64,000 nt of DNA from Candidatus Limnocylindrales bacterium. GTDB lineage: Bacteria; Chloroflexota; Dormibacteria; CF-121. The stretch lies in NCBI GenBank assembly GCA_035632635.1, contig DASQGL010000068.1, positions 10,895 through 74,894 on the forward strand, given 5' to 3'. Under the pieces are notes generated by a model that was not told the DNA's origin, made no database searches, and was given only the letters and a program-made list of their open reading frames with translations. The position numbers and the translations under genes are program-made. Positions 1 to 64,000 of this stretch are shown in pieces (within the stretch, counting starts at the first letter, position 1; each line of letters begins with the position of its first letter).

Positions 1-4
1 CCCG

Positions 5-517
5 GTGACCGGGCGCTGGAGCCTGGCCCAATCGACCGGCGGACTGAGCAATGAGCTCAATCAACCGGATCCATTGTCCGCGGCCCAGCTGCTCGACACC
101 GCGAAGTCGGTCACCGATCTCGGCGATACGACACTCGCGGGCGTCGCCGTGCATCATTACCGGCTCACGCCGGACCGGTCGAAGCTGATCGCCAAGCTGC
201 AGAGCCTGCCGGCGCTCAAGAACAATGCCCAGGCCCAGCAGGCGTTCACCCAGATCCTGAACGGCGGGACGATGACCCTCGAGGTGTGGTTCGGGAAGAG
301 CGACCACCTGGTGCGGCGGCTCGTGTCGGACGCGACGCTGACGTTCGACCTCGGACAGCTGATGCAGGCACTCGGCACCGGCCGCGGCACGCAGGGGACA
401 CCCTTGCCCCATACGACGGTGGCGCCCGGTGCGGCATCCCAGGTGGTGGCCCACCTCCAGATCGACTACCACGACTTCAACACGCCGGTCACGGTCACGG
501 TCCCCCAGGTCGGCTGA
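5..517 (+). CDS. Hypothetical protein, C-terminal fragment (gene starts before the window); possibly a secreted or lipoprotein-like fold
   Basis: Open frame running in from the window edge with no start codon in the window. The 170-aa translation has no motif I recognise. It ends 38 nt before rpe. Confidence 0.35.
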   Translation: MTGRWSLAQSTGGLSNELNQPDPLSAAQLLDTAKSVTDLGDTTLAGVAVHHYRLTPDRSKLIAKLQSLPALKNNAQAQQAFTQILNGGTMTLEVWFGKSDHLVRRLVSDATLTFDLGQLMQALGTGRGTQGTPLPHTTVAPGAASQVVAHLQIDYHDFNTPVTVTVPQVG

Positions 518-554
518 GCCGGTCCCGCTCCCGCGCAGCGACTAGAATCGGCCG

Positions 555-1196
555 GTGATCGTCGCTCCGTCGCTGCTGTCGGCGGACTTCAGCCGCCTGG
601 GCGAGGAATGCGCGGCCCTCGAGCAGGCAGGCGCGGACTGGATCCATTTCGACGTGATGGACGGCCACTACGTGCCGCCGATCACGATCGGACCGCGGGT
701 GGTCGAGCACTGCCGGCGCTGGTCGAAGCTGCCCTTCGACGTGCACCTGATGATCGAGGATCCGGAGCGGCACATCAACGCCTTCCGAGATGCCGGCGCG
801 ACGAGCCTGTCGGTCCACGTGGAGGCGGTCACCCACATCCACCGGGTGCTGCTCCAGATCCGGGAGGCCGGCATGCGTCCGGGTGTGTGCCTCAACCCCG
901 GGAGCCCGCTGGGGCGCGTCGAGCCGGTGCTCCAGGAGGCGGACGTGCTGGTCATGATGAGCGTCAACCCGGGGTGGGGCGGCCAGCCCTTCATCGAGAG
1001 CAGCCTGGATCGCATCGCCCAGGCGCGCGCCATGCGCGACCGGCTGAACCCGCGGCTCGAGATCGAAGTCGACGGCGGCGTCACGGCGTCGACCGGCCGG
1101 CAGTGCGCCTTAAGAGGGGCCACGGTGCTGGTGGCCGGGCACTACGTCTACAGCCACCCGCAGGGGAAGGCTGCCGCGATCGCCGAACTGCGCTAG
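555..1196 (+). CDS. rpe: Ribulose-phosphate 3-epimerase
   Basis: 213 aa. N-terminus MIVAPSLLSADF...HFDVMDGHYVPP and the MMSVNPGWGGQ motif are typical of Rpe. Confidence 0.9.
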   Translation: MIVAPSLLSADFSRLGEECAALEQAGADWIHFDVMDGHYVPPITIGPRVVEHCRRWSKLPFDVHLMIEDPERHINAFRDAGATSLSVHVEAVTHIHRVLLQIREAGMRPGVCLNPGSPLGRVEPVLQEADVLVMMSVNPGWGGQPFIESSLDRIAQARAMRDRLNPRLEIEVDGGVTASTGRQCALRGATVLVAGHYVYSHPQGKAAAIAELR

Positions 1197-1202
1197 CCCG
1201 CG

Positions 1203-1904
1203 CTACTCGCTCGTCGGCAGGTGGAAGTACATCGACTGGATGCCGACCCGGCCGGGGCCTGTGAAGCGGTTCCAGATCAGGTTGCCGCTGCCGCCGAACA
1301 TGCCGGTCCGAAGTCCGAACGTCTGGGTGTCCATGCGGACCTGTACGTCGCGGTAGATCCAGCCGCCCGGCTCCACGTCGATCTGCTCGTTGGCGGCCAG
1401 CGTCTTTTCGAACACGTTGCCGTAGCCGTGCAGCCAGACGACGCCCTCCTGATTTCCGGCATCGAAGCGGTCGACGAAGAAGCCGGTGGATGCGAACAGC
1501 ATGTTGCTCACGCCTTTGACCCGGTTGAAGGTGTACTCGAGGTTGCCGGTCGCGGCAAGGAACTGGTGCTCGCGGACGAGGATCCCGGTGCCCGGATGCA
1601 GGTGAATCGGGAATACGTGGCCGGCGCCGTCGCGCGAGAAGGCGACCTCCCCGGGGCCCTGGGCTTCGGTCATGAAGATGGGCATGCCGGCGATCATCCG
1701 CTTGAACGCGCCTTTGACGCTCTTGAGGCCGATGTTCAACGGCGGGTCTTTCCAGAGGACGACGTGGTGCTCGAAGAAGATGGGGACGGTGCCGTCGAGC
1801 CAGGTGTGCAGCACGGGGACCAGCTCGCCGTCGATCCGGTAGCGGACGCCCGGCGCCTGGCCCTCCTCGAGCTTCGTCGGGAGCAGCTGCGGCGGACTCT
1901 GCAT
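1203..1904 (-). CDS. AIM24/DUF124 (TIGR00266) family protein
   Basis: 233 aa. Overall similarity to the AIM24/DUF124 family as I remember it, with no diagnostic catalytic motif. Convergent with rpe. Confidence 0.55.
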   Translation of the reverse strand: MQSPPQLLPTKLEEGQAPGVRYRIDGELVPVLHTWLDGTVPIFFEHHVVLWKDPPLNIGLKSVKGAFKRMIAGMPIFMTEAQGPGEVAFSRDGAGHVFPIHLHPGTGILVREHQFLAATGNLEYTFNRVKGVSNMLFASTGFFVDRFDAGNQEGVVWLHGYGNVFEKTLAANEQIDVEPGGWIYRDVQVRMDTQTFGLRTGMFGGSGNLIWNRFTGPGRVGIQSMYFHLPTSE

Positions 1905-1920
1905 CCGGGGAGCGGCTCGC

Positions 1921-2100
1921 CTACTTGGCGGCGGTGCGCAGGCAGCGGGTGCAGACCATGGCGGTCTGCCGTCGCCCCTTGATCACGACCTGCGCCTTGT
2001 GGAGATTGGGCATGAACCGGCGCTTCGTCCGCACCTTCGAGTGACTGACGTTGTGGCCGTACTGGGGCCCTTTTCCGCAAAGATCGCAGCGTTTCGCCAT
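1921..2100 (-). CDS. rpmB: 50S ribosomal protein L28
   Basis: The C-terminal 59 aa of the listed ORF read [59 protein letters not shown], a canonical L28. The ATG at 2100 (minus) has AAGGA 5 nt upstream. The remaining N-terminal 59 aa of the listed ORF are over-extension. Confidence 0.9.
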
Positions 2101-2173
2101 TTGAATCCTTGAGTTCGTGCCCCGCTGATGACGTATGATGGGGGGCGAAATCAGCGTCCCAATATAACACACG

Positions 2174-2578
2174 ATGGAGAAAACCAAGGCAACCCCACGG
2201 CGGATGGGCAAGCCCAAAACGCTGATCCAATCCCGGGACCTCGGCCGGATCGAGGTGTCGCGCCGGGTGGTTGCCACGATCGCCGGCCATGCCGCGGTCT
2301 CCTGCTATGGCGTGGTCGGAATGGCGGCCCAGGGCCTGCGGGACGGGCTCGCCGAGCGCCTGCATCGGGACAACATTCATCGCGGGGTCGAGGTCGAGGT
2401 CCGGGAGGACGGAGTGGCGATCGCGCTCTACGTCATCGTCGAGTTCGGAACCCGCGTCTCCGAGGTCGCGAACAACCTGACCAATGCCGTGCGCTACGCG
2501 GTGGAGCGGACGCTGGGCCTGGCTGTGGTCGAGGTCAACATCAACGTCCAGGGCATCCATGTGAGCGGCGGCGCCTGA
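2174..2578 (+). CDS. Asp23/Gls24 family (alkaline shock protein-like)
   Basis: 134 aa with Asp23-family signature. Sits in the conserved rpmB–Asp23–YloV–DegV–recG arrangement, divergent from rpmB. Confidence 0.8.
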
Positions 2579-2609
2579 CCTGGCCGCCACACCACGTCCA
2601 TCCGCTGCC

Positions 2610-4217
2610 ATGCCCATAACCCGCTGCGACGGTCACCTGCTCAAGGAAGCCCTGCTCGGCGCCGTCGCCTGGCTCACGGTCAATCGGGAGGAGGTCGACA
2701 GCCTGAACGTCTTCCCGGTGCCGGATGGCGATACGGGCACGAACATGCTGCTCACGCTGCAGTCCGCCGTGGAGGCGATCCGGGATCTCGACGATCCTGA
2801 CCTGAGCCTCACCGCGAAACGCGCCGCCCACGGCGCCTTGATGGGAGCGCGCGGCAACTCGGGAGTCATCCTGTCGCAGGTCTTTCGGGGGTTTGCCACG
2901 GCGGTCGCCGACCAACCCGCCGTGGACGCCCGGGGGCTGGCGGCCGCCTTCTCGAACGGCGCGACGGTCGCCTACCGGGCGGTGATCAAGCCCACGGAGG
3001 GGACGATGCTGACCGTTGCCCGCGAGGCCGCGAAAGCCGCCACCGACCGCGCTGCGCAGTCGGATGACCTGACCGAGACCGTGCGGGCCGCGGCCGAAGG
3101 CGCGAGCGCCGCAGTCGAGCGGACGCCCACCCAGTTGAAGATCCTCCAGGATGCCGGCGTCGTGGATGCCGGCGGCTTCGGCCTCCAGGTGATCCTGGAG
3201 GGCTTTCTCAAGCGCATGCGGGGGGAAGACCTCGAGCGCCTGGAGAAGCCCGTGACCCACCACGCGCTCCCCAGGACGGTCGCCTCACCTGAGGAGGGGT
3301 GGGGCTATTGCACCGAGTTCATCATCAACGGGGATGACCTGCCGGTGGAGCAGGTTCGCCAGGAGATCGTCCGGCGTGGCCAGTCTGCGCTGGTGGTCGG
3401 TGATGAGACCGCCATCAAGGTGCACGTCCACACGCACGAGCCGGCCGCGGTCATCGGGTACGCCAGCGGCGTCGGCACGCTGAGCCGCCTCAAGGTGGAC
3501 GACATGTCGGCCCAGCATCACCGCCTCCAGGGGGATGGCGGCAAGCGGCTGAACGATCTGAAGCCGCTTGCGGTGGTCGCCGTGGCCAGCGGCGAGGGGA
3601 TCCGGCGCATCCTGGAGAGCCTGGGTGTGGACGGGGGCGTCCCGGGTGGCCAGACGATGAACCCCTCGACCCAGGATCTGCTCGCGGCGGTCGAGGCCGC
3701 CCCCGCGCCCGAGGTGCTGCTGCTTCCCAACAACGCGAACGTGATCCTGACCGCCCAGCAGGTGCCGGCGCTCAGCCGCAAGCGCGTCCGCGTCGTGCCC
3801 TCCCGCTCCCTGCCCCAGGGGATCGCCGCCCTGCTCGCCTTCGATTTCGGCGCCGGGCTGGAGGCCAATGGCGCCGCCATGGCGGCCGCGCTCGACCAGG
3901 TGCGGACGATCGAGGTCACGCGCGCGATCCGCAAGAGCGAGGTCAACGGGCTGACGATTGCGGAGGGCGACGTCATCGGTCTGCTCGACGACCAGATCGT
4001 CGCGGCCGGCCGGTCGGCCCCCGAGGTCGTCGAACGCGTCCTGAGCACGATGTCGGTCGAGGATGGACAGACCGTGACGATCTACGCCGGCGCCGACGCG
4101 CCCGAGGAGGAGCGCCAGGCGGTGGTCGCGGTCGTCGAGCGTCGATGCCCGGCCGCGACCGTGGAGCTGCAATCGGGCGGCCAGGCGCTCTACCCGTACA
4201 TCCTCGCGGTCGAGTGA
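2610..4217 (+). CDS. yloV: DAK2 domain fusion protein YloV
   Basis: 535 aa with an N-terminal DAK2-type region (FPVPDGDTGTNM) and a C-terminal YloV-type domain. Conserved partner of Asp23. Confidence 0.85.
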   Translation: MPITRCDGHLLKEALLGAVAWLTVNREEVDSLNVFPVPDGDTGTNMLLTLQSAVEAIRDLDDPDLSLTAKRAAHGALMGARGNSGVILSQVFRGFATAVADQPAVDARGLAAAFSNGATVAYRAVIKPTEGTMLTVAREAAKAATDRAAQSDDLTETVRAAAEGASAAVERTPTQLKILQDAGVVDAGGFGLQVILEGFLKRMRGEDLERLEKPVTHHALPRTVASPEEGWGYCTEFIINGDDLPVEQVRQEIVRRGQSALVVGDETAIKVHVHTHEPAAVIGYASGVGTLSRLKVDDMSAQHHRLQGDGGKRLNDLKPLAVVAVASGEGIRRILESLGVDGGVPGGQTMNPSTQDLLAAVEAAPAPEVLLLPNNANVILTAQQVPALSRKRVRVVPSRSLPQGIAALLAFDFGAGLEANGAAMAAALDQVRTIEVTRAIRKSEVNGLTIAEGDVIGLLDDQIVAAGRSAPEVVERVLSTMSVEDGQTVTIYAGADAPEEERQAVVAVVERRCPAATVELQSGGQALYPYILAVE

Positions 4218-4235
4218 GGTCCATATACTGCTGAC

Positions 4236-5066
4236 GTGGTCCGGATGGTCACGGATTCCACCGCGGACATCCCCAAGGATGTCCAGCAGGCGCTCGACAT
4301 CACCGTGGTCCCCCTCAACGTCCACATCGGTGAGGAGGTCTTCCGAGACCGCGTCGACCTGAGCGGCGATGAATTCTTTCGACGGCTGGGGCAATCCGCG
4401 GCCCTGCCCAAGACATCGCAGCCGTCGGTCGGGGCCTTCGAGGAAACCTATCGAGGGCTGCTCGCGCAGGGGCACGACGTCGTGGCCGTGCTCCTCTCAG
4501 CCAGGGTCTCCGGGACGTACAACGCCGGGCTGACCGCGGCGCAGGCCGTGGCGCCTGATCGCATCGAGGTGATCGACTCGCAGATGGCGTCGATGGCGCT
4601 CGGCTTCCTGGTGCTCGAGGGTGCCCGGCTGGCGCGCGCCGGCAAGAGCCGCCGTGAGGTGGCCGACCACGTCCGGGCGCTGGTGCCCAAGGCGCGGGTG
4701 ATCGCGGCCATCGACACGCTGACCTACCTGCAGCGCGGCGGCCGGATCGGCAAGGCGCAGGCCCTCCTCGGCTCGCTGCTCAACGTCAAGCCGCTGATCA
4801 CCCTGAAGGACGGAGAGGTGCAGCCGCTCGGTCGCGCCCGCAGCCGCGCCCAGGCGCTCGACCGCCTGGTGCAGTTGCTGGAGCGGGACGGGGCGATCAC
4901 CCACCTCGCCATCCTGCACGGCGGTGCCCGGGCCGATGCCGAGCGCCTGCGCGAGCGGGTCGCGCCGCACTATCCTGGGCTCGACATCTCGTTTGCGGAG
5001 ACCGGCCCGGTGCTCGGGACGCACACCGGTCCCGGGGTGATCGGGTTCACCTACCTCGTGAAGTAG
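4236..5066 (+). CDS. DegV family fatty-acid-binding protein
   Basis: 276 aa with a DegV-like N-terminus (VTDSTADIP...). GTG at 4236; an alternative ATG lies at 4245. A TATACT hexamer sits 6 nt upstream of the GTG. Confidence 0.85.
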   Translation: MVRMVTDSTADIPKDVQQALDITVVPLNVHIGEEVFRDRVDLSGDEFFRRLGQSAALPKTSQPSVGAFEETYRGLLAQGHDVVAVLLSARVSGTYNAGLTAAQAVAPDRIEVIDSQMASMALGFLVLEGARLARAGKSRREVADHVRALVPKARVIAAIDTLTYLQRGGRIGKAQALLGSLLNVKPLITLKDGEVQPLGRARSRAQALDRLVQLLERDGAITHLAILHGGARADAERLRERVAPHYPGLDISFAETGPVLGTHTGPGVIGFTYLVK

Positions 5067-7117
5067 TGGTCGCAACCCGGAGCCTCGATCAGCCCGTCAC
5101 GACGCTGGCGGGAATCAGTAGCGCATATCAGGCTCGCCTGCGACGCCTCGGCGTGGAGACCGTCCGGGATCTGCTGCTCCTCTACCCGCGCCGCCACAAA
5201 GACCTGAGCCAGGTGACCGCGATCGCCGCGGTCCAGCCGGGTGAAGAGACGACGGTGCGGGGCCGGATCACCGTGGTCACCGCCGGTCAGACCTCACGCA
5301 AACACATGAAGCTGACCAAAGCGAGCCTGATCGACGATTCAAAGCGTGTGCTCCAGCTCGTCTGGTTCAACCAGCCGTGGGTCGCCAAGAGGCTCCACGT
5401 CGGCGACGAGGTCTACGTGGCGGGCGAGGTGGAGTGGGCCGGCGGCCTCGTCATGCGCAACCCCGACTACGAGCCCGCGTCGCAGGCCCCCATGCATGCA
5501 GCGCGGATCGTTCCCATCTACCCGCAGACCGAAGGCCTGACCTCGCGCTGGCTCCGCCCGAAGATCGAGGCCATCCTGCCCCTGGCCGCCCAGCTCGAGG
5601 AGTTCCTGCCGGAGGAGATTCGCGCCCGGCGCCGGCTGCCGGATCGGGCGGAGGCGGTGCGCGAAGTGCACTTCCCGCGATCGGCCGCGGCGCTCGAGGC
5701 GGCGCGCCATCGCCTGGCCTTCGAAGAGATGTTCCTGCTGCAGCTGGGCGCCCAGCGCGAGAAGCGGGCGCGTCAGGAGCAGGCTGCGCAGCCCATCCCC
5801 TTCGATCAGCCGGCGGCGCGTGCCTTCGTGGCGGCACTGCCGTTCAGGCTGACGAATGCCCAGCGACGGGCGGCCTGGGAGATCCTCCAGGACATGGCCC
5901 GGCCGGTGCCCATGAACCGCCTCCTGGAAGGAGACGTCGGGTCGGGGAAGACGGTGGTCGCGACCATGGCCATGCACCATGCCGCCCAGGCCGGGTTTCA
6001 GTCGGTCCTGCTGGCACCCACGGAGATCCTCGCCCGGCAGCACGCGGATGTCGTCGAATCGATCCTCCGGCCGTTCCAGATCCCGGTCGGCCTGCTCCTC
6101 GGGAGCACGCCGCACACCCAGCGCGCGCCGATGCTGGCCGCGCTCAAGGCCGGCAGCCTGGCGATCGTGGTCGGGACCCACGCCCTGATCGAGGAAGGCG
6201 TCGAGTTCCAGCGCCTGGCGCTGACGATCGTGGACGAGCAGCAGCGGTTTGGGGTGGCTCAGCGGGCCGCCCTGCGCGACAAGAGCCGCCGGGTGCCTCA
6301 CTTCCTCTCGATGACGGCCACCCCGATCCCGCGGACGCTCGCGAAGACCGCCTTCGCCGACCTCGACATCTCCGTCATCGACGAGATGCCGCTGGGCCGC
6401 AAGCCGGTCAACACCCGGCTCGTGCCACCGCAGGAGCGCCGGCAGGCCTACGAATTCGTCCGCGCCGAGGTTTCGGCCGGCCGCCAGGTCTTCGTCGTGT
6501 GTCCGCTGATCCAGGAGTCGGACAAGCTGGGGGTCCGCTCCGCGACCCAGGAGCTCGAGAAGCTGCAGCGGGAGGTCTTCCCCGACCTGGCCTCGCGCAT
6601 CGCGCTCCTGCACGGCCGGCTCAAGACCGCGGAGAAGGAGGCCGTGATGGAACGTTTCCAGCGCGGCGAGCTCGCCATCCTCGTGGCGACCTCGGTGGTG
6701 GAGGTCGGGGTCGACATCCCGAACGCGAGCGTGATGATGGTGGAGGATGCCGAACGTTTCGGGCTGGCTCAGCTGCATCAGTTCCGCGGCCGGGTTGGTC
6801 GCGGCGTGCACGAGTCGACCTGCCTGCTCTTCACCGAGGCGGAGGATCCGCAGGCGCGCGAGCGGCTGATGGCGCTCGTCAAGCATCAGAGCGGGTTCGA
6901 CCTGGCCGAGGTCGACCTTCGCCTGCGCGGCTTCGGCGACCTCTACGGCACGCTCCAGCACGGCCGCGAGTTCAGCGTCGAAACTCTGCTCGATGCCGCC
7001 TTGATCAAGGACGCCCAGGACGAGGTCGCCCGCCTCCTCGACCGCGACCCGGCTTTGAAGGGGGAGCCGGCGTTGCGCCGCCACCTCGCGGGCCGGCGGG
7101 TGTTTGCCCTGGATTGA
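5066..7117 (+). CDS. recG: ATP-dependent DNA helicase RecG
   Basis: 683 aa with a wedge/OB N-terminus, Walker A (GDVGSGKTVVA) and helicase motifs through QLHQFRGRVGRG. Confidence 0.92.
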   Translation: MVATRSLDQPVTTLAGISSAYQARLRRLGVETVRDLLLLYPRRHKDLSQVTAIAAVQPGEETTVRGRITVVTAGQTSRKHMKLTKASLIDDSKRVLQLVWFNQPWVAKRLHVGDEVYVAGEVEWAGGLVMRNPDYEPASQAPMHAARIVPIYPQTEGLTSRWLRPKIEAILPLAAQLEEFLPEEIRARRRLPDRAEAVREVHFPRSAAALEAARHRLAFEEMFLLQLGAQREKRARQEQAAQPIPFDQPAARAFVAALPFRLTNAQRRAAWEILQDMARPVPMNRLLEGDVGSGKTVVATMAMHHAAQAGFQSVLLAPTEILARQHADVVESILRPFQIPVGLLLGSTPHTQRAPMLAALKAGSLAIVVGTHALIEEGVEFQRLALTIVDEQQRFGVAQRAALRDKSRRVPHFLSMTATPIPRTLAKTAFADLDISVIDEMPLGRKPVNTRLVPPQERRQAYEFVRAEVSAGRQVFVVCPLIQESDKLGVRSATQELEKLQREVFPDLASRIALLHGRLKTAEKEAVMERFQRGELAILVATSVVEVGVDIPNASVMMVEDAERFGLAQLHQFRGRVGRGVHESTCLLFTEAEDPQARERLMALVKHQSGFDLAEVDLRLRGFGDLYGTLQHGREFSVETLLDAALIKDAQDEVARLLDRDPALKGEPALRRHLAGRRVFALD

Positions 7118-7307
7118 CCGGCCCCGCCCGCGGCCCGTCCTGCGACCGGGAACCTGGCCGTCCGAGCGCCCGCCCGACGGCGGAGAGCAGGTACCCGGTC
7201 AGCATTCCAAAGCCGATGGGGAGGACGAAGGCCAGGGCGATTCCGATGAGCAGGGCTAGGAGGTCGATGGCGGCCCGCTCTTCATCGCGCGATAGCCTGT
7301 AGGCGAC

Positions 7308-7868
7308 ATGCCACGCTCCGGCACGCGCGTCCAGGCGGGTACCCACCGCGGTCGGACGCTGCGCACGCGGCCCGGGCCCGGGACCCGGCCGACCACGGCG
7401 CTGGTCCGCGAGGCGATCTTCAACATCATCGGCGAAAGCATACGCGGTGCGCGCGTCCTCGATCTGTTCGCCGGCAGCGGGAGTGTCGGCATCGAGGCGC
7501 TCTCGCGCGGCGCGGAGCGGGTCACCTTCGTGGATAGCGAACGGACGTGTGTTAACATCGTGTCCGAAAATTTGGCATCGACGGGGTTCGCCCAGCGTGC
7601 CCGGGTTGCGTGTGCCGAAGCCACGGACTGGCTGAGGGCACACCACGACGACCTCTCCGACTTCAACCTCATCGTGGTCGATCCCCCCTACCACGACGCC
7701 GTGCTGGACCGCGTGTTGACGGCGCTCGATGCGGCGCCGCTCCGGTCGCAGGCGCTGGTCCTCGTCGAGCACCATCGATCGGATCCGCTCCCGCCGCTGC
7801 AGCGGCTGACCTCGGTGCGCAGCCGGGACTACGGGACCACCCGCCTCTCCTTTCTCCGCTCGCCATGA
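7308..7868 (+). CDS. rsmD: 16S rRNA (guanine966-N2)-methyltransferase
   Basis: Contains GTRPTTALVREAIFNII, LDLFAGSGSVGIEALSRGA and VDPPY motifs. Overlaps coaD by 4 nt. Confidence 0.85.
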   Translation: MPRSGTRVQAGTHRGRTLRTRPGPGTRPTTALVREAIFNIIGESIRGARVLDLFAGSGSVGIEALSRGAERVTFVDSERTCVNIVSENLASTGFAQRARVACAEATDWLRAHHDDLSDFNLIVVDPPYHDAVLDRVLTALDAAPLRSQALVLVEHHRSDPLPPLQRLTSVRSRDYGTTRLSFLRSP

Positions 7869-8359
7869 CGGTCGCCCTCTACCCCGGCAGCTTCGACCCG
7901 CTGACCCACGGACATGTCGATGTGGTCGGTCGCGCCAGCGACATCTTCGACAAGGTCATCATCGCCGTGCTCGAGAACCCGCAGAAACGGCCGCTCTTCA
8001 CCATCGAGGAGCGGGTCGACATGGTCCGGCACAGCGTCGCCGGGATGGCGCGGGTCGAGGTCTCGACCTACCGCGGCCTGACCATCGATGCGGCCCGCGA
8101 ATTCGGGGCCACGGTGATCGTCCGCGGCCTTCGGGCCGTCTCCGACTTCGAGAGTGAATTCCAGATGGCGCTGATGAACCGGCGCCTTCGACCGGAAGTC
8201 ACCACCGTCTTCATTCCCACCAGCCTGCGCTACCTGTTCCTCAGCTCCAGCCTGATCAAGGAGCTCTCGGCCTTCGGCGGCGACGTTTCGGAATTCGTCC
8301 CAGCCCACGTCGTGGCTCCGCTCAGAGAACGGCTGGGCCACCGAGGAGAAGCCAGATGA
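7865..8359 (+). CDS. coaD: Phosphopantetheine adenylyltransferase
   Basis: Starts MTVALYPGSFDPLTHGHVDVV, with the classic T/HxGH motif. The listed ORF 7610..8359 is over-extended at the 5' end; the ATG at 7865 fits CoaD. Confidence 0.9.
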   Translation: MTVALYPGSFDPLTHGHVDVVGRASDIFDKVIIAVLENPQKRPLFTIEERVDMVRHSVAGMARVEVSTYRGLTIDAAREFGATVIVRGLRAVSDFESEFQMALMNRRLRPEVTTVFIPTSLRYLFLSSSLIKELSAFGGDVSEFVPAHVVAPLRERLGHRGEAR

Positions 8360-8829
8360 ACATCCAGGAAGCCGTCGACGGACTCGAGTACCTGATCGGG
8401 CACAGCCGGCAGATCCCGCTGACCCGAACGGTGGTCATCGACCAGGAGGAAGCGCTGCAGCTGATCGACAACCTGCGGCTCGCGCTTCCCGATGAGATCA
8501 AGCAGGCGCGCTGGACTCTGCAGGAGCAGCAGCGCCTGCTGTCGGAGGCGCAGGCGGAAGCGGCTCGCATGATCAGCCAGGCGGGCGAGCGGGCGCAGAC
8601 CATGATCGGGCAGCAGGAGCTGTCGCGCCGCGCGGAAAGACAGGCGGAGACGATCTTGCGCGAGGCCACCGCGCGGGCCGACGAGGTCCGGCGGGCGGCG
8701 GATGCGTATGCCTGGGAGGTCATGCAGAACCTGGAGGCGCAGCTGCTCAAGACGGTGGCCACCGTGAAGAAGGGCGTCGAAGCGCTCCGGAAGCCCGAGC
8801 GCGTCTCCGAGCTCGCCCAAAGACGGTAG
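8356..8829 (+). CDS. Hypothetical coiled-coil protein (ATP-synthase-b/FliH-like helical pattern)
   Basis: 157 aa, predicted highly helical with Q/E/A/R-rich heptads. 4-nt overlap with coaD. Function unknown. Confidence 0.5.
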   Translation: MNIQEAVDGLEYLIGHSRQIPLTRTVVIDQEEALQLIDNLRLALPDEIKQARWTLQEQQRLLSEAQAEAARMISQAGERAQTMIGQQELSRRAERQAETILREATARADEVRRAADAYAWEVMQNLEAQLLKTVATVKKGVEALRKPERVSELAQRR

Positions 8830-8945
8830 TCACCCGGCTTTTCGGCAGGCTTCGGGGATTCAGCCCCGCGGCCCGCCAGTTCCTGCTCTTCTCCTTCCTC
8901 ACCTTCACGGCCGGGACGATCTTCAGCCTGGTCTTCAACCTCTAT

Positions 8946-10055
8946 ATGAGTGCGCTCGGCTTTCGCAACGACGTCATCGGTATCTTCAACGCCCTGCCGG
9001 CGGTCGGCCTGATCGCGGTCGGGCTTCCCGTCGCCGCGCTGGCCGACCGGATCGGATACCGCGTCTTCGTACTCGGCTCGAGCGGCGTCGCCACGCTCGC
9101 CGCCATCGTCCTGGCGTCCTGTGGCGCCCGGCTGGCGGCGGTGCTCGCCGCGGGCACGTTCGCGCTCGGCCTGACCGTTCTCCAGCTGCTCGGCGTCCCG
9201 CTGCTCGCCCAGCTCAGCTCCCCGTCCGAGCGCGTGCTCCTCTTCTCGGTGAACGAGGCGCTCGCCTGGGCCGGCACGCTGTTGGGCAACCTGATCGGCG
9301 GCGCCCTGCCCGAAGCGGCCGCCCGCGTCACGCACGAGCCGGCGGCCTCGACGTCCTCGCTGCGCGCCGCCTTCGTGGCGACGGCGGCCCTCCTGCTGAT
9401 CGCGCTGCCGATCGGGGTGCGGCTGTCGGCGGCCGGCGGGCTCCGGCCCTCCGAGGTCTTTCCCCTGCGCGACATGGTGCGGGTCGATCTCGGGCGATTC
9501 GCACGGCTCCTGGGGCCGCAGTTGTTGCTCGGGCTGGCCGCCGGGATGCTGCTGAACTTCATCCAGCTGTTCCTGGCCCAGCGCTTCCACCTCGGCCCGG
9601 GGCCGATCGGGTTGGTCCTCGCCGGCGTGGCGGCGCTGACCGCGGCCACGTCGCTGATCGCCCCGGCGGTGAGCCGGCTGCTGGGGCTGCCGCGCGCGAT
9701 CGGCATCGCTCAGGTCCTCGGTTTCCCGCTCGTGCTCGGACTGGCGTTCGCGATGAACCTGCCGCTCGCGGTTGCCATCCTGGCGCTCCGGCAGGTCATC
9801 CTCAACCTGCAGTCGCCGCTCGTCCTCGCCTTCGGGATGAGCTACGTGGAGGCGCGGCAGCGAGCCCGGCTGGCGATCGCCCAGGAGGTGGCCTTCGGCA
9901 TCGGGTTCGGCGGGATCGGCCCGCTGCTCAGCGGGGTCCTCCAGGTCCGAGGTGGCTATCAGCTCGCCTTCAGCGTCAGCGCCGCCTTCTACCTGCTCGC
10001 CGGCCTGAGCTTTCTCGCGATCTTCGGCCGCGCTCAGCCGGCGCGACGCGCCTGA
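8946..10055 (+). CDS. MFS transporter. The listed start is the first canonical start; TM1 is encoded upstream from about 8829.
   Basis: 12-TM-like hydrophobic pattern. The upstream in-frame stretch encodes FLLFSFLTFTAGTIFSLVFNLY (a TM1-like segment) with no ATG/GTG/TTG. Confidence 0.7.
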   Translation: MSALGFRNDVIGIFNALPAVGLIAVGLPVAALADRIGYRVFVLGSSGVATLAAIVLASCGARLAAVLAAGTFALGLTVLQLLGVPLLAQLSSPSERVLLFSVNEALAWAGTLLGNLIGGALPEAAARVTHEPAASTSSLRAAFVATAALLLIALPIGVRLSAAGGLRPSEVFPLRDMVRVDLGRFARLLGPQLLLGLAAGMLLNFIQLFLAQRFHLGPGPIGLVLAGVAALTAATSLIAPAVSRLLGLPRAIGIAQVLGFPLVLGLAFAMNLPLAVAILALRQVILNLQSPLVLAFGMSYVEARQRARLAIAQEVAFGIGFGGIGPLLSGVLQVRGGYQLAFSVSAAFYLLAGLSFLAIFGRAQPARRA

Positions 10056-10083
10056 CCGGCGGGATCCTGCCCGCCGTGCCCGT

Positions 10084-10089
10084 ATAATG
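10084..10089 (+). promoter_or_regulatory. TATAAT -10 hexamer 8 nt upstream of the rpmF ATG (leaderless-type geometry)
   Basis: An exact consensus hexamer in a 70% GC background; no SD between it and the ATG. Confidence 0.35.
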
Positions 10090-10097
10090 GGGCCCCT

Positions 10098-10274
10098 ATG
10101 GCCCTCCCCAAGACTCGCTACGCCCATGCGCGCCAGGGCGAACGCCGCGCCCACCTGGCGTTGAAGCGCCCGCGACTCGTCGACTGCCCGCAGTGCCATC
10201 GGCCGAAGCGGCCGCACACGATCTGCCGGAACTGCGGGTATTACGACGGTCGCGAGGTCATCAAGACCGACTAG
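10098..10274 (+). CDS. rpmF: 50S ribosomal protein L32
   Basis: 58 aa, below the ORF-track size cutoff: MALPKTRYAHARQGERRAHLALKRPRLVDCPQCHRPKRPHTICRNCGYYDGREVIKTD. A TATAAT hexamer sits 8 nt upstream of the ATG. Confidence 0.85.
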   Translation: MALPKTRYAHARQGERRAHLALKRPRLVDCPQCHRPKRPHTICRNCGYYDGREVIKTD

Positions 10275-10331
10275 CCGGATCCCGCCACGGTCGCCTTCCT
10301 GTTTCCGGGTCAGGGCGCCCAGTTCGTCGGG

Positions 10332-11216
10332 ATGGCGCGCGACCTGATCGAGCAGGACCCAGACGCCGCCGCGCTGCTGGCTGCGGCAGAATCCCGAATT
10401 CAGCTCCCGCTGCGCCGGCTCATGCTCGAGGGACCGGAGGAGCTGCTCCAGCGGACCGAGCACGCGCAGCCGGCGATCGTCTTCCACTCTCTGGCCCTGC
10501 TCGCCAGGCTGACCGCCGCGGGATGCCGGCCGGATGCCGTCGCCGGGCACAGCCTGGGAGAGTTCGCCGCGCTCGACGCCGCCGGCGGACTCGAGGCGCT
10601 GCCGGCGATCGAGGCGGTCGCGGCGCGCGGCCGGGCGATGGCGGCGGCGAGTTCCCCGGGCAGCGGCATGGCGGCCGTGCTCGGCCTGCCCGACGAGGTC
10701 GTCGAGCAGATCCTGGCCGGGCAGGCCGGTCACGACCTCGTGGTGGCCGCGAACTTCAACGCACCGGGGCAGGTCGTCATCTCGGGGACGGACGCCGGGA
10801 TCCGGGCGGTGACGCCGGCGCTCGAGAGGGCGGGTGCCAAGCGGATCCTGCGGCTCTCGGTCAGCGCCGCGTTCCACTCGCCCCTGATGGAGCAGGCCGC
10901 CTCGGCCTTCCGGCAGGCCTGGGCGGGGATCCCCCTCGTCCGGCTGACGGTTCCCCAGGTCTTCAACGCGGATGCGCAGGTTCACAAGGAGGCCGCGGAA
11001 GTCCGCGACCTGCTGGTCCGCCAGCTCACCGGACCGGTCCGCTGGACCGCCTGCGTCAGGCGGCTGTGGGGGCTGGGCGTGCGGACCTTCGTCGAAATCG
11101 GCCCCAAGCGGACGCTCACCCCGCTGGTCAAGAAGATCGAGCCCGCGGCGTCCACCTACAACGTCGAGGACCTGCACAGCCTGGACGCATTCGTGGAGAT
11201 GGCCCGTGCCAGCTGA
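10332..11216 (+). CDS. fabD: Malonyl-CoA:ACP transacylase. 10332 is the first canonical start; the conserved N-terminus begins about 10287.
   Basis: GHSLGEFAA active-site motif. The VAFLFPGQGAQ motif lies upstream of the ATG, in frame with and directly after the rpmF TAG stop. Confidence 0.85.
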   Translation: MARDLIEQDPDAAALLAAAESRIQLPLRRLMLEGPEELLQRTEHAQPAIVFHSLALLARLTAAGCRPDAVAGHSLGEFAALDAAGGLEALPAIEAVAARGRAMAAASSPGSGMAAVLGLPDEVVEQILAGQAGHDLVVAANFNAPGQVVISGTDAGIRAVTPALERAGAKRILRLSVSAAFHSPLMEQAASAFRQAWAGIPLVRLTVPQVFNADAQVHKEAAEVRDLLVRQLTGPVRWTACVRRLWGLGVRTFVEIGPKRTLTPLVKKIEPAASTYNVEDLHSLDAFVEMARAS

Positions 11217-11958
11217 GCCGCTCCATGGCCAGGTCGCGCTCGTCACCGGGGCGAGCCGGGGTATCGGGCGTGCCATCGCCCTCGCGCTCGCCGCGGCCGG
11301 GTCCAACGTCGCGATCGGCTATCGAAGCCGCGCCGATGAGGCCGAGCGCGTGTTGCGGCAGGTGGCGGAGCTGGGCCGGGAGGCCATCATCCTGCCCGGC
11401 GACGTCGCCGATCCGGTGGTCCCGGCCGCGCTGGTGGAAGCGGCGGTCAAGCGGTGGGGGCGGCTCGACGTGCTGGTCAACAACGCCGGCATCACGCGCG
11501 ACAACCTGGTCATGCGGATGAGCGAGGCCGACTGGGACGCGGTGATCGCGACCAACCTCAAGGCGCCGTTTCTGGCCTGCAAGGCGGCGCTGAGGCCCAT
11601 GCTCAAGCAGCGCTATGGCCGGATCGTCAACGTGTCCTCACTGGCGGGGGTGGCCGGCAACGCGGGGCAGGCGAATTACAGCGCGGCCAAGGCCGGCTTG
11701 ATCGGCCTGACGCGGGCGCTCGCCCGCGAGGTCGGCTCCCGCAACATCACGGTCAACGCGGTCGCCCCCGGATTCATCGAGACCGAGATCCTGAGTGGGC
11801 TGCCGGCCGACATCCTGGAGCGGGCCAGGCAGGCCGCCGCCATCCCCCGGCTGGGCACCCCCGAGGACGTGGCCCACGCCGTCCTCTTCCTGGCCTCGCC
11901 GCAGGCGTCCTACATTACGGGCCAGGTGCTCGGGATCGACGGCGGGCTCCCGATGTGA
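11206..11958 (+). CDS. fabG: 3-oxoacyl-ACP reductase
   Basis: GTG at 11206 gives (M)[20 protein letters not shown], plus NAG and YSAAK SDR motifs. Overlaps the fabD stop by 11 nt. Confidence 0.85.
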
Positions 11959-12008
11959 GGGAGTCCAGCAGCTTTCGCCCCGGTGCTCGCGAGCGCCTGC
12001 GCCCCCGC

Positions 12009-12014
12009 TACAAT
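12009..12014 (+). promoter_or_regulatory. TACAAT -10 candidate for an internal acpP promoter
   Basis: Lies 32 nt upstream of the acpP ATG and is followed by an AAGGGG SD. Confidence 0.3.
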
Positions 12015-12046
12015 CGTTCCGCGCCATCAAACGAAAGGGGATCGGC

Positions 12047-12295
12047 ATGGACGGAAGCAATTACGAGAAGTTCAAGGGCATCGTCGCCGAGCAGCTCGGC
12101 GTCGAGCCCGAGCAGGTCACGCCCGACGCATCGTTCGTAGACGACTTGAACGCCGACTCGCTCGATCTCGTCGAGCTGATCATGGCGTTCGAGGAAGAAT
12201 ACAGTTTGGAGATCTCTGACGAGGACGCCGAAAAGATTCAGACCGTCGGGCAAGCCTGGGACTACGTCCAGGAAAAGCTCGGCATCACCACCTAA
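12047..12295 (+). CDS. acpP: Acyl carrier protein
   Basis: 82 aa with the [11 protein letters not shown] (DSL) motif. SD AAGGGG 7 nt upstream and a TACAAT -10 at 12009. Confidence 0.92.
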
Positions 12296-12464
12296 GTCAC
12301 CGAAGCCGCCCGCGGCCGAGGGAGAAGACCCGCTCGCCAATCTGCAGCGAACGCTGAGGGTCCGCTTCCACGACCAGTCGCTGCTGCGGCAGGCGCTGAC
12401 GCATCGTTCCTACAACAACGAGCATCCGGAGAGCGGGCTCCAGGACAATGAGCGCCTCGAGTAC

Positions 12465-13067
12465 TTGGGAGACGCCGTGCTCGAGCTGATCGCGGCCGAG
12501 CACCTGTTTCACACCTACCAGACGTCTGACGAGGGCGAACTGACCCGGCTCCGGGCCTCGGTTGTCAACACGAAGAGCCTGGCGCGCCTCGCGTCCCGGT
12601 TGAGCCTGGGTGACTACCTGCTGCTCGGCAAGGGCGCCCACAAGACGGGCGCGCGATCGCTGCAGTCGATCCTGGCGAACACGTTCGAGGCGGTCATCGG
12701 CGCCATCTTCCTCGACCAGGGGTACCGCTCCGCCTACCGCCTGTTCAGCCGGAGCCTGATCGATGTCCAGGCCTGGCCGGATGACAACTACAAGGGCAGG
12801 CTGCAGGAGGTGACCCAGGAGCGGTTCCTGACGACCCCGCAGTACGACATCGTCTCCGCCTCCGGCCCGGGGCACCGCCGCGAGTACGTGGCCGAGGTCA
12901 CCTTCGGCGGCGCGACCCAGGGTACCGGCCGGGGCCGGACCAAGCGCGCGGCCGAGCAGCTGGCGGCGCGCGAGGCGCTCGCCGGCCTGGGTGCGCTGGA
13001 GCCGGTGCCGCACACGGCCGATGACGCGGTCCTCGACGCGGTCGCCGGCCAACCCGCTCGGAGTTAG
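12465..13067 (+). CDS. rnc: Ribonuclease III. 12465 (TTG) is the first canonical start; the true N-terminus is upstream, about 12342–12351.
   Basis: The ERLEYLGDA signature and dsRBD are present. The conserved FHDQSLLRQALTHRSY...ERLEY is encoded upstream of the TTG, with no canonical start between the TGA at 12177 and 12465. Confidence 0.85.
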   Translation: MGDAVLELIAAEHLFHTYQTSDEGELTRLRASVVNTKSLARLASRLSLGDYLLLGKGAHKTGARSLQSILANTFEAVIGAIFLDQGYRSAYRLFSRSLIDVQAWPDDNYKGRLQEVTQERFLTTPQYDIVSASGPGHRREYVAEVTFGGATQGTGRGRTKRAAEQLAAREALAGLGALEPVPHTADDAVLDAVAGQPARS

Positions 13068-13317
13068 CCGGTCGCGCGAGTGAGCCGTGCGAGCCGCGCT
13101 TTCGCGCGAGCAGCGCCGGCGCGGGAGGAGCGAGGCGCGGGGCAGGCGAGCGGCGTCACCGGTTGGCGGCGAGCGCCTCGCGGAGCTCCGGACGCGCCAT
13201 GGCGCGGATAGGTTGTGCTTTAATGCACGCGTGACCCGCGCCGCGGTCCACGCTCACGTTTTCAATGGCGCGATGGCTGAGCACGAGCTCGCCTCCTGGA
13301 TGACCCTTCATCGATAG

Positions 13318-16300
13318 ATGTATCTGAAGTCCATCCGCGTCCAGGGCTTCAAGACCTTCGCCCGTCGCACCGACCTGCCATTCAGTCGGGGCATCACGGC
13401 GATCGTGGGTCCGAACGGCAGCGGGAAATCCAACCTGGTCGACGCCATCCGCTGGGCGCTCGGTGAGCGCAATGCGCGCGGGCTGCGGGGCCACCGGATG
13501 GAAGACGTGATCTACGCCGGCGGTCCGGGGAAGTCCGCGGTCGGCATGGCCGAAGTCACACTCCTGATCGACAACGCGGACCAGCGGCTGAACGTCGAGT
13601 TCACCGAGGTCGAGGTGGCCCGCCGCCTCTACCGCTCGGGCGAGAGCGAATACCTGGTCAACGGCGCCCGCGCCCGGCTGCGCGACATCGATGCCTTGCT
13701 CGCGTCAACCGGCCTGCGGCAGGACGGCTACGCGGTCACGGCGCAAAACGACATCGACTACGTCATCCAGGCGGCCCCCGCCGTGCGCCGCGAGCTGATC
13801 GAGGAAGCCGCCGGCGTCCGGCGCCTGCGCGACCAGCGTCAGGAGGCGGTCACCCGGCTCGCCGAGGCCGAGCGCGACATGCGTCGGGCCCGCGACCTGC
13901 TCGAGGAGCTGACGCCGCGGGCGCAGGAGTTGCGCGCCCAGGCGCTGGCGGCGCAGGAGTACCAGGCGACCGCCGAGCAGCTCAAGGCGCTTCAGGGCAG
14001 CCTGTTGAAAGACGCCTGGCGCAAGGCGATGGTGCAGCTCCGGCGGGCGCGAAGCCGGGAACAGTCGGCCGCGTTCAAGCAGGCCGAGGCCGCCGCCGCG
14101 CTTGCGGACTTCGAACCGCGCTACGCCGAGCATCGCGACGCCCTCCTGCGTGCCCGCGAGGCGCGCTGGAGCCATCAGCAGGGGCTCGCGGAGAGCCGCC
14201 TTCGCCTGGCCGAAAGCGAGCACCAGGTCCGGATCGCCGACGAGCGGGCGCAAGCGGTGGCGCAGGCCCTGCAGGTCGCCCATCAGGAGCTCGAACGGCT
14301 GACCGCGTCGGAGCGGGCCGGGAGTCGGGTCGTCGAGGAGCTGGAACGCTCGGTCGACGCCCTGCGTGAGCAGCTCGAGGCCGCGCGCGCCGCGGCCGCG
14401 GCCGGACTCATGGACGAGAGCCGGTCGGCCGCGTCGCACCGGCGGCTGGAGGACGTGCGAGCCGAGCTGCTGCGGCGCCGCCAGGACCTCCACCGGGAGC
14501 GGCTGGCGATGCAGGCTGAGAGCCGCCAGCTGGAAGGGCGGAGCCTGTTCCTGCACGAGCAGCGGCAGAACCTGCTGGACGAGATCCAGGCATGGGCCCA
14601 ACGCCAGGACGAGCTCGAGCGTGAGCTCGAAGACCGCGCCCGCGCCGTCGAGGGGGTCCAGGAGGATCTGCGGCGCCGCCGGCTTCACCTGGATCAGCTC
14701 GAGCGGCGGCTCGACGAGGAGACCGTGGCGTACACGGAGCTGGAGCGCGAGGCCGCGGAGAGCGGCGCGCAGCGCCAGGCGCGTGAGGCGGAGGTCGGCG
14801 GCCTGCGGCTGCTCCAGGAGCGCATGCAGCAGGCCAGCCCGCTCGGCGAGCGCGCCGGTGCGCAGCTCCGCCGCCTGGTCGAGATGCTGGCGGTTCAGCC
14901 ACCCCATCGGGCGGCGGTCGAGGCCGTGCTCGAGGGACTCCTCTCCGGATGGGTCACCGCGGATCCGGTGGTGGTCGACTGGGCGGTCGGCCTGATCGCC
15001 TCCACCGAGGGGCCGCGCGAGACGGTGCTCTTCGATCCTGGGTGGGCGCGCGACCTCGGCGTGCCCCCCGGTCTGCGCAGCCTGCGATCCGTGATCGAGG
15101 CGCCGCCTTCGCTCGATGCGCTGCTCAGCCACCTGCTCGAGCGGGTCGTCCTGGTCGACAGCCTGGCTGAGGCCCGCGCCGTCCTGCAGGCAGCGCCCGA
15201 GCTCCAGGCCGTGACCGTCGACGGGGAGCTGCTCACGGCATGGTGCTATCGCGGTGGTCGCACCGATCGGGCTCCGCTGCAGGCGCACGCCCAGCTCCGT
15301 GAAGCCGAAGACGCCTGGCGACAGGCCGTCGCGGCCGACGAGCAGGCGCGCCGGCGGCTCGATGCCGCCCGGGTGGCGCTGGAGATGGTTCGAGGCGAAC
15401 GCGCCGCAGCGGCGGCGGAGCTGGATCGCGAGCGCGGCCACCACGGCGAGCTGGCCGGCCGGCTGGCCGCCGTGCGCGCGGCCGCCGAGCGCGATGCCGA
15501 GCAGGGACGGCGGCTCGAGGACCAGCTGAACCGCATCGCCACGCTGGTGGAGCAGACGGAAGGCGCGCTCGCCGAGGTCCGCCGCCGGCAGGACGAGGCG
15601 GCGCGCTCCGAGGAGGCGAGCGTTGAGGAGCTCCCGCTCATCGAGTCGGCCCTCGAGGCCGCCGCGGCCGAGCTCGCGCAAACGCTGAAGAGACGTCAGG
15701 ACCTGGAGCTGCGCGCCGCGCTGCTGGACCAGCGCCAGGACGATCTGCTTCGACAGCTGGGCCGGGCGCAGGAGGTCTGGCGCTCGCACGGCGACGACCT
15801 GGCCCAGCGCGCGGCCGCCGCGGCCGAGCTGGAGGCGCAGCCGGCGCGGCTCACGGAGGATCGCGCCGCCTCGATCCGGCGGCTCGAGGAGGCCCGGCTC
15901 GAGCTGGCGGCGCTGGACGCGGTGCCCCTGCCCGACGCGAGCGCGCTGTCCGCCATGGAGGCCCAGGTTCGCGAGGATGAGCAGCGCAACGTGAGCCTCC
16001 AGGTGGAATGCGCCCACACGGATGATGCGCTCTCCGCGGCCAGGGTCGAGGTCGAGACCGCGCAAGCGGAGGTGGATCGCTGCGCCCACGCGCTCCGCGA
16101 GGATCCACAGGCGCTGAGCGAGGAGGACGCGGGCGCCGAGGTCGACTGGCAGAAGACCGAGCGCGAGGTATCTCGCCTGCAGCGGCGGCTCGATGCCATG
16201 GGAGCCGTCAACCTGCTGGCGCCCGAGGAATACGCGCAGGTCAACGACCGCTGCCAGAGTCTGCAGAGCCAGCTCGACGATCTCGAGGCCGCCGCGACTC

Positions 16301-16833
16301 AGCTCGTCGAGCTGCGCAAGCGCCTCGAGCACGAGATCGATGAGCGGTTCCGCACCGTCTTCCAGTCGGTGGCCATCAACTTCCAGGAGTTCTTCGGCGA
16401 GCTCTTCCCGGGTGGGCGGGCGACGCTGCGGCTCGAGGATCAGGTCGAAGATCCGCTGGATGAAGGGGTTGAGATCCTGGCACAGACCCCCGGCAAGCGG
16501 CTGCAGCCGCTGACCCTGCTCTCGGGTGGGGAGCGGGCGCTCACCGCGCTTGCCTTCCTGTTCGCGCTGCAGGCGGTGAATCCGAGCCCGTTCTACGTGC
16601 TCGACGAGGTGGACGCCGCGCTCGACGATGCCAATGTGGTCCGGTTCAACCGGGTGCTGAGCCGGCTCGCGCGCGACCAGCAGTTCCTGGTGGTCACCCA
16701 CAATCACTCCACGATGGCGCAGGCGGAAGTCCTCTACGGGGTGACCCTGGGCGAGCACGGCGTCTCGCGCATCGTCTCGGTCCGGCTGCAGCAGGACGAG
16801 GCCGTCCCGCGGCTCAGTGAACGCAGCGCCTGA
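13318..16833 (+). CDS. smc: Chromosome segregation protein SMC
   Basis: 1171 aa. N-terminal Walker A (GPNGSGKSN), long coiled coils, hinge, and a C-terminal LSGGE signature. Confidence 0.95.
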
Positions 16834-17773
16834 GGCCGCCTCCGAAAAGCCAAAAAGCGGCTTCTGGAGGCGTTTCGGCGAGAGCCTCGAAGCCGGGCGG
16901 CGTGCCTACGTCGCCGATCTCAAGGAGGTCTTCGGGCGTCCGGCGCTGGATCCAGGCTTCTGGGACGACCTGGAGGCGACGCTGCTCGCCGCTGATTGCG
17001 GCGTGCCGGTCAGCACCCGCGTGGTGGAACAGCTGCGGGCCGAGGCGGCCGGCGCCCATCTCCGCACCCCGCAGGACGCGCTCGTCTACCTGAAGCAGAC
17101 GCTGGCCGCGCAGATGGCGCCACGCTTAAGGCAGCTCACCCTGGACGGGCAGCCGTCGGTGATCCTCGTGGTCGGCGTCAACGGATCGGGCAAGACGACC
17201 ACGATCGGCAAGCTCGCCTACTGGCTGCGCGCGCGCGGCCACACGCCGCTGCTCGCCGCCGCGGACACGTACCGTGCCGCCGCTATCGACCAGCTGCGGC
17301 TCTGGGCGCAGCGGGCCGGCGTGGAGATCGTCGCGCACCAGCCGGGCGCCGATCCCGGGGCGGTCGCCTTCGACGCCGTGGAGGCGGCCCGGGCACGCCA
17401 CGCGGACGTCGTCCTCGTGGATACCGCCGGACGGCTGCACACCCGCACGGATCTGATGGACGAGCTGCGCAAGGTGCGGCGCGTTGTTCAACGCCTCGAT
17501 CCGAAGGCGCCCCAGGAGGTGCTGGCGGTGCTCGACGCCCATGTCGGCCAGAACTCGGCCCAGCAGGTCAAGGTCTTCGCCGACGCGATCGGGCTCACCG
17601 GCGTGGTGGTGACCAAGCTGGACGGCAGCGCTCGGGCGGGGGTCGTCCTGAGCATCGAGGAAGATCTCGGCGTGCCGACTAAACTGGTGGGGATCGGCGA
17701 AGACCTCGAGGACCTGGACGCCTTCGAACCCGTTGAGTACCTGGACGCGCTCTTGCGCATGGAGGGGAGATGA
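16817..17773 (+). CDS. ftsY: Signal recognition particle receptor FtsY
   Basis: NG domain with [20 protein letters not shown] and TKLDG motifs. Confidence 0.9.
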
Positions 17774-18039
17774 AGCCGCCGAAGACGAATGGGGCGTTCG
17801 TCAAGCTGGTGACCGCAAGCGGGATGGCGGAAGCCGACCTGTGGAAGGCCGTACTCGAATCCGCCGGCATCACGGTCTTCTACCGCGACGAAGCCCTGGG
17901 CTCGCTGCTCGGGGTGACGTCCGACACGCTCGGCGAGGTCGATCTCTGGGTTCCCCGGGAGGATGCGGCCCGGGCGCTCGAGGTCCTCCAGGACGAGCGG
18001 ATCGATGCCGGCGCGGACGAGGAGGGGACCGAGGGCTGA
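17770..18039 (+). CDS. DUF2007-like small protein (putative signal-transducing, PII-like fold)
   Basis: 89 aa, 4-nt overlap with ftsY. Predicted βαββα-type pattern. Confidence 0.45.
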   Translation: MKPPKTNGAFVKLVTASGMAEADLWKAVLESAGITVFYRDEALGSLLGVTSDTLGEVDLWVPREDAARALEVLQDERIDAGADEEGTEG

Positions 18040-18182
18040 CCGTCCTGCTGTACGGGCTCGTGGTGATCGCCGGGCTGGTCGCGCTGGCCGTGGGCGTCGT
18101 GCTCCTCCTCTGGCTGATCCAGCTCGTGCTGGGCGCCGCCGAGCGCGGCGACTAGCGGCGTTCCCTATACTGTCAAGGAGTA

Positions 18183-18515
18183 ATGCTTGACAGAACGCGG
18201 CGCCATCAGCGCCGGCTGCGCCTGCTCGACCTGTACGGCTCCCTGCTGACGGATCATCAGCGGCGGATCCTCCACCTCGCCTGGGAAGAGGATTGGTCGT
18301 ACGGCGAGATCGCCGAGCGTGAGCAGGTCAGCCGCACGGCCATCTACGACCTCGTGCGCCGGACCGGGCTGACGCTCGAGACCTACGAGCGCAAGTTGCG
18401 GCTCGACCGGGAGCGCGCGCTGCGCGCCCGGTCGCTGGATCACCTGCGGCGGCGGCTCTCGACCCTGGAGCGGCAGGTCGGGGCGCTCCACCGCCTGATC
18501 GAGAAGACGGCGTAG
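18183..18515 (+). CDS. ylxM: YlxM/UPF0122 putative DNA-binding protein
   Basis: 110 aa with an HTH-like core (WSYGEIAEREQVSRTAIYD). Conserved position immediately upstream of ffh. TATACT -10 at 18166. Confidence 0.8.
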   Translation: MLDRTRRHQRRLRLLDLYGSLLTDHQRRILHLAWEEDWSYGEIAEREQVSRTAIYDLVRRTGLTLETYERKLRLDRERALRARSLDHLRRRLSTLERQVGALHRLIEKTA

Positions 18516-18527
18516 GGTGCCCGCCTG

Positions 18528-19877
18528 ATGTTCGACTCCCTGAGCGATCGCCTGAACCAGGCCTTCAAGAAGTTCACCGGCCGGGGCACCCTGAGCGAGG
18601 CCGACGTCGACGCCGGCCTGCGCGAGGTGCGCCTGGCGCTGCTCGAGGCCGACGTCAACTACAAGGTCGCGCGGGACTTCACGGCCAGGGTCCGCGACCG
18701 CGCGGTCGGGGCCGAGGTCATGGAGAGCCTGACCCCCGGCCAGCAGCTGGTCAAGATCGTGCACGAGGAAATGGTGGCCCTGCTCGGCAAGGACCGCGTC
18801 CCGCTGGCCTATGCGCCCTCCCCGCCGACCGTGATCGTGCTCGCGGGACTCCAGGGCTCGGGCAAGACGACGACCGCGGGCAAGCTGGCCCTCTACGTCC
18901 GCCGGGAAGGGCACCGTCCCTTGCTGGTCTCCACGGACGTGCGCCGGCCGGCGGCCATGGAGCAGCTTGAAGTCCTGGCCAGCAGCCTGGGGCTGCCCGC
19001 CTTCGCTCCCCGCGGCGAGACGGCGGTCGGCATCGCGCAGCGCTCGCTCGACGAGGCCCGTCGTGTCAACGCGGACGTCGTGCTGGTCGACACGGCCGGG
19101 CGCCTGCAGGTTGAGACGGAATTGCTCGACGAGCTCGCCGCGATCGTCGCCGCGGTTCCCAGCCGGCACCGGATCCTCGTCCTCGATGCGATGACCGGGC
19201 AGCAGGCGGTCGCCGTCACCACGGCCTTCAAGGCGAAGGTCCCCCTGACCGGGGCGATCCTGACCAAGGCGGATGGCGACGCCCGCGGCGGGGCCGCGCT
19301 CTCCCTGCGCGCGGTGACCGAGATCCCGATCCAGTTCGTCGGCGCCGGCGAGAAGCTGCAGGACCTCGAGCCCTTCTATCCGGACCGGATGGCCTCTCGC
19401 ATCCTCGGGATGGGCGACGTCATGACGCTGATCGAGAAGGCGCAGGAGCACGTCGACGAGCGCCAGGCTCGCGACATGGAGAAGCGGCTGCGCCAGGGTC
19501 GGCTCACGCTCACCGACTTCATGGAGCAGCTCAAGCAGGTCAAGAAGATGGGGCCGCTCGAGGGGCTGATCGGCATGCTGCCCGGCGCGGGCCGGGTCAA
19601 AGATCTCGCCGGCGCGCTCCCGGATGACGCTCAGCTCCGCCAGATGGAGGCGATCATCCTCTCCATGACTCCGCTCGAGCGGGAGCGGCCGGAGCTCATC
19701 GACGGCAGCCGCCGGCGGCGGATCGCGCGCGGGGCCGGGACGGATCTCGCGTCGGTCAACCGGCTGCTCAAGGGGTTCGCCCAGATGCAGCAGCTGATGA
19801 AACGGTTCGGCAAAGGCAAAGGCAGAGGCAAGGGTTTGCGGGGACTCCCGATCGACCCCGCGCAATTACTCAAGTGA
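18528..19877 (+). CDS. ffh: Signal recognition particle protein Ffh
   Basis: MFDSLSDRLNQAFKK N-terminus, GLQGSGKTTT, and an M-domain with a Gly/Met-rich tail. Confidence 0.95.
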   Translation: MFDSLSDRLNQAFKKFTGRGTLSEADVDAGLREVRLALLEADVNYKVARDFTARVRDRAVGAEVMESLTPGQQLVKIVHEEMVALLGKDRVPLAYAPSPPTVIVLAGLQGSGKTTTAGKLALYVRREGHRPLLVSTDVRRPAAMEQLEVLASSLGLPAFAPRGETAVGIAQRSLDEARRVNADVVLVDTAGRLQVETELLDELAAIVAAVPSRHRILVLDAMTGQQAVAVTTAFKAKVPLTGAILTKADGDARGGAALSLRAVTEIPIQFVGAGEKLQDLEPFYPDRMASRILGMGDVMTLIEKAQEHVDERQARDMEKRLRQGRLTLTDFMEQLKQVKKMGPLEGLIGMLPGAGRVKDLAGALPDDAQLRQMEAIILSMTPLERERPELIDGSRRRRIARGAGTDLASVNRLLKGFAQMQQLMKRFGKGKGRGKGLRGLPIDPAQLLK

Positions 19878-19890
19878 CGAAGGAGGGTAC

Positions 19891-20235
19891 ATGTCGGTCA
19901 AGATTCGGCTGCGACGGATAGGCGCGAAGAAACATCCCTATTACCGGCTGGTGGTGGCGGACACGCGATCGCCCAGGGACGGCAAATTCATCGAGATCCT
20001 CGGCACCTACGATCCGATGACCGAACCGGTCAAGCTTTCGATCGATCAGGACAAGGTGAAGGCGTGGCTGCAGAAAGGGGCGCGTCCGTCCGACACCGCC
20101 CGCGCATTCCTGATCAAGCAGGGACTGCTGCCCAAGGAGTCGGCGCGCAAGCGTCCGACGAAACCGCCGAAGGCGGCCGCCTCCACCCCGGCGACCACCG
20201 CGCCCGAGGGGACGGCAAAGGTGGAGGGCGCCTGA
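19891..20235 (+). CDS. rpsP: 30S ribosomal protein S16
   Basis: MSVKIRLRRIGAKKHPYYRLVVAD. GGAGGG SD upstream. Confidence 0.95.
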   Translation: MSVKIRLRRIGAKKHPYYRLVVADTRSPRDGKFIEILGTYDPMTEPVKLSIDQDKVKAWLQKGARPSDTARAFLIKQGLLPKESARKRPTKPPKAAASTPATTAPEGTAKVEGA

Positions 20236-20472
20236 GTGTACGACTACACCGAGCTCGTCAGCTTCATCGTCAAGTCGATCGTGTCGAAACCGGATGACGT
20301 CAAGGTCACGCTCGTCGAGGGCGATCGCACGAACCGCGTCGAAGTGGCGCTCGCGCCCGAGGACGTCGGGAAGGTGATCGGCCGGGGTGGTCGCAACATC
20401 GACGCCATCCGATCGGTTATCCGGGCGGCGGCGCTCAAGAACCACGACCGGGTCATGGTCGAGATCGTGTGA
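20236..20472 (+). CDS. KH-domain RNA-binding protein (YlqC-like)
   Basis: 78 aa with the KH motif VIGRGGRNI. Conserved slot between rpsP and rimM. Confidence 0.8.
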   Translation: MYDYTELVSFIVKSIVSKPDDVKVTLVEGDRTNRVEVALAPEDVGKVIGRGGRNIDAIRSVIRAAALKNHDRVMVEIV

Positions 20473-20975
20473 CGTCACAGCCGGCGGAGCCGGCGCTGCG
20501 AGTCGGGCGCGTGCTCAAGGTGCACGGGCTGGACGGCGCGGTTCGAGTGGAATCGCTGACCGATTTCCCGGACCGGTTCCGCAAGGGGGCCCAGCTGGAC
20601 GCCGCCGGACGCCGGCTCACGATCGCGGCGGCCGTGCCCGGGGACGGGGTCCTGATCGTCCGCTTTGCCGAGATCGCCGACCGCACCGCCGCGAGTGCCC
20701 TGCAGGGTGCCTACCTGACCGTGCCGCTGGAGGACGCGCGCACGCTCCCGGCCGATCGTTTCTATCACTTCCAGCTGGTCGGGCTCCAGGTCGTCAAGGC
20801 CCAGACCGGAGAGCCGCTCGGTCGGGTCGCGGAAGTGCTCGAGTATCCCGCCAATGACGTGCTGCGCGTGACCGCGGGCGCGGCTGAGGTCCTGGTGCCG
20901 ATGGTACGGGGGATCGTCCAGTCGATCGATCTCGAGCGCGGGCGGATCGTGGTCGATCTCCTCGAGGAAGAATAG
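20469..20975 (+). CDS. rimM: 16S rRNA processing protein RimM
   Basis: GTG start overlaps the KH-protein stop. [18 protein letters not shown]-barrel pattern. Confidence 0.9.
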
Positions 20976-21649
20976 TGCAGTTCGAGGTTCTGACCCTGTT
21001 CCCCGAGCTGTTCCCCGGCCCGCTGGCCCATGGGGTGACCGGGCGGGCCCTGACCTCGGGACGGGTCGGGCTCGAGGTGCACAACCTGCGCGACTACGCC
21101 CACAACCGTCATCGCCAGGTCGATGACGTCCCGTACGGGGGCGGGGCGGGAATGGTGCTCAAGCCGGAGCCGATCTTCGAAGCGGTCCGGGCGCGCCGGG
21201 GATCCGGTCCGGTGATCCTGCTCAGTCCCGCCGGTGAGGTCTTCACCCAGCGGCTGGCCCAGGAGCTCGCCGCCCAGCCCGACTGCTACCTGATCTGCGG
21301 CCGGTACGAAGGCGTGGATGCCCGGGTGGCCGACCACCTGGTCGACCGTGAGATCTCGATCGGCGACTACGTCCTGACCGGAGGCGAGCTGGCGGCGCTG
21401 GTCGTGATCGACGCGGTCAGCCGGCTGCTCGAAGGCGTCCTTCACGGCGTCGATTCCCCTGCCGACGAATCGTTCGCCCAGCCTCTGCTGGAATACCCGC
21501 ACTACACGCGTCCCCCGTCCTTCGAGGGCCTCAGGGTCCCCGAGGTGTTGCTCTCCGGCCATCACGCGGAGATCGCGCGCTGGCGGCGGGCGCAGGCCGA
21601 GGAACGCACCCGCCGCCGCCGCCCGGATCTGCTCGGCCGGCCGGAGTAG
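20975..21649 (+). CDS. trmD: tRNA (guanine37-N1)-methyltransferase
   Basis: [13 protein letters not shown]... and GGGAGMV motifs. 1-nt overlap with rimM. Confidence 0.95.
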
Positions 21650-21669
21650 GTCTGGTATCCTAAGCAGCC

Positions 21670-22083
21670 GTGTCGAACCTGATCGATCTCCTGAACAAGG
21701 AGACGGAGCGCGAGAAGCTCCCCAGCCTGACCCCCGGTGACACCGTCAAGGTGCACGCCCGCGTCGTCGAGGGCAACCGCGAGCGGGTCCAGATCTTCGA
21801 GGGGGTCGTGATCGGCTGCCGGGGCGCCGGCGCCAAGCAGACGTTCACGGTGCGCCGCATCGCACACGGCGTCGGCGTCGAACGGAGCTTCCTCCTGCAC
21901 TCACCCCGGATCGACCGGATCGACGTCGTCCGTCACGGCAAGGTCCGCAGGGCCAAGCTGTACTACCTTCGGGGCAAGGTGGGACGGGGAGCCCGTATCC
22001 AGGAGAAACGCCAGGCCATTGCACAGAGCGGCGCTGCCAGCCGAGAAGCCGAAACCGAAACGCCCGAAGCCTCGGAAAGCTGA
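21670..22083 (+). CDS. rplS: 50S ribosomal protein L19
   Basis: GTG start. FRPGDTVKV-like N-terminus and the RRAKLYYLR motif. Confidence 0.9.
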
Positions 22084-22735
22084 CCGCGACCTCTGGGTCT
22101 TCGAGCGGCAGGCTTTCAGCCTCGGCTATGCCGCGGTTGCCGGCGTCGACGAGGCCGGACGCGGACCATGGGCCGGCCCGGTGGTGGCGGCGGCCACCAT
22201 CATGCGGCCCTACTTCCAGTGCGAGGGCATCGATGACTCCAAGCTGCTGACCGCGGAGGAGCGCGATCACTATTACGGACGCATCCTGGAGGGCGCGGAA
22301 GCCTGGGGCGTCGGCATCGTGGAGGTGGACGAGATCGATCGGGTCGGCGTCGCCCGCGCCAACCGGTGGGCGATGGCCCTGGCCGTGCAGCGGCTCGGAC
22401 GCCGCATCGACTATCTCCTGGTCGACGGGTTCCTGCTTCCTGAGGCGATCGTCCCCCAGCTGCCGATCGTCAAGGGTGACCGGCGCTCGATTTCGATCAT
22501 GGCCGGCGGGATCCTGGCCAAGGTGACGCGCGACCGGCTGATGATTCGCCTCGCGCAGCAGTTTCCCGGGTACGGCTTCGAGCATCACAAGGGCTATCCG
22601 GCGCCGGAGCACCTCGCGGCCATGGACCGGCACGGCTTGACCCCGATCCACCGGCGCTCCTTCGTCTCCATTCGCACCCGGGCCGCCCTCGAGGCCGAGG
22701 CCTATGCCGAAAGACGGGCGGGCGCTTGGCGTTAG
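22019..22735 (+). CDS. rnhB: Ribonuclease HII. Start uncertain: 22019 overlaps rplS by 65 nt, and there is no canonical start between the rplS stop and the conserved core.
   Basis: [20 protein letters not shown] catalytic motif. Confidence 0.85.
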
Positions 22736-23066
22736 CGGCGAGGCCCTCGCCGCGGAACATCTGCGCGGTCTGGGCTATCGCATCCTCGGGACCGACGTGC
22801 GCACGCCGCTCGGGCAGCTCGACCTGATCGCCCAGGACGGGGACACCCTGGTCTTCGTCGAGGTCAAGGCTCGGGGCGGCGTGGCCTTTGGCCTTCCGCA
22901 GGAGGGTGTCGGCGCCCACAAGATTCGGAAGCTCCAGCAGCTGGCCCGCTACGTCCTCCAGCGACACCCGCACCCGGGTCCGGTGCGCTTCGACGTCATC
23001 GGGCTCGTCGTCAGGGGCGGGCGCGTCCTGCGCCTGGACCACATCAAGAACGCGATCGACAGCTGA
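22704..23066 (+). CDS. yraN: YraN/UPF0102 family endonuclease
   Basis: 120 aa with GEIDLIA-like (GQLDLIA) and FVEVK motifs. Confidence 0.8.
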   Translation: MPKDGRALGVSGEALAAEHLRGLGYRILGTDVRTPLGQLDLIAQDGDTLVFVEVKARGGVAFGLPQEGVGAHKIRKLQQLARYVLQRHPHPGPVRFDVIGLVVRGGRVLRLDHIKNAIDS

Positions 23067-23072
23067 CTGGCG

Positions 23073-23672
23073 CTAAGGATCCGTGCGCCAGAGCGCGAGG
23101 AGCTGGTGGAGGATCCACCCGGTCAGGCCCCAGATGACGTCGTCGCCCACCGTGTAGTAGTGGATCCGATGGCTGCGACCCTGCCAGGTGCGCAGCTGCT
23201 CGTGGTGCAGGCCGGGGTCCAGGAGCACGTCGACCGGCGCGAGGAAGACGCTCTTGACCTCGGTGGGGGCGGGACGGAGGTCGTCCGCCGATCCGTCGAC
23301 GTGCCCGACGTAGGGACTGACGACGAAGCCGCTGACCGCGGAAAACGCGTCGTCGAGCTCACCGATGACGTCGACGCGACCGGGATGGAGGCCGATCTCC
23401 TCGGCGGCCTCGCGCAGGGCGGTCTGAAGCAGCGTGTCGTCCCCCGGCTCGTGCTGGCCGCCCGGAAAGGAGATCTGGCCCTTGTGGGTGAGCACCGTCT
23501 CGGTCCGCCTGGTGAAGAGGATGTGCGGGCGGTCCTTTACGCTGAAGATCGGGACGAGCACCCCCGCGCGCAGCAGGGGCGGTGCCGCCTCCAGCTTCTC
23601 GGTCACGCGACCGCTGAGGACCCGCCGCAGGCGATCGACGCCGTGCTGGGTACCGGCCAGGTTCAGGTCCAC
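23073..23672 (-). CDS. NUDIX hydrolase (CoA pyrophosphatase type)
   Basis: Nudix box FPGGQHEPGDDTLLQTALREAAEEIGL. The listed ORF runs to 23813, but the extra N-terminus is R/A/G-rich low complexity. GTG at 23672 gives a typical ~200-aa protein. Confidence 0.75.
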   Translation of the reverse strand: MDLNLAGTQHGVDRLRRVLSGRVTEKLEAAPPLLRAGVLVPIFSVKDRPHILFTRRTETVLTHKGQISFPGGQHEPGDDTLLQTALREAAEEIGLHPGRVDVIGELDDAFSAVSGFVVSPYVGHVDGSADDLRPAPTEVKSVFLAPVDVLLDPGLHHEQLRTWQGRSHRIHYYTVGDDVIWGLTGWILHQLLALWRTDP

Positions 23673-23848
23673 GACTCGAACGAGATCGGGATGGTGTGCC
23701 CGCAGCGCGTGCAGACCCAGCCCTGCCCGCGCCGGAGGATCATCCGGCCGTCTTTCAGGCGCACCTGCTGATCGGGACCCCGAAGCCGCTCCCAGGCGGG
23801 CATGTGCTTGCACTGATCGCAGGTCACCGGGGGAGGATTCACGCGCAT
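23663..23848 (-). CDS. Small zinc-ribbon protein (CxxC-x28-CxxC)
   Basis: 61 aa, MRVNPPPVTCDQCKHM...WVCTRCGHTI. GATAAT 5 nt upstream of the ATG on the minus strand. It overlaps the over-extended NUDIX ORF in another frame. Confidence 0.45.
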   Translation of the reverse strand: MRVNPPPVTCDQCKHMPAWERLRGPDQQVRLKDGRMILRRGQGWVCTRCGHTIPISFESWT

Positions 23849-23855
23849 GCTCGGA

Positions 23856-24431
23856 TTATCCCCGTTCGGCCCGATCCGAATCGGGGTCCGCGTCGAGCCG
23901 GCGGAGCACCCGGGCCGGATTGCCGGCCGCGATCACGTCGGGCGGCACGTCCTCGAAGACGGCGGCATGGATGCCGATCACCGCGTTGCGCCCGATCCGC
24001 ACGCCCGGCGCGATCACCACCTGTCCGCCGATCCAGGCGCCGTCCTCGATGATGGTCGGCTTGGGCGGCGCGAAATCGCCGTCCGCCGCCCCCTGGACGG
24101 AGACGTCGTCGTGGTCGCGGACCTCGCAGGAGCCGAGCACGCAGTCGGCGCCGACCTCGATCCGCCCTGCCGCGATCAGGGTGCAGCCGTTCATCCGGGT
24201 GCGTGCCCCGATGCGGATCACCGCCTCCTTGCGCGTGGTGACCAGCCGGTTGACCTCGGCGTGCGACCACGCGTTCACGTCGCCCCCCAGCTCGACCCGG
24301 CCCGGACCACTGATCCTGAGCCGGCCGTTGCCCAGCAGCCCCGGGCCCAGCGCCACCCGGCGGCCGGGTCGCCGGTAGGGGAGGGTGGTCAGCCATCCGA
24401 GCACGCGGGCGGCGTCGCGGCGACCTATCAT
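23856..24431 (-). CDS. Hexapeptide-repeat (LbH) acetyltransferase, maltose/galactoside O-acetyltransferase-like
   Basis: Hexapeptide repeats (IGARTRMNGCTLIAAGRIEVGADCVLG...IGGQVVIAPGVRIGRNAVIG). ATG at 24431 (MIGRR...). The longer listed ORF over-extends into the divergent promoter. Confidence 0.75.
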   Translation of the reverse strand: MIGRRDAARVLGWLTTLPYRRPGRRVALGPGLLGNGRLRISGPGRVELGGDVNAWSHAEVNRLVTTRKEAVIRIGARTRMNGCTLIAAGRIEVGADCVLGSCEVRDHDDVSVQGAADGDFAPPKPTIIEDGAWIGGQVVIAPGVRIGRNAVIGIHAAVFEDVPPDVIAAGNPARVLRRLDADPDSDRAERG

Positions 24432-24464
24432 TGTCTTCGCATATATACGAAATCGTGTATCATC

Positions 24465-25982
24465 GTGGGCGAGGTGCTGGGACGGGCGCTGACCGGGACG
24501 GTCAACGGTCTGGAGGGGGTCCGGATCGATGTCGAGGCGGACATCGCCCAGGGGCTGCCCGGGTTCCACATCGTGGGACTGGCCGATCGCGCGCTCCAGG
24601 AGGCCCGGGAGCGGGTCAAGATCGCGATGAACAACAGCGAGATCGAGTTTCCGGCCCTCAAGGTCACGGTCAACCTGGCCCCCGCCCAGCTACCCAAGGA
24701 GGGAAGCGGCTTCGACCTGGCGATCGCGGTCGCGATCATGAGCGCGAAGCTCGGGTGCCCGCTGCCGGTCGGGGCGGCGTGGCTGGGCGAGCTCGCGCTC
24801 AACGGTGAGGTGCGAAGCGTCCGGGGCGTGCTCGCCATTATCGGGCACCTGGCCCGGGCCGGGGCCCGCCGCTTCTACGTCCCGGCCGCCAACCTGATCG
24901 AAGCGCGCCTGGCCACGATCTTCCCCGTCCACCCGGTGCGGGACCTCCGGCAGGTCAAACGGCATCTCGTGGAGGGGACGCCGCTGCTCGAGCCCGACCC
25001 GGCCTCGGCCGAGACGACGCCCCCAGGCACCGACACCGTCGACCTGGCGGAGGTTCGCGGCCAGGCGCTCGCCAAGCGGGCGCTCGAAGTCGCGGCGGCC
25101 GGAGCGCATCATCTTTTAATGGTGGGGCCGCCGGGCGCCGGCAAGACCCTGCTGGCACGCACCGTGCCGGGGATCATGCCACCGCTCAGCCCGGCGGAGG
25201 CGCTCGAGGTGACCACGATCGCCTCCTGCGTCGGGCTGCTCCCTCCGGGAGGCGGGTTGCGCACCGAGCCCCCGTTCCGCTCGCCGCACCACACGATTTC
25301 GACCGCCGCCTTGATCGGCGGCGGGCCGATGTGGCCGCGGCCCGGCGAAGTCACGAGGGCGCATCGGGGGGTTCTCTTCCTGGACGAAATCAATGAGTTC
25401 CGGCGGGATGCTCTCGAGGGCTTGCGCCAACCGCTCGAAGAGGGCCGGCTCGTCCTCGGTCGGACGCGAGGGCACAGCACGCTCCCGGGTCGGTTCCTGC
25501 TCATCGCCGCCGCCAATCCATGCCCCTGCGGCTTCGCCGGAGATCCCCGGCGCCCGTGCGAATGCACGCCGCCGCTTCGCCAGCGATATCGGGCGCGCCT
25601 GTCCGGCCCGATCCGCGACCGGATCGACTTGCAGGTGCTCGTTCCCCGGCCCGCCTCGGCCGACCTGCTGCGGCAGGGCGAGCCCGGCGAGGAGAGCGCG
25701 CTGGTGCGCGACCGGGTGCGCGCGGCGCGAGCCCGCCAGGCGGCGCGACGGCCGGACGGTCCGCTGAACGGGGCGCTCTCCGGCGTGCAGCTGCGGCGCG
25801 ACGCCCGCCTCGACGAGGCGGGAATCGTCCTGCTCGAGCGGGCGGCCGAGCGTCTCCACCTGAGCGGGCGGGCGGTTCACCGCGTGGTCCGCGTCGCGCG
25901 GACGATCGCGGATCTGGCCGCCGTCGACGAGATTCGGGCCGTGGACGTCGCGGAGGCTCTCCAATTTCGCGAGACCGGCTGA
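24465..25982 (+). CDS. comM: Mg-chelatase-like AAA+ protein ComM/YifB
   Basis: N-terminal Lon-like domain, Walker A (GPPGAGKT), and a C-terminal EALQFRE motif. GTG at 24465; the upstream part of the listed ORF is an antisense artefact. Confidence 0.85.
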   Translation: MGEVLGRALTGTVNGLEGVRIDVEADIAQGLPGFHIVGLADRALQEARERVKIAMNNSEIEFPALKVTVNLAPAQLPKEGSGFDLAIAVAIMSAKLGCPLPVGAAWLGELALNGEVRSVRGVLAIIGHLARAGARRFYVPAANLIEARLATIFPVHPVRDLRQVKRHLVEGTPLLEPDPASAETTPPGTDTVDLAEVRGQALAKRALEVAAAGAHHLLMVGPPGAGKTLLARTVPGIMPPLSPAEALEVTTIASCVGLLPPGGGLRTEPPFRSPHHTISTAALIGGGPMWPRPGEVTRAHRGVLFLDEINEFRRDALEGLRQPLEEGRLVLGRTRGHSTLPGRFLLIAAANPCPCGFAGDPRRPCECTPPLRQRYRARLSGPIRDRIDLQVLVPRPASADLLRQGEPGEESALVRDRVRAARARQAARRPDGPLNGALSGVQLRRDARLDEAGIVLLERAAERLHLSGRAVHRVVRVARTIADLAAVDEIRAVDVAEALQFRETG

Positions 25983-26848
25983 TCCTCGACCGCGGCCAGC
26001 CCGGCTATCCGGAGCTGCTCGCGGAGATCCCCGACCCGCCCGACCGGCTGTACCTGCGGGGCGTGATGCCGGCCGGGGTCATGATCGCGATCGTCGGCTC
26101 GCGCCGGGCGACTCCGTACGGGCTTCGGGTTGCACAGACGCTCGCCCGCGACTTCGTTCGGGCGGGCGCCGTCGTCGTCAGCGGCCTGGCCCGGGGCATC
26201 GATGCGGCCGCCCACGAGGGCGCGATCGAGGGGGGCGGCAAGACCGTGGCGGTGCTCGCCACCGGACTCGACCCCGTGTATCCGCCCGAGCACACCGCGC
26301 TCGCCGACCGGGTGGCGCGCCACGGCGCGCTGCTGAGCGAGGTGCCCGATGGGACCGTGCCCTTGCCGGGCCGGTTCCCCATCCGCAACCGGATCATCAG
26401 CGGGCTCAGCCGTGGACTCGTGATCGTGGAGGCAGCCGCACGCAGCGGTGCGTTGATCACGGCCCGCATGGCGCTCGAGCAGGGGCGCGAAGTCTTCGCG
26501 GTGCCCGGCAGCATCGAGAATCCGATGACGGCCGGAACCCATGCGCTGATTCAGGATGGCGCGGCGCTCGTGCAGAGCGCGGAGGACGTGCTGCGCGTCA
26601 TGGGTGAGCTTCCCCTCGTGCACGCGCACACTCGCGCGCGCGTACGCGCGAGCGCGGGGCCCCGGGAGCCCGAATTGGCCGCCGTTTGGGAGTTGCTCGA
26701 CTGGGTAGAACCCCGCCATCATGATGAATTGGCGGCTTTGCTCGGACTCCCGGTGCAAGAAGTGAGTCGCCGCTTGACTTTGCTGGAGATGGGCAACTAT
26801 ATAATCGGCGACTGCGGTGCCGTGACTCGCCGCCCACACATGAGCTGA
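25964..26848 (+). CDS. dprA: DNA processing protein DprA/Smf (Rossmann + C-terminal winged helix; no N-terminal SAM domain)
   Basis: GYPELLAEIPDPPDRLYLRG and IAIVGSRRATPYG motifs. The conserved region begins before the first canonical start (GTG 26063 / ATG 26066). A candidate ATT at 25964 has a GGAGG SD 7 nt upstream. Confidence 0.8.
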   Translation: MSRDRLILDRGQPGYPELLAEIPDPPDRLYLRGVMPAGVMIAIVGSRRATPYGLRVAQTLARDFVRAGAVVVSGLARGIDAAAHEGAIEGGGKTVAVLATGLDPVYPPEHTALADRVARHGALLSEVPDGTVPLPGRFPIRNRIISGLSRGLVIVEAAARSGALITARMALEQGREVFAVPGSIENPMTAGTHALIQDGAALVQSAEDVLRVMGELPLVHAHTRARVRASAGPREPELAAVWELLDWVEPRHHDELAALLGLPVQEVSRRLTLLEMGNYIIGDCGAVTRRPHMS

Positions 26849-26852
26849 ATCC

Positions 26853-29189
26853 ATGGCGAACTCTCTGATCATCGTTGAATCCCCGGCCAAGGCAAAGACG
26901 CTTGGCAAGTTCCTGGGGCGCGAATACGAGATCCGCGCCTCCATGGGCCACGTTCGCGATCTCCCCAAGAGCAAACTCGGGATTGACGTCGATCATGGTT
27001 TCGCGCCCGAATACGTGACGATCCCCGGGAAAGAGGCGACCATCAAGGATCTCAAGGCGGCAGCCCGGAAGGCGTCGACCATCTTGCTGGCCTCCGATCC
27101 CGATCGCGAGGGTGAGGCGATCGCCTGGCATCTCGCCAGCGTGCTCCAGCTGGCGGAGCCGAGGCGAATCGAGCTCCACGAGATCACTCCCAATGCGGTG
27201 GAACGGGCGCTCAAGGAGCCGCGCCCGATGAACCAGGACCTGGTGGATGCGCAGCAGGCACGACGGGTGATCGATCGCCTCGTCGGATACAAGCTGAGCC
27301 CGATGCTCTGGAAGAAGGTCCGCAAGGGTCTGAGCGCCGGCCGCGTGCAATCCGTCGCGGTCCGCCTCGTCTGTGAGCGTGAGGCCGAGATCGACCGCTT
27401 CCAGCCGGTGGAGTCGTGGACGCTCGATGCCATGCTTTCGAAACACGGGCAGAGCCGCATCTTCCCGGCACGCCTGTATGGGCTGCGAGCCGGGGGCGAG
27501 AAGCTCGAGGTCAAAGACGAGCCCCAGGCGCGCACGATCATGGCCCAGCTCGAGGGCGCCACCTACCAGGTGTTGAGCGTCGAAACCAAGGACAGCGTTC
27601 GCAACAGCCTTCCGCCGTACCGCACCAGCACGTTGCAGCAAGATGCCTCGACCCGGCTCCGCATGAAGCCCGGGCGCACCATGCGGGTGGCGCAGGATCT
27701 GTATGAGGGCGTCGATCTCGGGGCTCAGGGGCCGGTCGGGCTGATCACCTACATGCGCACGGATTCCTTCCGTATCTCGGACGAGGCCGCATCCGCGGCA
27801 CGGGGATTCATCCAGGAGCAGTACGGCCCCACCTACGTGCGGCGCGAGAAACCCGACTGGAAGGCCAAGGGATCGGTGCAGGACGCGCACGAGGCGATCC
27901 GTCCGACCGACGTCCAGCGAACGCCGGACAGTGTCAAGAACTTCCTCGCGCCCGACCAGTTGAGGCTGTACCGGCTGATCTGGCAACGATTCCTCGCCAG
28001 CCAGATGTCAGCGGCGCGCTTCGCCCAGACCCGGGCCGACATCGGTGCTGGCGACTACGTGTTCCGAGCCAGCGGATCGGTGCTCGTCTTCGACGGCTTT
28101 TACGCCGTGTGGGAGCGCGACCAGGACAACGACGAGGAGAAGGAACTGCCCCCGCTGACGGCCGAGGAGCTGCTGGCCCTGCACGAGCTGAAGCCGGAGC
28201 AGCACTTCACGCAGCCGCCGCCCCGCTATTCGGAGGCGTCGCTGATCAAGGCGCTGGAGGAGCTCGGCATCGGCCGGCCCAGCACGTACGCGCCGACGGT
28301 CGACGTGATCCAGGCGCGGCACTACGTCCAGCAGATCGAGCGCCGGCTTCGCCCGACCGAGCTGGGGAAGACCGTCAACGCCTGGCTGATCGAGCACTTC
28401 CCCGACATCGTCGACGTGTCCTTCACCGCCGAGATGGAGGAGGAGCTGGACGACGTCGAGGAGGGCCGGCGGGAGTGGGTCCCGATCGTGCGCGAGTTCT
28501 ACCGGCCGTTCGAGCAGACCCTCGCGAAGGCCGAGTCCAGCGAGAAGGTCAGGGTTCCCCTGCGGGAGACCGGCGAGGACTGTCCCAAGTGCAAGCAGGA
28601 GGGGCGGACCGGACGGCTCGTCTACCGGATGAGCCGGATCGGCGAATTCGTCGGCTGCAATCTGTGGCCGGAGTGCGACTACATCCAGGGCAAGGACGGC
28701 CAGGACAAGAGCGCGGCGCCGACGCCGACCGGCGAGATGTGCCCGACCTGCGGCAAGCCGCTGGTCAATCGGACCGGTCGTCGCGGGCCGTTCGTCGCCT
28801 GCTCCGGATATCCGAAGTGCAAGTACGTGAAGCGCGAGATCCAGCCCGCGGACGTGGTGGAAGGCCGGGTCTGCCCGAAGTGCGGCAAGACGCTGCTCAA
28901 CCGCACCGGCCGCTTCGGGAAGTTCGTCGGGTGCTCCGGCTATCCGGAGTGCCGCTACCTGGAGCCGGGCGCCAAGACGGCGGTAGCGCCGCCTGATCCG
29001 AGCACCTTCCTCAAAGACGACCCCTGTCCGCGATGCGGGAAACCGCAGGTCATGCGCCAGGGTCGCTACGGCGATTTCAAGAGCTGCTCCGACTACCCGA
29101 ACTGCAAGCCGGAGCGGAAGGGGCGCGCCGCCGGCGCCTCCACCCCGCGACCGCGGCGGACGCGCAAGCCGCCGCTGCCCGCCGCGTAG
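26853..29189 (+). CDS. topA: DNA topoisomerase I with multiple C-terminal zinc ribbons
   Basis: TOPRIM N-terminus (LIIVESPAKAKT), and four C4 zinc ribbons (CPKCK..., CPTCGK..., CPKCGK..., CPRCGK...). Confidence 0.95.
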   Translation: MANSLIIVESPAKAKTLGKFLGREYEIRASMGHVRDLPKSKLGIDVDHGFAPEYVTIPGKEATIKDLKAAARKASTILLASDPDREGEAIAWHLASVLQLAEPRRIELHEITPNAVERALKEPRPMNQDLVDAQQARRVIDRLVGYKLSPMLWKKVRKGLSAGRVQSVAVRLVCEREAEIDRFQPVESWTLDAMLSKHGQSRIFPARLYGLRAGGEKLEVKDEPQARTIMAQLEGATYQVLSVETKDSVRNSLPPYRTSTLQQDASTRLRMKPGRTMRVAQDLYEGVDLGAQGPVGLITYMRTDSFRISDEAASAARGFIQEQYGPTYVRREKPDWKAKGSVQDAHEAIRPTDVQRTPDSVKNFLAPDQLRLYRLIWQRFLASQMSAARFAQTRADIGAGDYVFRASGSVLVFDGFYAVWERDQDNDEEKELPPLTAEELLALHELKPEQHFTQPPPRYSEASLIKALEELGIGRPSTYAPTVDVIQARHYVQQIERRLRPTELGKTVNAWLIEHFPDIVDVSFTAEMEEELDDVEEGRREWVPIVREFYRPFEQTLAKAESSEKVRVPLRETGEDCPKCKQEGRTGRLVYRMSRIGEFVGCNLWPECDYIQGKDGQDKSAAPTPTGEMCPTCGKPLVNRTGRRGPFVACSGYPKCKYVKREIQPADVVEGRVCPKCGKTLLNRTGRFGKFVGCSGYPECRYLEPGAKTAVAPPDPSTFLKDDPCPRCGKPQVMRQGRYGDFKSCSDYPNCKPERKGRAAGASTPRPRRTRKPPLPAA

Positions 29190-29220
29190 GCGGGCGCCGG
29201 TTTCCCCAGCCCGTCCCCGA

Positions 29221-29248
29221 TTGAGGGCGGCAGGGGGTGGGGTATACT
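29221..29248 (+). promoter_or_regulatory. Candidate sigma-A promoter for the rpsB-tsf-pyrH-frr operon (TTGAGG – 16 nt – TATACT)
   Basis: The best -35/-10 pair in the window, inside a 184-nt intergenic region, leaving a ~118-nt 5' UTR (possible S2 autoregulatory leader). Confidence 0.5.
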
Positions 29249-29373
29249 ACCGGTCGCCAAATACGCACGTCTCCTGACGGCCTGACGGGGTGCCTGCGCG
29301 CCGGGTAAGCGCCAGGTCCGCCGGCCGGATGACGGAGGCGGAAGCAAAACCATTCAGGAGGTTGTTACCCGCG

Positions 29374-30213
29374 ATGCCACTCGTCACACTGAAGCAGCTC
29401 CTCGAGGCCGGCGTGCATTTCGGCCACCAGACCAGCCGCTGGAATCCCAAGATGAAGCGGTACATCTTCACCGCCCGCAATGGGATCCACATCATCGACC
29501 TGCAGCAGACCGTGCGCCTGCTCGATGACGCCTGCAACTGGGTCAAGGACGTGGTCGGCACGGGCAAGCTCGTGCTCTTCGTCGGCACCAAGAAGCAGGC
29601 CCAGGAGTCGATCGAGCTCGAAGCCCGGCGCTCCGGGATGCCGTATGTCAACCATCGCTGGATGGGCGGCATGCTGACCAACTTCCCGGTCATGCGCCGG
29701 CAGATCGAGCGCCTCAACAGCCTGCGCGCCATCAAGAACAACGGCGGGTTCACGGGCAGCAAGAAGACGATCACGCAGCTCGAGGAAGAGCTGCAGCGGC
29801 TGGAGCGGTTCTTCGGCGGGATGGCCGAGATGAAGAAACTGCCCGGCGCGATCTACGTCGTCGATCCGCGCAAGGAGCACATCGCGGTGACCGAGGCCCG
29901 CAAGCTGGGCATCCCGATCGTCGCCATCGTCGACTCGAACTGCGACCCCGACGAGATCGACAAGGTGATCCCGGGCAACGATGACGCGATCCGGGCCGTG
30001 AAGCTGATCACGAGCAAGGTGGCGGATGCCGCTCTCGAGGCGCGCCAGCTGATCAGCCCTGAAGAGCTGGCCGCTGCGCCGGAGGCCCCGGTCAGCGAAT
30101 TCCGGATCGACGAGGATGAAGAGGAAGACGAGGACGAGAAGGGCTTCGCTGGTATGCCGGAGATCGACGAAGCGGAGTTCTACGAGGATGAAGCCCTCGA
30201 CGATGAGAAGTGA
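29374..30213 (+). CDS. rpsB: 30S ribosomal protein S2
   Basis: [35 protein letters not shown] 13 nt upstream. Acidic C-terminal tail. Confidence 0.95.
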
Positions 30214-30214
30214 T

Positions 30215-32146
<1,932 letters not shown>

Positions 32147-32157
32147 CGGCCTCTCCG

Positions 32158-32880
32158 ATGGCTCAGCTCCCGCCCCCGGAGCACGTCGCCATCATCATGG
32201 ACGGGAACAACCGGTGGGCCAGGCAGCGGTTCCTTCCCCGGGCCATGGGACACAAGGCGGGCATCGATGCCATCCGCCCCGTGGCCGAGGCCTGCGATCG
32301 GCTGGGGATCCGCGTGCTGACCGTCTACGCCTTCTCCACCGAGAACTGGAACCGTCCTCCCGACGAGGTCGCGGCGCTGATGGAGCTGTTCAGTGAGACC
32401 ATCCGGCGCGAGGTCGACGACTGCATCCGCCGCGGGGTCGAGATGCGATTCTGCGGCCGGCTCGGCGAGCTTCCGCCGGCGCTCCAGGATCAGATGCGGC
32501 TGGCGACCGCGCGGACCCGGCCGAACGCCCGCGCCGTGCTCAACGTCGCCGTGAACTACGGGGGCCGGCAGGAGATCGTGGATGCGATTCGGGAGATGGC
32601 CCAGGAGGGCATCGACCTGAGCCGGCTCGACGAGACCATGGTCGCGCGCCACCTGTACACCCACGGCCTGCCCGATCCGGACCTCATCATCCGGACTGCC
32701 GGCGAAATGCGGCTCAGCAACTTCCTGCTCTGGCAGGCGGCCTATGCGGAGTTCTACAGCACGCCCACGCTCTGGCCGGATTTCGGTGAGTCCGAGCTGA
32801 TCGACGCCGTGGCGGCCTACCACCGGCGCACCCGGCGATTCGGATCGCGCCCCGAGGAGATTCCCCATCGAGGCCGCTGA
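32158..32880 (+). CDS. uppS: Undecaprenyl pyrophosphate synthase
   Basis: HVAIIMDGNNRWA and the RLSNFLLWQ motif. Confidence 0.95.
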   Translation: MAQLPPPEHVAIIMDGNNRWARQRFLPRAMGHKAGIDAIRPVAEACDRLGIRVLTVYAFSTENWNRPPDEVAALMELFSETIRREVDDCIRRGVEMRFCGRLGELPPALQDQMRLATARTRPNARAVLNVAVNYGGRQEIVDAIREMAQEGIDLSRLDETMVARHLYTHGLPDPDLIIRTAGEMRLSNFLLWQAAYAEFYSTPTLWPDFGESELIDAVAAYHRRTRRFGSRPEEIPHRGR

Positions 32881-32920
32881 CCGGAAGGCCGAGCCGCCGC
32901 CGCCGAAACCGCGGGCGAGC

Positions 32921-33727
32921 ATGCTGCCGAGGATCGCGAGCGCGGCCCTCCTGATCGCGGCTCTGCTGGCCGTCCTGCTGCTGGGGTCGCTCTGGGTCTA
33001 CGCCGCCCTCGCGGTCGTGCTGGCGGCCGGGCTGCTCGAATTCTGGTCGCTCACCCGGCACCTGCAGGCGCCGGCGCCGCTGTGGATCCTGTTTCCGCTC
33101 GCCTATGCGTTCCTGCTGCGGGCTCGCCTGCCCGCGTGGCTGGGCCTCGAGGTGCTGCTCGCGGCCGCGACCGCCCTGGGGCTCAGCGCCATGGTCTTCC
33201 TGCGCGAGTGGCGGAACAGCCTGATCCGCTGGGCGCTCGCGGTGGGCGGCAGCCTGTACCTCGGCTTCCTGCTCAGTTACTACGCGGCGCTCTATGAGCT
33301 GCATCAGCCCGACCCCAACCACCTCGGCTTCGGGCTCGTCATCTTCGTTCTCGGGGCTGTCTGGATCGGCGATACGGCGGCGCTGCTGGTGGGCACCAGG
33401 TACGGCCGGCACCGGTTCTTTCCCCGGATCAGCCCGCGCAAGAGCGTCGAGGGGGCGGTCGCCGGGCTGGTGGCCAGCACCCTGCTCTTCACGATCTTCG
33501 GGCCGATCGTCAACCTGTGGTTTCCCCACAATGTCCTGCTCGGCCTCCTGATCGGGTCATTCGCCCAGGTGGGTGACCTGATCGAGTCGCAGATCAAGCG
33601 CAGCGCCGGCGTGAAGGACGCGAGTCACCTCATTCCCGGCCATGGCGGCATCCTGGACCGCATCGACTCCATCCTCCTTGTGGGTGCGCTGGTCTACTAC
33701 TACCTCCGGGTCATGCAGCTCGCGTGA
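32921..33727 (+). CDS. cdsA: Phosphatidate cytidylyltransferase
   Basis: Polytopic membrane protein with SxxKRxxGxKDxxxxIPGHGGxxDRxDS. Confidence 0.85.
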   Translation: MLPRIASAALLIAALLAVLLLGSLWVYAALAVVLAAGLLEFWSLTRHLQAPAPLWILFPLAYAFLLRARLPAWLGLEVLLAAATALGLSAMVFLREWRNSLIRWALAVGGSLYLGFLLSYYAALYELHQPDPNHLGFGLVIFVLGAVWIGDTAALLVGTRYGRHRFFPRISPRKSVEGAVAGLVASTLLFTIFGPIVNLWFPHNVLLGLLIGSFAQVGDLIESQIKRSAGVKDASHLIPGHGGILDRIDSILLVGALVYYYLRVMQLA

Positions 33728-33772
33728 CCTCGATGCAATGACCGTCGGCCAGCTCCGTTACTCGGCCGGGCG

Positions 33773-34942
33773 ATGACGCAGGCCCGCCGTTCGCCAGTGC
33801 GACTCGCGCTCCTGGGCGCGACCGGCTCGATCGGCCGCCAGGTGTGCGACCTGGTCGATCGACATCCGGATCGATTCGTCCTGCACGCCCTGATCGCCGG
33901 GCACGATGAGACGGCCTTGCGCGAGCTGGCCCGGCGCCATCCGCAGGCCCATTCCCTGCTGGCCTACCCACCTGCCGGCTCCGAGGTGGATGCCGCTCGC
34001 GCGATCGCCGAGACGGTGCAGGATCCCGAGGTCGACGTCGTGATCGTGGCGGCTGCCGGCGCGACCGCGCTGGCGCCGACGCTCGCCGCCCTGGATGCGG
34101 GCAAGGACGTCGCGCTCGCCACCAAAGAGGTCCTGGTCATGGCGGGTGAGCTGGTTCGCGATCGGATGCGGCGTCATGGGAGCCGCCTGCTGCCCATCGA
34201 CAGCGAGCACAGTGCGATCTGGCAGTGCCTGTGGGGCGAGCGCCACGAGAGCGTGCGCCGGCTGATCCTGACGGGATCGGGTGGCCCGTTTCTGCGGCGC
34301 CCGCTCGACACCCTCAGCGCGGCGACGATCACGGACGCCCTGGCCCACCCACGCTGGAAGATGGGCCGCAAGATCACCATCGACTCGGCCACGATGATGA
34401 ACAAGGGCCTGGAGGTGATCGAGGCTCATTTCCTGTTCGACATCGCCTACGAGGCAATCGACGTAGTGGTGCATCCGGAGAGTGTCGTGCACTCGATGGT
34501 CGAGTTCCGCGACGGGAGCGTGAAGGCCCAGCTGGGCGTCGCCGACATGCACCTGCCGATTGCCGTCGCCCTCGCCTATCCGGAGCGGCTCGACGCGGTC
34601 GTGCCGGCTCCCGACCTCGGCGCGCTGAACCGGTTGACCTTCGAAGCCCTCGATGGGCAGCGGTTTCCCGCGGTCTCACTGGCGCGCGACGCCGGCCGGC
34701 GGGGCGGGAGCGCCCCCGCGGTGCTCAACGCGGCGAACGAAGCCGCCGTCGCCCTCTTCCTGAGCGGCCGGATCCGCTTTCCCGACATCGTCTCCCTGGT
34801 GGAGGCGGCGCTTTCCGCCATGCCGGCGGCCACGGAGGACTCCCTCGACGCCCTGGTGAACGCCGACACATGGGCTCGCCGGCACGTCCGCGAACTCGCC
34901 GGCGTCTTGACGCCGCCGCCGGCGGGTAAGCTGCCCCTATGA
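33773..34942 (+). CDS. dxr: 1-deoxy-D-xylulose 5-phosphate reductoisomerase
   Basis: [16 protein letters not shown] motif and LATKEVLV. Confidence 0.95.
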
Positions 34943-35967
34943 ATCCGGTCTTCCTCGCGATCCTGGTGGCGCTCGTCTTCACCGCGATCGTCGTCGTCCA
35001 CGAATCGGGCCACTACCTGACCGCGAAGGCGGCGGGCATCCGGGTCGATCAGTTCAGCGTCGGATTCGGGCCGATGATCGTGGGGCGGAAGATCGGGGAG
35101 ACGTTGTATGCGATTCGTGCGGTCCCCCTCGGCGGCTTCGTCAAGCTCGCCGGCATGGACGGTACCGACGAAGCCGGTCCCCGCAGCTTCAACGCCCATC
35201 CGCTCTGGCAGCGCTTCATCGTCATCGTGGCCGGGTCCGTCTTCAACTTCGCGCTCCCGGTCTTGCTCTTCAGCGTGCTGCTCACCATCGGCTCCCCGGT
35301 GCGGGTCGACCAGGTGGATCCCGGGACGCCGGCGGCGCAGGCCGGGATCCAGCCGGGCGATGTGATCAAGGCGGTCAACGGGCACCCCGTCGAGCAGCTG
35401 AGTGAGCTGCGCTCGGCGGTCAACGCCAGTCAGGGCGCGCCCCTGCAGGTGGAGGTCCTGCGGAACGGCAGGCGCGAGACCTTCACGGTGACGCCGGTTC
35501 AGGGCCTCAAGGGGGCGACCGGCTACGCGCTCGGCGTCGGCGTCTCGGGCGGGCTGAAACCGATGGGACCCGTCCAGGCTGTCGGTGCCTCCGTCAAGGA
35601 GGTCGGCGTGCTGATCGGCGGCACCTTCTCCGGCCTGTACGAGCTGGCCACGAACAAGCAGCTGGGCGGCTTCCTGGGCCCGAATGGCGTCCGCGGACCG
35701 GTGGGGATCGTCAAGCAGACGGCGACCGAAGCCCAGGGTGGCGGCACCACCCTGACCTTCTGGGTCGGCTTCTTGAGCCTGAGCCTGGGGCTCGTCAACA
35801 TCCTGCCCTTCCCGGCGCTGGATGGGGGACGGGCGGCATTCCTGGTCCTGGAAGCCATTCGCGGCCGCCCGGTCGACCCGGCCCGAGAGCAGATGGTCCA
35901 TTACGTCGGATTGGCCATCCTGTTCGCGTTGATCGGGTTGGTGACGTATAACGACGTCTTGAGGTAA
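34939..35967 (+). CDS. rseP: RIP zinc metalloprotease RseP (site-2 protease with PDZ)
   Basis: HESGHYL and a C-terminal LDGG motif, with a PDZ domain in between. ATGA overlap with dxr. Confidence 0.85.
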
Positions 35968-35997
35968 GCGGAAACTGGGTACAACAGGAATCGGAGC

Positions 35998-37092
35998 ATG
36001 AAGCCACGCCGCAAGTGTCAGCCGGTCCGCGTCGGAGACGTCGTGGTTGGCGGGGCGGCGCCGATCGTCGTGCAGTCGATGTGCAAGTCGGACACGCGCG
36101 ACGTCAAGGCGACCCTGGACGAGATCGCCCGGCTCAAGGACGTCGACTGCAAGATCGTTCGGGTGGCCGTTCCCACCCGGGAAGCGGCCGAAGCGATGAT
36201 CGAGATCAAGCGCTCCTCGCCGCTGCCGATCATCGCCGACATCCACTACGATTACCCGCTTGCGCTGGCCGCGCTCGACGCGGGCGTTGATGGCCTGCGG
36301 CTGAACCCCGGCAACATCCGCGATCCGGAGAAGGTCAAGGAGATCACCAGGAAGGCGAAGGAGCGCGAGGTTCCGATCCGGATCGGCGTCAATGCCGGCT
36401 CGCTGCCCGGCCGGGCCAAGGAGGGCGAAGGCCACCGGCCGCCCATGCAGGAAGTCGTGGACGCGATGGTCAGCGCGGCGCTCGGGCACATCCGGATCCT
36501 CGAGGCGCTCGACTTCAATCAGATCAAGGTCTCGATGAAGGCCTCGGACCCGCCCACCATGATCGCGGCCAACCGAGCGCTCGCCGACAAGATCTACTAT
36601 CCGCTCCATCTCGGTGTCACCGAATCGGGACCGCCGCGCACCGGGTCGGTCAAGAGCGCAGTCGGGATCGGGGTCCTGCTGGAGGAGGGGATCGGCGACA
36701 CGATCCGGGTTTCGCTGGCGGGCGACTCGGTGGAGGAGGTCGAGGTCGCCTACGGGATCATCAACGCGCTTTCCGAGAAGCAGACCGGGCCAAACCTGAT
36801 CGCCTGTCCCATGTGCGGCCGGCTGGAGATCGACATGCTGCCCATGGTCGCCGAGGTGGAGAAGGCGTTGAAGCGGATCAAGCGTCCGATCAACGTGTCG
36901 GTCATGGGCTGCGTCGTCAACGGACCCGGCGAGGGGCAGCATGCCGACATCGGCATCGCCGGTGGCAAGAACAAGGGCATTCTGTTCAAGCACGGCAAGA
37001 TCGTGGGCACCTACCCGGAGAAGGAGCTCGTCCCCGCCCTGCTCCGCGAGCTGGACGCGATCGCCGCCGAAGACGCCAAGCTCGCGAGCTAG
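35998..37092 (+). CDS. ispG: 4-hydroxy-3-methylbut-2-enyl diphosphate synthase
   Basis: VVQSMCKSDT and a C-terminal CPMCGR...GC cluster. Confidence 0.95.
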   Translation: MKPRRKCQPVRVGDVVVGGAAPIVVQSMCKSDTRDVKATLDEIARLKDVDCKIVRVAVPTREAAEAMIEIKRSSPLPIIADIHYDYPLALAALDAGVDGLRLNPGNIRDPEKVKEITRKAKEREVPIRIGVNAGSLPGRAKEGEGHRPPMQEVVDAMVSAALGHIRILEALDFNQIKVSMKASDPPTMIAANRALADKIYYPLHLGVTESGPPRTGSVKSAVGIGVLLEEGIGDTIRVSLAGDSVEEVEVAYGIINALSEKQTGPNLIACPMCGRLEIDMLPMVAEVEKALKRIKRPINVSVMGCVVNGPGEGQHADIGIAGGKNKGILFKHGKIVGTYPEKELVPALLRELDAIAAEDAKLAS

Positions 37093-37166
37093 GCAGGAGC
37101 GAGCCGCAGGCGCGGCGCTTTCAGCCGGGACCCCGCGACTACCCGGTCGGTATACTCAGCGGTCAC

Positions 37167-38582
37167 GTGAGCATCAAAAAGCAGTCCGAGGACTTCCCGG
37201 GCTGGTACCAGGACGTCGTCCGCAAGGCGGAGCTGGGCGATTACGCACCGGTGCGCGGGTGTATGGTCATGCGTCCCCTCGGCTACGGGCTGTGGGAGAA
37301 CATCCAGCGCGCGCTCGACGATCTCTTCAAGAAGACGGGTGTCGAGAACTGGTACTTCCCGGCGCTGATCCCGCTCAGCTTCCTGGAGAAGGAGAAGGAG
37401 CACGTGGAGGGCTTCGAGCCCGAGTTCGCCATGGTGACTCGGGGTGGGGGCAAGCAGCTCGAGGAACCGCTCGTGCTCCGGCCGACCTCCGAGACGATGA
37501 TTGCGACCGTGCTGCGCGACTACATCCACTCCTATCGCGATCTGCCGGTGCTCACCAATCAGTGGAACAACGTCTTCCGCTGGGAGCTGCGGACTCGCCT
37601 GTTCCTGCGCACGATGGAGTTCCTCTGGCAGGAAGGGCATACCTTCCACGAGACCGGCGAGGAAGCCGAGCGCCAGGTCCTGGAGAAGCTCGAGTGCTAC
37701 CGCCTGATCTCAGAGGACTGGTGCGCCATCCCGGTCTTTACCGGCCGCAAGTCGGAGACCGAGAAGTTCGCCGGGGCCCAGTATTCGATGGCGATCGAAG
37801 GCATGATGCGGGATGGCAAGGCGTTGCAGATGGGGACCTCACACTTCTTCGGCCAGAACTTCACTCGGGCTTACGACCTCACCTTCACGGGGCGGACGAA
37901 CGAGCTCCAGCATCCTTTCTCGACGAGCTGGGGGATGTCGACCCGCATGGTCGGGGCGATCGTGATGGCCCACGGAGACGACACCGGCCTGCAGCTGCCG
38001 CCGCGCATCGCGCCGATCCAGGTCGTGGTCGTCCCGATCTTCCGGACGGACGCCGAGCGCGCCCAGATCGAGGCCGCACTCGCGCCGATCCTGAGCGGGC
38101 TTCCCGGCATCCGGGTCCGGACCGACTGGCGGGATGAGCGGCCCGGCTTCAAGTTCAACGAATGGGAGCTGAAGGGGGTCCCGCTGCGCCTGGAGATCGG
38201 TCCCCGGGACCTGGCCAAAGGCGAGGTGACCCTGGTCCGGCGGCTGGATCGGGCCAAGGAGCCGGTCGCGATCGCGCAGCTGAAGGACGTCATCCCCGCC
38301 AGGCTGGACGAGATCCAGTCCGCGCTGCTGGCCCGCGCGCGGGCGTTCCGTGACGAGCACACGGTCCGGCTGGCGTCGCTGGACGAGATGGTCCGCTTCT
38401 TCGAATCCTCGCCGGGCTTCGTGATCACCCCATGGTGCCAGGACGCGGCGTGCGAGCTCAAGGTCAAGGGACTGACCCAGGCGACGACCAGGGTCCTGCT
38501 CGATGACCCGCCGGCGGGCCAGGTCTGCGCCGTCTGCGGGCGTCCGGCGACCGCGACGGTGGTCTGGGCCAAAGCGTACTAG
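37167..38582 (+). CDS. proS: Prolyl-tRNA synthetase, archaeal/eukaryotic-like type
   Basis: GTG start gives (M)SIKKQSEDFPGWYQDVVRKAELGDYAPVRGCMV, plus class II motifs and the short (~470 aa) architecture. TATACT 9 nt upstream. Confidence 0.9.
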   Translation: MSIKKQSEDFPGWYQDVVRKAELGDYAPVRGCMVMRPLGYGLWENIQRALDDLFKKTGVENWYFPALIPLSFLEKEKEHVEGFEPEFAMVTRGGGKQLEEPLVLRPTSETMIATVLRDYIHSYRDLPVLTNQWNNVFRWELRTRLFLRTMEFLWQEGHTFHETGEEAERQVLEKLECYRLISEDWCAIPVFTGRKSETEKFAGAQYSMAIEGMMRDGKALQMGTSHFFGQNFTRAYDLTFTGRTNELQHPFSTSWGMSTRMVGAIVMAHGDDTGLQLPPRIAPIQVVVVPIFRTDAERAQIEAALAPILSGLPGIRVRTDWRDERPGFKFNEWELKGVPLRLEIGPRDLAKGEVTLVRRLDRAKEPVAIAQLKDVIPARLDEIQSALLARARAFRDEHTVRLASLDEMVRFFESSPGFVITPWCQDAACELKVKGLTQATTRVLLDDPPAGQVCAVCGRPATATVVWAKAY

Positions 38583-38648
38583 CGTTCGCTTAAAGAGAGG
38601 GGACTTCGGGGATAATCCCCTACACAGCCACAGAGAGGAACCCCGACC

Positions 38649-40799
38649 ATGCAATTCGCCGATCTGCTGACCCGGGTCAGCTACCTGCCCCCGGCCGACG
38701 TCGAGTTCCTCTCGCGCGCCTACGAAGCTGCGGCCAGCGCGCACCACGACCAGAACCGCCTCTCGGGCGAGAAGTTCATCGAGCACCCGCTCAGCGTGGC
38801 CGCCATCCTGGCCGACCTGCAGCTGGACCGGGACACGCTGGCCGCGGCCATTCTCCACGACACCGTGGAAGACACCCACCTGACCGTCCAGGATCTCGAG
38901 CACAGCTTCGGGGGAACCGTAGGCAAGCTGGTGGCGGGGGTGACGAAGCTCGACCGGATCTCGTTCCGCAGCCAGGAGCAGGCCCAGGCCGAGAACGTCC
39001 GCAAGATGCTCGTCGCCATGGCCGAGGATGTGCGGGTCGTGTTGATGAAGCTGGCCGATCGGCTGCATAACATGCGGACCGTCAACTTCCTTCCGGAGGC
39101 GCGCCGGCGGGCGATGGCCCAGGAGACGCTCGACATCTACGCGCCGCTGGCGCACCGCCTCGGGATGTGGAACATCAAGTGGGAGCTCGAGGACCTCTCC
39201 TTCGCCCAGCTCCATCCGGACGAGTATGCCGACATCGTCAAGCACATCGCCCGCAAGCGCCGGGAGCGCGAGGCCTACGTCAAGGACATCATGGACATCC
39301 TGGAGCGGGAACTGGCGGCGGTCGGGATCGCGGCCGAGACGAGCGGCCGGCCCAAGCACGTATACAGCATCGCGAACAAGATGGCGCTCGGCAAGGAGTT
39401 CGACGAGATCTACGACCTGTCGGCCATCCGGGTGCTGACCGATTCGATCAAGGATTGCTATGGCGCCCTCGGCGTGATCCATGCGCTCTGGAAACCGATC
39501 CCGGGGCGCTTCAAGGACTACATCGCCATGCCCAAGTCGAACGGCTACCAATCGCTCCATACGACGGTGGTCAGCCAGACCGGGGAGCCGATGGAGATCC
39601 AGATTCGCACCCACGAGATGCACCGCACTGCCGAGTGGGGCGTGGCGGCGCACTGGGCTTACAAGGAGGGCGGCAAGGACAACCGCAAGATGGATCAGCG
39701 CTTCGCCTGGCTTCGGCAGCTCATGGAGTGGCAGAAGGAGGTGCTCGACGCCGAGACGTTCGTGGACGCCGTCAAGGTGGACGTGTTTCGGGACGAGGTC
39801 TTCGTCTTCACTCCGCGCGGTGACGTCCTGGCCCTGCCCAGCGGCGCGACGGCCGTGGACTTCGCCTACCGGATCCACACCGAGGTCGGTCACCGATGCA
39901 TCGGGGCCAAGGCGAACAGCCGGATGGTGCCGCTCGACTACCCGCTGCAGAACGGCGACATCCTCGAGATCCTGACCTCGAAGGGGCCGCACGGTCCCAG
40001 CCGCGACTGGCTGGCCTTCGTCAAGACGGCCGGGGCGGCGCAGAAGATTCGCGGCTGGTTCAAGAAGGAACGGCGGGAGGAGAACGTCGCCAAGGGGAAG
40101 GAGCTTCTCGACAAGGAGTTCCGCCGCATGCAGCAGCGGACGCTGGCCTCCCTCGGCGACGAGCGGGTGCTCGCGCTGGCGGCAGAGTTTCATTTCCAGG
40201 ACCTGAATGATTTCTTCGCCGCCGTCGGCTACGGGGACGTCAGTCCCCATGCGGTGCTGCTCAAGTACATTGCCGCGACGGAGCCTGCCGAACCCGCGGC
40301 CGGCGAGTTCCCGCTCATCCCGCTCGTCCCCCAGTTCAAACCGACCGGCGAGCTGCGCGTCAAAGGCGAGCGGGGCGTGCTGACCCAGATCGCGCGCTGC
40401 TGCAAGCCGGTGCCCGGCGACCCGATCACGGGCTACATCACCCGGGGCAAGGGCATCAGCGTCCATCGCACCACCTGCAAGAACGTCCTGAACGTCCTCA
40501 ACCAGGAGCGGCGCGTCGATGTGGAGTGGGACACGGGCGGGCGCCAGCTGTACCCGGTCGCGATCAAGATCGAGGCCTGGGATCGGACCGGACTGCTGCG
40601 CGACATCGCGACCGTGATCGCCGAGAACAAGATCAATCTGACCGGCGCCGAGGTCCAGGTCTACGACGACAAGACCGCCGTGATCTCCACGACCGTGGAG
40701 ATCAGCAGCCTGACCCAGCTCAGCCGTCTCATGGAGCGGCTGGAAACGGTCAAGGACGTGCACACGGTCGCCCGAGAAGGGAACCTCGCCGCGAGCTAG
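38649..40799 (+). CDS. relA: Bifunctional (p)ppGpp synthetase/hydrolase RelA/SpoT
   Basis: HD domain (HDTVEDT), synthetase domain, TGS and C-terminal ACT regions. GATAAT -10 at 38611 and SD GAGAGG. Confidence 0.95.
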   Translation: MQFADLLTRVSYLPPADVEFLSRAYEAAASAHHDQNRLSGEKFIEHPLSVAAILADLQLDRDTLAAAILHDTVEDTHLTVQDLEHSFGGTVGKLVAGVTKLDRISFRSQEQAQAENVRKMLVAMAEDVRVVLMKLADRLHNMRTVNFLPEARRRAMAQETLDIYAPLAHRLGMWNIKWELEDLSFAQLHPDEYADIVKHIARKRREREAYVKDIMDILERELAAVGIAAETSGRPKHVYSIANKMALGKEFDEIYDLSAIRVLTDSIKDCYGALGVIHALWKPIPGRFKDYIAMPKSNGYQSLHTTVVSQTGEPMEIQIRTHEMHRTAEWGVAAHWAYKEGGKDNRKMDQRFAWLRQLMEWQKEVLDAETFVDAVKVDVFRDEVFVFTPRGDVLALPSGATAVDFAYRIHTEVGHRCIGAKANSRMVPLDYPLQNGDILEILTSKGPHGPSRDWLAFVKTAGAAQKIRGWFKKERREENVAKGKELLDKEFRRMQQRTLASLGDERVLALAAEFHFQDLNDFFAAVGYGDVSPHAVLLKYIAATEPAEPAAGEFPLIPLVPQFKPTGELRVKGERGVLTQIARCCKPVPGDPITGYITRGKGISVHRTTCKNVLNVLNQERRVDVEWDTGGRQLYPVAIKIEAWDRTGLLRDIATVIAENKINLTGAEVQVYDDKTAVISTTVEISSLTQLSRLMERLETVKDVHTVAREGNLAAS

Positions 40800-40977
40800 G
40801 GTCCGGTTTCGAGGTTCCGAAGCCGAGCCGCGGCGCGGCCGGGGAGGCTGCCGTCATCGGTTCGTGACGCTGCCGCGACCTGCCGGGGACGAGTCGGCCG
40901 CTGAGCGTCCTTCGAGAAACGGCCGCCGTAACTGAGCGGCCCTAGCATCGGAATGCCCCCTGGAATGGGCTTAGATT

Positions 40978-41850
40978 ATGGCTGCGAACTGGCGTGCCGT
41001 GCGGAGACTCGCGAGCCTGCTCGGCGTTGGGGTGGGGCTGCTCGCCATCTTCGGCGTGATCGCGCTGGCCGCGCTGCGGCCGGCCGACGGGTACGCCTGG
41101 GTGCAGGTCCCGCAACTCGCCCCCGACACGCGGCTGGACGCCGGTCTTGCCACCCAGCCGCTGGCCGCCAGCGTGGTCGCCGAGGCGCTGGCGGACCGGG
41201 CGCTGATCGGGGCGACGGTCCAGCCCCAGGGTCCCGTTGTTCCTCCCATCCTGACCGTTCCGGCGCCGGCGAGCCCTGCCCTGCCCCCGGCGGCGCCCTC
41301 GGCGCGGCCCACGTTGCCGCCGGCGCCGATGCCCACGCCGACGCCGCGACCGACGCCGGCGCCCACGCCGACCCCGGCGCCCACGCCGACGCCCAGGCCC
41401 ACGCCGACGCCCGCGCCCACGCCGGCGCCCCGGCCCACCCCGACGCCGCGACCGACGCCGGCGCCGACGCCCACGCCCACGCCGACCCCCACCCCGACGC
41501 CGCGACCGACGCCGACGCCGGCGCCAGGCCCGTTCCGGCTGACCTGGGCCGGCGAGCTGGTCGTGCTCCAGGGTCCGGGGCAGAGCAAGCGTTGCGCGTC
41601 GAGCACGGTGACCGCCAGCGGCGCCTTCGCGACCAACGGCGTCGGCGGCACGGTCCAGTACCACTGGGTGCGCATCACCAGCTCGGGAAGTGAAGACGAA
41701 CCGGTGCACACCGTCGTGATCGCGGCGGGTGACCGCCAGGTCCACACCGTCGTGCCCGACAGCTGGACGCCGCCCTCGTCGGGGAGCGAGCAGCTCGTCT
41801 TCACCGCGCCCGTCTACACGGTGCCGGCGCAGTCATGGACGTGCCGGTGA
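40978..41850 (+). CDS. Membrane-anchored protein with a Pro/Thr-rich repeat linker and a small extracytoplasmic Cys-containing domain
   Basis: One N-terminal TM, about 70 aa of (PTPxP)n, and an ~110-aa C-terminal domain. Overlaps the downstream diguanylate cyclase gene. Confidence 0.6.
41329..41524 (+). repeat. Tandem imperfect ACGCCG/ACGCCC-type nucleotide repeat encoding the PT-rich linker
   Basis: ccacgccgacgccgcgaccgacgccggcgcccacgccgacccc... repeated about 15 times, with period ~6–15 nt. Confidence 0.7.
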
Positions 41851-41867
41851 GGCCGCCCGCGATTCGA

Positions 41868-44513
41868 ATGCCGGCGATGAGGATCCGGACGCAGATCATT
41901 CTGCCCTTCCTCCTGCTCATGATCATCCTGGGCATCGTCGGCACCTACCTGGCCACGAGCCTGGTCGCATCCTCACTCGAGCGGCGGATCGGCGACCAGC
42001 TGGTCATGTCCGAGGATGCGGCGCTCAACGAAGCGGTGCGGGTCCAGGGGCAGCAGCTGGCGGGGATCCGACTGATCGCCAACACGGAGGGCGTGGGGGC
42101 CGCGGTCGCCAGCTCGAACGCCGCCGTCCTCAAGCAGCTGATCGTGCCCCTCGAGGTCAACAACCGCCTCGGCGGCATCAAGGTCTTCGACGCCCAGGGC
42201 CGCACCATTCTCGAAGTCGACCAGCCGGACCCCTCCAACCCGAGCGGCCTCGTCTTCGCGAGCGGGACGGATCTCTCCCATGACGCCATCGTCCGCCCGG
42301 TCCTGGCCGGCGCATACGACGCGCTGGGCGACAAGTACCTCGGTTTCTCCGGCGCACCGGTCACGGCCCTGGCGGCGACCGGCCCGGTCCTGAACGGCGA
42401 CCGCGTCGTGGGCGGGGTCATGATCCTGACCCCGCTGAGTACGTTGCTCGGGGACATGCGCAGCCATTCGCAGGCCGCCGTGGGCCTCTTCGATCGCGGC
42501 GGTCACGTTCTCGGGTCGACGCTGACGGGCATCCGAACGCTGGACGACCACACGCGGGCCTTCCTCGACCTCGCCTCGCCGGGCCGGGCGCAGCGCTCAA
42601 CCGTCCAGGTGGCGGGGCAGGCGTATGAGATCCAGTACACGAACTTCTATCTCCGGCAGCGCCCGGTCGGATACCTCGCGGTCGGGCTCTCCCGCGCCGC
42701 GGTGATCTCCGCGGGCCTGCAATCGGCGCTGCAGATGACCATCCTGTTCGCGGCGGTCGTCCTCCTGCTGCTGGTCATCGGCTACCTTCTGGCGCTCCGC
42801 CTGACCGCCCCCATCGAGGCGCTGGTCGCCGGCACCCGGGCGGTGGCCCGCGGCGATCTGAGCCGGCGCATCACCCTGCAGCGAGGCGATGAGCTCGGCG
42901 AGCTGGCCACCGCGTTCAACCTGATGAGCAGCGAGCTCGAGGAACGCACCCGCTCCCTGAACGAGCAGATGCGGCGCCTGGCCGTCCTCTACCAGTCGAG
43001 CCAGGGGATCGGGCGCGAGAGTGGGCACGGGGCGATCGCGGAGGCGATCCTGACGGTTGCCCTCAAGGCGCTCGGTCTCGACCAGGCAGTCCTGGTCTCG
43101 CGGGGCACGGAAAGCCAGGTGCTGGAGGTCGGCGCGGCGGTGGGGTTCGCCGCACCGGCGGTGGGGCGCCTGCGCCGGCTGACGCCGGCCGAGCTGGACG
43201 AGGGGTTGGAGCTGACCCCGGGTGCGCCGCCGGAGCGGGTCGCGAACCTGCCCGATGAGGCGAGGCCTGTCCTGCGGCTGGTCGGCGAGCTCGGCGGCCT
43301 CGAGCAGGCGATCCTCGTGCCCCTGGTTCGCGGCGACCGCAATGCCGGCTATCTGCTGGCCGGCGTCCCGACCGGTCGCAACCTGGCCGCGGCGGATCTC
43401 GAACTCCTCGAGACGATCGGGACCGAGATGGCCCTGACGCTGGAGAATGCCGAACTCAAGAAGACGACGGAGCTCCAGGCTCACCGGCTGGACCAGGCAA
43501 TCGTCGCCCTCGAGAAGATCTCGCAGGCGTTGACCGCGGTGACCGTGGGAACCGACACCCTCCTGCGCGCCGTCGCCCGAGCGGCATCCGAAATCCTCGA
43601 GGTCCCGTATGCCTCGATCCATCTGCGCAAGCCCGAGTGGCGCAAGCATTTCCCCGACGTCATCGTGGGCTGCTCCACCCGGCGTGAGCTGGCCGGGGTC
43701 CGGCTCAGCGGGCAGGAGGTTGCCCGGCGGATCGATCGGCCCGACCAGTTGCTGCAGCTGGACCTCACCGCGGAGAGCGCCACCGCCGGCGCTCGGCGGA
43801 TCGGCCTGATCGAGGCGATCGGCGTCCCCATGGCGCTCAACGGGGAGATCGCCGGCGTGCTCGTCGTGCATCTGCGCGCCGCCCGGCGATTCGCCCGCAG
43901 CGAAACGCGCGTCCTGCAGACGCTTGCCAACCAGGCGGTGATCGCGATCGACAACGCGGAGGCATACGAAACGACCCGGCAGCTCGCGACGACCGACTCC
44001 ATGACCGGGGTGGCCAACCACCGTGAGTTCCAGGCGCGCCTCGATCGCGAACTCACCCGAGCCCGGCGATCGCGGGAACCGATGGCCCTGCTCATGTGCG
44101 ATGTCGACCATTTCAAGGAGATCAACGACACGGCCGGCCACCCGGCAGGCGACGCGGTCCTGCGCTATCTGACCCAGCACGTCCTCATCCCGATGGTGCG
44201 CCCGAAGGACCTGGTCGCCCGCTACGGCGGCGACGAGTTCGTCATCCTCCTGCGCGGAGCCGATGGGCGGGCCGCGGCGGCGATTGCGGAGCGGATCCGG
44301 CGGGCGTTTGCAGATCAACCACTCGAATATGAAGGCCGGGTGCTGACCAACCTCTCATTGAGCCTGGGGCTCGCCACCTTCCCCAGGGATGGGGAGACGC
44401 GCGAGGCGCTCGTGCAAGCCGCCGACCAGGCCCTCTACGTCGCCAAGCGCAGCGGACGCAACCGCGTCGCCCGCAGCGACGACGCCCTGCCCCCGGAGTC
44501 GCTCGCCGGGTAA
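41868..44513 (+). CDS. Sensor diguanylate cyclase (TM – periplasmic Cache-like – TM – HAMP – 2×GAF – GGDEF)
   Basis: HAMP (LRLTAPIEALVAGTRAVARGDLSRRI), GGDEF domain with intact RYGGDEF and DHFKEIND. Alternative starts at 41835 and 41877. Confidence 0.85.
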   Translation: MPAMRIRTQIILPFLLLMIILGIVGTYLATSLVASSLERRIGDQLVMSEDAALNEAVRVQGQQLAGIRLIANTEGVGAAVASSNAAVLKQLIVPLEVNNRLGGIKVFDAQGRTILEVDQPDPSNPSGLVFASGTDLSHDAIVRPVLAGAYDALGDKYLGFSGAPVTALAATGPVLNGDRVVGGVMILTPLSTLLGDMRSHSQAAVGLFDRGGHVLGSTLTGIRTLDDHTRAFLDLASPGRAQRSTVQVAGQAYEIQYTNFYLRQRPVGYLAVGLSRAAVISAGLQSALQMTILFAAVVLLLLVIGYLLALRLTAPIEALVAGTRAVARGDLSRRITLQRGDELGELATAFNLMSSELEERTRSLNEQMRRLAVLYQSSQGIGRESGHGAIAEAILTVALKALGLDQAVLVSRGTESQVLEVGAAVGFAAPAVGRLRRLTPAELDEGLELTPGAPPERVANLPDEARPVLRLVGELGGLEQAILVPLVRGDRNAGYLLAGVPTGRNLAAADLELLETIGTEMALTLENAELKKTTELQAHRLDQAIVALEKISQALTAVTVGTDTLLRAVARAASEILEVPYASIHLRKPEWRKHFPDVIVGCSTRRELAGVRLSGQEVARRIDRPDQLLQLDLTAESATAGARRIGLIEAIGVPMALNGEIAGVLVVHLRAARRFARSETRVLQTLANQAVIAIDNAEAYETTRQLATTDSMTGVANHREFQARLDRELTRARRSREPMALLMCDVDHFKEINDTAGHPAGDAVLRYLTQHVLIPMVRPKDLVARYGGDEFVILLRGADGRAAAAIAERIRRAFADQPLEYEGRVLTNLSLSLGLATFPRDGETREALVQAADQALYVAKRSGRNRVARSDDALPPESLAG

Positions 44514-44533
44514 CCGGTAAGCTGGGCAGTCGT

Positions 44534-45802
44534 ATGCGCGTCGCTCAACGTCCCCGTGGGACGCAGGACATCCTGCCGGCCGAGCAACCGTACTGGCTCG
44601 ACATGACGCGCACCGCCGAGGCGCTCGCCGCGGCGGGGGGCTACCAGCGGATCGATACGCCGATCTTCGAGGCCACCGAGTTGTTCGTCCGCACCGCCGG
44701 CGATACCTCCGACCTCGTGACCAAGGAGATGTACACGTTCGTCGATCGCGGCGGCCGCTCGATGACCCTGCGCCCGGAGGGAACGGCGCCGGTGGTCCGG
44801 GCGTATTTCGACGCGGGCTTTCACCGTGAGCGCCAGCCGGTGCGCCTCTACTACGTCGGCCCGTTCTTCCGCTATGACCGGCCCCAGGCTGGCCGCTTTC
44901 GACAGTTTCATCAGTTCGGCGTCGAGGTGATCGGCGATCCGAGTCCGGACCTCGATGTGGAGGTCATCGCGCTCGGTTGGGATTGGTACGCGCAGCTGGG
45001 CATCCGGGGTGTGAGCCTGCAACTGAACAGCATCGGCGACGCCGAATGCCGGCCGCGCTACCGCGACGCGCTGCGCCAGTACTACCAGCCGTACCTGCAG
45101 ACGCTCGCGGCGGAGGACCGAGCGCGCTTTGAGCGCAATCCCCTGCGACTCCTCGATTCCAAGGATCCGGATTCCGCGGCCCTCCACGCGGGGTCGCCGC
45201 AAACCCTCGATTTCCTGTGTCCGGCATGCCGCGAGGCGTTCGAACGGGTGCAGGCCGGGTTGCGAGGGCAGGGGATCCCGTTCACGATCAACCCGCGTCT
45301 GGTCCGGGGTCTGGATTACTACACGCGCACCGCGTTCGAGTACTGGCACGAGAGCCTGAGCGGGGCGCAGAATTCGCTGGGCGGCGGAGGCCGGTATGAC
45401 GGCCTGGCCCAGGATCTCGGCTATCCGTCGACCCCGGGCGTCGGTTTCGCGCTGGGACTCGAACGGACAGCCAGCATCCTGCGAGCGGCCGGGTCGGTGC
45501 CGGGCGTGTACGGTATCGCGGTCGAGGCCGCGGCGCGCCCGGCGCTTCGGGCACTCACGCGCGAGCTGCGCGAGCGGGGAGTCGCCGTCGTGACGGATCT
45601 GACGGATGCCCGCCTGGACGCCAAGCTGAAGCGCGCCGTCCGGCTGCGGATGGCGCTGGCATTGCTGGTCGGCCTGCAGGAGGACGGGGCGGACCGCGTG
45701 ACGGTCAGAGATCTACGGGTGAAGAGCCAGCGCTCGGTTCCGCGAACGCAGCTGCTCGACAGCGTCCTTCAGGCATTGCGCCCGCGGCCGGTGCCGGCAT
45801 GA
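44534..45802 (+). CDS. hisS: Histidyl-tRNA synthetase
   Basis: GTQDILP, MTLRPEGTA and FRYDRPQAGR motifs. Confidence 0.95.
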   Translation: MRVAQRPRGTQDILPAEQPYWLDMTRTAEALAAAGGYQRIDTPIFEATELFVRTAGDTSDLVTKEMYTFVDRGGRSMTLRPEGTAPVVRAYFDAGFHRERQPVRLYYVGPFFRYDRPQAGRFRQFHQFGVEVIGDPSPDLDVEVIALGWDWYAQLGIRGVSLQLNSIGDAECRPRYRDALRQYYQPYLQTLAAEDRARFERNPLRLLDSKDPDSAALHAGSPQTLDFLCPACREAFERVQAGLRGQGIPFTINPRLVRGLDYYTRTAFEYWHESLSGAQNSLGGGGRYDGLAQDLGYPSTPGVGFALGLERTASILRAAGSVPGVYGIAVEAAARPALRALTRELRERGVAVVTDLTDARLDAKLKRAVRLRMALALLVGLQEDGADRVTVRDLRVKSQRSVPRTQLLDSVLQALRPRPVPA

Positions 45803-47604
45803 GCCTGACCGAGCGCACGCCTGGCGGCGCCCTGCGGGCGGTCGATGCCGGGACGACGGTCCAGGTCTATGGCTGGGTGCACCGTCGCCGGGACCTGGGG
45901 GGCCTGATCTTCCTCGATCTGCGCGACCGGAGCGGCATCGTCCAGGTCAAGGTCGATCCAGCCCACAAACCGGCCCACGCCGCAGCCCAGGACCTACGCC
46001 TCGAGTACGTCGTGCGGGTGCGGGGCAGGGTGGTCCGCCGTCCGGACGGAACGGAGAACCGAGAGCTGCCGAGTGGGGAGATCGAGATCGACGCGGAAGA
46101 GGTGTCCATCCTGAACCGGTCGAAGACGCCGCCATTCGCGATCAACGAAGACCGTGCGGTGGACGAGCAGCTGCGGCTTCGGTATCGCTATCTCGACCTG
46201 CGGCGGCCCCACATGGCGGCGAACCTGCGACTGCGGCACCGGGTGGTCAAGGCGGTCAGGGACTTCCTCGACCAGGAGGGGTTCACCGAGGTCGAGACTC
46301 CGGTGCTGATCCGATCGACCCCGGAAGGAGCCCGCGACTACCTGGTGCCCAGCCGGCTGCATCCGGCGCATTTCTACGCGCTCGCGCAATCGCCGCAGCT
46401 CTACAAGCAGCTGCTGATGGTGGCGGGAATGGATCGGTACTTCCAGGTCGTCCGCTGCTATCGCGATGAAGACCTGCGCGCCGACCGGCAGCCGGAGTTC
46501 ACCCAGCTCGATCTCGAGATGTCGTTCGTCCAGGAGGACGATGTGCTCGACGTGATCGAGCGCTCCTTCGGGCACGTGTGGAGGTCGGTGCTGGGGATCG
46601 AGATTCCGGTTCCGATCCGGCGGATGACCCACGCGCAGGCGATCGCCCGCTACGGGGTGGACAAGCCGGACCTTCGCTACGGGCTCGAGATCGAAGAGTT
46701 GACCCCCACGTTCAGCGAGACATCCTTCCAGGTCTTCCGGCAGGTCATCACGGCGGGGGGTGTGGTGCGCGGGATCCGGGTCCCGGGGGGCGGCTCGCTC
46801 GGACGCCACGACCTCGACGCGCTCACCGAGGTGGCGAAGGGTGCGAGGGCGAAGGGGCTGGCCTACTGGTACCGCGACGCCTCCGCCTGGCGGTCGCCGA
46901 TCGCGAAGCACTTCACCGAGTCGGAGCTCGGGGCCCTGGGATCGCGTACCCAGGCCGCGCCCGGCGACCTGGTCGTGGCGGTGGCCGACCGGGCCGAGAT
47001 CGCGGCCCCGGCGCTCGGAGCAGTCCGCAGGGCTCTCGCCGAACGGCTGGGACTGATCCCGGCGGGTCGCTTCGAGTTCGTCTGGGTCACCGACTTCCCC
47101 CTCTTCGAGGTGGCGCAGGACACGGGCGAGATCACCGCCGCACACCACCCGTTCACCTCGCCGAACCCGGCCGATCTCGACCTGATGGAGCGGGAGCCGC
47201 TCAAAGTTCGCGCGCGCGCCTATGACCTCGTGCTCAACGACACCGAGCTCGGGTCGGGAAGCATCCGGATCCACGACCCCGCGCTGCAGCAGCGGGTTTT
47301 CAAGGGCCTGGGGATGACGGAGGAGTCGGCCCGGCAGCGATTCGGCTTCCTGCTCGACGCCTTCGAGTACGGCGCGCCCCCTCACGGAGGCTTCGCCTAC
47401 GGGATCGATCGGGTCGTCATGCTGGCGGCGGGCCAGGAGACGATTCGTGAGGTGATCGCGTTTCCGAAGAACCAGCAGGCCGAGGAGCCGATGACCAGCG
47501 CGCCGGCCCCGATCGATCCCCGCCAGCTACGCGAGCTGGGGCTCGAGCTGCGCACGCCGCCCACGCGGCCCGACCAGCACCGGGATTCCCAGCAGGGATC
47601 GTAA
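45799..47604 (+). CDS. aspS: Aspartyl-tRNA synthetase
   Basis: OB-fold N-terminus, QSPQLYKQLLM, FRDEDLRADRQPEFTQLD, and a GLDR tail. ATGA overlap with hisS. Confidence 0.95.
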   Translation: MSLTERTPGGALRAVDAGTTVQVYGWVHRRRDLGGLIFLDLRDRSGIVQVKVDPAHKPAHAAAQDLRLEYVVRVRGRVVRRPDGTENRELPSGEIEIDAEEVSILNRSKTPPFAINEDRAVDEQLRLRYRYLDLRRPHMAANLRLRHRVVKAVRDFLDQEGFTEVETPVLIRSTPEGARDYLVPSRLHPAHFYALAQSPQLYKQLLMVAGMDRYFQVVRCYRDEDLRADRQPEFTQLDLEMSFVQEDDVLDVIERSFGHVWRSVLGIEIPVPIRRMTHAQAIARYGVDKPDLRYGLEIEELTPTFSETSFQVFRQVITAGGVVRGIRVPGGGSLGRHDLDALTEVAKGARAKGLAYWYRDASAWRSPIAKHFTESELGALGSRTQAAPGDLVVAVADRAEIAAPALGAVRRALAERLGLIPAGRFEFVWVTDFPLFEVAQDTGEITAAHHPFTSPNPADLDLMEREPLKVRARAYDLVLNDTELGSGSIRIHDPALQQRVFKGLGMTEESARQRFGFLLDAFEYGAPPHGGFAYGIDRVVMLAAGQETIREVIAFPKNQQAEEPMTSAPAPIDPRQLRELGLELRTPPTRPDQHRDSQQGS

Positions 47605-47713
47605 GGTCGGGCGCAATTCGCGCGGCACCCTGTAACCGGGGATTTTCGCGGCTGTTACCGGCGCGAACGCGGCGCCACCTGCGATGTAAGGTACGCAACT
47701 TACAGTAGTGCCC

Positions 47714-48592
47714 ATGAACGCCGCACTCATCAGCAAATCCGTCGGAGGGGTGGCCGTCGCCTCCGGCCTCGTGCTGGCCACGTCCGTCTGTGGATTTGCT
47801 CAGGATGCTGCCGTCGCACTCGGCGCCGCCGCCACCACGCCGCTGACCGCCCTCTATTCGAATCCGCCTGCGGGTGCGGTGACCCTCGCGGGCAAGCCGT
47901 TCGTGGTGGGCAACTTCGACTGGCTGGCCGCCGGTCAGACCGGGACGTTCGCGGCCTCGTACGCGGGGCCGACCGCGGTCTCGGTGCTGATCAACAGCTC
48001 GTATACGGCCGCCACCTACGCCGGCTACAAGGTCGGCACCGTGCAGCTCACCTTCACCGACGGAACGACCCAGTTCGTCGACCTGGTGGAGGGCAGCAAC
48101 GTCCGTGAGTGGCTGATCGGGGCCGGCAATACCGTCAACACCGTGACCGATCCGTCCAACACGAACGCGTGGACGGGCTTCAGCGGGAGCACGACGGCCG
48201 TGATCGACATGCTGACCATCGCGGTGCCGTCATCCACCAAGACGCTGGCCAGTGTGACCGTGAACAATACCGACACGACCGGATGGGGAATCCATCTCCA
48301 GGTCTACGGGATCTCGATTGCGTACACGCCGCCCGCTCCGGTGACGACGCCCGTGACCACGCCGGTGACGACGCCGGTGCCGGTGACCGGCGACCAGCAG
48401 GGTAACCACGAGGGCCAGCATCGGGACGGCGCATCCCCGAAACTGACGCCGAAGCCGCATGCGACGCCCGCGGTGCGGGTCACATCGACGACCAGCCAGA
48501 ACGACAAGCACGGCGACGCCGATCACCGGGGTGGCCCTGGCGGCCAGAACCAGGACCAGGGTGACGGCCAGCACCATCGGGACGCCGTCTAA
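47714..48592 (+). CDS. Secreted hypothetical protein with a (VTTP)3 linker and a His/Asp/Gln/Gly-rich C-terminal tail
   Basis: Signal peptide (MNAALISKSVGGVAVASGLVLATSVCGFAQDAA). TACAGT 7 nt upstream of the ATG at 47714; the GTG at 47708 is an alternative. Terminator follows. Confidence 0.6.
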   Translation: MNAALISKSVGGVAVASGLVLATSVCGFAQDAAVALGAAATTPLTALYSNPPAGAVTLAGKPFVVGNFDWLAAGQTGTFAASYAGPTAVSVLINSSYTAATYAGYKVGTVQLTFTDGTTQFVDLVEGSNVREWLIGAGNTVNTVTDPSNTNAWTGFSGSTTAVIDMLTIAVPSSTKTLASVTVNNTDTTGWGIHLQVYGISIAYTPPAPVTTPVTTPVTTPVPVTGDQQGNHEGQHRDGASPKLTPKPHATPAVRVTSTTSQNDKHGDADHRGGPGGQNQDQGDGQHHRDAV

Positions 48593-48606
48593 ACACTGAA
48601 GTCCAG

Positions 48607-48639
48607 GAGGCCCGGCCGGCGCCGGGCCTCTTCTTTTTC
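48607..48639 (+). terminator. Rho-independent terminator
   Basis: Perfect 10-bp stem gaggcccggc/gccgggcctc with loop cggc, followed by ttcttttt. Confidence 0.65.
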
Positions 48640-48668
48640 GCCCGACGCGGTAGAGTGGGGGCGAGTCT

Positions 48669-48947
48669 TTGCACCCCGTCCCAGCCATTCCGCCCGCCGT
48701 CGTCCTCGGCGCCTTCCTGGTCCTGCTCGGCACGCAGGTGGCGTACCTGATCGCGCCCGCCCGGGCGAGCTACCTGGTGCGCCTTGGCGCGAGCGCGGTC
48801 GCCGTCGCGGCCGGCGAACTGGCCGGCTGGGGCGGGCTCGGGGCGCACCTGCAGGTCGGCCAGCTGCACCTCTACCAGGACGTCCTGCTCCTGGCCCTGG
48901 CTCAGATCGCGCTCGCCCGCTGGCGGCGGCCGCTGTCGACCGGGTAG
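48669..48947 (+). CDS. Small hydrophobic membrane protein (hypothetical)
   Basis: 92 aa, TTG start, two hydrophobic segments. A weak hairpin plus TTT follows. Could be spurious in high-GC DNA. Confidence 0.3.
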   Translation: MHPVPAIPPAVVLGAFLVLLGTQVAYLIAPARASYLVRLGASAVAVAAGELAGWGGLGAHLQVGQLHLYQDVLLLALAQIALARWRRPLSTG

Positions 48948-49011
48948 CCCGGGCGGGCTCGGCGGCGCCGCTCGGGTTTAGGAGGCTGTCCGGTAAGGTA
49001 GAACGAAAGCT

Positions 49012-49362
49012 GTGCAGGGCGTGTGGCAATGGGGAGTGCTGCTGCTGGGTGTCGGTTTCTTCTTGCTCAGCCTCGTCGCCTGCTATATCCTGCTCAACCT
49101 GACCCGGAGCCTGCGGACCGTTGAAGCGATCCTGGCCGTGACCCTCGATGAGGTCAAGGTCGCCCTCCCGGAGATGCGCCACAGCGTGGTCCAGATCGAC
49201 GACATGGTCACCAGCGTGAACGAGAAGTTCATGGCGGCAGATCGGGCGGTGGATGCGACCGGGGCCGCGATCACCGGGTGGCGCGACCGGCTCCGGGAGC
49301 GCTTCGACGGTTTGTCCGCCTGGACCAGGAGCCGGGGCGGCAAGAAGGAGAACAGCGTATGA
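49012..49362 (+). CDS. DUF948-like membrane protein (N-terminal TM + helical domain)
   Basis: 116 aa, ATGA-coupled to the downstream anti-sigma gene. AGGAGG upstream but distant. Confidence 0.55.
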   Translation: MQGVWQWGVLLLGVGFFLLSLVACYILLNLTRSLRTVEAILAVTLDEVKVALPEMRHSVVQIDDMVTSVNEKFMAADRAVDATGAAITGWRDRLRERFDGLSAWTRSRGGKKENSV

Positions 49363-49856
49363 AGGAGAGCCACAGCCGGGCGCACAGCGCGCCAACCGGG
49401 CATGTCCAAACCCCCGCCGCCGCCTCCGCCGCGCTCATCACCGAGATGAAGCTGCCCGCGGTCGAGGACTACATCCTGGCGGCGAAGCGGGCAGCCGGCG
49501 CCCTCGGCCTCGTGGTCGGCTTCTCGCTGCAGGAGATCGATGAACTGAACATCGCCGTGACCCAGGCTTGCGAGAACGGGATCGCGGCGGCCAACGAGCA
49601 ATGGGGTCGCGGCAACGGACAGCTCAAACTGCTCTTCAAGACCCAGCCTCGCCGCCTCGAGGTCGAGGTGCGCAGCGTTCCGCCCCGGGCGGTGGAGCTG
49701 CAGCAGGCGGTTCGCCAGGCCCGCCGCGAACAGGAATTCGACTACGAGACGGTTGGCGTCAATATGATCCGTCTCTTCGTCGATGAGCTCCGGTACCATC
49801 GGGACCATCAGACGGGAGTCATGCGGATGAGGATGGTCAAATACCTGATCGAGTAG
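49359..49856 (+). CDS. RsbW/SpoIIAB-like anti-sigma factor with degenerate ATP-binding motifs
   Basis: The N-terminus aligns with RsbW (EDYILAAKRAAGALG...DELNIAVTQACENGI). The DxGxG and GxGL boxes are not recognisable. AAGGAG SD 8 nt upstream. Confidence 0.7.
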   Translation: MKESHSRAHSAPTGHVQTPAAASAALITEMKLPAVEDYILAAKRAAGALGLVVGFSLQEIDELNIAVTQACENGIAAANEQWGRGNGQLKLLFKTQPRRLEVEVRSVPPRAVELQQAVRQARREQEFDYETVGVNMIRLFVDELRYHRDHQTGVMRMRMVKYLIE

Positions 49857-49984
49857 CCCGTCCGGCTTCGCAACCGACCGTTCGTCCCAACCGCGATCTC
49901 GCCCGCCGGCTTTTCCTCAAGTACCAGAAGACCAGGGATCCGAAGGTCCGCCAGCAGCTGGTCGAGCTCTTCAACAACCTGGTC

Positions 49985-50635
49985 GTGTTCCTGGCCAAGA
50001 AATTCCAGAACCGCGGTGAGCCCCTCGAGGACATCGTGCAGGTCGGGTATATCGGCTTGCTCCAGGCCATCGAGCGGTTCGAGCCGCAGCGGGATCTCGA
50101 GTTCTCGACCTTCGCCACGCCGACCATCGTGGGCGAGATCAAGCGCTACTTCCGGGACAAGAGCTGGGCGGTGAAGGTGCCCCGTCGCCTCCAGGAGACG
50201 ATGCAGAAGGCCGACCTGGCGCAGCAACGCCTCCAGGCACGCCTTGGCCGGCAGCCCTCGGTTGCGGAGATCGCGAAGGAGCTCGACCTTCCGCCCGAGG
50301 AGGTGCTCGCCGCCCAGGAGGCGAGCCCGGCTCAGCACACCGTCTCCTTCGAGAGCACCGGGCCGGCCGCCAGTGACGAGGATGGCCTGCAGCTGACCGA
50401 ACGCCTGGGCCGCGAGGACGAGAACCTGGACAAGGTCGAGCTGAAAGACCTGCTCGACCAGGCGATGGCGCACCTGACGCCGCGGGAACGGCGGATCATG
50501 TACCTGCGGTTCGTCGACGAGCTCCCCCAGGCGGAGGTCGCGAAACGGCTCGGAATCTCCCAGATGCACGTGTCCCGGCTCCAGCGGGCTGCGGTCGAGC
50601 ACCTGAAGCGAGAGCTGCCCGTCTCCGCCCGCTGA
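49985..50635 (+). CDS. RNA polymerase sigma factor, SigB/SigF (group 3) type. 49985 (GTG) is the first canonical start; region 1.2/2.1 is encoded upstream from about 49860.
   Basis: Regions 2–4 present: FSTFATPTIVGEIKRYFRDKSWAVKVPRR, and region 4 LGISQMHVSRLQRAAVEHLK (as in B. subtilis SigB). Confidence 0.85.
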   Translation: MFLAKKFQNRGEPLEDIVQVGYIGLLQAIERFEPQRDLEFSTFATPTIVGEIKRYFRDKSWAVKVPRRLQETMQKADLAQQRLQARLGRQPSVAEIAKELDLPPEEVLAAQEASPAQHTVSFESTGPAASDEDGLQLTERLGREDENLDKVELKDLLDQAMAHLTPRERRIMYLRFVDELPQAEVAKRLGISQMHVSRLQRAAVEHLKRELPVSAR

Positions 50636-50696
50636 GCGGGGCCGGTCCGGGACACTCGCTACAATTTCGGCAGGCGCGCGGAAAGCTGCGCCGGTC

Positions 50697-53240
50697 ATGA
50701 CAAGCGCCGAGATCCGCCAGCGTTTTCTCAACTTCTTCAAAGAGCGGGACCACCAGGTGCTGCCCAGCTCCTCCCTGATCCCGTTCGATGATCCGACCCT
50801 GTTGTTCACGAGCGCCGGCATGGTCCAGTTCAAGCCGTACTTCCTCGGGCAGAAGACCCCGCCCTATCCCCGCGCGGTCACCGTCCAGAAGGTGTTCCGC
50901 ACCGTGGACATCGAGGTGGTCGGGCACGACGGCCATCACCTGACCTTCTTCGAGATGCTGGGCAACTTCTCGTTCGGCGACTACTTCAAGGAGAAGGCGA
51001 TCCCCTACGCCTATGAGTTCCTCACCCGTGAGCTCCAGCTCGATCCGGAGCGCCTGTGGGCCGGCATTCACGAGGAGGACGATGAGAGCTTCGACATCTG
51101 GGTCCGGACCGGCATTCCGCCGGAGCGGATCCGCCGCTTCGGCGATCAGTACAACTTCTGGGCGGCCGGCCCGACCGGCCCCTGTGGTCCCGACTCGGAG
51201 ATCCATTACGACTGGGGCGAGGAATACGGGTGCGGCCGGCCGGACTGCGGGCCCAACTGCGAGGACTGTGACCGCTTCCTCGAGATCTGGAACCTCGTCT
51301 TCATGCAGTGGGACCGTGACGAGAGCGGCACCCGCAGGCCCTTGAAGCGGAAAGGGATCGACACCGGGATGGGGCTGAACCGGATCACCCAGGTGGTCAG
51401 CGGGAAGCGCAGCGTCTTCGAGACCGATATGTTCACGCCGCTCATCGCCCACTTCGAGCACCTGGCCGCGAAGTCGTACGGCTCGAGCCCCGAGGTCGAC
51501 GTCTCGCTGCGCGTGCTCGCCGATCACAGCCGGGGGGCGTCCATGCTGGTCGCGGACGGGGTGGTCCCGTCGAACGAGGGGCGAGGCTACGTCTTGAGGC
51601 GCCTGATTCGTCGCGCCATGGTCCACGCCCGGCGGCTCGGGACGGGGGAGGGCCTCTCGTCGGCGGTTCCGGTCGTCGAGGAGCTGCTGGGCGAGGCCTA
51701 TCCGGAGCTGACCCAGAAGAGCCGGCAGATCGCACAGACGCTTCGCGCGGAGGAAGATCGATTCGCGATCGCCCTGCGCGCCGGGATGGAGCGCCTCCAG
51801 GGCCTGCTCGACCAGGGCCGGCTGACCCCCGAGGAGGTGTTCTACCTCCACGACACGCTCGGCTTCCCGATCGAGCTCACCCGGGAGCTTGCCGCCGAGC
51901 GGGGCATCACGGTCGACATGGCGGCCGTGGCGGCGCTGATGCAGGGACAGCGAGAGCGCAGCCGGGGCGCCGGTGGTGCCTTCCAGGGACCGGTCGCGAA
52001 GACCGCGACGCGGTTCATCGGCTATGACGGCCTGGCGGCCGACACCGTCATCAGCGAGCTCTTCGAGGTGTCGGGGACGCCGGACCAGGCTGACGTCTTC
52101 CTGGAGGAGACGCCCTTCTACGCGGAGCGCGGCGGGCAGACGGCGGATGCCGGCTGGCTGACCTGGAGCGGTGGGGAGGGGGAGGTGCTCGACGTCCAGG
52201 CCCAGGGCGAGGCGATCCGGCACCGCGTCCGGATCAAGGGGCGGCGGCCCGGCGAACGCGAGCCGGTCCACGCGGAGGTCGACCGCCCGCGCCGGATGGC
52301 CGTCGCGCGGCACCATTCCGCGACCCACCTGCTGCACCGGGCCCTGCGCCAGGTGCTCGGCGAGGAGGCGACCCAGGCCGGCTCCGCCGTCCTCCCCGAG
52401 CACGCCACCTTCGACTTCCGGTTTCCCCGCGCGCTCACCCCACAGGAGCTGGATCGGGTCGGAACCCTGCTCAACGACAAGATTCGCGAGGACCTGCCCC
52501 GGCGCGTCGAGGAGATGCCGCTGCAGGAGGCGGTCCGCAGCGGCGCGGTCGCCCTCTTCGACGAGAAGTACGGGGAGCGGGTCCGGGTGGTCTCCTTCGG
52601 CGACTGGGCCCGGGAGCTCTGCGGGGGCACCCACGTCGAGCGAAGCGGCCAGATCGGCCTGGCGCTGCTCTCATCCGACCGGTCGATCGGGACCGGGATC
52701 CGGCGGATCGAGATGCGGGCGGGCGAGGCCGCCTATCGCCAGGTCCGGATGGAGGAGGGGGTGCTGCACCGTCTGGCCGAGGCGCTCAAGGGCACGCCCC
52801 TGGAGCTCCCCGGGAAGGTCGAGACGCTCCAGGGCGAGCTCAAGCGCCTGGAGAAGGAGGCGGCCACCCTCAAGCAGCGGCTCGCCACGGGCGGCGCCGC
52901 CCGGGTGGACGAGGCCGAGGTCTCGGGCGTGAAGATCCTGCTCCAGGTCGTCGATCCCGACGAGCGGGACCTGAAAGTGTACTTCGATCACCTGCTCCAG
53001 CGGGCGCCCAAAGGCGGGGTGGCCCTCGTCGTTGGCGGGCAGCGCTACGCGGTCAAGGTGGGCGGGCTCAACGGCCGCCTCCAGGCCAACGATGTGATCC
53101 AGGCCTTCCGCCAGGTGGTGGGGGGCAAAGGGGGCGGGCGCGGCCCCGTCGGGGAGGGTGGAGGCATCGATCCACAGCGCGTGGCGGAGGGCTTCCGGTC
53201 GATCCAGGCGCTCGTCCTTCAGCGGCTGGGGGGCGCCTGA
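50697..53240 (+). CDS. alaS: Alanyl-tRNA synthetase
   Basis: FTSAGMVQFKP motif, editing domain (HSATHLLH, CGGTHV), and a C-terminal DHHA1-type tail. Confidence 0.95.
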   Translation: MTSAEIRQRFLNFFKERDHQVLPSSSLIPFDDPTLLFTSAGMVQFKPYFLGQKTPPYPRAVTVQKVFRTVDIEVVGHDGHHLTFFEMLGNFSFGDYFKEKAIPYAYEFLTRELQLDPERLWAGIHEEDDESFDIWVRTGIPPERIRRFGDQYNFWAAGPTGPCGPDSEIHYDWGEEYGCGRPDCGPNCEDCDRFLEIWNLVFMQWDRDESGTRRPLKRKGIDTGMGLNRITQVVSGKRSVFETDMFTPLIAHFEHLAAKSYGSSPEVDVSLRVLADHSRGASMLVADGVVPSNEGRGYVLRRLIRRAMVHARRLGTGEGLSSAVPVVEELLGEAYPELTQKSRQIAQTLRAEEDRFAIALRAGMERLQGLLDQGRLTPEEVFYLHDTLGFPIELTRELAAERGITVDMAAVAALMQGQRERSRGAGGAFQGPVAKTATRFIGYDGLAADTVISELFEVSGTPDQADVFLEETPFYAERGGQTADAGWLTWSGGEGEVLDVQAQGEAIRHRVRIKGRRPGEREPVHAEVDRPRRMAVARHHSATHLLHRALRQVLGEEATQAGSAVLPEHATFDFRFPRALTPQELDRVGTLLNDKIREDLPRRVEEMPLQEAVRSGAVALFDEKYGERVRVVSFGDWARELCGGTHVERSGQIGLALLSSDRSIGTGIRRIEMRAGEAAYRQVRMEEGVLHRLAEALKGTPLELPGKVETLQGELKRLEKEAATLKQRLATGGAARVDEAEVSGVKILLQVVDPDERDLKVYFDHLLQRAPKGGVALVVGGQRYAVKVGGLNGRLQANDVIQAFRQVVGGKGGGRGPVGEGGGIDPQRVAEGFRSIQALVLQRLGGA

Positions 53241-54508
53241 TGCTGAAGCTCAAACAGCGGTTCAAGCGGATGCGGCGAGGCCAGGAGTACGCCAACCTCT
53301 ATACGGCGCTCGATATCGGGACCGAGTACATCAAGGCGCTCGTGGTGCGCCGGGAAGGCCGCAACGGCGTCGTGCTGGGCGCCTCGCGGGAGCGTCAGGC
53401 GTTTGCCGACATGCAGGCGGGTGTGCCCTCCGACATCCAGGGCATCATCGAGACCTGCGACAGGGCGATGTCCCGGGCGGAGGACATGTGCGACACGATC
53501 CCGGGCCAGGCCGTGATCGGGATCGCCGGCGAGCAGGTCAAGGGGTTCAGCACGTCGGTCACCGTGCCGCGGGCGGACCCGCAGCTGAAGATCAACGAGG
53601 TCGAGCTGATGCAGACGCTGCAGCTGGTCGAGAAGCGGGCCATGCGCGAGGCGCGCCACCTGATGAGCCTCGAGCTGGGCGTCCCCGACGTCGACGTCAA
53701 GCTGATCAACTCGGCGATCACCAACGTCCGGATCGACGGGTTCGCGGTCACGAACCCACTGGATTTCCAGGGCAAGCAGATGATCGTCACGGCTTTCAAC
53801 ACCTTTGCGCCCCTGACGCAGATCGGCGCCCTGCAGACGATCGCGTCGGAGCTGGATCTCGAGCTGGTGGCGGCCGTCGCGGAACCGTATGCGATGGCGC
53901 GCTGCGTCGCGACCGACGAGGTCTATGACTTCGGGGCCATCTTCATCGACATCGGCGGGGGCACGACCGATGTCGCGCTCGTGCGCAACGGCGGCATCGA
54001 GGGAACGCGGATGTTCCCGATCGGGGGCCGGGTCTTCACGAAGAAGCTGGCCGCTCGCTTCAGCCTGTCCTTTCAGGACGCCGAGGCGGTCAAGCTCCGG
54101 CATTCGAAAGGCGAGCTGCCCCAGGGGCAGGAGGAGCGGGTGCGCCAGGTGCTGTCGAAGGACGCAGAGGTCCTGGTCGAGGGTGTCGCGATCACCCTCC
54201 AGGAGATGGCGAAGGGCGATCGGCTGCCCCACGCGATCTACCTCGCCGGAGGGGGAAGCGCCCTGCCGGAGGTTCGCCAGCAGCTCGAGGCCTTCGAGTG
54301 GACCCGGCTGCCGTTCGGGCGTGCCCCGGTGATCGGCGTGCTCCGGCCGCAGGACGTGCGCGGCATCTACGATTCGACCGGGTTGCTCCTCGACCAGCAG
54401 GACATCACGCCCATGGGGCTCGCCTTCCACGCCATCCAGCAGGGCGCCGGCGAGGACGGCCCCCTGCACACGGTCATGCGCAAGGTCCTCAAGGCGATGA
54501 AGGTATGA
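53240..54508 (+). CDS. Actin-fold ATPase, divergent FtsA/PilM-like
   Basis: Phosphate-1 ALDIGTEYIKALVV, phosphate-2 IFIDIGGGTTDVALV, adenosine motif IYLAGGGSALP. 422 aa. Not in a division/cell-wall cluster context. Confidence 0.7.
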   Translation: MLKLKQRFKRMRRGQEYANLYTALDIGTEYIKALVVRREGRNGVVLGASRERQAFADMQAGVPSDIQGIIETCDRAMSRAEDMCDTIPGQAVIGIAGEQVKGFSTSVTVPRADPQLKINEVELMQTLQLVEKRAMREARHLMSLELGVPDVDVKLINSAITNVRIDGFAVTNPLDFQGKQMIVTAFNTFAPLTQIGALQTIASELDLELVAAVAEPYAMARCVATDEVYDFGAIFIDIGGGTTDVALVRNGGIEGTRMFPIGGRVFTKKLAARFSLSFQDAEAVKLRHSKGELPQGQEERVRQVLSKDAEVLVEGVAITLQEMAKGDRLPHAIYLAGGGSALPEVRQQLEAFEWTRLPFGRAPVIGVLRPQDVRGIYDSTGLLLDQQDITPMGLAFHAIQQGAGEDGPLHTVMRKVLKAMKV

Positions 54509-54557
54509 GCGCCGAAGGTTACACCGTAACCGCTCGACAGACGATGCCGTTTGCGGT

Positions 54558-56222
54558 ATGACTGACGGCGGCGAGCGACCGATCTTGGCGACGGAGAGTG
54601 AAATGAAGACGCTGGCGAAGTTGCTCTACGTGGAGGCGGACGAGGAGGTGACTGACCTCGTCGACCGGCTCCGCGCCCTCCAGGACGAGGACGCGGTCAG
54701 CTTTGTCGTGCCCGATCGGGCCCGCGCGCTCCAGAGCCCGATGTCGTTCCGGCTGCTCAAGCGCTACGCCGACGCCTACGGGAAGCACGTGAACCTGATC
54801 AGCTCGGACCCGCGCCTCCAGGCGCTGGCGCTGGAGTCCGGCTTCTCCGCCTACCCGACGCTCGCCGCCTACGAGTCCGGGGCGGAGGTCCACCGTCCGG
54901 GAGAGAGCGCCGACTCGGCCCAGGCGGAAGGGCCGGTTGGGGCGGCGGCTGCCGTCGCGGTCGCCGAGCCGGTCCTGGCCGGCGTCGCCGAGTCCGCCGC
55001 TCCGCCGTACGCCCGGACCCGGACGCAGGACGTCGTCTCCGCGCCGCCGCGCAAGCCGGTGGCCGCGCCCGCGGACCGCGGGCGGGTCGTCAAGCCTCCG
55101 CGCGACAGGCGGCTGTTCGCGATCGGCGGGGGCGTCGTCGCGCTGCTGGCGCTCGTCTTCGCGGTGCTGTTTGTGCCCACGGCCGACGTGCGCCTGACCG
55201 TGACTGGGACGCCGCTCAAGACCGACATGCAGCTGATCGGGCAGCCCAACCCGGTGTCGGGCACGATCGACCACTTCCCAACCCAGGCGATCAGCGCCAC
55301 GGAGAGTCTCACCGCGCAGGGCACCGCCACCGGTCAGAAGCAGATTCCGGCGATAGCGGCGACGGGCCAGGTGGTCTTCAAGAACAACTCACACTTCGTC
55401 GTTCAGTTCCCACGCAATACCGAAGTAGGCGCCGGAGGAAATGTGAGATTCCGGACGCAGGCCGCGACCGAGTTCCTCTTACCGGGTAGCTCCTCCAAGA
55501 GCATTCCGATTACGGCCGAGAACGCCGGCGCGAGTGGCGACGTCGCTGCAAACGCGATAACGATCATCTATCCGACGGATCAGACTCAAGACTTCGCCGT
55601 CAACAATGCGCAAGCGACCGGCGGTGGTGCCGATCAGCGCGTCGCCACGGTCATCCAGCAATCGGACATCGATGCCGTGAGCCAGGCGCTCACCTCGCAG
55701 CTCAACCCGAAGGTCCAGGACGACCTGAACGGCAAGGCGAAGGGGCAGCACCTGATCGCCCCGGACCAGCCGAAGGTTCAGACACAGACGGATCACCAGC
55801 TGGGCGACGAGACCGCGAACTTCAACATGACCATGACGATCACGGCGAGCGGCGTCACCTTCGACAACGCCCAGGTCACCAGGCTGCTGCGCGACGCGCT
55901 CCAGCGCAAGGTGCCGGTCGGCTCGCAGCTGCTCCAGGACCCGCAGCAGACCTCCTACGACGTCGCCCAGGCCACAAGTGACGGCAACGTGACGCTCAAC
56001 GGCCACGCGTCCGGCTACACGGTGATCGTCTTCTCCCAGGAGGCGATGCGGGCGCACATGAAGGGCCACTCGCCGTCGTCCGCACGGGCGTTCCTGCAGG
56101 GCCTGCCGAACGTGGTCGACGTCAACCTGCGCCAGGATCCGATCGGCCTCCCGTGGCTGCCGTTCTTCTCCTCCCACATCACGATCCACATCCAGGAGGT
56201 CACCGGGACCGCGTCTCCGTGA
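54558..56222 (+). CDS. Single-pass membrane protein: N-terminal cytoplasmic α/β domain, A/P-rich linker, TM, and a ~330-aa T/Q/N-rich extracytoplasmic β-rich domain
   Basis: TM LFAIGGGVVALLALVFAVLFV at ~aa 200. Follows the FtsA-like gene 49 nt downstream. GTGA-coupled to ruvX. Confidence 0.6.
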   Translation: MTDGGERPILATESEMKTLAKLLYVEADEEVTDLVDRLRALQDEDAVSFVVPDRARALQSPMSFRLLKRYADAYGKHVNLISSDPRLQALALESGFSAYPTLAAYESGAEVHRPGESADSAQAEGPVGAAAAVAVAEPVLAGVAESAAPPYARTRTQDVVSAPPRKPVAAPADRGRVVKPPRDRRLFAIGGGVVALLALVFAVLFVPTADVRLTVTGTPLKTDMQLIGQPNPVSGTIDHFPTQAISATESLTAQGTATGQKQIPAIAATGQVVFKNNSHFVVQFPRNTEVGAGGNVRFRTQAATEFLLPGSSSKSIPITAENAGASGDVAANAITIIYPTDQTQDFAVNNAQATGGGADQRVATVIQQSDIDAVSQALTSQLNPKVQDDLNGKAKGQHLIAPDQPKVQTQTDHQLGDETANFNMTMTITASGVTFDNAQVTRLLRDALQRKVPVGSQLLQDPQQTSYDVAQATSDGNVTLNGHASGYTVIVFSQEAMRAHMKGHSPSSARAFLQGLPNVVDVNLRQDPIGLPWLPFFSSHITIHIQEVTGTASP

Positions 56223-56650
56223 GGATCCTCGCGATCGATCCGGGCAGCGTCCGCCTCGGGCTTTCCCTGAGCGACCCCTCCGGTGTCATCGCGCAGCCCC
56301 TTAAGGTGCTCCGCCGGCGCTCTCCGCAGGAGGACCTGGCCGCTCTCAAGAAGCTCGTCGACGAGTACCGGGTCGAGCGGATCGTTGTGGGCCTGCCGCG
56401 ATTGATGAATGGTACCCTGGATGTCGCGGCGCGGGATGCGCAGGCATTTGGCGCGCAGGTGGAACGGGCGACCGGGACGCCGGTGGCATACTGGGACGAA
56501 CGCCTGACCACGGTGGCGGCGGAACGGCACTTGATCGCACAGGGCGCCCGCCGGCACAAGCGCCGGTCGAGCGTCGATGAGGTCGCGGCGACGCTGTTGC
56601 TGCAGGGATACCTCGATTACCAGGCTGGCCGCAGGGAAGGAGACGGATGA
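56219..56650 (+). CDS. ruvX: Holliday-junction resolvase-like RuvX/YqgF
   Basis: GTG start gives (M)RILAIDPGSVRLGLSLSD; RNase H-like fold. The listed ORF start at 56153 is over-extended. Confidence 0.9.
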   Translation: MRILAIDPGSVRLGLSLSDPSGVIAQPLKVLRRRSPQEDLAALKKLVDEYRVERIVVGLPRLMNGTLDVAARDAQAFGAQVERATGTPVAYWDERLTTVAAERHLIAQGARRHKRRSSVDEVAATLLLQGYLDYQAGRREGDG

Positions 56651-56937
56651 TGCCACAGGGAATCGAACCAAACGGCGAAGTCCAGACCATCGAGCTGGTC
56701 AACGAGAAGACCGGCGAGGAGGAGAGCTACCTGGTCCACGACGTCGTCGAGATCGAGGGAGAGACCTACTACGTCCTGCAATCGGAGACGGACGAGGAGC
56801 GCGTCCTCATCCTGCGGCGTGACGGCGAAGCGCTGGTCACACTCGACGAGGAAGAGCACGATCGGGTCGTCGAGCAGCTCGAAGCCTTCGAGGAGGAGGA
56901 GGACGATCTGGAAGAGGACGGCGAGGCCGACGACTGA
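56647..56937 (+). CDS. DUF1292 (YrzB-like) acidic protein
   Basis: 96 aa with an E/D-rich tail. Conserved ruvX–DUF1292–mltG order. Confidence 0.75.
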   Translation: MMPQGIEPNGEVQTIELVNEKTGEEESYLVHDVVEIEGETYYVLQSETDEERVLILRRDGEALVTLDEEEHDRVVEQLEAFEEEEDDLEEDGEADD

Positions 56938-56962
56938 GTTCGTGGATGCGCTCGTCGACTGA

Positions 56963-58042
56963 ATGACCGCCTCGCCGCGTTCGTCCGGTGGGATGCGGGC
57001 TCCCATGCCCCGCTCCCGGGGCCGGACCTGCTTGCAGCTCGTCCTGGTGCTCCTCTTCCTCCTGCCCGCCATGATCGGCATCCCGGCCGTGATCGGGTAC
57101 GCCTACGTCGATCACCAGCTCCATCAGCCGGCCAACCCGGGCAGCAACAAGGCGCGTTTCGTGATCCCGCCGGGCGCGTCCTTCGCCCAGGTGGCCGAGA
57201 CGCTCCACCAGGTCGGCCTCATCGACAACCCGCTGGTGTTCCGGCTCTACGCGCGATACAGGCACCTCGATCGGACCGTCGAAGCGGGCGCCTATCAGCT
57301 CAGCCACAACCTGAACATGCAGCAGATCCTCACGGCACTGCAGACCGCCATCCCTGAGGAGATCTTCATCACGATCCCCGAGGGTTTCACGATCCAGAAG
57401 ACCGCCCAGAAGCTCGACCAGGGCGGGCTGATCAAGGGCCAGGACTACCTCGATCTGGCCCAGCATGGCCAGTTCAACTACGACTTCCTGCAGGGCCGGC
57501 CGCCCGGGTCGAGCCTCGAAGGCTTCCTCTTCCCGGAGACCTACCTCGTGCCGCGCAACGCGACCGCCCGGCAGCTGATCACCCTCCAGCTGGACGAGTT
57601 CGGCCGGAACTGGACGGCAGCCCGCAAGGCGGAGGCGGACAAGCGCAAGCTGACCGTGCTTCAGATCGTGACGCTCGCCTCGATCATCGAGCGCGAGGCC
57701 CGCTTCGACGCCGACCGGCAGCTCGTGGCCAGCGTCTTCTACAACCGCCTTGCGATCAATATGCCGCTCCAGGCGGATGCCACCGTGCTCTACGCAAAGG
57801 GGGTCTGGCAGTCGAGCGTGACGCTCGATGACCGCAAGGTCGACTCCCCCTACAACACGTATCTGCATGCGGGGCTTCCTCCGGGACCGATCGCGAACCC
57901 CGGACTCAAAGCGATCGACGCCGCGCTCGAGCCGGCGCAAAGCACCTACCTCTACTACCTCTCCGACCCCCAGGGACACAACCACTACGCCACCACCTAC
58001 GACCAGTTCGTCCAGCTCCTCCACCAGTACGGCCTCCAGTAG
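56963..58042 (+). CDS. mltG: Endolytic murein transglycosylase MltG (YceG-like)
   Basis: N-terminal TM, a LysM-like region, and FPETYLV...LYA...YNTY motifs. Confidence 0.9.
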   Translation: MTASPRSSGGMRAPMPRSRGRTCLQLVLVLLFLLPAMIGIPAVIGYAYVDHQLHQPANPGSNKARFVIPPGASFAQVAETLHQVGLIDNPLVFRLYARYRHLDRTVEAGAYQLSHNLNMQQILTALQTAIPEEIFITIPEGFTIQKTAQKLDQGGLIKGQDYLDLAQHGQFNYDFLQGRPPGSSLEGFLFPETYLVPRNATARQLITLQLDEFGRNWTAARKAEADKRKLTVLQIVTLASIIEREARFDADRQLVASVFYNRLAINMPLQADATVLYAKGVWQSSVTLDDRKVDSPYNTYLHAGLPPGPIANPGLKAIDAALEPAQSTYLYYLSDPQGHNHYATTYDQFVQLLHQYGLQ

Positions 58043-58076
58043 GCCCTGGGGCGACGCCCGGCGGCGGGGCCGCCGC

Positions 58077-58898
58077 GTGCTGTTGCTGGGCGATTCGGCG
58101 AGCGCCGCCTACTCCGCCCGCCTGCACAACGCGGCTTTCGAGGCGGCCGGGCTCCCGGCGCGATTCGAAGCCCGGCGGGTGCGCCCCCACGAGTTGAAGG
58201 CGACCGTGGATGCGCTCCGGCAGGACGGTGAGCTCATGGGGGCCAGTATCACCGCTCCCTTCGGGACCGCGATCATCCCGTTCCTGGACGGGCTCGGGCC
58301 CGAGGCGCGTGCCTGCGGCAGCGTGACGACGCTCAGTTACCGGGCCGGGGCGCTGGTGGGATGGAACACGGATGGCACGGCGTTCTTGCAGGCGCTGGAG
58401 GACGCCGAGATCGACGCCGACGGCCGCGACGTCGTCATCGTCGGGGCCGGCGCGGCCGCCCGCAGCATCGCCAGCGTGCTGCGCGATTCCGCCCAGCGGG
58501 TCTGGATCGCGGCCCAGGACCTGGGGCAGGCCGAGCGCCTCTGCCAGGACCTCCAGATCGCGGCCGGCGGGGCGGTGGCGATGGATGCCCTGCCGCTCAT
58601 CCTGCGCAAGGCGACCCTCGTGATCAACGCCACCCCGGTGGGAGGGGACGGGCATAGCCTCGTGTTCCCGGTCCAGTGGCTCCGGGCGAACCAGGTCGTG
58701 ATCGACCTGCTGTACAATCCGCCGCTGACCCCGTTGGTCCGGAGCGCCCGCGGCCGGGGCGCCCGGGCGATCAACGGGCTGACCATGCTGCTGCACCAGG
58801 GCCTTGCCTCGTTCGAGATCTGGACCGGCTCTCCGGCCCCCGAAACCGCCATGCGCGCCGCGCTGGAGCGGGCCGCGGTGCTGGGCCCGGCCACATGA
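58077..58898 (+). CDS. aroE: Shikimate dehydrogenase
   Basis: LHNAAFEAAGL, GWNTDGTAF, VVIVGAGAAARS and LLYNP motifs. GTG at 58077. Confidence 0.85.
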   Translation: MLLLGDSASAAYSARLHNAAFEAAGLPARFEARRVRPHELKATVDALRQDGELMGASITAPFGTAIIPFLDGLGPEARACGSVTTLSYRAGALVGWNTDGTAFLQALEDAEIDADGRDVVIVGAGAAARSIASVLRDSAQRVWIAAQDLGQAERLCQDLQIAAGGAVAMDALPLILRKATLVINATPVGGDGHSLVFPVQWLRANQVVIDLLYNPPLTPLVRSARGRGARAINGLTMLLHQGLASFEIWTGSPAPETAMRAALERAAVLGPAT

Positions 58899-59581
58899 GC
58901 CGGCTGCTGGTTGCGGCGGGCTGGGCGGGGGCGGGGTTGCTGGTCGGCCTCGCGGTCAACGTCTTCTCCTCATGGCAGGCCGGGATCGAGGCCAGATCCG
59001 ATCCCGAGCTCGATCCGGTGATGCGGCCCTGGGAGGTCGCGATCGCCCCGGCACTCTGTGCCGCGCTGTTCGGCATCTTCGCCTGGCGGATCGGATGGGG
59101 CGTGCTCCTGCTGATCGACTCGGTCTACGTCGCCATCCTGGTCCAGGTTTTCGCCTTCGACCTCAAGCACCGCTATATCCTCGATGTCGTGATGCTGCCC
59201 GGCTGGCTCGTCGCCCTGGCCCTGGCGTTCGTCACGCCCTGGACCCCCGGACTCAGCTGGCCCGCCCCGGACTGGCGCACCGCGGTGCTCGCGGCGGTGA
59301 TCGCCGGTCTGGTGTTCTTCGTCCTCTTCTTCGTCGGGACCTGGATCTTCGGCCAGGAGGCCTTCGGCTTCGGCGACGTCAAGCTGGCGGTGTTCATCGG
59401 CCTGTGCACGGGATTGACCGACCTGCGGATGGTGCACGCGCTGCTGGCCGGCGTCTACATCGGCGGGGCGGTGGCGGTGATCCTGCTCCTCACCCGCCGG
59501 GCCCGCATGCGCCAGGCGGTTCCCTATGGCCCCTTCCTGGTTGCCGGCACCGTTCTGACCCTCCTGCTCCAGCGGCCATGA
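58895..59581 (+). CDS. A24-family prepilin peptidase (peptidase domain only)
   Basis: 8-TM protein with the two catalytic Asp regions, including FGFGDVKL. ATGA overlap with aroE. Confidence 0.8.
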   Translation: MSRLLVAAGWAGAGLLVGLAVNVFSSWQAGIEARSDPELDPVMRPWEVAIAPALCAALFGIFAWRIGWGVLLLIDSVYVAILVQVFAFDLKHRYILDVVMLPGWLVALALAFVTPWTPGLSWPAPDWRTAVLAAVIAGLVFFVLFFVGTWIFGQEAFGFGDVKLAVFIGLCTGLTDLRMVHALLAGVYIGGAVAVILLLTRRARMRQAVPYGPFLVAGTVLTLLLQRP

Positions 59582-60063
59582 ACGCGAGAGATCTCCTGCC
59601 TGGCGAGCGGATGCTGATGACGGCCCGGCAGCACTGGGTCGTGCTCCTCCGCCCGTTCGCCGTCACCGGGATCGCCGTCGCGGTGATCCTGGTCCTGCTC
59701 GTGCTGCTCCCCCTCAAAGGTGAGCTGCGGGTCCTGTTCCTGCTGGCCGCCCTGCTGCTCGGGATCCTCCTCCTCAACCTCTATTACTGGCGCTGGCGCG
59801 CCCACGAGTACGTGGTGACCGACCAGCGCGTCATCCTGAACGAAGGCGTCCTGGCCCGCTTCTCGCGGTCGATCGCGATCGACCGCATCCAGGACCTGAC
59901 CGTCTACCAGGGGCTGTGGGGCCGCACCTGGGGATTCGGGGACGTCGAGCTCGAGTCGGCGGGGCGGGACGGCGGCGAGTGGCTGAAGGTCGTGCCCCGC
60001 CCGCAGCAAGTCCGCAACGTGATCTTCACCCAGATCGACGCTCGCCGCCGTTCCAGCCCGTAG
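59578..60063 (+). CDS. Bacterial PH-domain (DUF304/YdbS-like) membrane protein
   Basis: Two TM segments then a PH-like β region (YVVTDQRVILNEGVL...). ATGA overlap with the peptidase gene. Confidence 0.6.
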   Translation: MNARDLLPGERMLMTARQHWVVLLRPFAVTGIAVAVILVLLVLLPLKGELRVLFLLAALLLGILLLNLYYWRWRAHEYVVTDQRVILNEGVLARFSRSIAIDRIQDLTVYQGLWGRTWGFGDVELESAGRDGGEWLKVVPRPQQVRNVIFTQIDARRRSSP

Positions 60064-60105
60064 TGGTATCATGCCGACGCCTTCAGCAGGGGCGGTGAAA
60101 CTTCC

Positions 60106-60663
60106 ATGGTGGGTCCCAATGAATTCCGCAACGGCATGACGATCGAATGGGAGGGTGAGCCCTACATCGTGCTGCAGTTCCAGCAGAGCCAGCTTGGCCG
60201 CGGCGACACATTCTTCCGGACCAAGCTGAAGCATCTGCGGAGCGGCGCCATCATCGAGCAGAAGTTCCGGGACAAGGACCGATTCCCGCGCGTTCGGATC
60301 GAACGCGTGCCGATGCAGTATCTCTACAGTGATGGCGACCGCCATTTCTTTATGGACAGCCAGACCTATGACCAGATCCCTCTCAGTGATGAGCAGCTGG
60401 GCGACGCCCTCAAGTATCTGAAGGAGAACGCTCCCATCGAAGTGCTCATGTACGAAGGTGCGCCGCTCGGCGTAGAGTTGCCAACGACGGTGGATCTGAA
60501 GGTGACCCAGACGGCGCCCGGGTTCAAAGGGGACACTGCCGCGGGCGGCGGGAAGCCCGCGACCCTGGAAACGGGCCTCATCCTGAACGTGCCCTTCTTC
60601 GTCAACACCGGGGACGTGATCCGGGTGGATACGCGCACCGCGTCGTACGTGGAGCGGGTCTGA
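60106..60663 (+). CDS. efp: Elongation factor P
   Basis: EFRNGMTIEWEGEPYIV...KPGKG-type loop; 185 aa. Confidence 0.95.
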   Translation: MVGPNEFRNGMTIEWEGEPYIVLQFQQSQLGRGDTFFRTKLKHLRSGAIIEQKFRDKDRFPRVRIERVPMQYLYSDGDRHFFMDSQTYDQIPLSDEQLGDALKYLKENAPIEVLMYEGAPLGVELPTTVDLKVTQTAPGFKGDTAAGGGKPATLETGLILNVPFFVNTGDVIRVDTRTASYVERV

Positions 60664-61013
60664 TGGCCGAGCGGGGGCTCGGGTCGGTCAAGGTGGCCAA
60701 CGAGGTCATCGCCCACATTGCCGCGCTCACCGCCGGCCAGGTCCAGGGCATCGCCGGCCTGTACCATGCCGGGGCCCGGGATGGACACCGGGCGCTGCCG
60801 CCCCAGGCCGGCTACAAGGGCGTGCGCGTCGACATGACCAACGACAGCTTGCGCCTCGAACTGTTCCTGATCGTCGATCACTCCGCCCACGTCCCGACGG
60901 TGGCCGCCGAGGTTCAGCGCCAGGTGGCGGATGCGATCGACAAGATGCTGGGCATCGAGGTCCGCCAGGTGGATGTCTTCATCGGCGATGTGCGTTTTCT
61001 CGGAGATCAGTAG
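60663..61013 (+). CDS. Asp23/Gls24 family protein (second paralog, YqhY-like slot upstream of nusB)
   Basis: 116 aa with Asp23-family pattern (VANEVIAHIAALTAGQVQGIAGL...). Confidence 0.75.
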   Translation: MAERGLGSVKVANEVIAHIAALTAGQVQGIAGLYHAGARDGHRALPPQAGYKGVRVDMTNDSLRLELFLIVDHSAHVPTVAAEVQRQVADAIDKMLGIEVRQVDVFIGDVRFLGDQ

Positions 61014-61052
61014 ACGGGCAGGCGACACCTGGCCCGGGAGCTCGCGCTGAAG

Positions 61053-61418
61053 GTGCTCTTCGAGCTGGAGGGTGATGGCAACGATCCCGAGCGTTCGCTC
61101 GCCTATCACGTCAAGGAGGCCCGTGCCGACACCCAGGTGACCGAGTTCGCGCGGCTGCTGATCCAGGGGGTCCTCGAGCATCGCGGCGAAATCGACCGGG
61201 AGCTGAGCCAGGCCTCGCAGAACTGGGGCCTCGACCAGATGGCCAAGGTGGAGCGAACGCTGCTGCGGATCGCCACGTTCGAGATCCGGTTCCTGCCCAG
61301 CGTGCCGCTCAAGGCCGCGATCAACGAGTCGATCGAGCTCGCCAAGACGTTTGGCGGACCGGATTCGGGAAAGTTCGTGAACGGCATTCTGGGCAAGATC
61401 GCCGAGCAGCCCCGCTGA
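61053..61418 (+). CDS. nusB: Transcription antitermination factor NusB. 61053 (GTG) is the first canonical start; the conserved N-terminus begins at about 61014, directly after the upstream TAG.
   Basis: (TG)RRHLARELALKVLFELE aligns with the NusB N-terminus; the rest is typical. Confidence 0.85.
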   Translation: MLFELEGDGNDPERSLAYHVKEARADTQVTEFARLLIQGVLEHRGEIDRELSQASQNWGLDQMAKVERTLLRIATFEIRFLPSVPLKAAINESIELAKTFGGPDSGKFVNGILGKIAEQPR

Positions 61419-61627
61419 TGCAGGACGACGTCGACGCGATGACCTACGAGGAGGCGGTCACCGAGCTCGAGCGTGCGGTCGCCCTGTTGGGCCGCGAGCA
61501 GGACGACCTGGAGCTCGCGGTTCGCACCTATGAGCGCGGCCTGGCCCTGGCGCGGCGGTGCGCGCGCCTCCTCGACGACGCCAGGCTGAGGCTGGACCAG
61601 ATCATCGAGCCGGGGGCGCCGGCATGA
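61418..61627 (+). CDS. xseB: Exodeoxyribonuclease VII small subunit
   Basis: 69 aa: MTYEEAVTELERAVALLGREQDDLELAVRTYERGLALARRC. Confidence 0.85.
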   Translation: MQDDVDAMTYEEAVTELERAVALLGREQDDLELAVRTYERGLALARRCARLLDDARLRLDQIIEPGAPA

Positions 61628-62067
61628 GCGCGCTCATCCACAACCCGTACTTCGTCGTACCGATGATCGCCTGGGCGATCGCGCAGCTGGGCAAGGTGAT
61701 CGTCGATTCCGTGCTCGCTCACCGCCTCAGCATCCGGCGGCTGGCGACGGCCGGCGGGATGCCGAGCTCCCACAGTGCGCTCGTCGTCTGCCTGACGACG
61801 GTGATCGCCCGCCTCCAGGGGGTGCAGAGCGCGCTCTTCGCCCTGTCCGTGATCTTCTCCGCGGTCGTGATGTACGACGCCACCGGTGTCCGGCGGGCCG
61901 CCGGCCAGCAGGCGATGATCTTGAACCGCCTCCTCGACGACCTCTTCATCGCCCACCAGGGCATCCGCCAGGAGCGCCTGCGCGAGCTGCTCGGCCACAC
62001 GCCGATCGAGGTCATCGCCGGCGCGCTGCTGGGCATCGTCATCGGATGGGGACTGACGCCTCGCTGA
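61624..62067 (+). CDS. DUF212 / acid-phosphatase-vanadium-haloperoxidase-related membrane protein (YuiD-like)
   Basis: Polytopic, with GMPSSHSA and a second His motif (FIAHQG). ATGA overlap with xseB. Confidence 0.65.
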   Translation: MSALIHNPYFVVPMIAWAIAQLGKVIVDSVLAHRLSIRRLATAGGMPSSHSALVVCLTTVIARLQGVQSALFALSVIFSAVVMYDATGVRRAAGQQAMILNRLLDDLFIAHQGIRQERLRELLGHTPIEVIAGALLGIVIGWGLTPR

Positions 62068-62792
62068 CCCGGGTGCGCCTCGACCAGGCGCTCGTCCTGC
62101 GGGGGCTCGTCGCCTCGCGCGAGCGCGGCCAGGCGCTGATCCAGGCGGGCCTGGTGCTGGTCGCGGGCGTGCGGGGCAGCCGCCCGGACCAGCTCGTCAG
62201 CCCGGACGTCGAGCTGGCGATTGAGGGAAGCCGGACCTACGTGAGCCGGGGCGGCGAGAAGCTGGCCGCCGCGCTCGACGCCTTCGGCTTCGACCCGGCT
62301 GGTCGCGTGGGCCTCGATGTGGGCGCCTCGACCGGCGGGTTCACGGACGTCTTGCTCCGCCGTGGCGCGGCCGGCGTCATCGCGCTCGATGTCGGGTACG
62401 GGCAGCTGGCCTGGGCGCTCCGGCAGGATCCCCGGGTGACCGTGCTCGAGCGCGTCAACATTCGCGAGCTGGAGCACCTCCCGCGCCCTGCCGACTTCGC
62501 CGTCATCGACGTCTCCTTCATCTCGCTCCGGCTCGTCCTCCCGCGCGTCGCCGCCCTGCTCGATTCGCCGGGCGACGTGATCGCGCTGGTCAAGCCGCAA
62601 TTCGAGGTCGGCAGGGGACAGGTGGGGAAGGGAGGGATCGTGCGGCGCCCCGAGCAGCACGAGGCGGTGCTGCAGGGGCTGCGGGCCTTCGCCACGGGCC
62701 TCGGCTATGCGGTGATCGGGGAGTGCCCCTCGCCGATCCTGGGCGCTCGGGGCAACCGCGAGTTCTTTCTGTTCCTTCGACCTACAGGGTGA
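62046..62792 (+). CDS. tlyA: TlyA family rRNA 2'-O-methyltransferase (hemolysin A-like)
   Basis: S4 domain N-terminus (RLDQALVLRGL), YVSRGGEKL, and FtsJ-like fold motifs. Confidence 0.85.
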   Translation: MGTDASLTRVRLDQALVLRGLVASRERGQALIQAGLVLVAGVRGSRPDQLVSPDVELAIEGSRTYVSRGGEKLAAALDAFGFDPAGRVGLDVGASTGGFTDVLLRRGAAGVIALDVGYGQLAWALRQDPRVTVLERVNIRELEHLPRPADFAVIDVSFISLRLVLPRVAALLDSPGDVIALVKPQFEVGRGQVGKGGIVRRPEQHEAVLQGLRAFATGLGYAVIGECPSPILGARGNREFFLFLRPTG

Positions 62793-63282
62793 ACCGGCGC
62801 ACGTAGGGATGCGGTCGGAGCGGCAACCCGAGCGCCGCCGCGAATCCCTTGAGATCGTGCTGGAGGGCGGCCCACGGGGCAAGCGTGATGTGAAACGCGG
62901 TCCGCCCGTCCCGGCGGACGAAGCGGCACTCCACCGCGCCGCGAAGAGGCGACCCGTACTGGATCTCGGCCAGCTCGGACCGCGGACAGCTGGTCGTCCG
63001 GCCCATCCAGCGGCGGGTGACGGAGGTGGCATCGGCGGTGACCACCGTGCTCCGGTTGGCGGCCACCATCAAGCCGGTGATCCCCGCCACGGCCGCCGTC
63101 ACCAGGGGAATCACGGCCAGGAAGATGAACAGCAGGCCGGAGCTGCCGGTCATGACCGCCAGCAGGCTGCCGAGGACCCCGATCAGGATCGGATAGAGCA
63201 GCACCTTGATCACGGCGAAGTGGATGCTCCACTGGTATGGGCGGAGAACGAGCAGGCTGGGCGGGGCGGTGGGCTCAGGCAC
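62782..63282 (-). CDS. Hypothetical membrane protein (2 TM + small soluble domain; possibly bacterial PH-like)
   Basis: 166 aa, convergent with tlyA (11-nt overlap). No recognisable catalytic motif. Confidence 0.45.
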   Translation of the reverse strand: MPEPTAPPSLLVLRPYQWSIHFAVIKVLLYPILIGVLGSLLAVMTGSSGLLFIFLAVIPLVTAAVAGITGLMVAANRSTVVTADATSVTRRWMGRTTSCPRSELAEIQYGSPLRGAVECRFVRRDGRTAFHITLAPWAALQHDLKGFAAALGLPLRPHPYVRRFTL

Positions 63283-63354
63283 GGCGATCGGACTAAGTAT
63301 GGATCGAGCCGTGGAGGGGTGACCGGGGGCTCATGGCATCATTACGGGGTTCCG

Positions 63355-64000
63355 ATGCAGGACGCAGTCGGGGTCATCCTCCACCCGCAGATCAAGGAAG
63401 ACACGCCCCCCATCCCCGAGGCCCGCGCCCGGCTCGAGCGCGAAGGTCTCCGGGTCTGGATGCACCGCGCCCATCGCAAGGATCCCAGCGACGCACTGGC
63501 CGAGGACCTGGGGCGGACGCGGCTCCTGATCTCGGTCGGCGGCGACGGGACGCTGCTCTGGACGGCGCGCCACGCCGCGGCCCATCGGGTCCCGATCCTC
63601 GGCGTCAACCACGGCCGGCTCGGGTTCCTGGTCCCCGTCCCCATGGCGCAGCTCGTGGTCGCGATCGAGCGCTGGCTGCGCGGCGACTTCGAGACCCAGG
63701 CCCGAACCCTGCTGGGAGCCGACGTCGAAGGGGTGCCGAACCGGCACCTGGCGCTCAACGACGTCGTGGTGCACAAGGGCGTCGACTTCAACTTGATCCG
63801 GATCGAGCTGGAGATCGACGGGCGCCCCGCCGGCGCGTTCGACGCGGATGGCGCCGTGGTCTCGACGGCCACCGGGTCGACCGGGTACGCCCTCTCCCTG
63901 GGCGGGCCGATCCTCAGCCCCGACGTGCGGGACATCGTCTTCCTGCCGCTGAACCCGCACAGTCTCTTCAACCGGGCGGTCGTGCTGCCGGAACGGGCCC
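63355..64000 (+). CDS. nadK: NAD+ kinase, 3'-truncated by the window end
   Basis: My own translation from the ATG at 63355: MQDAVGVILHPQ...LISVGGDGTLLWT...NDVVVHKG...STATGSTGYALSLGGPI. Confidence 0.85.
   Translation, partial: MQDAVGVILHPQIKEDTPPIPEARARLEREGLRVWMHRAHRKDPSDALAEDLGRTRLLISVGGDGTLLWTARHAAAHRVPILGVNHGRLGFLVPVPMAQLVVAIERWLRGDFETQARTLLGADVEGVPNRHLALNDVVVHKGVDFNLIRIELEIDGRPAGAFDADGAVVSTATGSTGYALSLGGPILSPDVRDIVFLPLNPHSLFNRAVVLPERA

Follow-up and report, generated by a model that had tools for sequence, protein, structure and literature searches.

FtsA with FtsN or ZipA, MreB-RodZ, PilM-PilN, the phage baseplate wedge proteins and the PASTA-type kinases are the described systems closest to two adjacent genes, here named A and B, of the window (the whole stretch of 64,000 nucleotides analysed). 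The product of A resembled FtsA (TIGR01174 / PF14450) in its fold from end to end, its ATP motifs and its C-terminal amphipathic helix and, like FtsA with FtsN or ZipA, was paired with a single-pass protein whose cytoplasmic N-terminus faces it. Unlike FtsA, it fell under the equivalog threshold and was encoded outside the dcw cluster, not beside ftsZ. Where FtsN has a short tail and a SPOR domain, B combines a folded cytoplasmic domain of 97 aa with a baseplate-like ectodomain.

In architecture, B came closest to the partner protein of MreB-RodZ, a system which, like A-B, is linked to wall-synthesis enzymes. RodZ has a folded N-domain binding an actin-like filament, a linker, one transmembrane (TM) helix and a beta-rich outside domain, and B is laid out alike. 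However, A belongs to the FtsA class (Foldseek E 1e-30, vs about 1e-10 for MreB) and B displayed no RodZ-type HTH or DUF4115 signature, the likeness being one of logic only. In PilM-PilN (TIGR01175 / PF11104), an FtsA-like gene likewise lies immediately upstream of the gene for a bitopic protein, PilM binds this neighbour, and PilM was the second-best structural match to A. B differs in having neither the PilN peptide motif nor the PilN/PilO fold, with no pilOPQ or pilus genes, and A has a predicted membrane-targeting helix, whereas PilM has none of its own.

The baseplate wedge class (PF04865) encompasses the Mu gp47, P2 gpJ and T4 gp6 class and the diffocin/PVC 'triplex' proteins. In contrast to these, B is cellular, membrane-anchored, encoded in a housekeeping operon and equipped with a cytoplasmic domain, and it was not accompanied by genes for a sheath, a tube, a spike or any other part of a baseplate. 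PASTA-type Ser/Thr kinases (PknB class) offer an analogy for a B-family fusion protein (P0438) in which a B-type ectodomain follows the TM helix of a cytoplasmic kinase, but that ectodomain is not PASTA and the B of the window has no kinase.

Locus layout and the products of A and B

The pair was located in the following block:

49278-49856, + strand: RsbW/SpoIIAB-type anti-sigma kinase (PF13581)
49985-50635, + strand: SigB/F-type sigma factor (Sigma70 r2/r3/r4)
50697-53240, + strand: alaS, alanine--tRNA ligase (TIGR00344 794.6 bits, PF01411 6e-171)
53240-54508, + strand: gene A, divergent FtsA-family actin-fold ATPase, 422 aa (PF14450 FtsA 1e-14)
54603-56222 (most likely start), + strand: gene B, predicted bitopic (N-in/C-out) membrane protein, 539 aa (ORF, Shine-Dalgarno sequence, AF2 model)
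56219-56650, + strand: ruvX (YqgF) (PF03652 7e-41, TIGR00250 120 bits)
56647-56937, + strand: small acidic DUF1292-like ORF (PF06949 E 0.009, weak, below cut-off)
56963-58042, + strand: mltG, YceG-family endolytic transglycosylase (PF02618 5e-84, TIGR00247 211 bits)

An ORF check of the window confirmed both A and B on the + strand at the coordinates first reported for them, as the two co-directional genes that the original prediction had placed between alaS and ruvX. Their GC3 values (0.92 for A, 0.89 for B) were of coding type, and GC content and GC3 were like those of the neighbours. Among the predicted flanks, alaS, ruvX and mltG were recovered by profile, while DUF1292 was matched only below cut-off; this ORF, whose start overlaps the ruvX stop, was nevertheless 77-95% conserved in Dormibacterota loci. 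Overlaps joined the alaS stop to the A start (TGATG) and the B stop to the ruvX GTG start (GTGA, 56219-56222), and no credible internal terminator was found within the alaS-A-B-ruvX stretch. With these operon-like junctions and the shared direction, A and B are probably co-transcribed, together with ruvX as had been proposed, and translational coupling to alaS and ruvX is predicted for the pair.

The genes for the anti-sigma kinase and the sigma factor immediately preceded alaS, and no STAS antagonist gene adjoined them. The sigma gene was found upstream in 36 of 37 informative loci and was missing in L033, L036 and L040.

Features of gene A were as follows:

53309-53347, + strand: phosphate-1 motif LDIGTEYIKALVV, aa 24-36 (sequence)
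53939-53983, + strand: phosphate-2 motif IFIDIGGGTTDVALV, aa 234-248 (sequence)
54233-54268, + strand: adenosine-binding motif AIYLAGGGSALP, aa 332-343 (sequence)
54461-54505, + strand: C-terminal amphipathic basic helix PLHTVMRKVLKAMKV (predicted membrane-targeting sequence)

A is a member of the FtsA/PilM class and, as anticipated, a canonical member of neither family by HMM thresholds or context. It scored 105 bits against TIGR01174, the NCBI FtsA equivalog model (cut-off 175.85), with model positions 2-270 of 371 matched, and 41.8 against TIGR01175 pilM (cut-off 133); the Pfam PilM_2 match (5.8e-9) was above the gathering score. The top PDB sequence match was FtsA (1.6e-16). The AF2 model (pLDDT 89, pTM 0.88) matched FtsA structures over their full length (Foldseek E 1e-30, TM up to 0.84); PilM came second (E 1e-24 to 1e-20), and EutJ and MreB also ranked lower. 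All three actin-fold ATP motifs noted earlier were present and intact, with D25 and G27 of phosphate-1 invariant across lineages and G337, G338 and G339 of the adenosine-binding motif also invariant. Since the phosphate-2 motif was degenerate in two lineages (DVGAATTQ, DIGSSSTH), ATP turnover may be dispensable to the function of A. The C-terminal helix, kept in distant homologues, displayed the second highest hydrophobic moment in A (0.74) and was modelled at residues 408-419 behind a flexible hinge of low pLDDT.

Gene B was divided as follows:

54603-54893, + strand: cytoplasmic alpha/beta N-domain, aa 1-97 (AF2 model; near-invariant)
54894-55112, + strand: disordered Ala/Pro-rich cytoplasmic linker, aa 98-170 (pLDDT below 50; hypervariable)
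55017-55055, + strand: short linker motif TRTQDVVSAPPRK, family consensus DRPREASVVSAPPK (column conservation)
55113-55178, + strand: single TM helix LFAIGGGVVALLALVFAVLFVP (hydropathy peak 2.75; helix in model)
55179-56222, + strand: extracytoplasmic domain, baseplate wedge homologue (J/gp47/gp6, 'triplex')
about 55302-55634, + strand: Pfam Baseplate_J core of the ectodomain
56145-56201, + strand: conserved C-terminal motif GLPWLPFFSS

The predicted order of an N-terminal alpha/beta domain, an Ala/Pro linker, one TM helix and a beta-rich outside domain was borne out, but not the start at 54558, where the longest ORF begins. The true start is most likely the ATG at 54603, preceded 5 nt upstream by a Shine-Dalgarno sequence (GGAGAG); all B orthologues open with MKTLAKLLYVE, and B matched an NCBI entry of 539 aa at 100%. 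The N-domain, modelled as four beta-alpha units (pLDDT 80-87), gave no specific support to the receiver or flavodoxin-like fold once suggested. STAS was its best compact match, a weak one that sequence comparison did not bear out (1 of 20 members, at E 0.08), with S, N, G or T at the phosphosite-equivalent position; no sequence-level family was recognisable for this domain. Within the linker, V144 (86%), S146 (91%) and P149 (97%) stood out from surroundings at 25-45% in 36 full-length sequences. Exactly one hydrophobic TM segment was found, and B is predicted N-in because its N-terminal side is rich in Arg/Lys. The ectodomain (beta-rich, about 340 aa, modelled with confidence as was the N-domain) had been described as an anonymous T/Q/N/G-rich region; it is a Baseplate_J/gp47-type domain, overlooked at the time, and is homologous to the wedge proteins in the baseplates of phages and contractile injection systems (CIS). 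As expected, B matched neither FtsQ/DivIB nor PilN/PilO by HMM or by fold.

Conservation of the pair

The alaS-A-B-ruvX-mltG order was kept in 32 genome loci and in all 70 informative metagenome loci. The block opened with alaS, with A directly downstream in 69/70 informative metagenome loci; B with its N-domain followed A directly in 70/70 A-seeded metagenome loci, and A preceded B in every genome locus of sufficient length to show the order. RuvX was encoded next after B in 53/53 informative loci, and mltG, the cell-wall enzyme of the block, was found in 35/37. The arrangement also occurred in distant lineages (43-75% GC) whose B was only 23-32% identical. B-family forms devoid of the N-domain, i.e., a tandem short form and the Ser/Thr-kinase fusion P0438, had no FtsA-like neighbour, and presence of the N-domain in B thus coincided with an adjacent FtsA-like gene.

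Across Dormibacterota, A was 78-89% identical. Median identities there of A (80%) and of the B N-domain (78%) were higher than those of AlaRS (70%), RuvX (73%) and MltG (69%), while the B linker (35%) and ectodomain (45%) were lower. This pattern fits a strongly constrained cytoplasmic complex and a fast-evolving exposed domain. In a mirror-tree/partial Mantel test, which bears on the A-B contact, the B N-domain could not be told apart from the ectodomain.

The pair, found in related genomes when these were profiled, held up as a conserved module against the idea of a lineage-specific acquisition. The term insertion, used originally, did not: the pair is fixed and old in this lineage of Dormibacterota/Chloroflexota-type bacteria. 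It is an insertion only against the gene order of Firmicutes and Actinobacteria. A vertically inherited two-gene module inside a housekeeping operon, alaS-A-B-ruvX-(DUF1292)-mltG, is the best explanation. Linkage to mltG also occurs in genomes without A-B, and operon context is therefore weak evidence for a wall function. The A-B pairing was described in no paper found in the literature searched. Automatic database names were 'cell division FtsA domain-containing protein' (A) and 'baseplate J/gp47 family protein' (B), and 'undescribed' applies to the function and the pairing, not to the sequences of A and B.

Proposed role and rival readings

By analogy with FtsA-FtsN, MreB-RodZ and PilM-PilN, A-B may form a trans-membrane scaffold coupling an internal filament to the cell envelope, most likely for cell-wall growth or division, a reading to which we give a probability of about 50%. 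A would probably lie on the inner membrane face through its C-terminal amphipathic helix, probably self-assemble as FtsA does, and dock on the near-invariant N-domain of B, possibly also on the short linker motif. The ectodomain of B would be an exapted homologue of the wedge fold, an oligomerising scaffold in baseplates, and the module would link a membrane-bound cytoplasmic filament to an outer domain that oligomerises or touches the wall.

Less probable, though a serious contender, is that A is the sole FtsA of the lineage, a Z-ring tether moved from the dcw cluster, and B a lineage-specific divisome partner standing in for FtsN, FtsQ or ZipA-type proteins, which would make the module an ordinary divisome. 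FtsA topped the HMM, PDB sequence and fold matches, the C-terminal helix of A is of FtsA type, and conservation above AlaRS suits an essential protein. No second FtsA-like gene was seen in the fetched loci, an absence that says little because these span only about 10 kb either side. Against this reading stand the partial, sub-threshold TIGR01174 match (105 vs 175.85, positions 2-270 of 371 only) and the position of A, beside ftsZ or ftsQ in 0 of about 120 loci. The adjacency of ftsA and ftsZ in Chloroflexota proper (PMC10608941), therefore expected in the sister lineage too, also argues against it. Whether a canonical ftsA also lies beside ftsZ in these organisms bears on the choice between A as a paralogue with a new role and A as the FtsA of the lineage. 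It is unlikely that A-B serves a type IV pilus, Tad or secretion machine as a PilM/PilN-like platform in the inner membrane, with A clamping the cytoplasmic N-terminus of B and the outer domain building a periplasmic machine part. This reading is favoured by the PilM_2 match, by the rank of PilM structures, by a prepilin-peptidase-family (A24) gene four genes downstream of A-B in the window and by TadE genes upstream in L042. However, the TIGR01175 score was far below its cut-off, no locus had pilN, pilO, pilP, pilQ, pilB, pilC or pilin genes in the block, and B, without a PilN/PilO Pfam match, begins with a folded domain rather than a PilN-type peptide. The A24 peptidase also follows aroE in genomes without A-B, as in the gene order of Mycobacterium tuberculosis.

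We hold it quite unlikely that B is a trans-membrane sensor, with its STAS-like N-domain as the missing antagonist of the upstream RsbW-type kinase/sigma pair, its ectodomain sensing an envelope cue and A an accessory scaffold. The kinase/sigma pair, kept upstream in 36/37 loci, has no STAS gene beside it, and P0438, where the same ectodomain is joined to a Ser/Thr kinase, shows that this domain can work as a sensor. But sequence comparison gave no STAS signal (1 of 20 members, at E 0.08), the phosphosite-equivalent residue varied, A-B was present in the three loci missing the sigma/anti-sigma pair, and the obligatory FtsA-like partner would be left unexplained. That B, and possibly A, is a prophage/CIS remnant or a phage-related defence or receptor element in the operon by chance is highly improbable and effectively refuted by synteny, the position being identical in lineages of 43-75% GC. 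The whole window consisted of housekeeping genes; no phage or defence genes neighboured A-B, no other tail or CIS genes occurred in the window or any locus, and GC and GC3 fit the neighbours. The pair had no relatives in 2.9 million viral contigs and no PADLOC match, and phage wedge proteins lack the TM helix and cytoplasmic domain of B. As for the B family at large, the P0438 fusion shows that the ectodomain can act as an extracytoplasmic module joined to different cytoplasmic partners.

Architecture of the gene A and gene B products

Two genes, encoding an FtsA-like actin-fold ATPase (gene A) and a single-pass membrane protein (gene B), lie between alaS and ruvX in the following layout:

Directly 5' of gene A: alaS (TIGR00344, 795 bits)
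53240–54508, + strand: gene A, FtsA-like actin-fold ATPase, 422 aa
54603–56222, + strand: gene B, membrane protein, from its likely start codon
55017–55055, + strand: conserved motif of the gene B linker, TRTQDVVSAPPRK in the window, about 20 residues before the transmembrane (TM) helix
3' of gene B: ruvX (PF03652, 7e-41)
After ruvX: small acidic DUF1292-like ORF (E 0.009, below the Pfam cut-off)
Downstream of the DUF1292-like ORF: mltG/YceG (5e-84)

The gene A product matched FtsA most closely in both sequence and structure. Its ORF was found where the original prediction had placed it, with all three of the actin-fold motifs quoted there (aa 24–36, 234–248 and 332–343). Pfam assigned the protein to FtsA (PF14450, 1e-14, 55.4 bits, above the gathering score of 31.8), with further matches to PilM_2 (PF11104, 6e-9, partial and restricted to aa 229–350) and MreB (5e-8). 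It scored below the curated equivalog cut-off of the NCBIfam ftsA model TIGR01174 (105.1 vs 175.85 bits, the match spanning only model positions 2–270 of 371), as well as below those of PRK09472 (51.7, cut-off 409) and of the pilM model TIGR01175 (41.8, cut-off 133). The best PDB sequence matches were genuine FtsA (7q6d, 1.6e-16, residues 20–289), followed by EutJ, PilM and MreB. An AlphaFold model built from a 16-sequence alignment (pLDDT 89, pTM 0.88) displayed the FtsA-type subdomain arrangement 1A-1C-2A-2B of the actin/Hsp70 fold and was matched end to end by Foldseek to FtsA of Vibrio, E. coli, Xenorhabdus, Thermotoga maritima and Staphylococcus aureus (about 390–414 columns, E 1e-30 to 1e-23, target TM-score 0.73–0.84), ahead of PilM (1e-24 to 1e-20), EutJ (1e-14) and MreB (1e-10).

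The C-terminal 15 residues of A, PLHTVMRKVLKAMKV, come after a flexible hinge of Gly, Asp and Glu and were modeled as a helix (residues 408–419). The hydrophobic moment of TVMRKVLKAMK within this segment, 0.74, ranks second in the protein. Retained in distant homologues, this amphipathic helix is arranged like the membrane-targeting sequence of FtsA and MinD, so that a membrane-targeting role is predicted. Given the modeled fold and helix, A is an FtsA by structure, yet neither by sequence equivalog nor by gene context: as had been proposed, A lies far from the division cluster, no ftsZ or dcw gene being found in the 64-kb window, nor in about 120 related loci, where A always stands between alaS and B.

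The phosphate-2 motif of A, otherwise DIGGGTTDVAL, was degenerate in two lineages (DVGAATTQVAL and DIGSSSTHIAL; L034:8642–9904 and L041:8742–10004, P0464), where the rest of A, its partner and the synteny were retained. These proteins may be ATPase-dead scaffold versions, and their pattern of retention hints that scaffolding rather than ATP turnover could be the conserved activity of A.

Gene B was predicted to begin downstream of the start first assigned to it. The longest ORF, 54558–56222 (554 aa), does exist on the + strand as described, but the most likely start is the ATG at 54603 (539 aa), since a GGAGAG Shine-Dalgarno sequence lies 5 nt 5' of it and none precedes 54558, all orthologues share the N-terminus MKTLAKLLYVE, and NCBI lists the identical protein with 539 aa. 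The model of B (pLDDT 73 overall, 80–87 in the N-domain and about 90 in the ectodomain) comprised a compact alpha/beta N-domain (residues 5–92), a disordered Ala/Pro-rich linker (residues 102–177), one TM helix, which is the sole hydropathy peak, and a multi-domain, beta-rich C-terminal region (about 340 residues). Because an Arg/Lys cluster immediately precedes the TM helix, the N-domain is predicted to be cytoplasmic and the large domain extracytoplasmic.

The outer domain is of the Baseplate_J/gp47 type, which the original prediction had missed. It matched PF04865 (41.6 bits, above the Pfam gathering score of 21.1), a baseplate wedge family of PHROGs (2e-8, the wedge subdomain being the only part matched), Mu gp47 in a PDB profile search and, with Foldseek, the baseplates of phi812, cyanophage A-1(L), Mu, phiCD508 and Milano (6e-7 to 3e-4). 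Homology to the wedge-protein core was thus found in both sequence and structure. A GLPWLPxFSS motif at the C-terminus was conserved throughout the family. The otherwise hypervariable linker holds one conserved short motif (consensus DRPREASVVSAPPK), with S146 and the second proline, P149, conserved at 91% and 97% and neighboring columns at 25–45%. The motif could be a peptide to which A binds or a site of phosphorylation. Longer members of the B family displayed no additional cytoplasmic domains beyond Baseplate_J.

Synteny and constraint across lineages

The proteins of the window matched, at full identity, entries of a MAG labeled Candidatus Limnocylindrales. Relatives of A and B carried the labels Dormibacteraeota or Chloroflexi in database entries, and distant members with names were labeled Dormibacteraeota, Chloroflexota or Limnocylindrales, a few cluster names being probably mis-binned. 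Among 32 species-representative genome loci, all those of sufficient length had the order sigma factor-alaS-A-B-ruvX-DUF1292-mltG-aroE-prepilin peptidase. Metagenomes were scanned with peptides specific to the A family, which gave more than 600 places (569 of them confirmed); the 80 loci kept form a sample free of bias towards B. In the informative loci of this sample, B with its N-domain directly followed A in 70 of 70 cases and alaS directly preceded A in 69 of 70, while ruvX followed B in 53 of 53, mltG was present in 35 of 37 and a sigma factor lay upstream of alaS in 36 of 37. The placement between alaS and ruvX, for which profiling of the pair had been suggested, thus recurs in related genomes and metagenomes.

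An exhaustive profile search of the B family returned 8,370 clusters (50% identity) at E <= 1e-3 and 467 at E <= 1e-30. The order alaS-A-B-ruvX(-mltG) was retained in distant lineages spanning 43–75% GC (fetched loci L033, L034/35, L036, L040, L041 and L042), L037 showing at least A-B, and the B ectodomain, where alignable, was 23–32% identical to that of the window. In the low-GC lineages, alaS encoded short products lacking the DHHA1 C-terminal domain (567 aa at L040:5153–6856 and 638 aa at L036:6281–8197, vs 847 aa in the window), and in L040 two small genes (one of 146 aa, one a NUDIX hydrolase) lie between alaS and A.

B-family members without the N-domain had no FtsA-like neighbor. Locus L043 encodes tandem short forms of 371 and 374 aa (L043:5339–7616), with TM helix and ectodomain, adjoining trp-biosynthesis and NADH-dehydrogenase-type genes. 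P0438 (874 aa; L038:2349–4973 and L039:774–3398) is a fusion of a Ser/Thr protein kinase, a TM helix and a Baseplate_J-like ectodomain. To all appearance the ectodomain is a module that can be moved between proteins and works outside the cytoplasm, used in P0438 as PASTA domains are in PknB-type kinases. The joint occurrence of the N-domain and the FtsA-like gene is the main, indirect support for an interaction between A and the N-domain.

The original prediction called the pair an insertion. This is fair relative to the phyla of Bacillus subtilis, where the order is alaS-yrzL-yrrK(ruvX)-yrzB(DUF1292)-yrrL(mltG), and of Mycobacterium tuberculosis, where it is alaS-ruvX-mltG-aroE-(A24-like)-...-aroC-aroK-aroB-aroQ-efp-nusB and A-B is not known to occur; judged by synteny, the pair is fixed and ancient in the sampled lineages.

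Median identities to the window proteins within Dormibacterota were 80% for A and 78% for the B N-domain, compared with 73% for RuvX, 70% for AlaRS and 69% for MltG, and fell to 45% in the B ectodomain and 35% in the linker. By these identities, the cytoplasmic pieces appear to be under unusually strong and similar constraint, and the exposed part of B appears to evolve fast. As A is more conserved than AlaRS across a whole uncultured phylum, a core function is argued for. Mirror-tree correlations were high for every gene of the block (r 0.93–0.96), and partial Mantel correlations with A were similar for the N-domain (partial r 0.62) and the ectodomain (0.58), so that the two were not separated.

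Stop and start codons overlap at the junction of alaS with A (TGATG), at that of B with ruvX, through an in-frame GTG of ruvX at 56219 (GTGA, as originally noted), and at that of ruvX with the next ORF. Third-position GC of A (0.92) and B (0.89) was like that of neighboring genes, without compositional break. No credible terminator was found from alaS to mltG, the sole match there being a 5-bp stem inside B; the search gave 3 matches in all, fewer than the 4.2 expected from shuffling. Upstream, at 48605–48632, lies the region's strongest terminator-like hairpin (12-bp stem, 9 GC pairs).

A possible trans-envelope system and its alternatives

Several known identities were considered for B and rejected. 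Comparison of 20 diverse N-domains with Pfam, and of their profile with PDB, gave only noise for STAS (PF01740), and the N-domain displayed neither family membership by sequence nor a conserved phosphorylatable Ser as in anti-sigma antagonists. FtsQ/DivIB, with POTRA and FtsQ beta domains after one TM helix, was discarded as no FtsQ or POTRA signatures were found. For PilN/PilO there was no Pfam match, B has a folded N-terminal domain instead of the PilN peptide, and no pilus genes occurred in the block in any locus. The resemblance to RodZ (folded cytoplasmic domain, TM helix, beta-rich outer domain) is architectural only, with no HTH or DUF4115 Pfam match and an alpha/beta N-domain rather than a helix-turn-helix. 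A prophage or defence origin was likewise rejected: neither A nor B matched PADLOC, relatives of B were absent from 2.9 million viral contigs, and PHROGs matched the wedge subdomain only. A soluble virion protein of a phage tail or contractile injection system (CIS) cluster does not fit the housekeeping context of all loci, the TM helix and the cytoplasmic domain.

Pairings in which an actin-like protein holds a single-pass membrane protein by its cytoplasmic end organize division (FtsA), elongation (MreB-RodZ) and pilus assembly (PilM-PilN), FtsA-FtsN and PilM-PilN being nearest in logic to A-B. The pair appears to be an actin-like ATPase with a bitopic partner of unprecedented type and, if so, would be the fourth such pairing. 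A would attach to the inner membrane face through its C-terminal helix, probably self-assemble like FtsA, and dock on B at its N-domain, at the conserved motif of the linker, or at both; B would carry the organization of A across the membrane to the baseplate-wedge-like ectodomain. Since the baseplates of phages and CIS use the wedge fold as a scaffold that oligomerises, the ectodomain may form rings or arrays, or touch the wall. A role in wall growth or division would agree with co-transcription with mltG; alaS, ruvX and mltG are linked even in genomes without A-B, and the linkage thus gives weak support to a wall role.

That A, an FtsA by structure, could be the only FtsA of the lineage and B its divisome partner is unlikely, if a serious contender. 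In Chloroflexota proper, ftsA adjoins ftsZ (PMC10608941), for which reason we tentatively prefer to read A as a paralogue. A bolder reading, to which we give a probability of about 0.22, is an unrecognised trans-envelope cytoskeletal system, in which a dedicated docking domain would tie a membrane filament of FtsA-like protein firmly to an exapted phage-baseplate wedge protein forming a ring or lattice outside the membrane. This paralogous system, beside the canonical divisome, would be the main organiser of shape or division in Dormibacterota and in uncultured Terrabacteria related to them. It might also be an ancestral occupant of the alaS-ruvX-mltG operon, lost by Firmicutes and Actinobacteria.

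The sequences of A and B are already in databases under automatic names only. A literature search returned no paper combining FtsA with baseplate J, and the Baseplate_J/gp47 papers found dealt with phages or eCIS only. Labels such as 'FtsA domain-containing' and 'baseplate J family' would hide a core function, the second pointing falsely to a prophage, and a phage-tail baseplate fold in a chromosomal housekeeping envelope protein would bear on the exchange of structural modules between phages and cells. Dormibacterota are an uncultured phylum abundant in soils; we know of no data on their cell biology, on which the pair would offer a testable handle.

Other genes of the window

The window carries housekeeping genes (fakA, degV, recG, smc, ftsY, ffh, topA, rpsB-tsf-pyrH, uppS, cdsA, dxr, rseP, ispG, proS, relA, hisS, aspS and efp), and no pilus, phage-tail or CIS genes were found in its 64 kb. 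A pair of ORFs at 44534–47604 (422 and 601 aa), considered as a paralogous copy of A and B, proved to be hisS and aspS, dissimilar from A and B. At 49278–50635, directly 5' of alaS, lie genes for an anti-sigma kinase (RsbW/SpoIIAB type) and a sigma factor (SigB/F type). A STAS antagonist is not encoded next to them, and they are preceded by a DUF948 gene. The stretch 47708–48632 holds a 294-aa ORF without Pfam match, whose product has a hydrophobic N-terminus, a repeat of TPVTTPVTTPVTTPV and a tail rich in His, Gly, Asp and Gln; the hairpin at 48605–48632 follows this ORF.

Between relA and hisS, 41835–44513 encodes an 892-aa signalling protein (dCache_3-HAMP-GAF-GAF-GGDEF). A prepilin-peptidase-family (A24) membrane protein gene (58676–59581) follows aroE, whose ORF it overlaps, and nearly all related loci have it in this place; as an A24-like gene has the same position in Mycobacterium too, it is considered independent of the A-B pair. 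Finally, in the 711-aa ComM/Mg-chelatase-like ORF at 23847–25982, the ChlI domain begins only at residue 229, reflecting either an over-extended start or an unannotated N-terminal extension.

Follow-up and report, generated by a model that had tools for sequence, protein, structure and literature searches.

The window analysed here is a 64-kb stretch of DNA with a G+C content of 69%, taken from a third-party MAG that NCBI lists as Candidatus Limnocylindrales bacterium. Positions 60106–62792 of the window carry a tightly packed run of genes on the same strand, consisting of efp, an Asp23-family gene, nusB, xseB, a DUF212 gene and a tlyA-like methyltransferase gene. The run opens with efp (elongation factor P; 60106..60663, + strand), recognised by the Pfam domains EFP_N, EFP and Elong-fact-P_C, whose TGA overlaps the ATG of the Asp23-family gene (TGATG). 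This second gene, referred to below as asp23 (60663..61013, +), matches PF03780 with 74.8 bits and terminates at TAG 61011–61013. The proposed nusB coding sequence (61014..61418, +) comprises 134 codons plus TGA and matches PF01029 with 120 bits. Its TGA overlaps the ATG of the next coupled gene, xseB (exonuclease VII small subunit; 61418..61627, +; PF02609), in another TGATG, and xseB is joined to the DUF212 gene through an ATGA overlap. The junctions from efp through asp23 and nusB to xseB measure 0 to -4 nt. A tRNA scan of the 64-kb window returned zero tRNA genes.

Between the asp23 TAG and GTG 61053, the nusB frame contains zero ATG, GTG or TTG codons, and conserved residues start directly after the TAG. 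In frame behind this stop, the sequence runs ACG(61014) GGC AGG CGA CAC CTG GCC CGG GAG CTC GCG CTG AAG GTG(61053). This stretch translates as TGRRHLARELALKV, that is, T-GRRHLARELALK-V, and the complete reading from ACG GGC AGG onwards is TGRRHLARELALKVLFELE. The proposed initiator, ACG 61014..61016 (+), abuts the asp23 TAG and is orthologous to ATG, GTG or TTG codons in relatives. An alternative near-cognate start, CTG 61029..61031 (+), stands at codon 6 and is the start chosen at NCBI (HYM50175.1, 129 aa). The first canonical start is GTG 61053..61055 (+) at codon 14, which a gene caller selected for the Logan protein P0001 (121 aa). The original prediction that the asp23 frame runs past its TAG into NusB, and that GTG 61053 is the first canonical start and lies inside the conserved N-terminal segment, agrees with the sequence, with the PF03780 and PF01029 matches and with alignments that extend upstream of codon 14. 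Its description of ACG as the only plausible start was overstated: CTG belongs to the table-11 start codons, and CTG 61029, the start in the public annotation, is a legitimate alternative.

The distance from TAG to ACG is 0 nt, and the two genes are co-directional, as in translationally coupled pairs, which overlap or lie about 10 nt or less apart. A Shine-Dalgarno-like GGAG (61002..61005, +) lies within the last asp23 codons, 8 nt upstream of ACG 61014. Paired with an assumed canonical anti-SD, it has a calculated duplex energy of -6.6 kcal/mol, a value in the upper range among window genes. However, the energies before ACG, CTG 61029 and GTG 61053 are all about -6.5 kcal/mol, the latter two at other spacings, and many real window genes have no SD at all, so the strength of this signal cannot discriminate between the nusB starts.

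The match to the NusB profile is significant and full-length. The translation from ACG to the stop scores 120.4 bits against the Pfam NusB profile (PF01029; cut-off 23.1), with residues 6–130 covering profile positions 2–132/133. E. coli NusB residues 6–131 align with query residues 4–130, and solved NusB structures were matched with E-values down to 2e-21. The match runs upstream of GTG 61053, which encodes residue 14 within the conserved N-terminal segment. The reading frame encodes, in conserved form, the basic N-terminus and helix 1 (R-x-x-A-R-E-x-A-x-x-x-L-F/Y); the product would contain them only if ACG initiates, and would contain part of them if CTG does. The N-terminus of NusB contacts BoxA RNA, and in E. 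coli its N-terminal residues gain order upon RNA binding (PMC3177189).

Relative to the nearest canonical-start relatives, nusB codons 2–13 show 5–6 synonymous and 0 non-synonymous differences, whereas in codons 14–60 the ratio of synonymous to non-synonymous differences to the nearest relatives is about 1:1. Since codons 2–13 differ by synonymous changes alone, the stretch is evidently translated, and it appears to be under purifying selection. A protein made from GTG 61053 would be without the most constrained part of NusB, and this GTG is probably not the real nusB start.

Start codons of nusB in related genomes

A search of a collection of 5.8 billion proteins returned more than 1600 NusB homologues, the closest of which are labelled Candidatus Dormibacteraeota or Chloroflexi. 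More than 100 close Dormibacterota-type NusB proteins begin M/V/L-GRRHLARELALK. All inspected close homologues begin M/V/L-GRRHLARELALKVLFELE, with the sole exception of P0001, which is 98% identical and was called from the internal GTG. At the DNA level, we compared 81 species-level relatives drawn from GTDB representatives and other contigs. Opposite ACG 61014, they carry ATG in 27 cases, GTG in 22 and TTG in 12, so that the position is canonical in 61 of the 81. On this alignment, ACG 61014 occupies the ancestral nusB start codon, and a single T-to-C change separates ATG from ACG. The same counts bear out the original prediction that the conserved NusB N-terminus begins at the ACG codon. 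An ACG at precisely this position (position 0) was found only in the window and in Logan contig L001, which form one species-level lineage.

Three neighbouring genes served as controls on the same contigs. A canonical start stands at the expected place in efp (75/75), asp23 (77/77) and xseB (40/40). The missing nusB starts are thus not due to poor assemblies, and genome-wide sloppiness was rejected as an explanation, efp, asp23 and xseB being canonical in every relative checked. The second assembly, L001 (SRR6788486), has the same ...CAG TAG ACG GGC... junction, shows 6 differences from the window in 3997 nt and also agrees with it on the fabD ACG described below; the two assemblies may share or overlap in source data, which would make them only partly independent. 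An exact-pattern scan of JGI metagenome contigs for the junction, with NNN at the start codon, gave no match. A refuting condition named in the original prediction combined two observations. One of them, a clear ATG or GTG at the equivalent codon, was found in orthologues; the other, a sequencing discrepancy, was not, since L001 carries the same TAG-ACG.

Besides the window, 8 of the 81 loci lack ATG, GTG and TTG throughout the interval from the upstream in-frame stop to the conserved residues. With the window included, they represent six independent nusB lineages, and all six contain a near-cognate codon (ACG, CTG or ATT) within -9 to 0 of the ancestral start. L003 and L069 have CTG at position 0, and NCBI annotates L003 from its CTG (P0011). 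In L038 and L042, ATT at -9 overlaps the asp23 stop as ATTAG, and in L046, ACG at -6 follows the asp23 TGA after 1 nt. L029, L032 and L034 carry ACG at -9, located 14 nt upstream of the asp23 stop and abutting a GGAGG, a geometry that is not obviously favourable. Among canonical-start loci, a near-cognate codon occurs in the four preceding codons (-12 to -3) in 17 of 60, nearly always as CTG, and ACG occurs there in 1 of 60. The GRRH/GKRH...ARELALK segment is kept in all six lineages with synonymous change only.

The asp23 stop lies at most 10 nt from NusB position 0 in 6/6 canonical-less lineages versus 26/61 canonical loci (Fisher p = 0.009), with asp23–nusB spacing among relatives ranging from -1 to 186 nt. 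Termination-reinitiation falls with distance, as measured in E. coli and Haloferax (PMC10666635), and the stop distances of the canonical-less lineages match the distance range measured there. Among the six lineages, asp23 and nusB share a frame in the window and in L003 only, and are out of frame in L069, L029, L038 and L046.

Other genes of the window without a canonical start

To survey the window, about 45 ORFs were translated from stop to stop and searched with Pfam, and the junctions were inspected. In five genes, namely nusB, fabD, an MFS transporter gene, rnc and a sigma factor gene, a conserved domain or N-terminus precedes any canonical start; they represent 5 of the roughly 45–60 genes in the 64 kb. 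In three of these five (nusB, fabD and MFS), ACG stands at the inferred start and adjoins an upstream stop.

The fabD gene follows rpmF (ribosomal protein L32; 10098..10274, +; PF01783), which ends at TAG 10272–10274. Read from ACG 10287–10289, fabD occupies 10287..11216 (+), the ACG lying 18 nt before the Pro codon of FPGQGAQ. In frame after the rpmF TAG, the sequence runs CCG GAT CCC GCC ACG(10287) GTC GCC TTC CTG TTT CCG GGT CAG, so that the conserved VAFLFPGQGAQ is in frame behind rpmF, and no canonical start is reached until ATG 10332, downstream of the FPGQGAQ motif. The sequence thereby matches the original prediction, which had listed fabD as a second case of TAG followed by ACG. FabD read from this codon would begin (M)VAFLFPGQGAQF. 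The NCBI start is CTG 10299 at -6 (HYM50124.1; also P0139), a codon that is unconserved and is CTC in several lineages. About 90% of FabD matches (best 120 in the 5.8-billion-protein collection) start after the catalytic GQG motif; about 109 of these 120 best matches were called at 288–295 aa, and those inspected begin MARDL and are likewise truncated. In other phyla, ATG is found 18 nt (49/65) or 21 nt (14/65) before the Pro codon of FPGQG.

The fabD start position was compared in 12 Dormibacterota-type sequences. ATC is present at -18 in L164 and L168 and at -21 in L084, L085, L086, L088 and L089, and ATT at -21 in L087 and L171–L174. L166 has ATA at -24, overlapping the rpmF TAG, and L083 has ATG. 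Overall, these non-ACG codons in the sisters span -18 to -30. ACG at -18 occurs in three lineages, represented by the window, L165 (71% identical) and L170 (63% identical), and from the rpmF stop to the conserved strand no other near-cognate codon occurs in any of the three.

When read from ACG 8823–8825, the MFS transporter gene spans 8823..10055 (+), and this ACG lies 1 nt before the TAG 8827–8829 of the upstream ORF (ACGGTAG). The first canonical start of the gene, ATG 8946, comes 21 codons after the beginning of its Pfam MFS_1 match, and NCBI places the start at CTG 8883. In orthologues, a conserved ...RL(x)xFSPAARQFL... segment precedes the position of this CTG, and ACG 8823 is the only near-cognate codon upstream of the FSPAARQF segment. 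The ACG-N-TAR junction was found in four species: the window, L175 (ACGCTAG, 70% identical), and L176 and L177 (both ACGGTAA). It sits behind two different upstream genes, that of L176 and L177 being a mechanosensitive-channel gene. Similar ACG starts, in L165, L170 and L175–L177, come from related MAGs of unrelated studies.

In the remaining two genes, other codons are involved. The rnc gene follows acpP and has no canonical start before the conserved DEPLQKLQRTLRVRFHD, likewise in five relatives. The sigma factor gene has ATA 49841 with GAGGA upstream at a 7-nt spacer, and its homologues align well upstream of the first GTG. A sixth case, rnhB, was considered and rejected, as it has a canonical TTG at 22019, a start that overlaps rplS by 64 nt. 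Elsewhere in the window, the plus-strand ORF at 36813–38582 resembles prolyl-tRNA synthetase by its translation.

Candidate explanations for the nusB start

Our preferred explanation, to which we assign a probability of about 0.55, is that nusB initiates at the near-cognate ACG and that this initiation is coupled to asp23 termination. We infer both the decoding of ACG as initiator and its dependence on asp23 termination from sequence comparison. In a functional nusB, the ancestral ATG, GTG or TTG would have turned into ACG in this species-level lineage. A ribosome ending asp23 at TAG 61011–61013 would already be positioned on the next codon and could reinitiate with fMet-tRNA by near-cognate pairing, with ACG fitting the CAU anticodon at positions 1 and 3; the GGAG 8 nt upstream may help reinitiation. 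The product would be full-length 134-aa NusB at a low level relative to Asp23, and parallel initiation at CTG 61029 may occur to some extent. For fabD and MFS, ribosomes that have just terminated would likewise reinitiate at the adjacent near-cognate codon, giving a low, fixed ratio of downstream to upstream protein.

The comparisons suggest that some tightly coupled genes in this lineage start at ACG and other near-ATG codons. The codons seen at the inferred starts (ACG, ATC, ATT, ATA and CTG) are single-base neighbours of AUG. Sussman et al. in 1996 reportedly found that IF3 of E. coli discriminates against these codons and that initiation at them still proceeds at about the percent level. 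In E. coli, Met-initiated GFP is made at a low level from an ACG start (Hecht et al., bioRxiv 10.1101/063800). Two published results count against the ACG reading. CTG initiates better than ACG in E. coli (bioRxiv 10.1101/063800), and an AUG-to-ACG change severely cut synthesis of the phage T7 0.3 protein (PMC5499595), which marks ACG as a weak initiator.

An unlikely alternative, and the one to be taken most seriously, is that nusB starts at CTG 61029, yielding a 129-aa NusB without GRRH that keeps ARELALK. PGAP selected this codon (HYM50175.1), which is an accepted table-11 start only 15 nt past the asp23 stop, and the Pfam NusB profile begins at its residue. CTG is also the strongest non-canonical codon in E. 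coli (bioRxiv 10.1101/063800). However, the equivalent codon is CAG or CTC in 4 of the 6 canonical-less lineages, which therefore cannot use a CTG start, and residues 2–5 (GRRH/GKRH), which such a protein would lose, are conserved with only synonymous change. The GGAG at 61002–61005 stands 23 nt from this CTG. Moreover, PGAP picks CTG because ACG is outside its allowed start set, and its like choices in the same genome remove the conserved FabD strand before FPGQG and the FSPAARQF segment of MFS. We regard as clearly less probable still a recent loss of the start codon, after which nusB would now yield a truncated 121-aa product from GTG 61053 or be an incipient pseudogene. This GTG is the only canonical start and the one used by a standard gene caller (P0001), the position-0 ACG is limited to one lineage, and nusB is dispensable in some bacteria; the ACG could be a very recent start-loss mutation and the N-terminal conservation simply inherited. 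Against this, starting at GTG drops 13 residues, including the most conserved stretch and the RNA-contacting N-terminus. Codon 14 is a GTG by synonymous variation of a Val codon that is GTC in many relatives (L003, L029, L069, L038 and L046 among them), and GTG is absent there from the other canonical-less lineages. The nusB ORF is otherwise intact, and the ACG is common to both strains, which elsewhere differ by conservative I/L changes alone.

There is little probability that the ACG is a sequencing or assembly artefact in place of a real ATG. One T/C difference would restore the ancestral ATG, the window comes from a third-party metagenome assembly, and the sole confirming contig may stem from related reads; yet that separately assembled contig has the same ACG alongside 6 other differences in 4 kb, the fabD ACG also agrees in this pair, analogous ACG starts are present in MAGs of unrelated studies (L165, L170, L175–L177), and the neighbouring control genes are clean. 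Least probable, and very much so, is read-through of TAG 61011–61013 to give an Asp23–NusB fusion. The two ORFs share one frame with no spacer, and in E. coli a following A does not give TAG a strong termination context. However, four of the six canonical-less lineages have asp23 and nusB in different frames, the spacers between the two genes in relatives extend to 186 nt, and the rpmF–fabD and upstream-gene/MFS junctions are mostly out of frame; with frames varying among lineages, a read-through fusion is no general explanation. Two further possibilities were rejected. Reassignment of TAG does not fit, since relatives have TAA or TGA behind the very C-terminal residues after which TAG closes rpmF and asp23 here. 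C-to-U RNA editing, which would convert ACG to AUG, does not fit either, because the corresponding sites in sister lineages are ATC, ATT, ATA or CTG, none of which a C-to-U change can turn into AUG.

The comparisons favour a true near-cognate start for nusB, most probably ACG, with coupling to asp23 termination. The original prediction had proposed genuine ACG initiation or termination-reinitiation, and the comparison lends support to it: ACG recurs beside upstream stops in nusB, fabD and MFS and in several lineages. Its third suggestion, a systematic annotation trap, is also seen, since gene callers truncate these proteins or choose CTG, and the effect extends across the lineage. A wider proposal, to which we give somewhat less than even odds, is that ACG is a genuine, evolutionarily maintained start in Dormibacterota-type bacteria beside ATC, ATT, ATA and CTG, and would be preferred for genes reinitiated directly behind another stop (L32–FabD, Asp23–NusB, upstream gene–MFS and possibly ACP–RNase III).

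Known systems and implications

To our knowledge, ACG is absent from the table-11 start set. In this respect, the nusB ACG differs from the start codons of infC and pcnB, which belong to that set. These two genes otherwise provide the closest comparison: in E. coli and other bacteria, infC (IF3) uses AUU, AUA or AUC and pcnB uses AUU, conserved near-cognate codons one base off AUG that are associated with low or regulated expression (PMC5499595, PMC2830850) and against which IF3 discriminates (PMC5499595; PMC2830850). The autoregulation of infC is not tied to an abutting upstream stop, unlike the situation at nusB. According to Hecht et al., annotated bacterial starts comprise only ATG, GTG, TTG, CTG, ATT, ATC and ATA (bioRxiv 10.1101/063800). 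Non-canonical starts reportedly account for well under 0.1% of bacterial genes and for 0.004–0.024% of annotated starts (PMC5499595).

The cases described in Deinococcus-Thermus, with dnaA at ATC, rpsL at CTG and infC at ATA (PMC2830850), resemble those reported here in that the N-termini of housekeeping proteins lie upstream of canonical starts and were mis-called, and in that the non-canonical codon is conserved across related genomes (PMC2830850). They were shown by N-terminal proteomics (PMC2830850), whereas the present cases come from sequence comparison, and the study searched CTG, ATT, ATA and ATC only, not ACG (PMC2830850). Unlike the Deinococcus-Thermus genes, nusB, fabD and MFS sit directly behind the stop of another gene. 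This arrangement is shared with termination-reinitiation pairs (ATGA, TGATG, ATTAG), which are likewise on the same strand, span -8 to +10 nt and show a steep loss with distance (PMC10666635); for ATTAG-type overlaps, the ATT has been suggested as a start (PMC10666635; PMC6728339). However, the described coupled pairs restart almost exclusively at canonical codons, while the genes considered here would restart at ACG or another near-cognate codon, and the canonical codon was lost only where the upstream stop lies at 10 nt or less. ACG at a conserved start position is also known from yeast ALA1, AAV VP2 and plant plastids and mitochondria. The eukaryotic and viral examples depend on a scanning 40S subunit and eIF2, and the organellar ones on C-to-U editing, neither of which is known for bacterial mRNAs. 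In the literature searched, a natural bacterial ACG start was not found, only eukaryotic, viral, organellar and synthetic-reporter cases, which is not proof of novelty. The present sequences differ from the known cases by an ACG outside the standard start set that recurs across genes and lineages, and by an association between loss of the canonical codon and an abutting upstream stop.

If the wider proposal on Dormibacterota-type bacteria is true, ACG starts would keep the output of the downstream protein down as a built-in attenuator. The proposal would also imply relaxed start-codon discrimination in this lineage, either specifically in post-termination ribosomes or through lineage-specific features of IF3, initiator tRNA or 16S rRNA. 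Thousands of database entries for these proteins would then have N-termini that are wrongly truncated. ACG starts are beyond what standard gene finders can annotate, and N-terminal truncation or arbitrary CTG calls have consequences for structure prediction, orthology assignment and the databases used in metaproteomics of a major soil lineage. If confirmed, these cases would represent natural, evolutionarily tested ACG initiation in bacteria, would link start-codon stringency to termination-reinitiation coupling and would provide a simple means to set expression ratios within operons.

Candidate start codons at gene junctions

At the asp23/nusB junction of two related loci (L038 and L042), the candidate nusB start is an ATT that overlaps the asp23 stop codon (gATTAGc), and in two others (L166 and L167) a candidate ATA start of fabD overlaps the rpmF stop codon (gaATAGg). 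These ATT and ATA overlaps correspond to the -5 and -4 types discussed in PMC10666635, for which non-canonical starts have been suggested to be required. Furthermore, a conserved ACG-N-TAR junction between the MFS transporter gene and its upstream gene was observed in the window (8823-8829) and in the related loci L175, L176 and L177, with the variants ACGGTAG, ACGCTAG and ACGGTAA. In L176 and L177, the gene upstream of the MFS gene is a different one.

The rnc gene (RNase III, 12180-13067) lies behind acpP, whose TAA stop is located at 12293-12295, and the conserved DEPLxxLQRTLRVRFHD sequence of RNase III adjoins this stop immediately downstream. The first ATG, GTG or TTG is TTG 12465 at codon 96, while the Pfam domain already begins at codon 65; the candidate starts are CTG 12342, ACG 12351 and ACG 12264. 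The same situation was found in four related loci (L084, L086, L088 and L170), and in L170 the NCBI annotation begins rnc at a CTG 80 nt inside acpP.

In the case of rnhB (rplS/rnhB junction, 22019-22083), the sole canonical start is TTG 22019, located 64 nt inside rplS, and the rplS TGA (22081-22083) is followed by the conserved LWVFERQ of rnhB. No canonical or near-cognate codon (one base from ATG) was present between CTG 22034 and this motif. The rnhB/rplS overlap, if real, would be unusually long.

A sigma factor gene uncoupled from upstream genes

The sigma factor gene (49787-50635) is uncoupled from any upstream gene and is preceded by a gap of about 480 nt. Its Sigma70_r2 domain starts at codon 58, the first canonical start (GTG 49985) is reached only at codon 67, and the alignment with homologues extends approximately 25-40 codons further upstream. 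A GAGGA sequence (49829-49833) is followed, after a 7-nt spacer, by ATA 49841. Two out-of-frame ATGs, at 49827 and 49833, both run into a stop at 49854.

Annotation of the affected proteins

PGAP placed the start at a CTG in all three of nusB (HYM50175.1), fabD (HYM50124.1) and the MFS gene (HYM50122.1). In a protein database search, the 120 best-matching FabD homologues were all of Dormibacterota type, and about 109 of them were called at 288-295 aa. These calls lack the FPGQGAQ motif, which contains the oxyanion-hole Gln, and those inspected begin with MARDL. The short FabD calls in public collections are a systematic mis-annotation. Similarly, about half of the database homologues of the MFS protein were called at 370-390 aa and are N-terminally truncated. 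Most of the closest relatives of NusB, FabD and the MFS protein carry the label Candidatus Dormibacteraeota/Dormiibacterota, and the NCBI third-party MAG containing the window is labelled Candidatus Limnocylindrales bacterium (Chloroflexota).

Promoter-like boxes close to start codons

A -10-like TATAAT box was observed 9 nt ahead of the rpmF ATG 10098 (in 10076-10100), and a TATAAC box 6 nt ahead of ATG 2174 (in 2152-2176). Many genes in the window are without any Shine-Dalgarno match. These features hint that the organism has mRNAs with very short leaders or leaderless mRNAs.
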